DNA of 38,527 bases, taken from Octopus sinensis (Eukaryota). The notes under the pieces were generated by a model. That model was not told the DNA's origin, searched no databases, and was given only the letters and a program-made list of their open reading frames with translations. The stretch lies in assembly GCF_006345805.1 (NCBI RefSeq), contig NW_021835920.1:1-38527 (forward strand), in the 5' to 3' direction. The position numbers were made by a program, and so were the translations under genes. Shown here piece by piece: positions 1 through 38,527 of this stretch (position 1 is its first letter; the number at the start of each line of letters is the position of its first letter).

Positions 1-3000
1 AAATATCGACCACATTCTGTAAGGTGCGGCAGAAATACAGAACACATTCTGCTAGGTGCGGCAGAAATACTGACCACATCCTCTAAGATGCGGCAGAAAT
101 ACCGACCACATTCTGCAAGTTGCGGCAGAAATACCGACCACATTCTGTAAGGTGCGGCAGAAATACAGACCACGTTCTGTAAGGTGCGGCAGAAATACAG
201 ACCACATTCTGTAAGGTGCGGCAGATATACCGACTACATTCTGCAAGGTGCGGCAGAGATACCGACCACATTCTGTAAGTTGTGGCAGAAATACAGACAA
301 CATCCTGCAAGGTATGGCAGAAATACTGACCACATCCTGCAAGTGCGGCAGAAATACCGACCACATTCTGTAAGTTACAGCAGAAATAACCGACACATCC
401 TGCAAGTTATGGCAGAAATACTGACCACATCCTGCAAGGTGCGGCAGAAATACCGACCACATTCTGTAAGGTGCGGTAGAAATACCGACCACATTCTGCA
501 AGGTGCGGCAGAAATATCAACCGATTTCTGTAAGATGCGGCAGAAATACCGTCCACATTCTGTAAGGTGCGGCAGAAATACAGACCACATTCTGCAAGGT
601 GCGGCAGAAATACAGACAACATTCTGTAAGATGCGGCAGAAATACAGACCACATTCTGTAAGATGCGGCAGAAATACCGATCACATTCTGCAAGGTATGG
701 CAGAAATACCGACCACATTCTGCAAGGTGCGGCAGAATTATCAACCGAATTCTGTAAGATGCAGCAGAAATACCGACCACATTCTGTAAGATGCGGCAGA
801 AATACAGGCAACATTCTGTAAGATGCGGCAGAAATACCGACCACATTCTGTAAGGTGCGGGAGAAATACCGACCACATTCTGCAAGGTGCGGCAGAAATA
901 CCGACCACATTCTGCAAGGTGCGGCAGAATTACAGACCACATCCTGCAAGGTGCGGCAGAAATACAGACCACATTCTGCAAGATACGGCAGATATACAGA
1001 CCACATTCTGTAAGATGCGGCAGAAATATAGACCACATTCTGTAAGGTGCGGCAGAAATACCGACCACATTCTGTAAGGTGCGGCAGAAATACCGACCAC
1101 ATTCTGTAAGGTGCGGCAGAAATACAGACAACATTCTGTAAGATACGGCAGAAATACAGACAACATTCTGCAAGATACGGCATAAATACAGACAACATTC
1201 TGTAAGTTGCGTCAGAAATACAGACCACATCCTGCAAGTTGCGCTAGAAATACCGACCCCATCCTGCAAGGTGCGGCAGAAATACCGACCACATTATGTA
1301 AGGTGCGGCAGAAACACCGACCACATTCTGCTAGATGCGGCAGAAATACCGACCACATTCTGTAAGGGGGCGACAGATATACCGACCACATTCTGCTAGG
1401 TGCGGCAGAAATACTGTCCACATCCTGCTAGGTGTGGCAGAAATACCGACCACATACTGCAAGGTGCGGCAGTAATACAGACCACATTCTGCTAGGTGCG
1501 GCAGAAATACCGACCACATTCTGCTAGGTGCGGCAGAAATACCGACCACATTCTGCTAGGTGCGGCAGAAATACCGACCACATTCTGCTAGGTGCGGCAG
1601 AAATACCGACCACATTCTCCTAGGTGCGGCAGAAATACCGACCACATTCTGCAAGGTACGGCAGAAATACCGACCACATTCTGCTAGGTGCGGCAGAAAT
1701 ACCGACCACAGTCTGTAAGGTGCGGCAGAAATACCGACCATATTCTGCAAGGTACGGCAGAAATACCGACCACATTCTGCTAGGTGCGGCAGAAATACCG
1801 ACCACATTCTGCTAGGAGCGGCAGAAATACCGACCATATTCTGATAGGTGCGGCAGAAATACCGACCATATTCTGCTAGGTGCGGCAGAAATACCGACCA
1901 CATTCTGCTAGGTGCGGCAGAAATACCGACAACATTCTGCTAGGTGCGGCAGAAATAACGACAACATTCCGTTAGGTGCACCTAGTAGAATGTGGTCGGT
2001 ATTTCTCCCGCACCTAGCAGAATGTGGTCGGTATTTCTGTCGCACCTTACAGAATGTGGTCGGTATTTCTGCCGCACCTTGCAGGATGTGGTCAGTATTT
2101 CTACCGCACCTAGCAGAATGTGGCCTGTATTTCTGCCGCACCTTAGAGAATGTGGTCGGTATTTCTGCCGCACCTTACAGAATGTGGTCTTTATTTCTGC
2201 CGCACCTTAGAGAGTGTGGTCGGTATTTCTGCCGCACCTTACAGAATGTGGTCTTTATTTCTGCAGCACCTTACAGAGTGTGGTCGTTATTTCTGCCGCA
2301 CCTAGCAGAATGTTGTCGGTATTTCTGCCGCACCTTACAGAATGTGGTCTGTATTTCTGCCGCACCTTACAGAATCTGGTCGGTATTTCTGCCGCACCTT
2401 ACAGAATGTCGTCGTCAGAAATACAGACCACATTCTGTAAAGTGCGGCAGAAATACCGAACTAATATCGACCGAATTCTGTAAGGTGGGGCAGAAATAAA
2501 GACCACATTCTGCAAGGTGCGGCAGAAATACCGACCACATTCTGTAAGGTGCGGCAGAAATATCGACCGAATTCTGTAATGTGGGGCAGAAATACAGACC
2601 ACATTCTGAAAGGTGCGGCAGAAATGCCGACCATATTCTGTAAGGTGCGGCAGAAATATAGAACACATTCTGTAAGGTGCGGCAGAAATACTGACCACAT
2701 CCTGCAAGGTGCGACAGAAATACCGACCACATTCTGTAAGGTGCGGCAGAAATACCGACCACATTGGGTAAGGTGCGGCAGAAATAACGACCACATTCTC
2801 CAAAGTGCGGCAGAAATATCGACCGAAATTCTGTAAGGTGCGGCAGAAATACAGACCACATTCTGTAAGGTGCGGCAGAAATACCGACCACATTCTCCAA
2901 AGTGTGGCAGATATATCGACCGAATTCTGTAAGGTGCGGTAGAAATACAGACCACATTCTGTAAGGTGCGGCAGAAATACCGACCACATTCTGTAAGGTG

Positions 3001-5905
3001 CGGCAGAAATAGAGACAACATTATGTAAGTTGCGGCAGAAATACAGACCACATTATGTAAGGTGCGGCATAAATACCAACTACATTCTGTAAGGTTCGGC
3101 AGAAATATCGACCACATTCTGCTAGGTGCGGCAGAAATACTGTCCTCATATTGCAAGGTGCGGCAGAAATACCGACCACATTCTGCCAGGTGCGGCAGAA
3201 ATACCGACCACATTCTGCAAGGTGTGGCAGAAATACCGACAACATTGTGTAAGATGCGGTAGAAATACAGAACACATTCTGTAAGGTGCGGCAGAAATAC
3301 TGACCACATTCTGCTAGGTGCGGCAGAAATACTGACCACATCCTGCAAGGTGCGGCAGAAATAACGACCACATTCTGCAAGGTGCGGCAGAAATACCGAC
3401 CACATTGGGTAAGGCGCGGCAGAATTCCCGAACACATTCTGCAAGGTGCGGCAGAAATATCGACCGAATTCTGTAATGTGCGGCAGAAATACAGACCACA
3501 TTCTGTAAGATGCGGTAGAAATACAGACCACATCCTGTAAGGTGCGGCAGAAATACCGACCACATTCTGTAAGGTGCGGCAGAAATAGAGACAACATTCT
3601 GTAAGTTGCGGCAGAAATACCGACCACATTCTGCAAGGTGCGGCAGAAATACAGACCACATTCTGTAAGGTGCGGCAGAAATACCAACTACATTCTCTAA
3701 GGTGTGGCAGAATTATACCGACCACATTCTGCTAGGTGCGGCAGAAATACTGTCCACATATTGCAAGGTGCGGCAGAAATACCGACCACATTCTGCAAGG
3801 TGCGGCAGAATTACAGACCACATTCTGCGAGGTGCGGCAGAAATACCGACCACATCCTGCAAGGTGTGGCAGAAATAACGACCACATTCTGCAATGTGCG
3901 GCAGAAATACTGATCACATCTTGCAAGTTGTGACAGAAATACCGACCACATTCTGTTAGGTGCGGCAGAAATACCGACCACATTGGGTAAGGTGCGGCAG
4001 AAATACCGACCACATTCTGCAAGGTGCGGCAGAAATATCGACCGAATTCTGTAAGGTGCGGCAGAAATACAGAGCACATTCTGTAAGATGCGGCAGAAAT
4101 ATAGACCACATTCTGTAAGGTGCGGCAGAAATACCGACCACATTCTGCTAGGTGCGGCAGAAATACCGACCACATTCTGCAAGGTACGGCAGAAATACAG
4201 ACCACATTCTGCTAGGTGCGGCAGAGATACCGACCACATTCTGCTAGGTGCGGCAGAAATACCGACCACATTCTGCTAGGTGCAGCAGAAATACCGACCA
4301 CATTCTGATACGTGCGGCAGAAATACCGACCACATTCTGATACGTGCGGCAGAAATACCGACCACATTCTGCTAGGTGCGGCAGAAATACCGACCACATT
4401 CTGCTAGGTGCGGCAGAAATACCGACCACTTTCTGCTAGGTGCGGCAGAAATACCGACAACATTCCGTACGGTGCACCTAGTAGAATGTTGTCGGTATTT
4501 CTCCCGCACCTAGCAGAATGTGGTCGGTATTTCTGCCGCACCTAGCAGAATGTGGTCGGTATTTCTCCCGCACCTAGCAGAATGTGGTCGGTATTTCTCC
4601 CGCACCTAGCAGAATGTGGTCAGTATTTCTGCCGCACCTTGCAGGATGTGGTCAGTATTTCTACCGCAATTTACAGAATGTGGTCGGTATTTCTGCCGCA
4701 ATTTACAGAATGTGGTCGGTATTTCTGCCGCACCTTACAGAATGTGGTCTGTATTTCTGACGCACCGTACAGAATGTGGTCGGTATTTCTGCCGCACCTT
4801 TCAGAATGTGGTCTGTATTTCTGCCGCACATTACAGAATTCGGTCGATATTTCTGCCGCACCTTAAAGAATGTTGTCGGTATTTCTGCCGCACCTTACAG
4901 AATGTGGTCGGTATTTCTGCCGCCCCTTGCAGGATGTGGTCTGTATTTCTGCCGCACCTTACAGAATGTTGTCGGTATTTCTGCCGCACCTTACAGAATG
5001 TTGTCGGTATTTCTGCCGCACCTTACAGAATGTAATCGGTATTACTGCCGCACCTTACAGAATGTTGTCGGTATTTCTGCCGCACCTTACAGAATGTGGT
5101 CGGTATTTCTGCCGCACCTTGCAGGATGTGGTCTGTATTTCTGCCGCACCTTACAGAATGTTGTCGGTATTTCTGCCGAACCTTACAGAATGTGGTCGGT
5201 ATTTCTGCCGCACCTTACAGAATGTAATCGGTATTACTGCCGCACCTTACAGAATGTTTCGGTATTTCTGCCGCACCTTACAGAATGTGGTCGGTATTTC
5301 TGCCGCACCTTACAGAATGTGGTCGGTATTTCTGCCGCACCTTTCAGAATGTTGTCTGTATTTCTGCCGCACCTTACAGAATGTAATCGGTATTTCTGCC
5401 GCACGTTACAGAATGTTGTCGGTATTCCTGCTGCACCTTGCAGAATGTGGTCTGTATTTCTGCCGCACCTTGCAGAATGTGGTCGGTATTTTTGCCGCAC
5501 CTTTCATAATGTGGTCTGTATTTCTGCCGCACCTTACAGAATTCGGTCGATATTTCTGCCGCACCTTACAGAATGTGGTCGGTATTTCTGCCGCACCTAG
5601 CAGAATGTGGTCTGTATTTATGCCGCACCTTACAGAATGTGGTTGTATTTATGCCGCACCTTACAGAATGTGGTCGGTATTTCTGCCGCACCTTGCAGAA
5701 TGTGGTCGGTATTTCTGCCGCCCCTTTCAGAATGTGGTCGTTATTTCTGCCGCACCTTTCAGAATGTGGTCTGTATTTCTGCTGCACCTTACAGAATGAG
5801 GTCGGTATTTCTGCCCCACCTTTCAGAATGTGGTCTGTATTTCTGCTGCACCTTACAGAATGAGGTCGGTATTTCTGCCCCACCTTTCAGAATGTGGTCT
5901 GTATT
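1..5905. repeat. 32-bp tandem satellite (~185 monomers) with three orientation switches
   Basis: Monomer consensus AAGGTGCGGCAGAAATACCGACCACATTCTGT, with no spacers. Forward 1-1978, reverse 1979-~2413, forward ~2414-4474, reverse 4475-~5905. The array runs off the left edge of the window. Confidence 0.97.
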
Positions 5906-5984
5906 CCTCCTTTCGAGTAATTCTTGTCGATTCCCTACCTATCGAGCACTCCCTGTCGTTGACCCACCTCCCTAAAGCACTCTT

Positions 5985-6600
5985 CTTCTCTCTCTCCTTT
6001 CTCTCCTGTCTCCTCCTCTCTCTCCCTCTCTCCCTCTCTCTCCATCGCTCTCTTTTCTCCTTCTCTCTCTCCCACACACGCACACGCTCCCTTGCATATG
6101 TGTGTATGCCTCTGTGTGTGTACGTGTGTGTGTTTCTTTATTCTACTTGTATCTCTCTGCTTTACAGAATCGCAGAACTCGCCAAAATCTCTCTCTATCA
6201 TGGGGTTCAATAAGACAAAAGTCATTTGCTACCTGTCAGGTGGAAAACAATCAACTTGGAAATGATTGGAAAATGCGGTATTCCTTTTTTGGGTAAATCT
6301 TTCAGGAACACTTCCAAGCGTGGGAATTGCGTGTAGTCATGTATTTTGCGTAATTGTCACACAGCTCCATTCAGTACATACATGTAGAATGAATGTGAGA
6401 GAGAGAGAAATAGAGAGAGAGAGAGAGAGCGAAAGAGAGGGAGAGAGAGAAAGAGAGGGAGAGAGAGAAAGAGAGGGAGAGAGAGAGAGACAGAGAGAGA
6501 GGGAGAGAGAGAAAGGTGGGAAGAAGGCAGATAGACAGGTAGAGACAGTGAGAAAGACAGAGACAGTGATAGAGACACAGAGAGAGGGGGAAGAGCGGAG
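5985..6600. repeat. (CT)n, (GT)n and (GA)n-rich simple repeats
   Basis: Direct reading: a CT-rich tract at ~5985-6070 and a GA-rich tract at ~6395-6600. Confidence 0.85.
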
Positions 6601-6671
6601 TGTGTGTATATTTGAGTGTGGGGTGAAATATGAGCTTGTGTCTAATACATATCGGACTGGCATACAAGCAA

Positions 6672-6672
<1 letters not shown>

Positions 6673-6750
<78 letters not shown>
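6673..6750. repeat. (GATA)n microsatellite
   Basis: Perfect TAGA/GATA run. Confidence 0.95.
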
Positions 6751-6751
<1 letters not shown>

Positions 6752-6958
6752 GTTTCTTTATTGGCCACACAGGGCTGCACACAGATGGGACAAATTACAA
6801 GGTAGAGCTTTTCTTTTGGGGGATGAAAAAAAAAGTGGCGTAGGTTTTCGACCAAAAGGGATCGTAAAACGGAAAAAAGAAAAAAAGACAAAAAGGAAAA
6901 GAATCAAAAGAAAAGAAAAAAGAAAGAAGAAAAAGAGGAAAAAAGGGGAAGAGGAAAG
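6751..6958 (-). mobile_element. 5'-truncated retroelement 3' tail inserted in a (GATA)n tract
   Basis: The reverse complement ends ...CCTTGTAATTTGTCCCATCTGTGTGCAGCCCTGTGTGGCCAATAAAGAAA. GATA repeats flank both sides (6673-6750 and ~6958-6967). The tail resembles the 3' end of SINE family B. Confidence 0.45.
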
Positions 6959-7273
6959 ATAGATAGATTTGTTTCCTTCAGATACATTAAATAAAATATT
7001 AAAAAATGTATTCAAGGGAGATTACTCACATTAAGTAGTTTCCCTTGCAGAACCACTCCATTACCTTATGTTCTATCACCAAAATCTGTTGAACATTCAC
7101 AACAGCTATCCCCTACACAAATAAACGAATGTTCATTTGCTTAGCCGTCAGAAGAATATCAACAAGGTACATACGGGCTTTTGTTCGTATAGTTATCTCC
7201 CCATTGCTTTGCATATATTCTTCTTATTCAGTCGGCAGAATGTACAATGTGGCTCAAGGGTGGATTGTTTCGT

Positions 7274-7362
7274 GTATTGGCACCAAGCAAACTGGTTTCA
7301 AATCCGGTCAGTCCATATATCCGGTCAGCCAATTTGAAACCGGTTTCGATGAGTGCCAATAC
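7274..7362. other. 89-nt imperfect hairpin
   Basis: Arms 7274-7303 and 7332-7362 pair at about 26/31 positions (GTATTGGCAC/GTGCCAATAC and GGTTTCAAAT/ATTTGAAACC are perfect), enclosing a 28-nt loop. Confidence 0.75.
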
Positions 7363-7444
7363 CGATGCCCGTAACTCTGTAACTTCTGCCAATTTGAGCG
7401 ATAAATTACATACATATTTGATCCTGCCTAATTGAACTCCCTGT

Positions 7445-7755
7445 GGAGGCACATGGCCTAGTGGTTAGAGCAGCGGATTCACGGTCAAGGGATCGTGGGT
7501 TCGAATCTCAGACCGGGCGATGTGTGTATTTATGAGCGAAACACCTAAGCTCCACGCGGCTCCGGCAGAAGGTAATGGCGAACTTCTGCTGACTCTTTCG
7601 CCACAACTTTCTCTCACTCTTTCCTCCTGCATCTTGCAGCTCACCTTCGACGGACCGGCATCCCGTCCAGTTGGGGAACCTATACGCCAAGAAACCGGGA
7701 AACCGGCCTTTATGAACCAGGCATGGCTCGAGAAGGAACAAACACAACAAAAGAA
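7445..7755 (+). mobile_element. tRNA-derived SINE with a V/Meta-like core
   Basis: A box TGGCCTAGTGG at 7454-7464 and B box GGTTCGAATCT at 7498-7508. The body GGACCGGCATCCCGTCCAG...GAAACCGG resembles V/Meta-SINE cores (from memory). A-rich end. Confidence 0.8.
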
Positions 7756-7959
7756 CTGAACTCCCTACTCTCTCATCCACATAGCCAGCACTCCACCCGG
7801 ATTACCACTGGATCTTCAGCCTCTTTCGGACTCTACCTCCACGGATCTCATTGGCTCTTTTCGTTGATGTAAATCGCACCAACGTACCACGACTTTTGAA
7901 CTTTTGAATCTACACATCATTTCTCTCTCCCTTGTCTTTCATTGTCGCTCCTGTTTATC

Positions 7960-8077
7960 TCCTTTCGTAATCTCTTTTGTCGATGAGTGTCGGCTCGAAA
8001 CATAAAACACTCTTCCATTCTTCCCGAGCGTTAAACTAATATACCTGCTTGTCTTTTGGTTTCTATAAATTTGAACA

Positions 8078-8080
<3 letters not shown>
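7960..8080 (+). mobile_element. Penelope-terminus-like short repeat with a degenerate hammerhead vestige
   Basis: Same family as 17330-17470 (GCTCGAAAC, then GCGT(T/C)AAACTAATA, ending in (TA)n). Stem GAGT-gtcg-GCTC followed by GAAAC at 7985-8001; the first core segment is decayed. Confidence 0.45.
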
Positions 8081-8125
<45 letters not shown>

Positions 8126-8345
8126 TATATATATACATACATACGCATGTGTGTGTGTATATATAACAGATAGAGATGCATTATCAATCCGGTCAAGATA
8201 CTTCTTAAACTGATCTATCAAGACTAATGGAAACTGTTTTAAGCCAAATTTGCTATAATAAAGGAATTACATGTAATGACCTTTATTTGAACTTGTCTAC
8301 GTACATACACACACACACACACACCACACACACATATATATAAGC

Positions 8346-8385
<40 letters not shown>

Positions 8386-8477
8386 GCTTATATATATGTG
8401 CTTATATATATACATATATATGCTTATATATATGTATATATATATATATTATATATATATATATATGTATATATATA

Positions 8478-8529
<52 letters not shown>

Positions 8530-8580
8530 ATATATATGTATGTATATATATATATATGTATATACGTATATATATAGTTA
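8080..8580. repeat. (TA)n-rich microsatellite blocks
   Basis: TA runs at ~8080-8135 and ~8335-8578. Confidence 0.9.
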
Positions 8581-8589
8581 ATCCAAACA

Positions 8590-8770
8590 AGAAAGCACAA
8601 AAAAACACAACAACGCGAGGATGTGGAACAAATATAGTATTATTGGGCGCTCAGGAAGGGGGGTTTAACGTTTCGAGCGGAGCTCTTCGTCGGAAACATA
8701 GGAGAAGGAAAGATCCAGAGAAGGAAGAGAGAGGAAAAAAATCGCCAACGGTACACACGAGGTCACATTT
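8590..8770 (-). mobile_element. Penelope-terminus-like repeat carrying a hammerhead-like motif (8663-8697)
   Basis: The minus strand reads GTTT-CCGACGA-A-GAGC-tcc-GCTC-GAAA-C-GTT-AAAC: stem I GTTT/AAAC, stem II GAGC/GCTC, core with a U4C change. It ends in (TA)n. Confidence 0.6.
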
Positions 8771-8808
8771 TGATATATAGATATAGATATACATGTGTAT
8801 ATATATAA

Positions 8809-8851
<43 letters not shown>

Positions 8852-9139
8852 ATATATATATGCGAGGGGAGAGGGGGGAGGTGCTGTCAGAAAACCGCTT
8901 AATTATTTAATTATTTATTTCGAGCCATAGAAAATGGCTGCTATTTGTAACAATGTCGATCATCTGCTTTACAGAAGGATTTGCGTCACGGTGTTGCACT
9001 TGGCGGTGAAGATCCCACAAAGGTAAGAATTGAAATCCGTGAATGTCTAAAACTTTAAAAGATTGCTGTCCTTAAACACCTATATAACGTGTCCTTAAAA
9101 ACACCTATATAAAGGGGTTGTATGATTGTGTATAGAGGG

Positions 9140-9598
9140 ATATATATTATTTAAAGAAATTCTTTTATGTTTTATTTATATTCTTTATAATATTAATGTA
9201 GTATATAGAATATATAGTATAAAAAGTATATATAGTAAAATGAAATGAAGTATTGATTGTCTTATTGAATAGATGAAATATTGAATATCAAATATTAAGG
9301 GACTAGTATACTTTCTTGCATTTAAGCAGGCTTCAAGGTCCCAGGTTGTGACAGGAGTGTTTCCACAGTTGAAACTCTCTTATCACAACCTGGGACCTTG
9401 AAGCCTGCTTAAATGCAAGAAAGTATACTAGTCCCTTAATATTTGATATTCAATATTTCATCTATTCAATAAGACAATCAATACTTCATTTCACTTTACT
9501 ATGTATATATTATTCATACTATATATTCTACATTAGTATTACAAGAATATAAATTAAACATCAAAAACAGAGTTGGAATTCCTTTGAATAATATATAT
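9140..9598. other. ~460-bp fold-back, copy 1 (inner arms 9232-9351 and 9383-9502, 119/120 complementary)
   Basis: Base-by-base comparison gives a single mismatch (9240/9494). Pairing continues 12/15 into the apex around a 7-nt loop CACAGTT. The outer arms are more diverged. Confidence 0.93.
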
Positions 9599-9628
9599 AT
9601 ATATAATATATATATATATATAATATAT

Positions 9629-9682
<54 letters not shown>

Positions 9683-9983
9683 ATATATAATATATATATA
9701 TATGCGAGGGGAGAGGGGGGAGGTGCTGTCAGAAAACCGCTTAATTATTTAATTATTTATTTCGAGCCATAGAAAATGGCTGCTATTTGTAACAATGTCG
9801 ATCATCTGCTTTACAGAAGGATTTGCGTCACGGTGTTGCACTTGGCGGTGAAGATCCCACAAAGGTAAGAATTGAAATCCGTGAATGTCTAAAACTTTAA
9901 AAGATTGCTGTCCTTAAAAACACCTATATAACGTGTCCTTAAAAACACCTATATAAAGGGGTTGTATGATTATGTATAGAGGG

Positions 9984-10558
<575 letters not shown>

Positions 10559-10579
10559 TATGTATGTATGTATGTGTGT

Positions 10580-10782
10580 GTCTGTGTTAGACCCCCAACA
10601 TCGCTTGACAACCGATGCTGGTGTGTTTACGTCCCCGTATAGCAGCGGTTCGGCATAAGAGACCGATAGAATAAGTACTAAGCTTACAAAGAATAAGTCT
10701 TGGGGGTTGATTTGCTCGACTGAAGGCAGTGCTCCAGCATGGCCGCAATCAAATGACTGAAGCAAGTAAAAGACTAAAAGAG
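10580..10782 (+). mobile_element. SINE family A, 3' half only
   Basis: Matches the reverse complement of 11620-11800 (GACAACCGATGCTGGTGTGTTTACGTCCCCGT...CCAGCATGGCCGCA.TCAAATGACTGAA). No tRNA head upstream. Confidence 0.85.
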
Positions 10783-11111
10783 TAATCTGTAACGGGTTCG
10801 ATCCGTTCAACTCAATGTTTGTATTTTACAGAAGAATTATTAATCTTTTATGGGAGGCAACTCGTAGACGCTTTTAATGAAAGTTATCTCCCTTGAAAGA
10901 TTTACTGTTTTCTTCTGAATGAATATAGAGGGGGAATATAGAGTTTGGTATACAGGTTGTTTAATGTAAATGAAATGTTCCTTTGTTTCTTTATTTCTGT
11001 TTTAAGACAAGAATTCTGTGATCCTATGTTCTCTTTAACTAGTTTTTTTTCTACTAAAGTAATTATTCTTATATGAAAAGAACATTCCACTCAAGTTAAG
11101 CGACTGTATAC

Positions 11112-11407
11112 GTATTTCTTTACTGCCCACAAGGGGCTAAACACAGAGAGGACAAACAAGGACAGACACACGGATTAAGTCGATTATATCGACCCCAGTG
11201 CGTAACTGGTACTTATTTAATCGACCCCGAAAGGATGAAAGGCAAAGTCAACCTCGGCGGAATTTGAACTCAGAACGTAACGGCAGACGAAATACTGCTA
11301 CGCATTTCGCCCGGCGTGCTAACGATTCTGCCAGCTCGCCGCCTTATTCTGCCAGCTCGCCGCCTTATTCTGCCAGCTCGCCGCCTTATTCTGCCAGCTC
11401 GCCGCCG
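11112..11407 (-). mobile_element. Full-length tRNA-derived SINE family B with TSD and a 4x amplified 5' end
   Basis: Minus-strand head GGCGGCGAGCTGGCAGAATCGTTAG, B box GAGTTCAAATTCC, and a Nin/Deu-like core GCCTTTCATCCTTTCGGGGTCGA. The TSD is 15 bp with 1 mismatch (11097-11111 and 11408-11422). A 21-bp unit is repeated ~3.9x at 11325-11406. Confidence 0.92.
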
Positions 11408-11619
11408 TAAACGACTGTATACCTATCTTTATATCTTTATCCACGCTTCTCTGCATTTTTTGTCGTCCTCGGGAACGAATATGGAACAGTGGACGTTTAA
11501 GAGAGAAGGACCTATGACAATCGGACAGACAGACGATCAGGCAGACAAACAGGCAGGTTTGGTGATACAAAGAGGAAAATTTAACCGCCAAATATGAACA
11601 TTATATGTATTTCTTCTTT

Positions 11620-12061
11620 TTTTTTACTTGTTTCAGTCATTTGACTGCGGCCATGCTGGAGCACCGCCTTTAGTCGAGCAAATCGACCCCGGGACTTATT
11701 CCTTGTAAGCCCAGTACTTATTCTATCGGTCTCTTTTTGCCGAACCGCTAAGTCACGGGGACGTAAACACACCAGCATCGGTTGTCAAGCAATGCTAGGG
11801 GGACAAATACAGACACACAAACACACACACACACACACACAACACACACACACACACGCACACACACACACATATATATATATATACATATATATATGAC
11901 AGGCTTCTTTCAGTTTCCGTCTACCAAATCCACTCACAAGGCATTGGTCGGCCCGGGGGCTATAGTAGAAGACACTTGCCCAAGATGCCACGCAGTGGGA
12001 CAGAACCCGGAACCGTGTGGTTGGTAAACAAGCTACTTACCACACAGCCACTCCTGCGCCT
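11620..12061 (-). mobile_element. Full-length tRNA-derived SINE family A (octopus OK/OR-type)
   Basis: Minus-strand head AGGCGCAGGAGTGGCTGTGTGGTAAG with a B-box-like GGTTCTGTCCC, an internal (TA)/(TG) microsatellite, and tail GTCAAATGACTGAAACAAGTAAAA. Homologous copies at 33765 and 36690. Confidence 0.9.
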
Positions 12062-12179
12062 CAGATATAGATAGATATATATTATCAATCGGTAGAGGTT
12101 TCAGAGTTACTCAAGGACCGAGAGCTTCGTGCATTGTCACTCTGTAAATTTTGTCTATTAATGATAACAAAAGATTGTG

Positions 12180-12201
12180 AGATAGACAGACAGGCAGACA
12201 G

Positions 12202-12259
<58 letters not shown>

Positions 12260-12476
12260 TCTGTGGGGGAGGTGAGAGAGTGTATGTGTGTGTGAGAGAG
12301 AGAGTGTGTGTGTGTGTATGAGTGAGAGAGTGTGTGAGAGAGAGAGTGTGTGTGTGTGTGAGAGAGAGAGTGTGTGTGTGTGTATGAGAGAGAGAGTGTG
12401 TGAGAGAGAGAGAGTGTGTGAGAGAGAGAGTGTGTGAGAGAGAGAGTGTGTGAGAGAGAGAGTGTGTGTGTGTGAA

Positions 12477-12520
<44 letters not shown>
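12180..12520. repeat. (GA)n/(GT)n compound microsatellite
   Basis: Direct reading. Confidence 0.9.
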
Positions 12521-12521
<1 letters not shown>

Positions 12522-12565
12522 CGTATATGGAAGAAAGATAAATATCTAATTTACTTTTAAAAAAT

Positions 12566-12571
12566 TTTATT
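12566..12571 (-). promoter_or_regulatory. Candidate polyadenylation signal AATAAA
   Basis: First minus-strand AATAAA I found downstream of the repaired stop at 12932 (~360 nt). Such hexamers are common in AT-rich DNA. Confidence 0.3.
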
Positions 12572-12931
12572 CGTAAAAGTGAATACAATAAATAAATTAT
12601 GTTAATGAGGTGCGCATTTTGCACGGAGCAATGCGTGCATATGTGCGTGTATACATGTGTGTATGTGCATATACTTGTGTATATGTGCGTTTGTGTGTGT
12701 GTATGATTATACATGGATTGGACATGGATGCGTATATTTATATCGATTTACTATATACAAATATTTACATATATTACAATATCTACATATGTATATATAT
12801 TACAATAATTACACAAACAAACAATTTATATAATGAATAATAGCAAACGAAACATGCATATTATATAGATATATATACACCCATCCACAATGTGTGTATG
12901 GGGCTGTTATTTAGACTCAATAACGACTGGT

Positions 12932-13669
12932 TCAATGACGGCGGCGTCTGTTCGATTTCAACCTGCGGTGTTTCCCTTTTTTGCTTTTATTGGTCCCTTT
13001 TCGATTTTTCAATAAATGGCGATTTCGCCCGCTCTTCGGGATCTTTACTCTTTCCTTTACCTTCTTTCGTTTTATTTCTTCTTCTTCTTCTTCTTCTTCT
13101 TCTTCTCTTCTTCATCATCACTCATTCCAGTCTCTTCTTTCTTTTCTTTCTTTTCTCTCTTCGTTTTCATTGTTTCCACTTCCGTTTCCGGTTTCTCATT
13201 TTTATCAGTATTAACATCATCAAAATCATCACTGTCATCATCACTACCAGCAACATCATCGTCATAGTTGTAGAGGTTATCGACGCCGCCCTCATCACCA
13301 TCATCATCACCATCACCATCATCATCATATTCTCCACGACGTCCTCGAAGTTTCCTCGCTTTACCTCTGCTCTTAATTCCCGTGGTTCTTCCATCATAGA
13401 ACTTTTCTAAACTTCTGAATCCATTTGCGACTCTCCTGTTCCGTTCATCGGTGGTGGTCTTGCCGTCAATGCCAGAATTAAACCTTTCACTAACGCCATC
13501 AGCGTAGCCGCCATTTTCGATATCACTTGAGAATTTATCTCTTCTTTGAAGACGACTGGCTTTTTGGGGCGTTTTCCGTTGTTTTAACACTTTGCCTTTT
13601 CGCCCTCGACGTTTTTTGCTTTGACTTTGTTCTGTTGGTCCCACGGTGGTAGTTGGAGTCCCTCGTTCA
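12932..13669 (-). CDS. Coding exon 11 (terminal): basic and D/E-rich low-complexity tail
   Basis: Branch point ACTAAC (13705-13700), long polypyrimidine tract, then CAG|TGAACG. Phase 2 entry gives S-ERGTPTTT.... The read frame stops at 13072 (TAA). Restoring 1 nt at 13106-13107 gives poly-E plus 47 basic residues to TGA at 12932-12934. Confidence 0.85.
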
Positions 13670-16166
13670 CTGGAAGGAGAAAGAAAAGTAAAAGAAAACG
13701 TTAGTTGAGGTCTATATTTATGCAAAGCATTCTCTCTAAGCAACTGTTAAGAGTGTCACAACCAACAACACCGACATCCATTGGTAACAGCAACAAGAAT
13801 TAGAACAACATCACTTACTAACAACAACAACAGCAACAACAACAACAACAACACTACCAACTCACTCCTGAGTGAAAATGGCTTCAAATTTTGGCACAAG
13901 GCCAGCAATTTCGGGGAAAGGCGTAAATCGATTACATCGACCCCAGTACTCATCTGGTTCTTATTTCATCGATCTCGAATGGATGAAAGGCAAGGTCGAC
14001 GACGGCGGAATTTGAACTCGGAACATAAAGACAAACGAAATGCCACTAAGCATTTCGTCCAGAACGCTAACGATTCTTATTTCTTTATTGCCCACAAGGG
14101 GCTAAACATAGAGGGGACAAACAAGGACAGACAAAAGAATTAAGTCGATTACATCGACTCCAGTGCGTAACTGGTACTTAATTTATCGACCACGAAAGGA
14201 TGAAAGGCAAAATCGACCTCGGCGGAATTTGATCTCAGAACGTAACGGCAGACGAAATACCACTCAGTATTTTGCCCGGCTCGCCGCCTTAGTAAGAATA
14301 ACAATCCTTTCTACTAAACGCACAAAGCCGGAAATTTTGGGGAAGAGGACTTGTCGATTACATCGACCCCAGTGTTTCACCGGTACTTCTTTCATCAATC
14401 CCGAAAGAATGAAAGACAAAGTCGACCTCGGTGGAATTTGAACTCAGAACGTGCAGACAGATGACGGATGAAATACCGTTAAGCATTTTGTCCAACGCGC
14501 TAACAGTTCTGCCAGCTCGCTGCCTCCTGAGTAATAATGATTCCTGGTCACAAGACTTTTAAGACGAGGGTTTATTTGATGCCATTATCCTAACGATTCT
14601 GCCAGTTCACCGACTTCGTGACGTCACAGGTAAAATTTCCTATTATCACTTGGTACATCTTTTGTCCGTTGCCCGCTGTATCGGGATACAGAAAGGGCTA
14701 AAAAAACATTTTTAAATGAAGGGTAAAAGTGTAAAGATCCCCTTCGGTCATGAATGACCATGGGATTACAAGTAGAAAGTTCCCTCCCGAGGCACAAATC
14801 TGAGCAAGATTGTTTATGGAAGACCAGCAGTCACCCATGCAAACCAGACTCCACTCTCCACACCACTGCAGGGAAAGGCAAAGGGGCCGATACAGTTTGG
14901 CACCAGTAACGTCACAACTCATTTCTACAGCTGAGTGAACTGGAGCAACGTGAAATGAAGTGTCTTGCTCAAGAACAAAACACACAGCTTGGTGTAGGAA
15001 TTGAACTCACTACCTCATGATTGTGAGACCGACGCTCTAACCACTAACTCCAACACACACACACACACACATCACCACCACCACCAGCACTACCACCAAA
15101 ATACCAACATAATTAATTGTACGAAATTAATAAAAATAAATTAATGAATATAAAAGAAGAATTCCTACCTGTTTGCTGATTGGATGCAGCAGTTAAGAAA
15201 GGCCTTCGAACACGCTGATTGGTCCCTTTGAAAATTCGCATCTTGGTATTGGGTGCGCACAATATTACAGAATTTACGTAGGGTCACCCTTGAACCAAAT
15301 GTGGGTAAACGTTGACCGACTCGAAGTCCTTCAGTGCAACAGAAACTGGCATCTTGAGAGCCTGTAAAATATGCCAACCCCGAAAGGGAACATGCGTTAG
15401 TTGATCTTTATCGAAGAGAGGGGTCATGTGCAATTAGCGTTATTATAGATGTAATTGTAATAATAATTAATTAGCATTCAGTTTTATTATTATCGTTATT
15501 TTATATATACCATTGCTAAGATGAAATACAAGTACATATATTATTATTACTACAAATTAAAAAAAGTCTAACGAAAAATAAATATGTATGTATTTAAGTA
15601 TGTGTGTCTGTATGTATGTATGCATGTATGTCTGTATGTATGTATGCATGCGTGTATGTATGTATGCATGCATACATATATGCATACATACATATATGCA
15701 TACATAATAATGTTCGTCCTTCGGTTCGAAGATGACCAACTGACATCATCTGATGGAACTGCATGCGTGTATGTATGTATGCATGCATACATATATGCAT
15801 ACATACATATATGCATACATACCTATACATCTATTACATAGATTTGTATGCGTGTGTGTATGTGCTTGAACATGCTTGCTCGATCAGAGGCATACATTAC
15901 GTATATGGCCGTGTGTACGTGTGTGTGTAAGTGTGTGTGTATGTCTATGTATGTTTCACTATGTACATTTGTGCGTTTGTGTATGGTTGTGTGTGTGTGC
16001 GTGTACTTTAACACTACCACGAAAGAAACATACATTACAAAATAACTGTTTACATCTAAACAAACAATGAACATGAATAATATAAACAAAACAAATACGT
16101 ATATATTACAAATATATATATATATAAGCAGATGAATATATGTATATATATATATACATATATATA

Positions 16167-16213
<47 letters not shown>

Positions 16214-17066
16214 TTCATTTATATATACATATATAATGTATGTATATTCATATATATATATGAATTCATATATACACTACATACATATTCGTATATATTT
16301 TTCTTTTTTTTTATGTTAAACCGGGGTACACCGTACCTTTCAATCTTTTAGAAACCAGTGGAACAAGATGGTGGTCATCTTTCAGATTGGCGTTATTTTT
16401 CCCACCCGTATAACGATCCGTGTCTTTAACCTGGTTTCGCACATCGTCCCTTGACCGACCCGGGGTGAACACAGCTGGATCGCGACTAGAATGCTTCAGT
16501 TTCGGTTCCCCGTTTTCGGACATCAGTAAAAGTTTGTTTTCCTTTCGGCCACTCAGACTTAAATCTCTGGCCTAAATGCAAGATATGCACATTTTTTTGT
16601 TTTTTGTTCGTTTCTATTTTGTGTTTTTTTTTTTTTCTTTTGTCAAGACACACAAAATACATTTAAATAAACAATATCAACAAGAACAACAGCAAGAATA
16701 AGAATGCAATATAGTCAACAACCAACAACAAAATAATAGCTATAAACACATTAGTTAAATAACAATGCTCAGTTATAGATCGTATATAAATATACATGCA
16801 TAGATATATATATAATCTTTACAGATATAGTGTGAAAAATTATTAATTTAATAAAATCAACAAATTTCACCTAGTAGTTTTTCGGTATGGAAAAGAACCA
16901 TATTCGGTAAAAACTTACACAAAAAGTTTTTTTATATATATATATAATTATAACAATAGGGGTTTAGCAACAAGTTGCTTGACCACATACCGAAAATTAT
17001 AGAAATAGCAGCCAAAAGACTGCTATTTCTTTTCTCTACAAAAATATGTCTCCAAAATTATTGTTA

Positions 17067-17111
<45 letters not shown>

Positions 17112-19539
17112 AGGTTTTGTCTCGGCATATATTATTACTTTTCTTTCGTTGATATAAATATATTTTATTTTGTTGATGTTTGATGAAGAAATTAGCAACA
17201 AAAATCAAACACACGTTCATAAATGCATAGATACGCAAACGCACACACACACCGTGCATATATACATATACACATATATGCATACACACACACACTGACA
17301 AGTTTTTTTTCATTCTCTCTCTGTTTTTATTTTCTCTTATTCCTATCTCTTCATTGAAGAGCGTAGGCTCGAAACGTAAAAGACTTTTTCATTTTCGCCA
17401 GCGTCAAACTAATACACATGCCTTTTGTTCCTACACCTGTCTTCGTCTTTTGTTTTCTGTAAATTTTAACTATATATATATATATATATATGTATGTATA
17501 TATATAAGCAAGCATATATACATACATCACGATAACCCAAAATCATTTGTGTAGGTCTTTCAGCAAGAAATAGAAGAACCGTCTTTATCGGACTACGAAA
17601 AGACTACCACCATATGTGTGTGTATGTGTGATGTCTTATTTATCTATGTAAATGTACACGTGTATGCGAATGTGTTTATGTATGTGTGTTTCTGTGTAGA
17701 TGCAGGTATCTGTATGCGTGTAAAACATTTGGTTGTTCGCTAAAAACTCACTAATAATTATAACCACATTAATCCCTCGTAACATCGCGGTTTATTTTTT
17801 AAGCTTTCGTTGATTCCTCTGTGGTGTTGTTTTGTATTTATAATAAAATAAATATATACACACGATAAAAATTAATAAAAGGAATATACAGTACTGTTCC
17901 TACTTCGCGGATTTTCACCTATCGCGGGCGGGGTGGTGGTTAGAACGTAGCAGCCGCGATAGTCGAGGGATTACAGCGTGATATATATATGGCCTTCCAG
18001 TGGTCAATAGCAAATTTATATCGGTACAAATTATATCTCATAACACCCAGTATATCATTATTTTTTCTTAATATAAGACAATCTAAAATCCTTTTTGTTA
18101 TAGAGACAAGGGCTGAGATTTTGAAGAGGGGCCGATGCCTTGTCAGTTACATAGATCCCCTCCCCCACCACCAGTGTTAAACTGGTGCTTATCTTATCAA
18201 CCACGAAAGGCAAAGTCGACCTCGCCGGAATTTGAACTCAGAACGAAACGAAGCATTTTATCCGACGTGCTAACGGTCCAACCACCCCACCGCCTCAAAG
18301 CAGTCTAAAATCAAAATCAATTAAAATTTAATTTACATGTATCTTATTATACAATTATTGATTAATTTGTTAATTTGTAATATTTTGCTAAATTGTGTTG
18401 TTGCGTAATAGAATTAAAAGGAAATTTATATTCGCTGCCAATAAATTATGCAGACCGATTTCTCAATTTCTGTAATGAAACGTTGCACATCCCTAGAATA
18501 CGGCACCACAATCCGTCTGAAATTGGTTGCCATTGATTAGCATTATGGTTTTCTTATTGTTTATAATTAGCGGATGAACGATTATTTAGAATTGATATCT
18601 AGTATTGATCACTAGATGTAAGTATTGATTGCTAAGACATGCACAAAGGCCACGTGATTTGGTGGGGTGGGGGTGGGGTGGAGAATACAGTCGACTGAAA
18701 TATAGTATGGGTGAATGGTTAAGAATCCCGATTCGCAATCATGAGGTTCCGGATTCGATCCTACTGCATGACATCTTGCGTAGATATCTTTATTAGAGCC
18801 TCGGGTGGACATAAGTAACGTATGGAATGTTTTCATGATTGTAATATCCAGTCTTGCCATATATTTATTCCACTTTGATTCTGCGATAAAATTACGTTAA
18901 TTACGAGTTCGAAGGAGACTCAGTCATTTATCTGCTGATTCAGTGAGCAGGGAATTCTTTTCATGAAACAACAGAATATTCATCTTCGAAATTGACGGAG
19001 ATCCACTCAACATTTTTTTTGTACTAATTGCATCCACTTTCCAAATATATTTCCGAAGCTGGCAACTACTATCAACTTCATTTTTTAAAGCAATTAGCAG
19101 CATAATTATTTTCATGACTTTTTAAATTACTAACGGAAACAGTCGAACAGCTAAGTAATTCTGAGAAATTGTGTATATGAATTCAATTGCATAATAAAAC
19201 TTGAATCCACAGGTTCGAAAACCGAAAATGTAGATTGGATATAATAAGCTAAATCTTAATATAAACTTTATAGGTATACCGCTAATAATATTTTTTTTTA
19301 ATGCTCAGTTACTCAGTGCAAATATATATCTATGTATATATGTTGCAATAAAGGTAGGATTATGTCGGTCTTTGATCTAATTTATTGAGCATGCTTTCTC
19401 ATATTGCCCTTATGAAAAATCCTTAATAAATAAATATTCAAACACGAACACTGCACTGTCATGCCTTTAAAATAACATCATTGAAAGAGTCTTTTCTTCT
19501 CTATCTATGTATCTATCTATCTATCTGTCCACCTGTCTG

Positions 19540-19598
<59 letters not shown>

Positions 19599-19723
19599 GT
19601 CCACCTGTCTGTCTATCTATCTATCTGTCCACCTGTCTGTCTATCTATCTATCTGTCCACCTGTCTGTCTATCTATCTATCTGTCCACCTGTCTGTCTAT
19701 CTATCTATCTGTCCACCTGTCTG

Positions 19724-19796
<73 letters not shown>

Positions 19797-20328
19797 AATA
19801 TCTGTCTGTCAGTCTGTCTGTCTATATATACATGTGTGTGTGAGTGTGCGTGTGTCTGTGGACACAAACAAAAGCACTCGCCTTATTAGCTGCTGTCATA
19901 CACACACAAACACGCGCACATACGCAAATCTGTGCTATTTGAAACCGAAAATACACACACACACATAATGCATACATAAAAGAAGAAACGCATACACCAA
20001 TTCTTAATCACACAGTAATACGCCATCACACATGCACACACCTACATACAAAACGCTGTTTTTCTTCATTCACACATATATACTCAAACGCAACACAACA
20101 GCATCAACATAAATACACGCGTAGGCATAAATGATTTAGGGGTTAACACGATCAACAAATACTTACATTGGCCAACGGGTTGGTTTGGTAATATTCTAAG
20201 TCAACCAATGGATGGGTTTCGTCGTAAAACGCGATGTGGTCTGGACTGTGAGAGCTTCGTTCTGAGGAGTTTTTCGCAAAGCATTCGTAACGGCTCTCAG
20301 CTAAAAGAAACGTATAAAACAGCAAAAT

Positions 20329-20409
<81 letters not shown>

Positions 20410-20459
20410 GTGTTGTGTGAGTGAGTGTGTGCATGTATGTATAAATATATATGCGTATG

Positions 20460-20501
<42 letters not shown>

Positions 20502-23256
20502 TATGTGTATATGTATATATATACATAAGTATATATGTATAGATATATATGTATATATATATATGTGTGTATTCATTAAAATTAACTTGTTTTTGTAGCC
20601 GGAGCTACGTATGTATATATGTGTGTGTGTGTGTATGTGTATGTATGTATATATATATATATGTATATGTATGTATATGTGCATGTATATATATGTTTGT
20701 ATGTATGTATATATGAACATACGAATATGTGTGTGTGTACGTATGTATATAAATGTATTTCTGATAACAGCCATCATTTGAAATATCCCTCCCCACACTC
20801 CACCTGTCACCTATGCTTTTTTTCTTGACACCAATTGATATACCCATGTCTACACAGAACACTCACTACAACAATAACATCAGCCGGCAGAACCTTAGAA
20901 TAATAGAATCCTTTTCTATTCCAACACCACCTACCAAGACATAGCAACCAAACTGCCTCTAACATACGTTCTTCCAAGTTAGGAATAGAGACATTCTACA
21001 ATGCTCTTTTGTCGTCGATATAGATAAAAAGAAAACAGACGGTACGGCCATTGTTAAAATCCTTCAGATCATAGGTCTGCAGGGGCTAATGGAGTTTTGC
21101 ACCTCTCCTTAAAAAATGCATTATTTTGAAAATTTTTTTCGGGTCCCTACGTTTTAGATGTCGGAGATTACGAATATGCAAAAACAAAATTATCCCCCCT
21201 CGTTCCCCTCCCCCTCCCCTATTTAAAATTTTAATTTTTTTTCGAAATTTTTCTTTCTCCTATGTTTTAGATGCCAGAGATCCCAGATATGCAAGAAACC
21301 GCGTTTTTAAAATTTTAAATTCAATAAGTATATAGATATGTGTATAAAGAGATAAATAGATATGAAGGTCTTCCTGGGGCTAAAAACAACAGTAATACCG
21401 TCTTCTATGGGACCGCCACATTTAGTTGACAAATATATTTTATGAATAAATGGACAGGAATAAATAGACAGACAGATAAATACATAGATGAATGAAAAAG
21501 TCCAAAATTTAAAATTGGGGCAGGGCTGAAATTTGAGCCACTTATTAAACTTAATAACATTAATTACAAAACATTAATGTTTGTTTCTCATAAAATGGTG
21601 AATATTTAATTTACATTAAATTATTACTTACGATTATCTAAGGCAAACACAAGTAAGTTCTTTTCACTTTAATTTCGTTTTTGGATTTGGTTTGCAAGAT
21701 TCTTCATATGAGTTCGTGTGTTGAAGCATATTCTGTTGTGTCTGGGGAGAGTCATTTTCCTTTTGTGCCTTATAATGTAACACACTCACCGGTAAAATTT
21801 CCACTTATTTCTTATTTTTATTTTCCTAAAATTTTCGTTGCGTCTTGCAACCTTTTCAATAGTCTTACTTGGGAGTCAAGATTATTGAAAAGGTTGTAAG
21901 ATGCAACGAAAATTTTAGGAAAATAAAATTAAGAAAAAAGTGGAAATTTTACCGGTGAGTGTGTTACATTATAAGGCACGTAAAGAAAATGACTCTTCCC
22001 AAACACAGTAGAATTTCATTTTAATGTTTTTGTCTGTATTTAATTACGATTTGCAATATGTTCGTCAATTCGTTACGATCTCTTTAAAGTGAAGATGTAG
22101 GGCAGGATGAAATTTAAAAAAAAAGATGTTTGCATATTCGTAATCTCCAACATCTAAAACGTAGGAATCCCCCCCCCCCATTTTTTTTAATGCATTTTTC
22201 TTGTTGAGATGCAAAACTGCACTCGCCCCGGTTTGCTCAGTCACAGCTGATTAGGTCTGCTGAGCAATAATGTTGAATTTGTGTGTAGAGGGCCTTATGA
22301 TATTACTAAGGTTGCGATTGTTCAGCCGTCGAAATCGCAGTTAAATCTTTCTCAAATCGCATAGTACTGTCTTAAATAAAATGGGATCTATTAGCCAATA
22401 TAGTTCCTGCTATACAAAAGGGCGGGAGGGCCAAAGCTGGAATGTCTTTTGATCAGAGGTTTTCTGAATTAGAGCTCACCTGGGGTTTAGCGATAACTTC
22501 AACAACAACAGAAAGTGAGCTGGCAGAATCGTTAGCACGCCGGGCGAAATGCTTAGCGGTATTTCGTCTGCTGTTACGTTCTGAGTTCAAATTCCGCCGA
22601 GGTCGACTTTGCCTTTCCTCCTTTCGGATTCGATAAATTAAGTACCAGTTACTACCTAGGGTAGATATGTAATCAACTTAATCCTTTTGTTCTTGTTTGT
22701 CCCCTCTATGTTTAGCCCCTTGTGGGCAATAAAGAAATAAGAAACAATATTTAAAAACTTTCTTTAAGATTCTATACTTGACAGCCTCAAAAGTAGCTTC
22801 TTACCAAGTTCATAGCAGCACGTTTCTTGTCGGGTACTCATCCAGGATTCACGATGTTTGGCGTATGGTACGGCCGGGTACCCATCACCACACAACTGGT
22901 CAATCCTGTTTCTACGGATATCCTCAAAACATTCTTGACGATTGAAAGTGTCCTGTGGTTGGCATTGGTAAAAAAGACATTTTTAAGAGAGAGGGAGAGT
23001 GAGAGAGAAAGGGGTAACAGAGAGAGAGAAAGAGAGAGAAAGAAAGAGGGAGTGTGTGAGAGAAAGGGAGAGAGAGAGCGAGAGAGGGAAGACAGGGCGG
23101 AGAGCAAGTAGAAGAGGGATGGGAAGAGTGTTAAAGAACTCTGAATGTCCGATACCAAGCGAGACAATTCGCTTCGAATGACCAAGGATGGTAGATACCG
23201 ATATTTCGCCATTATTGTGATACGCGGTGTTCTTTAACACTCGAGTGCATATATAT

Positions 23257-23300
<44 letters not shown>

Positions 23301-24543
23301 ATATATATTATATATATATAAAGAGAGATAGAGAGATAGATAGATAGACAGACAGACGGGTAGCAGACAGATAGGCAGAGATAGATAGCTTTTACAAGAT
23401 GTATATATATATATATTTGTATGTATGTATTAATGCACATATACACATACACACGCGCAAAGAAAGAAAAGAAGAAAAGTAGCAAGAGAGGGATAGAATG
23501 AGAGATTGGGCGAGAGAGAGAGAGAAAGAGAGAGAAAACGAGAGAGAGAGTCGGGGAGAAAGAGGGAGAGAGAGAGAAAAAGAGAGAGAGAGTCGGGGAG
23601 AAAGGGACAGATTTTAGGTATTCTATGAATGCAAAATTGCACGTTTAATGTGTTTCAATGTGTGTTTGTATGTACGTGTGTATATATACGTGTGTGTGGA
23701 GAGGGAGATAGAGAGAGAGAGAGAGAAAGGAAAAGAGAAAGACAGAGGAAGAGAGAGAATGGATAGAACCAATGTCTTACCGTAATCCCACAGCACGTTT
23801 GCACTTCGATTCTACGCTCTTCAAGTGCCAACTGTAGAAAATCCCACCGTGGGTCGGATTTCTCGAGATCATTCAATTGGCGTGGTTCCAAGAAATTCAC
23901 CGGAAACGAATCGCTCGTTCTTTCTTCTTCGACATGATGGCAAAGCTGCGAGAGAGATTCCTGCTTCTGCAAAGAGACGGAAATGGATAAGCATCGTATA
24001 TGTATTCATGTGTGTCCGTGCAAATAGAAACATACGTAATTTAGTAGACGGAAACTGTGTGGAATCCCGTCGTAGTTAGATATATGTATGCATGTGTGTG
24101 TGCGTGTGTGCATGTGTGTGTTTAAATAAAAGGGTTTTTTTATAGTGAGAATATTGTGAACCACTGCCCTAAAGTGCAGCATTATGCATTTGGGAAACCC
24201 TTGCTTAAACAACTGATTGTCTTCATCGAGAGTGGTGGACAGCACTCATTGCTTTTGTGTACCTACTGGTGGAAAATTTGAACCAGATATTCTCTAAGCT
24301 GGTTGGTCATTACTATCTTATTATCTCAGTTATCAACCGCAGATTATTATTATTATTCTTTTTTTAACCACGAGGAAACCAAAATTATGTCTTACCATTT
24401 TGGTCACTTCCTCCTCAAAAGTCATCAATGGAATTTTGGCTGGCTTTCTTGATGTCATGTCTGAAATCGAAAGAAGGTATTTTGCGAAATTAAAATCGAA
24501 ACTGCTTCTGATTTATGCACTAATTCATAATAATAATAATAAC

Positions 24544-24611
<68 letters not shown>

Positions 24612-25539
24612 TGATGATGATGATAATAATTCTTTCTACAATAAGCATAAGGCCTGAAATTTGCTGGGAGAAATTAAGTTGATTATATCGACCCCAGTAC
24701 TCGACCGGTGCTTATTTTATGAAGCCCGAAAAGATAAAAGGCTAAGCGAACTTCGCCAGAATTTGAACTCGGGACGCAAAGACTGACGAAATGCTGCTAA
24801 GCAATTTCGAGCGTATTGCCATTATAGTAAATATATACATTCTTTGTTTTTTTATGTAAGAAGAAATTAGGATGATGTTGCATGAGGAATATATGAAGTA
24901 ACCGATTCCAGTCACTCAAAGTAATTTAAAGTGCCAAGAGTTTTGAATCTCCAAAGAATATACAGCGACGCAACCTTTACAATGAAAGTTCTATGTAGCT
25001 AAACAAGAATGAAATATATAGATTATGAGTTCTAATTTCGTCACGTGACTAGTAATTTTGAGAGAAGACCAGAAATCGATAGCTTTGCCCCAAGTACTTG
25101 ATTGGTACTTTATTCTGTCGATCTACCAAAGACGAAGTGCTGAGGAATAAATAACAAATTTTGTGATGGTTACCTTTGGGACATATCCTTCGATAGAGAG
25201 CATCGCCGAGGGTATTACCGGAGTAGTAGAAACCTTGGATAGATTTTACGGTAATTCTGAAAGGGAAATAAAAAAAAAAACAATTTCAATTTAGGAAAAG
25301 AAGATAAGCAAAAAAAAATTTTTAAGGGAAACCAAAAGAAAAGCAAAAAAATTCAATTTAGAAAAAAAAATAAGCAAAAGAATTTTGTATAATTCAACTC
25401 ATTTTATTTTAGGGTCGGTGTTTTTCTTGAGGTGGGTCAACAAAGAAGGTTCAAATTTTACGGACATCTCTATACATATAGATACACACACATATATCTA
25501 TAAACATTCACACACATACATATATACATAATACATACA

Positions 25540-25575
<36 letters not shown>

Positions 25576-28500
25576 AGAGCATAGTAGTTTGCTTGAGGTA
25601 TACAAGATACAGTAGAATAATCAATGAAAAAGGAAATGAAGGAAGTTTCTAGCAATGCAGCGATAAAGGTTCCTCAACATTCGTCTCTGCATTGTTACAA
25701 GATTTCCTCATTTCGTTTATTATTCCACACACACACACACACATTTACAAGTGAGGAGACCCCACCACACTTCGGTCATGAATGACCATGGGGTTGCATC
25801 TAGAAAGTTCCCCTCTTAGGTACAAGTCCGGGCAAGGTTGTTTTTATGGAAGACCAGCAGTCGCCCCTGCATACCAGCCTCCCCCTCTTCACACCACCAG
25901 TGTTATCCAAGGGAAAGTCAAAGGGGCCGATACAGCTTGGCACCAGTGATGTCGCAACTCTTTTCTACAGGCTGAAACCGGACGTGGTTCCTCTTGATGA
26001 TGTCTTGAGCTAATTGGGTCCTATAAAGAGCTGTTGTGGTAGCAGACCACGAAACATGGTTGAAATTCCCACTAGATCAACGTGAAATAAAGTGTCTTGC
26101 TCAAAAACACAACACGCAGCCCGTTCCAGGAATCGAACTTGCAACCTTACAATTGTAAACTCGACGCTCAAACTACTGAGCCATACGCCTTCACATTTAC
26201 AAGTACGTATTTATATTTATATATGTATCTATGTATTTACGGATGGATGGATGCGTGGATGGATGGATGGACGTGTTTTTCTACGTGCGTTTGTGTTTCT
26301 CCGCTCAACTGCTTGACAGCCGGTGCTTGTTTGTTTACATCCACACAACTTAGCGGTTCGGGCAAACGAGACCAATAGAATACGTGTCAGAATTTAGGAA
26401 AAAATATAATTAATACTAGAGTCGATCTATTTGACTAAAACCGTCAAGACAATGCCCCAGCATGGTCGCTGTCCAGTGACTGAAACGAGCCAGAGATAAA
26501 CGATATCCCCGACTGCAATATCTTACATGTAATCGGCCAGTACGCTATCACTGATGAAATAAAAAAATATCTGCTGTATGGTCATGGCTAGGTTGTCTTC
26601 CATTAAACGTCTGTTCTGTCACAACTGACAAGGAACTAACCAACAACATTTTTTTTAGTCCACGGGCATATAGCGTAATGGTTAAGAGCGCGGGCTACTA
26701 ATCCCAAGATAGCGAGTTCAATTCCAGGCAGTGCCTTGAATAAATAATAATAATAATAATAATAATAGTGACATCAACAAAATAATACCTTAGGAATGGG
26801 AACCCAGGGTTGGGTTCAAAATTCTACTAGGACACCCGATGAAGGCTGGAGAGTAAATCAGCCGAAACGTTGTGGTAACAACAAACAAGATGAGGACACA
26901 TATCCGTCCAATGTAGAATTCAGTACATTATTTACATTATTTACATTTGACGGATATTTGTCCTCATCTTGTTTGTTGTTAACACAACGCTTCGGCTGAT
27001 ATACCCTCCAGCCTTCATCACGTGTCCTGGTAGAATTTTAAACCCAACCCTGGGTTCTCATTCCTAATGGTTTTAAAAAAAATAATAACACCAGCAAAAA
27101 AAAACCCAAAAACAATACCTTAGGAATGAGAACCCAGGGTTCGGTTTAAAATTCTACCAGGACACCTGATGAAGGCTGAGGAGTAAATCAGCCGAAATGT
27201 TGTGGTAACAACAAACAAGATGAGAACACATATCCGTCAAATGTAAATAATGTAAATAATGTACAGAATTCCTCATCTCTAAAATATAGAACAACAACAA
27301 TAACTGTAACAGTAGCAGCAATATCAATTATAATATCTAACCTGATGGTTGCACAGGCACATCGAGGTGGGGTCCATTGGAACTGTACTTTGCGTAGAGA
27401 TTTTTTACTTCCGAAGCTGACTACACTCAGACAACGGTCAGGTTGGTATAAATAGCCATCAGGTCGGACAGAGAACTTCCCGTTGCCACATTTTGGTTGG
27501 TCACTCTCAGTCGTGGCTAACAGGTCAGTTATTGTAGTACGACCACTGTAACTCTCGATGGTAACTGGAACAGAAATGAGGTGAATTAAGGTCACAGAAA
27601 AGGGCATGGTTTTTGCAAACAGTTTTTTTTTTGCAGGATCATCATCATCACGTGGTGAAAGCTTTTCGGAAAATAAACATTTTTTGGCAAGAACAAAGAT
27701 TTTTGATAGGCAAAATATTTTAACAAGATGAAAGATTTTAGCAGGGTCAACAGTTTGACCAGATCATCATTTTAGTAAGGACAAAATTATAGGAAGGTCA
27801 ATGTTTTTAACAAGTTATTTTATAATTTTTTAAATTTAAATTCTTAGTAGATTAAATTTTTTTAGCAGAGTCACTATTTTGACGAGGATACTCATACTCT
27901 TTTACTCGTTTCAGTCATTTGACTATGGCCAAGCTGGAGAACCTCTTATAGTCGAGCAAATCGACCCCGGAACTTATTCTTTGTAAGCCTAGTACTTATT
28001 CTATCGATCTCTTTGTAAGTAGAATTCGGTCGACCTAATTTCTTGTAAGTAGAATTTGGTCGACCCCAGGGAATACCGTTGATGGTCTTTTGTAATTGTT
28101 CACTTAACACCACCACCACCACCACCACCACCACCACCAGGCCTATCATAACTTATGTTGGAGTCAACTCTGATGAAAGCATTTGGGTTGGCTCACTGGT
28201 TTCAGAATTTCTTTCTTCCCCTCACCGTTCTTCGAAGCTTTCAATAAGATAACCCTCCCCCCCAACCAGCCCTTCTTCCTCTCACCTAAACGGGGATCTT
28301 AATGGGTTGAAGATATTACTAACAGAAATTTCTAGTGCAAGCTACGCCTCGGAAACGTGGGCCTAAAATCTGAGGATACCATTCAAGATAGTTCTGAAAA
28401 TTCGGTTTTGTAATCTATTAAAAAACAAGTATCATTACTTCAATAGAGACCACATAAATCTGTACAAAATCTTGCTTGGCCTGTCCTGTATTATTAGAAG

Positions 28501-30195
28501 GTAATAAGTACTGCTTTACGACCGACCCACAGGGCCAGTTACTCCCAGATTCGATGGCGCATGAATGACCGAGATCCCAACATGCCCCTCACCCCCGAAA
28601 GGGACGCTCACCCGTCGCAGGGTTACTCATTTACAGCCGAGTGGATTGGGGCAACATGAAATGAAATGTTTTGCTCAGGAACACCACGCATCGTCCGAGC
28701 CGGGAATCGAAACCACGCTCCTGCGATGGTGAATGGAACATCTTAACCACAAGACCTCGCACCTTCACTCAAAAACCAAACAAAAAAATAGGCTATTTCT
28801 GTAAGAAAATTCTATCAAAACTTGACACACACCATTATCGAAGTCATAAGAACGAAGGTCCCGATATTCTTTCAAATTTTGGCAAAATGTCAGCAATTTT
28901 GAAAAGGGGGTGAAAGTCGATTACACTAACCCCAGTTTTCAAATACTATCTATTAAATCGATTCCGAAAGAATGAAAAGCAAAGTCGATATCCGCGGAAT
29001 TTGAGCCGGACGAAATGCCGCTAAATATTTTGTCCGACGTGGTTACGGTTCTGTCAGTTCGCCGCTTTATCTGGTCGCGTAATAAGAAAATAATACCAGT
29101 GACAATATAACGCGCCAGACCTGGCAGTAAACCGCCTAAAATGTTGGATCTCTTCGAACTGTGGAGACACTGGGTTACCAAACGCAAAAGCGGCAAGTTA
29201 AGCATCCGATCAAAGATATTAATTATGGTCCAAATGGCAGGAGATAGCGAGAACCCGGGAGTCCGGCGAGGATTAAGCTGCTAACAAAATTTCAGAAGAT
29301 ATGACTGAAGTTACTGCAAGGCGGCGAGCTGGCAGAAACGTTACCACACCGGGCGAAATGCTTAGTGGGTATTTCGTCTGTCTTTACGTTCTGAGTTCGA
29401 ATTCCGCCGAGGTCGACTTTGCGTTTCTTCCTTTCGGGGTCGATAAATTAAGTAACAGTTGCGTACCGGGTTCGATCAACTCAATTGGCCCCATCCCCCC
29501 AAAATTTCTGGCCTTGTGCGTAGAGTAGAAAAGAATCGTTAGCACGCCGATGAAAAAAATTGCTTATCAGCTTAACGTTCGTCTTTGGGATCTCAGTTCA
29601 AATTCCGCCGAGGTCGACTTTGCCTTTCATCTTTTCAATGACGATAAAATAAGTATTGAGCACTCTAAGTCGATGTAATCGGCTTACTCCCCTCCCCGAT
29701 ATTGCTGTCTTTGTGCCAAAATGTGAAACGAATAAAGCGTTACTTTCGACATTTCAAAAATTTTGTTAGTTTATAAACATTGAGAAGCCACCCACACACA
29801 CAAAAACGAGAAACACCAAAACATTAGGCAAAGGTTTGTAACTGGTTAAAATCAATATATAATATGAACTAGATATATAATTACATGTATAGCTTTGTCC
29901 AACTTCGTAACCATTTTTGGCGCCAGCAACCCGCAGCCAAAACACTGGATCACCGTTGTGATTTTGGTTCTTTCTTTCTTCCTGGCTGTTGAGTTGCCAA
30001 CTTTTTGGACAAGGTTTGGCAGCAAACGACTGCTTTGCTGAAGAATTAGATGTTGAGAATGGAAATATTAAAAATCGATAGATACATGAAAGGTTATTTA
30101 GTTTTAAGTTTACAGACAGATGCATAACGAAGTAAGATTGATGGTTAGCAAGGTAAATGGTTGGATAGTTAAACAAAACAACAGATATGAGACAT

Positions 30196-30226
<31 letters not shown>

Positions 30227-30519
30227 TTGGAGATAAATAGGTCATCAATGTGTTTTATGATATATGTACTTATGTATGCACACACACACACACACACACA
30301 CACGTGTGTGCAGATACACAGAAAATTCTGAAAAACAAAATAACTTGATATCAATTACATAGAAAATATAACACAGACAGAAACAGATCTAATATACACA
30401 ATACAAACATACATAAACATACCTAACATACGTATACAGATATATGCACATGTATATGGGTATATGTATGTGTGTATATATATATATACACGCATTCACA
30501 TACAGAGAGATAGATAGTG

Positions 30520-30578
<59 letters not shown>

Positions 30579-30608
30579 TCAATGAAAGAAATAATATAGA
30601 TATATATG

Positions 30609-30649
<41 letters not shown>

Positions 30650-30693
30650 GCACTCACCTACAGATAGATGGACAGATATATATATATATATAT

Positions 30694-30763
<70 letters not shown>

Positions 30764-30886
30764 GGATGGATCGAGAGATCAATGAAAGAAAAAATATAGA
30801 TATATACCAGCCAATATTAACACCAGCAGGATGAAGGAATCGATCATGTGACCGGAATATCGTCTTAGAAGAGCTGCTGCCAACAT
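12932..30886 (-). CDS. Spliced gene (11 coding exons) for a secreted protein: signal peptide, Reeler-like, 2x CC-X9/10-C, anaphylatoxin-like, acidic/basic tail; 698 aa as read, 745 aa if the GAA-tract indel is repaired
   Basis: Exon lengths 79, 153, 223, 83, 65, 186, 148, 134, 235, 193 and 598 (739 repaired) nt. All introns are GT-AG and phases chain 1,1,2,1,0,0,1,0,1,2 with no internal stop. Totals of 2097 or 2238 nt are divisible by 3. Confidence 0.88.
13880..14527 (-). mobile_element. Stack of three SINE family B/B' copies in intron 10
   Basis: Three consecutive copies (~13880-14070, ~14072-14292, ~14305-14527), each with GGCGG/GGTGG-AATTTGA(A/T)CTC and a decayed (A/G)TCGAC...ATGAAAG core. 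Confidence 0.85.
14733..15045 (-). mobile_element. tRNA-derived SINE family C
   Basis: Minus-strand head AGTGGTTAGAGCGTCGGTCTCACAATCATGAGGTAGTGAGTTCAATTCC, core TTGAGCAAGACACTTCATTTCACGTTGCTCCAG. A homologous copy lies at 25765-26192. Confidence 0.8.
15169..15361 (-). CDS. Coding exon 10: anaphylatoxin-like 6-Cys module
   Basis: Acceptor TTTTACAG|GC, donor CAG|GTAGGA; 193 nt, phase 1 to 2. Encodes [11 protein letters not shown]...FC...[15 protein letters not shown]. Confidence 0.88.
15645..15821. repeat. 62-bp perfect direct repeat flanking a 53-bp unique insert
   Basis: 15645-15706 equals 15760-15821; the insert is 15707-15759. Confidence 0.8.
16337..16571 (-). CDS. Coding exon 9: hydrophilic linker
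   Basis: Acceptor TCTTGCATTTAG|GCC, donor AAAG|GTACGG; 235 nt, phase 0 to 1, open frame ARDLSLSG...VSKRLK(G). Confidence 0.85.
17330..17470 (+). mobile_element. Penelope-terminus-like short repeat with a degenerate hammerhead vestige (intron 8, antisense to the gene)
   Basis: TTGAA-GAGC-gtag-GCTC-GAAA-C-GTA-AAAGA at ~17354-17383; same family as 7960-8080; followed by (TA)n. Confidence 0.5.
17893..17976 (-). mobile_element. pogo/Tigger-like DNA transposon end fragment
   Basis: The minus strand CTGTAATCCCTCGACTATCGCGG...CCCGCGATAGGTGAAAATCCGCGAAGTAG resembles Tigger-type termini (from memory). Confidence 0.5.
18100..18295 (-). mobile_element. SINE family B' fragment
   Basis: GGCAAAGTCGACCTCGCCGGAATTTGAACTCAGAACG core. 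Confidence 0.75.
19500..19797. repeat. (TATC)n with a recurring CTGTCCACCTGTCTGT variant (24-bp higher-order unit)
   Basis: Direct reading; the variant unit occurs 6 times. Confidence 0.9.
20167..20300 (-). CDS. Coding exon 8: end of the second Cys module
   Basis: Acceptor TTTCTTTTAG|CT, donor AAT|GTAAGT; 134 nt, phase 1 to 0. Encodes (A)ESRYECFAK...YQTNPLAN. Confidence 0.9.
21093..22218. mobile_element. Non-autonomous element with long imperfect terminal inverted repeats (intron 7)
   Basis: CTACGTTTTAGATGTCGGAGATTACGAATATGCAAA (~21147-21182) pairs 35/36 with ~22130-22165. The outer ends AGTTTTGCA...AAAAAATGCATT are also inverted. Confidence 0.65.
21730..22014. other. ~285-bp fold-back (MITE-like) nested in the TIR element
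   Basis: Arms ~21765-21866 and ~21878-21979 are highly complementary (GTGCCTTATAATGTAACACACTCACCGGTAAAATTTCCACTT and its reverse complement are perfect); weaker pairing extends to 21730/22014. Confidence 0.88.
22515..22744 (+). mobile_element. SINE family B, near full length
   Basis: GAGCTGGCAGAATCGTTAGCACGCCGGGCGAAATG...GAGTTCAAATTCCGCC...CCCCTTGTGGGCAATAAAGAAATA; ends ~60 bp from the exon 7 donor. Confidence 0.88.
22805..22952 (-). CDS. Coding exon 7: ECF...QLC...TCC Cys module (not in the ORF track)
   Basis: Acceptor CCAACCACAG|GAC, donor TTG|GTAAGA; 148 nt, phase 0 to 1. Encodes [49 protein letters not shown]. Confidence 0.88.
23781..23966 (-). CDS. Coding exon 6: QLC...TCC Cys module
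   Basis: Acceptor TCTCTTTGCAG|AAG (an in-frame alternative CAG lies 6 nt downstream), donor ACG|GTAAGA; 186 nt, phase 0 to 0. Confidence 0.88.
24396..24460 (-). CDS. Coding exon 5 (not in the ORF track)
   Basis: Acceptor TTCTTTCGATTTCAG|AC, donor ATG|GTAAGA; 65 nt. Only the phase 1 to 0 frame is open: (D)[21 protein letters not shown]. Confidence 0.82.
24527..24624. repeat. (AAT)n followed by (GAT)n
   Basis: Direct reading. Confidence 0.92.
24640..24810 (-). mobile_element. SINE family B' fragment
   Basis: ATCGACCCCAGTACTCGACCGGTGCTTA...CGCCAGAATTTGAACTC. Confidence 0.72.
25174..25256 (-). CDS. Coding exon 4: C-terminal strand of the Reeler-like domain (not in the ORF track)
   Basis: Acceptor TTTCCCTTTCAG|A, donor AAAG|GTAACC; 83 nt, phase 2 to 1. 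Encodes (R)[27 protein letters not shown](D). Confidence 0.87.
25765..26192 (-). mobile_element. SINE family C copy with a ~100-bp interruption
   Basis: Homologous to 14733-15045 (TTCGGTCATGAATGACCATGG...GGAAGACCAGCAGTC...GTGTCTTGCTCAA); unrelated sequence at ~25975-26075. Confidence 0.75.
26305..26500 (+). mobile_element. Diverged SINE family A 3' fragment
   Basis: CTTAGCGGTTCGG...CCCCAGCATGG...GACTGAAAC. Confidence 0.6.
26664..26737 (+). promoter_or_regulatory. tRNA-like Pol III head (A and B boxes) followed by (AAT)n
   Basis: A box TAGCGTAATGG at 26671-26681, B box GAGTTCAATTCC at 26714-26725, an anticodon-like loop CT-ACT-AA and a partial acceptor stem. The T arm does not pair, so this is not a functional tRNA. 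Confidence 0.75.
26831..26876 (+). ncRNA. Minimal type I hammerhead ribozyme fold, copy 1 (U4C core variant)
   Basis: GACAC-CCGATGA-A-GGCTG-gagagtaaat-CAGCC-GAAA-C-GTT-GTGGT. Confidence 0.6.
26981..27026 (-). ncRNA. Minimal type I hammerhead fold, copy 2 (C3G and GAAA to GAAG; likely inactive)
   Basis: The minus strand reads GACAC-GTGATGA-A-GGCTG-gagggtatat-CAGCC-GAAG-C-GTT-GTGTT, with a full 5-bp stem I. Confidence 0.55.
27161..27206 (+). ncRNA. Minimal type I hammerhead fold, copy 3 (intact catalytic core)
   Basis: GACAC-CTGATGA-A-GGCTG-aggagtaaat-CAGCC-GAAA-T-GTT-GTGGT; predicted cleavage after GUU (27201). Confidence 0.68.
27342..27564 (-). CDS. Coding exon 3: core of the Reeler-like domain
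   Basis: Acceptor ATTTCTGTTCCAG|TT, donor CAG|GTTAGA; 223 nt, phase 1 to 2. [32 protein letters not shown] matches the Reeler C..V.....K..V...W.PP...C...R pattern. Confidence 0.9.
27897..28012 (-). mobile_element. SINE family A 3' fragment
   Basis: GTTTCAGTCATTTGACT...AGTCGAGCAAATCGACCCCGG...AGTACTTATTCTATCG; followed by a short tandem duplication TTGTAAGTAGAATT(C/T)GGTCGACC. Confidence 0.8.
28520..28766 (-). mobile_element. tRNA-derived SINE related to family C
   Basis: Minus-strand head TTGTGGTTAAGATG...GTGGTTTCGATTCCCGG; core CTGAGCAAAACATTTCATTTCATGTTGCCCCA.TCCACTCGGCTGTAAATGAGT. Confidence 0.7.
28870..29070 (-). mobile_element. SINE family B' (diverged)
   Basis: GCAAAGTCGATATCCGCGGAATTTGAG...TCTGTCAGTTCGCCGC. 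Confidence 0.7.
29318..29730 (+). mobile_element. Two tandem SINE family B/B' copies
   Basis: AAGGCGGCGAGCTGGCAGAAACGTTA... (~29318-29525) and GAATCGTTAGCACGCC...TCAAATTCCGCCGAGGTCGACTTTGCC (~29533-29730). Confidence 0.85.
29885..30037 (-). CDS. Coding exon 2: end of the signal peptide and start of the Reeler-like domain
   Basis: Acceptor CTAATTCTTCAG|CA, donor ACAT|GTAATT; 153 nt, phase 1 to 1. [23 protein letters not shown] resembles the Reeler G...F.I...G....Y.PG..Y.V segment. Confidence 0.85.
30808..30886 (-). CDS. Coding exon 1: start codon and hydrophobic signal peptide
   Basis: ATG at 30886 (in-frame TGA 4 codons upstream; second ATG at 30847) encodes [26 protein letters not shown]. 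Donor G|GTATAT is phase 1 and rather weak. An acceptor TTTAG| at 30919 implies an unlocated 5' UTR exon further upstream. Confidence 0.75.
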
Positions 30887-30956
30887 CAATACGGTTCAGA
30901 TACCACTTTTCTATATACCTAAATGATATATATATATATATACACACAGGTGTGAG

Positions 30957-30987
<31 letters not shown>

Positions 30988-31439
30988 TTATATATACTGC
31001 AAATGGCGGGGTCTAAAAAGCTAGACACGCGAACAACAGGTCACTGTGAGCTTCTGTGTCTCATTTAAGACCCTTCTCTATATTTATAGGGAATTCTGTA
31101 AGGGGAGCGGGGTATGTGATGTGTGGGGTGGCGTAAAGGTAGCTGGGTTTGGTTGTGGTGGCGGTGGTGGTGGCGGTGGTGGTGGTGGTGGTGGTTGTGA
31201 TGGGTTGTAGGCAGGTAAGTGGGTGCTGGTACGTGAAAGGTAAGAACCCGACCAACCCCTATATCTCGGCTCTATCTCCCTATTTTGTTTCTTTCTTCTT
31301 TATTTTTTTGTTTTTCAGCTGTTATAGTAAGAAGTACCCACCGTTAGCAGCACCGACACCACCACCACCACCGTCAACATATACCTCTTCTGTAAATACC
31401 CCACCCAGCACCAAACCGCACTGCATGGCACTGCGTCGT

Positions 31440-32040
31440 CGCTTGCGTATAACGACCCCATCACCACCACCGTCGCCACCACCGCCACCACCACCACCAC
31501 CACCACCACCACCCCACCACCGATACCATCACCACCAACACCACCACCATCACCACCACCACCGATACCATCATCATCACCACCACCACCACCACCACCG
31601 ATACCATCACACCAACACCACCACCATCACCACCACCACCGATACCATCATCACCACCACCACCACCACCACCACCGATGCCATCATCATTACCACCACC
31701 ACCACCACCTCCACCACCGATACCATCATCATTACCACCACCACCACCACCTCCACCACCGATACCATCATCATCACCACCACCACCGATACCATCACCA
31801 CCAACACCACCACCACCACCACCGATACCATCGTCATCACCACCACCACCACCACCACCACCACCACCACCACAAACACCGCTACCATAACAACCACCGC
31901 CGCCATCTTCTCCACCACCAACACCGTCACCCCCATCATTTCCACCACCACCACCACTACCATCATCACCACCATGACAACCATCACCGTCACAGCCGCC
32001 GCCACCATCACCACCACCACCACCACCACCGTTGTCACTA
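31440..32040. repeat. (CAC/ACC)n-rich trinucleotide tract with ACCACCGATACCATC subrepeats
   Basis: Direct reading. Confidence 0.92.
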
Positions 32041-32309
32041 CTGTAATAACATCCTTCTCGTCCTCATCGCCATCGCCCTAGCCTTATTCATCCGTGTTGT
32101 TTTCGTCGCCAACATACCCACCACCTCCACTACACAATAGTACAAGAAACACCTCAAAAACCGAGATAGTCACGTCTAGAATGTCTTTAATTATTGGTGT
32201 TCCCATTCTGGGCTGCCTATGGCTAAACAATGCCAAAGCCTCTCTCTCCCTCTCTCTCTCTCTTTTATCATATTCTCTAGCGAAGGTCACTGGCCTCTGC
32301 AAGTTTGAT

Positions 32310-32344
<35 letters not shown>

Positions 32345-32639
32345 GAGAGGTGAGGAAATAAAAGATAAGAGAAAAAGAGGGGGAGAATAAAGAGCGGGAT
32401 GTGTTAGAATGGTGTTTGAAAGACAGACAGACAGACAGACAGAAAGACAGACAGTTAGGTACACGTGAGTCCGCACTCGTGCTCTCACGTGCAAACATAC
32501 CTTTACAGGGAAGGCGAAAACAAGAAAAAACAATATCTATCTATCTATCCTGTCTGCTCTGTCTGTCTGTCTGTCTGTCTGTCGTTCTGTCTATCTACAA
32601 ATCTATTGATTTCTCTGTCACTCTCTCTCTCTCTACACA

Positions 32640-32850
32640 CAACACATATATTATTTTTATATATATACATAATATATGTATATATATTATATATATATTA
32701 TATATATACTATTATATATATACATATATATATGTATAATAATTAATATATATATTATATATATATTTAATATTATACATATATATTATACATATATATA
32801 TGTATATATATATATATGTATATATATATATTATATGTATATATATATAT

Positions 32851-32881
<31 letters not shown>

Positions 32882-32902
32882 AATGTATATATATATATAA
32901 TA

Positions 32903-32958
<56 letters not shown>

Positions 32959-33020
32959 GGTGTGTGTGTGGTGTGTGTGTGGTGTGTGTGTATATGTGTA
33001 TTGTATATATATATATATAC
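32640..33020. repeat. (TA)n/(TG)n microsatellite
   Basis: Direct reading. Confidence 0.9.
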
Positions 33021-33039
33021 CGCCGTGAGCGGTACATCA

Positions 33040-33476
33040 GTTGCACGATGTGGAGAATATACCGCCAACTTTGCTCAAACGACCTGAACATTAGCTTCAA
33101 GGTTCATCCAAGATTGGGACCACGGGCCATACGTTTCCTACCCAATTCAGGATCACAGCATATATGTACACTGCAACATAATTTCTTTTCCTCATCAGGC
33201 CCTGCCCTATTTAACATTGTCCCGAAAGAGATCAAAGAGGAAAAGGATCCCATCAACTTTAAACGGAGTCTGGATAGATTCCTTCAAGGAATACCAGATA
33301 AGCCACCCATAATTGGATACAACTCACCCAACAAAAACTCACTACTTGAATGGACCATAAACAAAACTTGACTTAAACAGGACTCAAATAATCCTATCAG
33401 GTGGTGCTATTAAGTTAGACATGGCCTGGACCAATCTTTGGTCGAAACATATCTAAGTTTATCTAAGTCTAAGTTT
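33040..33476 (+). mobile_element. CR1-group LINE 3' fragment (ORF2 C-terminus, 3' UTR and CTAAGT-type tail)
   Basis: HPRLGPRA...FFSSSGPALFNIVPKEIKEEKDPINFKRSLDRFLQGIPDKPPIIGY...NSLLEW matches the GP.LFN.LP......FK..LD.FL..IPD.P C-terminal motif of CR1/L2-group ORF2. Stop at 33369-33371. Confidence 0.8.
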
Positions 33477-33663
33477 ATATATACATATATGTATATAAAT
33501 ATATATATACACATATAGATATGTGTATGTTATATATTATATGAATAGTATAACAATATATCTATGCAGCTATAAATATCTATAACGTCGTAGTATCGAA
33601 TACGATATAGATGTATACAGTCAACTATTTATATATGTGTCCATGGCCTGGACCAATCGTTGG

Positions 33664-33724
33664 TCGAAACCGCGGTCCTACGACTGCGATTCCGCTGCCC
33701 TAACCACTGGGCCATTGCGCCTCG
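33664..33724 (-). mobile_element. Isolated tRNA-like SINE head
   Basis: The minus strand reads GAGGCGCAATGGCCCAGTGGTTAGGGCAGCGG...GGTTTCGA; similar to the head at 7445. Confidence 0.65.
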
Positions 33725-33764
33725 ACATGAATGAATACATACATACACACACACACACACACAT

Positions 33765-34203
33765 ATTCTTTTATTCTTTCATTTGTTTCTGTCGTTTGAT
33801 TGTGGCCATGCTGGGGCACAGCCTTGAGGGTTTAGTCGGACGATTCGATCCCAGTATTAATTTTTTTTTAAAAAAGGTACATTGAACCCCCACTCTTTTG
33901 CTGAACCGCTAATTCATGTCGAAGTAAACGAATCAATCGTTCATCAAGCGGTGGTGGGGGACAAACACAAGAACACCCGATCATAAATACATATATGCGC
34001 ATTCGCACGTGTGCACACACAGACACACAAACGCACGCGCATACACAAGATGAGCGTTTTTCAGTTTCCGTCAACCAACTCACTCCAAGGCTCTGGATGT
34101 CCTGAAGCTATAGCAGAAGACACCTACCCATGGTGCCGCGCAGTGGGACTGAACCCGGAACCATGTGGTTGGGAAGCAAGCATCTTACCACGCAGCCATG
34201 CTG
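33765..34203 (-). mobile_element. SINE family A, diverged full-length copy
   Basis: Homologous to 11620-12061 along its length. Confidence 0.82.
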
Positions 34204-34324
34204 TTATATATACATACATATATATATATATATATATGAACTAATACGTATGTATGTATGGTGAGGTAGACAATGTGAGAGGAATAGAGGAAACGAAATG
34301 AATATAAAGCAGTAAAAGGGTGGA

Positions 34325-34341
34325 GAGAGAGAGAGAGATTC

Positions 34342-34396
<55 letters not shown>

Positions 34397-34682
34397 GACA
34401 GACAGACAGACAGACAAAGAAAGAGACTAAGAAAGAGAGACAGTGAAACAGAGATAAGAGACACAGACAGACAAAGAGAGAGAGAAAGAGAGAGAGAAAG
34501 AGAGAGAAGAGAGAGAGAGAAATAGAGACAGACAGACAGAGAAAGAGACAGAGATAGAGAGACACAGGCAGACAAAGAGACAGAAAAAGAGAGAGAGAGA
34601 GAAATAGAGACAGACAGACAGAGAAAGAGAGAGAGATAGGTAGATAGACAGACAGACAGAGAAGACAGACAGACAGACAGAC

Positions 34683-34727
<45 letters not shown>

Positions 34728-34830
34728 TAGATAGATAGATAGATAGATAGATAGAAGGAAAGAAAGAAAGAAAGGAAGGAAGGAAGAAAAGAAAGAAGGA
34801 AGGAAAAGGAAAGAAAGGAAAAAAAAAGAT
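34325..34830. repeat. (GA)/(GACA)/(GATA)/(GAAA) purine-rich compound microsatellite
   Basis: Direct reading. Confidence 0.9.
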
Positions 34831-34889
34831 AGATCGATAGACAGCGAAAGAGGTGTCGGGTGCCAGAACTTAAGGGTGCATTGAAAATG

Positions 34890-35580
34890 AAACGTAGTGT
34901 GCATATGTGTGTGTTTACGATACGTATAAGAATACGGGTGAATTACGGGTGAATAAGGTGTGTGTGGCATGCATGCTTGTATGTATGCATATATGTATGT
35001 TTGTATGCGTGTTTCAGTGTATGTGTGTGTGTGTGTGTGTGTGTGCGTGTACTGTGCATGAATGTGTGTGCTTATGTAATATGCATGTGTGTGTGTCTGT
35101 GGACATGCGTGTGTCTATAAGTATCACACGTGTGTTCCTGTCACGTGTGCACGTGATTGCCTTGTTGAATAAGGCTGAGTATGTGCGTGTGCGTGTGTGT
35201 GTGTGTGTGTGAAAGAGAGAGAGTGTGTGTGTGTGTGCGAGTGTATAAAGTGCGCACGTGAACGTGTGTACACGTGTGCTCGTGTCCACGTGATTGCGTG
35301 CTCGTGTCTGTGTAATGCATAGCTTCGTGCGTATGCGTGCTCACGTGTGTAAGAATGTGTGTGCGTCTTTGTGTGTGTGTGTGTGTATGTGTGTTGTGTG
35401 TGTGTGTATCTTGTGAGTGTTCATGTTGCGTATGTAAGGTGTGTATATTGCGTGTGGTGATGTGTGTTCCTGTGAGAGTGTGTCTGCGTGTGTTTGTGTA
35501 TGTGTGCGTTCCAGTGTATGTGTGTGAGTGTGCGTGCGTGTTTTTAAGTGTGTGTGTGTGTGTGTGTGTGTGTGGTGTGG
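34890..35580. repeat. (GT)n-rich degenerate tract
   Basis: Direct reading. Confidence 0.85.
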
Positions 35581-35809
35581 TAGGAGTGGGAGGTAAGTAA
35601 GGGCTGAAGGAGCAGCAGGCATGCAGAGGTCCAATACAATAGTGAAGGCATGAATTAGTCACGTGCACAGGCTGACATTGCATGAGTGAAGCACCCGGTG
35701 TGACAGAGGTCCACCCCGAAGTGAAGCACCGAGTGCAGAGGGAGTAGATGGGGGTGGGGGGAGGTGGGAGTAGAGAGTGGGGGAGAAGCAGAAGAGGGAG
35801 TGAGAAGTG

Positions 35810-35983
35810 AAGAAGAGACAGGAGAGAAGAAGAAGAGAAGAAGGAAGAAGAAGAAGAAGAAGAAGAGAGAAAGAAGAAGAAGAAGGAAGAAGGAAGAAGT
35901 AGAAGAAGAAGAGTAAGAACAAGAAGAAGAAGAAGAAAAGGAAGAAGAAGAAGAAGAAGAAGAAGAAGAAGAAGAAGAAGAAG

Positions 35984-36014
<31 letters not shown>

Positions 36015-36085
36015 GAAGAAGAAGAAGAAAGAAGAAGAAGAAGAAGAAGAAGAAGAAGAAGAAGAAGAAGAAGAAGAAGAAGAAT
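35810..36085. repeat. (GAA)n polypurine tract
   Basis: ~275 bp that are almost entirely A/G. Confidence 0.93.
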
Positions 36086-36134
36086 GGAGGAGTTTGAAAC
36101 AAAAGCGGCAACAATAATAAAACAACAACAATAA

Positions 36135-36620
36135 TAATTCTTTCTACTACAAACACAAATCCTGAAATTTTGATGGATAGGGGCTAATGGTTTACATCGA
36201 CCCCAGTGACCGTCTGGCTCTTATTTTATCTTACCCCAAAAGTTTAAAAGGAAAAGATGACCTGGGCGGGATTTGAACTCAGAATGTAGAGACGGAATGA
36301 ATGCCGTAAAGCATTTATTTGTCTTCCTGATACCGAACACATAATTTTAATGCGAGGGGCTACTCAATTAGATCGACCCCAGTACGCAACTGGTACTTCA
36401 TTTATCGACCCCAATACGCAACTGGTACTTCATTTATCGATCCCGAAAGGATGAAACGCAAAGTTGACCTCGGCAAGCTAGCGGATCGTCAACGTTCTGA
36501 TTTCAGATTCCGCAGAAGTCGACTTAGCCGTCGTCGTTTCGCGGTCGATAAAATACGTACTTACTCCCTCTCCTAAAATTGCAGGCCTTGTGCCAAAATT
36601 TGAAAACGATACTAGAATTA
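36135..36620. mobile_element. Cluster of SINE B' fragments: minus (36135-36310, 36365-36475) fused to plus (36480-36620)
   Basis: Core motifs in both orientations; internal 32-bp tandem duplication at 36372-36403 and 36404-36435. Confidence 0.72.
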
Positions 36621-36689
36621 TCCTTGAGTGGAAACATCCGGAAACACCAGCGAAAAAGAAATTAAAGACCCAACCGTTTTTTTTCTTTT

Positions 36690-37053
36690 TGTTTATTCTT
36701 TTACAAGTTTCACTCATTTGGCTGCGGCCATGCTGGAGCACTGCCTTAAAGAGGTTTTTTTTAAGTCAAAGAAATCGATCCCTGGACTTATTCTTTGTAA
36801 GCTTAGTACTTTTTCTATCGGTCACTTTTGCCGAACCGCTAAGTTACGGGGACATAAACACATCCCCATCAGTTGTCAAGCGATATTGAGGAGACAAACA
36901 CACACACACACACATACGACGAGCTTCTTTCAGTTTCCCTCTACCAAATCCATTCAGAAGGCTTTGGTCGGCCCAAAGCCCCACGCGGTGGGACTGAACC
37001 CGGAACCATGTGGATGGGAAGCAAGCTTCTTACCACACCACGACTCCAGCACC
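36690..37053 (-). mobile_element. SINE family A, near full length
   Basis: Homologous to 11620-12061, with an internal deletion near GGCCC. Confidence 0.85.
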
Positions 37054-37086
<33 letters not shown>

Positions 37087-37139
37087 GTATATACATTATA
37101 TTATGTATATTATATATACATAGATGTATATTATATATA

Positions 37140-37179
<40 letters not shown>

Positions 37180-37204
37180 TATATATACAACACACATATA
37201 TATA

Positions 37205-37345
37205 CGACAGGTTCTTTCAGTTTCCGTCTACCAAATCTATTCACAAGGCTTTGTACGGCCCAAGGCTATAGTAGAAGTCACTTGCCCAAGGTGCCACATT
37301 GTAGGACTGAACCCGGAACGATGTGATTGGGAAGTAAGCTTGTTG
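37205..37345 (-). mobile_element. SINE family A 5' fragment
   Basis: TTCAGTTTCCGTCTACCAAATC...CTTGCCCAAGGTGCCAC...GACTGAACCCGGAAC. Confidence 0.8.
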
Positions 37346-37649
37346 GATGGGAGATGGAAGAAACAAAAGGGCCTATAGTGGAATAATACTTGCGTAGGCC
37401 ACAAACGAAATACTGGCCAACATACTAAACCAGCAATTTGCATCAAAGATCGTGGCCTATTATCAAATCAAGGGTTATTGTTGCACACTCACATCTATTT
37501 ACATCTAAAGCTGCAAACAGATGAAGTATCGTGCAACTGAAAGCAAAACTCCCAAAATCCATGATATCTGTGCGTAAAAAATTTTCTCACAAAATTTATA
37601 ATGTCACTGAAAGAAAATGTTTCTAATAATAAAATGAAAAGCATTCAAA

Positions 37650-37818
37650 TGAAATATCTTAGGAACCCACGAGAAAGATTGTCAGCATTTCACTTATCTT
37701 GGACCTGTCAGGAATTTGGACGATATATTTTCTTGCTCTTTTTGATATCATTCCAAGTGCTCCAATAACAATTGGTAATGTTGCTGCTTTGAGATACCAA
37801 ATTCTTCTGATTTCTGAT

Positions 37819-37820
<2 letters not shown>
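37650..37820 (-). mobile_element. 3' fragment of an RLE-type (R4/Dong/NeSL-like) non-LTR retrotransposon
   Basis: EIRRIWYLKAATLPIVIGALGMISKRARKYIVQIP matches the EI..LW......P+VIGALG motif at the C-terminus of restriction-like-endonuclease retrotransposons. It abuts an (ATG)n(ATA)n tract. Confidence 0.7.
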
Positions 37821-37856
<36 letters not shown>

Positions 37857-37857
37857 T

Positions 37858-37858
37858 A

Positions 37859-37892
<34 letters not shown>

Positions 37893-38030
37893 GAGTGAGA
37901 GAGCAGTGCATGCCATCAAAGTGACGCTGGGGTAAAATATACGAAGCCCAGTATACCCATCATGACTACCCGTCTGATAAGGGTACACAAGGCACATGCA
38001 TCACAACCATATGTGCGCGACATGGTGATC
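37858..38030 (-). mobile_element. Unassigned retroelement 3' end with an (AAT)n tail
   Basis: A ~140-bp unique segment bounded by TAA repeats on both sides; family not identified. Confidence 0.4.
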
Positions 38031-38032
38031 TC

Positions 38033-38092
<60 letters not shown>

Positions 38093-38094
38093 CA

Positions 38095-38325
38095 AGGTGA
38101 GCTACTAGAATTGTTAATACATAGGACGTAAAGCCGGACGTAATAATAAGCAGCATTTAGTCCGTCTTTACTTTCAGAATTCAAATTCTGACGAGATCGA
38201 CTTTGCGTTTCATCGTTTCGACATCGATAAAATATGCACCATTTGAACACAGGGGGTCGATATAATCGACTAGGTCCTACCCCCAACTATCCCAATTTCT
38301 GGCCGCGTGCCAGTAGCTAAAAAGG
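38095..38325 (+). mobile_element. Diverged SINE family B
   Basis: AAGGTGAGCT...GAATTCAAATTCTGACGAGATCGACTTTGCGTTTCATCG...GGGGTCGATATAATCGACT. Confidence 0.72.
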
Positions 38326-38527
38326 ATTATTATTATTCTTACTGTTGTCGTTATTGTTGTTGTTGTAATCCATAGTATGATGTCAGCAACAGTCAGCTGG
38401 GCCGATGCATTCGGAAAAGTAGTAATATAATATCACAAAAACCTATTATGCTTGTATTTGCTTCTAAGGAGGTTTGCAACGCGAATGAATAAACAAACAA
38501 TCGTATTTAATGGATCTCAAGAAATAT

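Follow-up and report, generated by a model that had tools for sequence, protein, structure and literature searches.

LOC115231448 of Octopus sinensis, an annotated but unstudied gene, encodes a predicted secreted Reeler, albumin/ECM1-type and six-cysteine protein of an old bilaterian family

The window analysed here is the whole 38,527-nucleotide stretch of Octopus sinensis contig NW_021835920.1, and the locus of interest corresponds to the annotated gene LOC115231448, the product of which (XP_036355983.1; P0002) is named "uncharacterized protein". The coding sequence is on the reverse strand, runs from 30886 to 13072 and is spliced from 11 exons into 2097 nt; its translation of 698 residues is identical to XP_036355983.1 residue for residue. 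All splice sites are AG acceptors and GT donors and the phases are compatible across the 11 exons, in full agreement with the exon structure proposed in a first-pass annotation made from the DNA sequence alone. That annotation also described three exons as invisible in the open reading frame track, which fits exons 1, 4 and 5 being 79, 83 and 65 nt. Based on these sequence comparisons, LOC115231448 is confirmed as a real gene that is already annotated and unstudied. The 3' untranslated region (12932..13071) contains an AATAAA at 12991-12986; another, at 13076-13071, shares bases with the stop codon, and both agree with the 3' limit of 12932 given in the first-pass annotation.

The protein contains 20 Cys residues, and its domain order is signal peptide, Reeler domain, 8-Cys helical unit, acidic Tyr-containing motif, disordered linker, six-Cys module and charged tail. 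Exon 1 (30808..30886) has the ATG at 30886, encodes residues 1-27 and ends in a phase-1 donor (G/GTATAT). These 27 residues look like the signal peptide anticipated from the DNA, and AF2 predicts a helix at residues 2-29. The Reeler domain is divided between exon 2 (29885..30037; N-terminal half, residues 27-78, phase 1-1), exon 3 (27342..27564; middle, residues 78-152, with a W..P.C.C motif) and exon 4 (25174..25256; end, residues 152-180), and the exon 2 sequence agrees with the family consensus CP...P.Y.L...GY.PG..Y. The spliced exons 2-4 score 28.9 bits with Pfam Reeler (PF02014), for which the cutoff is 21, and the match extends from position 13 to position 130 of the 131-position profile; it is lost when the full-length protein is scanned against Pfam. 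The AF2 model has a pLDDT of 79-94 over residues 41-180, mostly at or above 90, and Foldseek matches its beta-sandwich fold to the F-spondin reeler domain (2zot_C, E 5.8e-10, TM 0.75) and also to 3coo. Thus, the earlier Reeler call is borne out by profile and by predicted fold. The fold is common to the octopus domain and the Reeler domains of F-spondin and reelin, but identity is 17% and the partner domains differ, with no spondin, TSR, DOMON or cytochrome b561 domain in the octopus protein. Exon 5 (24396..24460) encodes a short linker (residues 180-201).

The 8-Cys unit starts in exon 6 (23781..23966; C210 to CC259/260, phase 0-0), continues in exon 7 (22805..22952; C271, RRNRIDQLC284 and CC308/309) and ends in exon 8 (20167..20300; ESRYEC319F). 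Its spacing is C...CC-x10-C...C...CC-x9-C; these cysteines (C210, C259/260, C271, C284, C308/309 and C319) vary little or not at all across the family, and AF2 predicts helices across residues 194-321 with a pLDDT mostly of 74-96 and of about 90 in the exon 6 part. Serum albumin (PF00273) and ECM1 (PF05782) have in common with this unit the eight-Cys double-loop spacing and an all-helical module; the octopus protein, however, has a single unit, and this unit is fused to a Reeler domain, which to our knowledge neither albumins nor ECM1 carry. The octopus unit itself matches no Pfam family, in scans at E <= 10 and at E <= 1, and no PDB sequence, whether searched as a single sequence or as a mollusc profile, while the best 50 matches listed in Foldseek for the whole protein, in which the unit was one part of the query, were beta-sandwich and other non-albumin structures. 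By contrast, an hhalign comparison of mollusc units (A4) with deuterostome units (A5), taken from proteins with Pfam scores at or above the cutoff for Serum_albumin or ECM1, gave a probability of 98.6% (E 5.6e-16). Among these deuterostome relatives, in which Reeler also reaches its Pfam cutoff, P0036 scores 40.4 bits for Serum_albumin (cutoff 34.4) and P0064 27.8 bits for ECM1 (cutoff 25); in the 22 mollusc units, sub-threshold matches to ECM1 (15) and Serum_albumin (10) were found. The ECM1/albumin call of the first-pass annotation is therefore upheld in kind, by the deuterostome comparison and the sub-threshold mollusc matches, but not by a Pfam match of the octopus unit, and the sequence relationships indirectly support that this unit is of the albumin/ECM1 type.

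Exon 8 also encodes an acidic motif of 16 residues, and the motif DESDPxNDIxDYP is conserved among molluscs. The linker encoded by exon 9 (16337..16571; residues 358-436) is basic-rich and predicted to be disordered (AF2 pLDDT <50), and this exon is required to reproduce P0002. Exon 10 (15169..15361; residues 436-500) encodes the six-Cys module, CC-x22-C-x18-C-x6-CC, in which CC443/444, C467, C486 and CC493/494 are invariant in the family alignment (A2) and for which AF2 predicts three helices (pLDDT 89.7). The possibility that this module is itself an albumin-type unit was rejected (hhalign 0.45%). Exon 11 (13072..13669; stop TAA at 13074-13072) encodes a disordered, highly charged tail with 47 D/E and 51 K/R in 198 residues, arranged in basic, D-rich, K/E and poly-K blocks. 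Acidic blocks are thus present, but a check of the sequence did not find tandem acidic repeats, and a motif check of the full sequence did not find RGD.

The locus of O. bimaculoides was compared with that of O. sinensis for exons 3-8, 10 and 11, the counterparts of exons 1, 2 and 9 falling in assembly gaps. Exons are 90-99% identical, while the 150-nt flanks are 80-93% identical, and exons 3-8 and 10 are free of indels; codons that differ comprise 42 with only synonymous and 50 with non-synonymous changes. The comparison shows constraint on the coding sequence. Exon 3 is 93% identical at the protein level and 94.6% at the DNA level, compared to 80% in its flanks, and exon 7 encodes an identical protein sequence. 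In exon 10, the frame is open in O. bimaculoides, protein identity is 88% and the changes are mostly in third positions; exon 11 is conserved over 164 aligned residues, with whole-codon indels. The O. bimaculoides gene model (P0001) ends before the six-Cys module; its last exon is read in an early-stopping frame, and the other frame is the conserved one. The O. vulgaris model differs at the 5' end. Both of these models look truncated or wrongly started, and that of O. sinensis is usable as a reference.

Outside octopuses, a phmmer search with the octopus protein among 1.84 billion representatives returned 49 proteins at E <= 0.001, including Saccoglossus "endo16-like 235" (E 1.7e-08) and relatives in Glandiceps (1.5e-08) and Lytechinus pictus (8.7e-06). 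The full architecture is present in gastropods, bivalves and a chiton, and an annelid (Capitella), amphioxus, hemichordates and echinoderms have relatives with part or all of it. The domain order is common to full-length mollusc, hemichordate and sea-urchin members and is found in more than 25 species; full-length mollusc proteins keep the 20-Cys layout, and in hemichordate, echinoderm and annelid relatives, too, the six-Cys module is near the C-terminus. Nine of the ten octopus intron positions are common to the limpet Lottia, with the exon 3/4 intron missing from the Lottia orthologue. Moreover, a Logan contig of 2281 nt has a relative with an uninterrupted frame of 561 residues spanning all three modules; the contig is probably an mRNA assembly, and the three modules are thus joined in a single frame. 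These findings speak against two proposals of the first-pass annotation, namely that the combination of domains is unknown in any family and that the gene is a mollusc- or cephalopod-specific product of exon shuffling. An old, animal-wide family implies that LOC115231448 is not a cephalopod invention; as judged from sequence, it represents the cephalopods in an old family of bilaterians. The literature search returned no characterised mollusc orthologue, and six family gene identifiers were without mention in main texts.

The closest named relatives direct attention to Endo16, a textbook gene for cis-regulatory logic. Urchin Endo16 carries RGD and tandem repeats of acidic, calcium-binding sequence, and according to Soltysik-Espanola et al. 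1994 it reportedly binds calcium and is located on endoderm surfaces. As in the octopus protein, Endo16 and the hemichordate and amphioxus "endo16-like" proteins have a signal peptide, an N-terminal Reeler domain, albumin-type CC-x-C units, acidic tracts and a C-terminal six-Cys module, and the Endo16-like units and the octopus unit have the motif RID..C ... CC..GE.RY.CF in common. They differ in that Endo16-like relatives have seven to fourteen units while the octopus and other mollusc proteins have one, giving many-unit long forms in hemichordates and echinoderms and a short form in molluscs. The mollusc form is also without RGD and long tandem acidic repeats, both of which are present in the Lytechinus relative, and instead has DESDPxNDIxDYP and a basic/poly-K tail. 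Searches seeded with the Lytechinus relative did not find a named S. purpuratus or L. variegatus Endo16, and the link to Endo16 therefore rests on the depositor's name and on the architecture. Endo16 is an endoderm marker with an unknown function and is thought to be derived from an ancestral albumin gene (PMC9856734; PMC5407767), and in amphioxus "adhesion molecule endo16" is a marker of one cluster of gut cells (PMC11661445).

Based on this resemblance, we suggest, with a probability of roughly 0.6, that LOC115231448, as the cephalopod representative of the old bilaterian family described above, encodes a glycoprotein resembling Endo16 that is secreted, binds calcium and belongs to the matrix or the cell surface. 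In this model, which takes sea-urchin Endo16 as its analogue, epithelial cells, probably those of the gut, would export the protein, which would then lie on the cell surface or within the matrix. There, the acidic tracts may bind calcium with low affinity and the basic blocks may bind anionic partners, while the disulfide-locked modules could serve as binding surfaces. Here, the gene structure, the folds, membership of the family and its age are shown, while export from the cell, the tissue, the binding of calcium and a role in adhesion or matrix are all inferred by analogy.

Rather unlikely, but the best placed of the alternatives, is a soluble carrier in haemolymph or the gut lumen, in which the albumin-type unit would carry small hydrophobic ligands or metals in the manner of vertebrate albumins. 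This idea draws on the presence of the albumin/ECM1-type unit, on the suggestion that Endo16 stems from an ancestral albumin gene (PMC9856734) and on a resemblance of the Reeler model to the copper-binding protein YcnI (Foldseek E 2.5e-04). However, one 8-Cys unit is far below the multi-domain ligand pockets of albumins, and charged, disordered sequence makes up nearly half of the protein, a composition better suited to binding at a matrix or surface.

We consider it improbable that the protein is a lineage-specific immune or defence protein, one of the roles raised in the first-pass annotation; the Reeler domain would then recognise microbes, as in insect Reeler-only defence proteins, and a true anaphylatoxin module would be cleaved at flanking basic sites to act as a signalling peptide. 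A Reeler domain is present, and basic pairs lie beside the six-Cys module (KR at 432 and KKRR at 518). The Cys order of the module, CC..G...C...C..F..CC, is that of the ANATO domains of C3/C4/C5 and fibulins, with the Gly after the first CC, the C...F..CC end and helical structure in common. ANATO is also the only Pfam family matched by more than one of the family modules (4 of 27, best E 0.0023), and C5a is the only biologically coherent PDB match of the family profile. All of these tests, however, are below significance. For Pfam ANATO (PF01821), the scores of 16.0-18.6 bits stay below the cutoff of 21.4, and the matches cover only profile positions 20/22-36 of 36; C5a is matched at E 2.9-3.6; and Foldseek places the module model next to the ANATO domain of fibulin-2 (8r5w) at E 4.4 and TM 0.34, with no structure at E <= 0.001. 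Moreover, the loops are 22 and 18 residues long, compared to roughly 11 in C5a, and as aligned are about 10 and 7 residues longer, the alignment requiring deletions of 7 and 6. The anaphylatoxin-like domain named in the first-pass annotation is, thus, not established beyond a common six-Cys pattern. In addition, the family is not lineage-specific, and among the named relatives the nearest is a developmental gut-matrix protein. The Reeler-only "putative defence proteins" of insects are secreted, as is predicted for the octopus protein, and like it carry a Reeler domain, but they have no albumin-type unit, six-Cys module or charged tail and are absent among the 49 family matches.

An acidic matrix protein of the shell-matrix type, handling calcium or associated with biominerals, would fit the Asp-rich block in the tail and the wide occurrence of the family among shelled molluscs, but we regard it as unlikely: octopuses have no external shell, relatives are present in the annelid Capitella, amphioxus and hemichordates, the sequence of the acidic tract shows little conservation, and the six identifiers gave no match in the main texts of the papers searched. 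Finally, it is most improbable that a predictor fused neighbouring genes on a small scaffold, one with the Reeler domain and albumin-type unit and one with the six-Cys module and tail, as the deviating octopus models might suggest, because these deviations are explained by the O. bimaculoides gaps (exons 1-2 and 9) and the early-stopping frame of P0001, while the same order recurs in more than 25 species and in the unbroken Logan frame, and the exon layout is the same in the Lottia gene.

With LOC115231448 read as an Endo16-like protein, the mollusc and annelid relatives would make the Endo16-like family bilaterian and not deuterostome-only, and the origin of the albumin/ECM1 double-loop domain would move before the protostome-deuterostome split. 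We speculate, as a long shot, that an ancestral bilaterian secreted protein combined Reeler, albumin-type and six-Cys modules, and that the mollusc short form is near this founding state. Urchin Endo16 would then have arisen by multiplication of units and the vertebrate albumin/ECM1 double-loop domains by loss of the Reeler domain, while the C-terminal module and the anaphylatoxin fold would be deeply related, the module predating the use of this fold in complement and fibulins and perhaps being released at its flanking basic sites. The short, single-unit mollusc forms would also offer a simpler protein for biochemistry. As a minor observation on the reference model, the exon 8 donors occur in tandem (AAT/GTAA/GT).

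We suggest, with a probability of roughly 0.85, that the octopus protein encoded by LOC115231448 belongs to the animal-wide Endo16-like family; the gene is the short mollusc form of this poorly understood family. With the O. bimaculoides protein as query, HMMER searched 1.84 billion representative proteins exhaustively and recovered 49 relatives. These are from gastropods (Patella, Lottia, Haliotis, Lymnaea, Nucella, Bulinus and Plakobranchus), bivalves (Crassostrea, Mizuhopecten, Tegillarca, Mactra, Solemya and Potamilus), the chiton Liolophura, the annelid Capitella and, among deuterostomes, amphioxus, the hemichordates Glandiceps and Saccoglossus, and the echinoderms Lytechinus and Holothuria. 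The Saccoglossus relative, deposited as "endo16-like 235", has the sole informative name among the named entries, the others being "uncharacterized", "hypothetical", "unnamed protein product" or "Reelin domain-containing". Full-length mollusc members mostly have 19-22 Cys and the same order of modules, i.e. a Reeler domain, an eight-Cys helical unit of albumin/ECM1 type and a six-Cys module, and hemichordates and echinoderms also combine a Reeler domain with units and the six-Cys module. In contrast to the mollusc form, members from hemichordates and echinoderms contain as many as fifteen units and close with the same six-Cys module. Thus, the first-pass annotation, which knew of no family combining these domains and proposed a mollusc- or cephalopod-specific protein, was wrong on both points. 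Searches seeded with the Lytechinus relative did not recover named Endo16, and we found no literature placing molluscs or annelids in the Endo16 family. Their placement there bears on the origin of the albumin/ECM1 domain and brings no new mechanism.

The Lottia gigantea orthologue (KB200559.1; 1501-10133 of the extracted locus) has ten exons, and its exon boundaries coincide with the protein positions of nine octopus introns out of ten; only the exon 3/4 intron of octopus has no counterpart. Therefore, the architecture is old. The Reeler cassette (exons 2-4) lies between phase-1 introns and the unit cassette (exons 6-8) between phase-0 introns, phases that would fit ancient exon shuffling, an event that, if it took place, predates molluscs.

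Endo16 is secreted, binds calcium and is located on the surface of endoderm. For this reason, we tentatively regard the octopus protein as a secreted epithelial matrix or cell-surface glycoprotein, a guess by analogy to which we give clearly less than even odds. In this scheme, calcium would bind to the acidic tracts and anionic partners to the basic ones, and the three disulfide-locked modules would serve as binding surfaces. Outside the modules, disorder is predicted for the other 40% of the protein, and the tail of 198 residues contains 47 acidic and 51 basic residues. An acidic motif, DESDPxNDIxDYP, is encoded by exon 8 (residues 336-351, about 20229-20182 in the window; 16 residues in the octopus version) and is kept in at least 20 mollusc family members, while the pattern used found no copy in deuterostome relatives. 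The Tyr in this acidic context suggests, from its sequence setting, a sulfation or docking site. A biomineral matrix protein has less support than an epithelial matrix or surface role. In sea urchins, Endo16 is an endoderm marker (PMC5407767), and "adhesion molecule endo16" marks a gut cell cluster in amphioxus (PMC11661445); the function of Endo16 has been described as unknown (PMC9856734), and a passage in the same article, citing Baker 2002, presents it as a proposed descendant of an ancestral albumin gene. Literature searches on Endo16 with reeler, ECM1, RGD/calcium or molluscs, and on the family gene identifiers, gave nothing relevant; one mollusc match was false, its text reading "Endo, ref. 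16".

The evidence for the three modules differs in kind. The Reeler domain (residues 28-180, exons 2-4) scores 28.9 bits against a Pfam cutoff of 21 and covers profile positions 13-130 of 131. In an AlphaFold model (m75ec1304e0f6) built on a 36-sequence family alignment, it is confidently predicted, and its best PDB matches are F-spondin reeler domains (E 5.8e-10, TM 0.75). Thus, the initial Reeler call is borne out by profile and structure alike. The next structural matches are to the bacterial copper-binding protein YcnI (E 2.5e-04, TM about 0.6), a similarity that hints at an old link between Reeler domains and metal-binding beta-sandwiches.

The unit (residues 194-325, exons 6-8) is a confident helical module in the same model, with eight family-conserved Cys spaced C...CC-x10-C...C...CC-x9-C. 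The octopus unit has no match in Pfam or among PDB sequences, and searching PDB sequences with the Cys-rich half of the protein or with the profile of mollusc units yielded no significant match. A profile built from 22 mollusc units, compared with one of 19 units from the hemichordate, echinoderm, annelid and amphioxus relatives, aligned with 98.6% probability (E 5.6e-16), and the motif RID..C ... CC..GE.RY.CF is common to both. Two deuterostome relatives pass the Pfam cutoffs, P0036 for Serum_albumin (40.4 bits, cutoff 34.4) and P0064 for ECM1 (27.8 bits, cutoff 25), and such relatives also have an N-terminal Reeler domain. Sub-threshold matches to ECM1 and Serum_albumin were found in 15 and 10, respectively, of the 22 mollusc units. 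From this homology and these matches, it follows that the label "ECM1/albumin-type" was right, by indirect evidence. A soluble albumin-like carrier would share this kind of unit, and it has less support than a matrix or cell-surface glycoprotein.

The six-Cys module (residues 436-500) is encoded by exon 10 alone. Its pattern, CC-x22-C-x18-C-x6-CC, is invariant in 27 aligned family sequences, deuterostomes included, and always lies near the C-terminus; AlphaFold predicts three helices for it (pLDDT 89.7). The module had been taken for an anaphylatoxin-like domain, a call that every line of comparison leaves short of significance: Pfam ANATO scores 16-18.6 bits (cutoff 21.4) over the last 15-17 profile positions only, the family profile against PDB reaches C5a at E about 3 with two deletions needed to align, a PDB sequence search gave nothing significant, and Foldseek gave no match at E <= 0.001, its hits to fibulin-2 ANATO modules having E 4.4 and TM 0.34. 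Nor is it a degenerate albumin-type unit (hhalign probability 0.45%). We therefore describe an ANATO-like cysteine pattern whose relationship to ANATO is unproven. An immune effector that releases an anaphylatoxin-like peptide could draw on this pattern, and it too has less support than the matrix or surface glycoprotein.

The gene itself is on the minus strand of the window, which is eukaryotic, AT-rich and rich in microsatellites. Eleven exons with AG/GT borders (30886-30808, 30037-29885, 27564-27342, 25256-25174, 24460-24396, 23966-23781, 22952-22805, 20300-20167, 16571-16337, 15361-15169 and 13669-13072 for exons 1 to 11) join in frame to a coding sequence of 2097 nt. The spliced translation is identical to XP_036355983.1 ("uncharacterized protein LOC115231448 [Octopus sinensis]"), so that the gene assembled earlier from raw sequence is the annotated one; AATAAA signals at 13076-13071 and 12991-12986 would explain its 3' limit at 12932. 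Exon 8 ends in tandem GT donors 4 nt apart (20163-20167; AAT/GTAA/GTATTT) that O. bimaculoides shares unchanged, along with the ~35 intron bases that follow. Spliced straight to exon 10, the +4 donor (20163) yields a protein of 621 aa in frame that lacks the linker from exon 9; if exon 9 is skipped from the normal donor, the frame shifts and translation stops early. The ten-exon model with the +4 donor was dropped in favor of the 11-exon model because the translation of the latter equals XP_036355983.1, and the +4-donor product may be an alternative isoform. Two candidate exons were rejected: 20995-20810, open and Cys-containing, is absent from the annotated protein and has only 62% identity over 24 residues in O. 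bimaculoides, and the open stretch 15006-14701 overlaps a repeat with further matches elsewhere in the orthologous O. bimaculoides locus (L001).

L001 is collinear with the window, with ~80-87% identity outside exons and 91-99% identity, without indels, in exons 3-8 and 10. Differing codons in the eight exons compared (42 synonymous-only, 50 non-synonymous) suggest purifying selection. For exon 10, the frame in dispute is open in O. bimaculoides, with 88% protein identity, and five of eight substitutions are synonymous in a stretch, compared by eye, past the early stop of the other frame; exon 11 has whole-codon indels and keeps its frame over 164 aligned residues. A gene-fusion artefact is unlikely, and in a relative, a 2281-nt Logan contig encodes all three modules in a single uninterrupted frame of 561 aa. 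In O. bimaculoides, the annotated protein (LOC106872865, GCA_001194135.2) has 365 aa, a first exon 41 kb upstream, and exon 8 joined out of frame to exon 10 with an early stop. It looks different from our model only because the counterparts of exons 1-2 and of exon 9 fall into assembly gaps (L001 47987-49935 and 58507-59682). In the O. vulgaris model, the first half of the Reeler domain is missing and a different upstream exon is used.

Elsewhere in the window, a 32-bp satellite occupies 1-4465 (about 140 copies) and a further 44 copies lie at 4483-5905, with a consensus largely the reverse complement of the first, which suggests that the array changes direction near 4470. Numerous spurious long ORFs arise from it on either strand. 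Interspersed repeats of about 130-220 bp in introns and flanks (11176-11346, 13893-14077, 14143-14525, 22515-22686, 24600-24810, 29318-29536 and 36110-36320) each have about ten or more matches on both strands of the 70-kb O. bimaculoides locus and probably belong to a SINE-like family; no tRNA gene was detected by ARAGORN anywhere in the window. Microsatellites include (TCTA)82 at 19500-19829, (AT)161 at 32646-32953, (GAA)91 at 35809-36084 and (CCA)190 at 31458-32030, the last of which creates an artefactual 310-aa ORF (31149-32081) rich in His, Thr and Pro.
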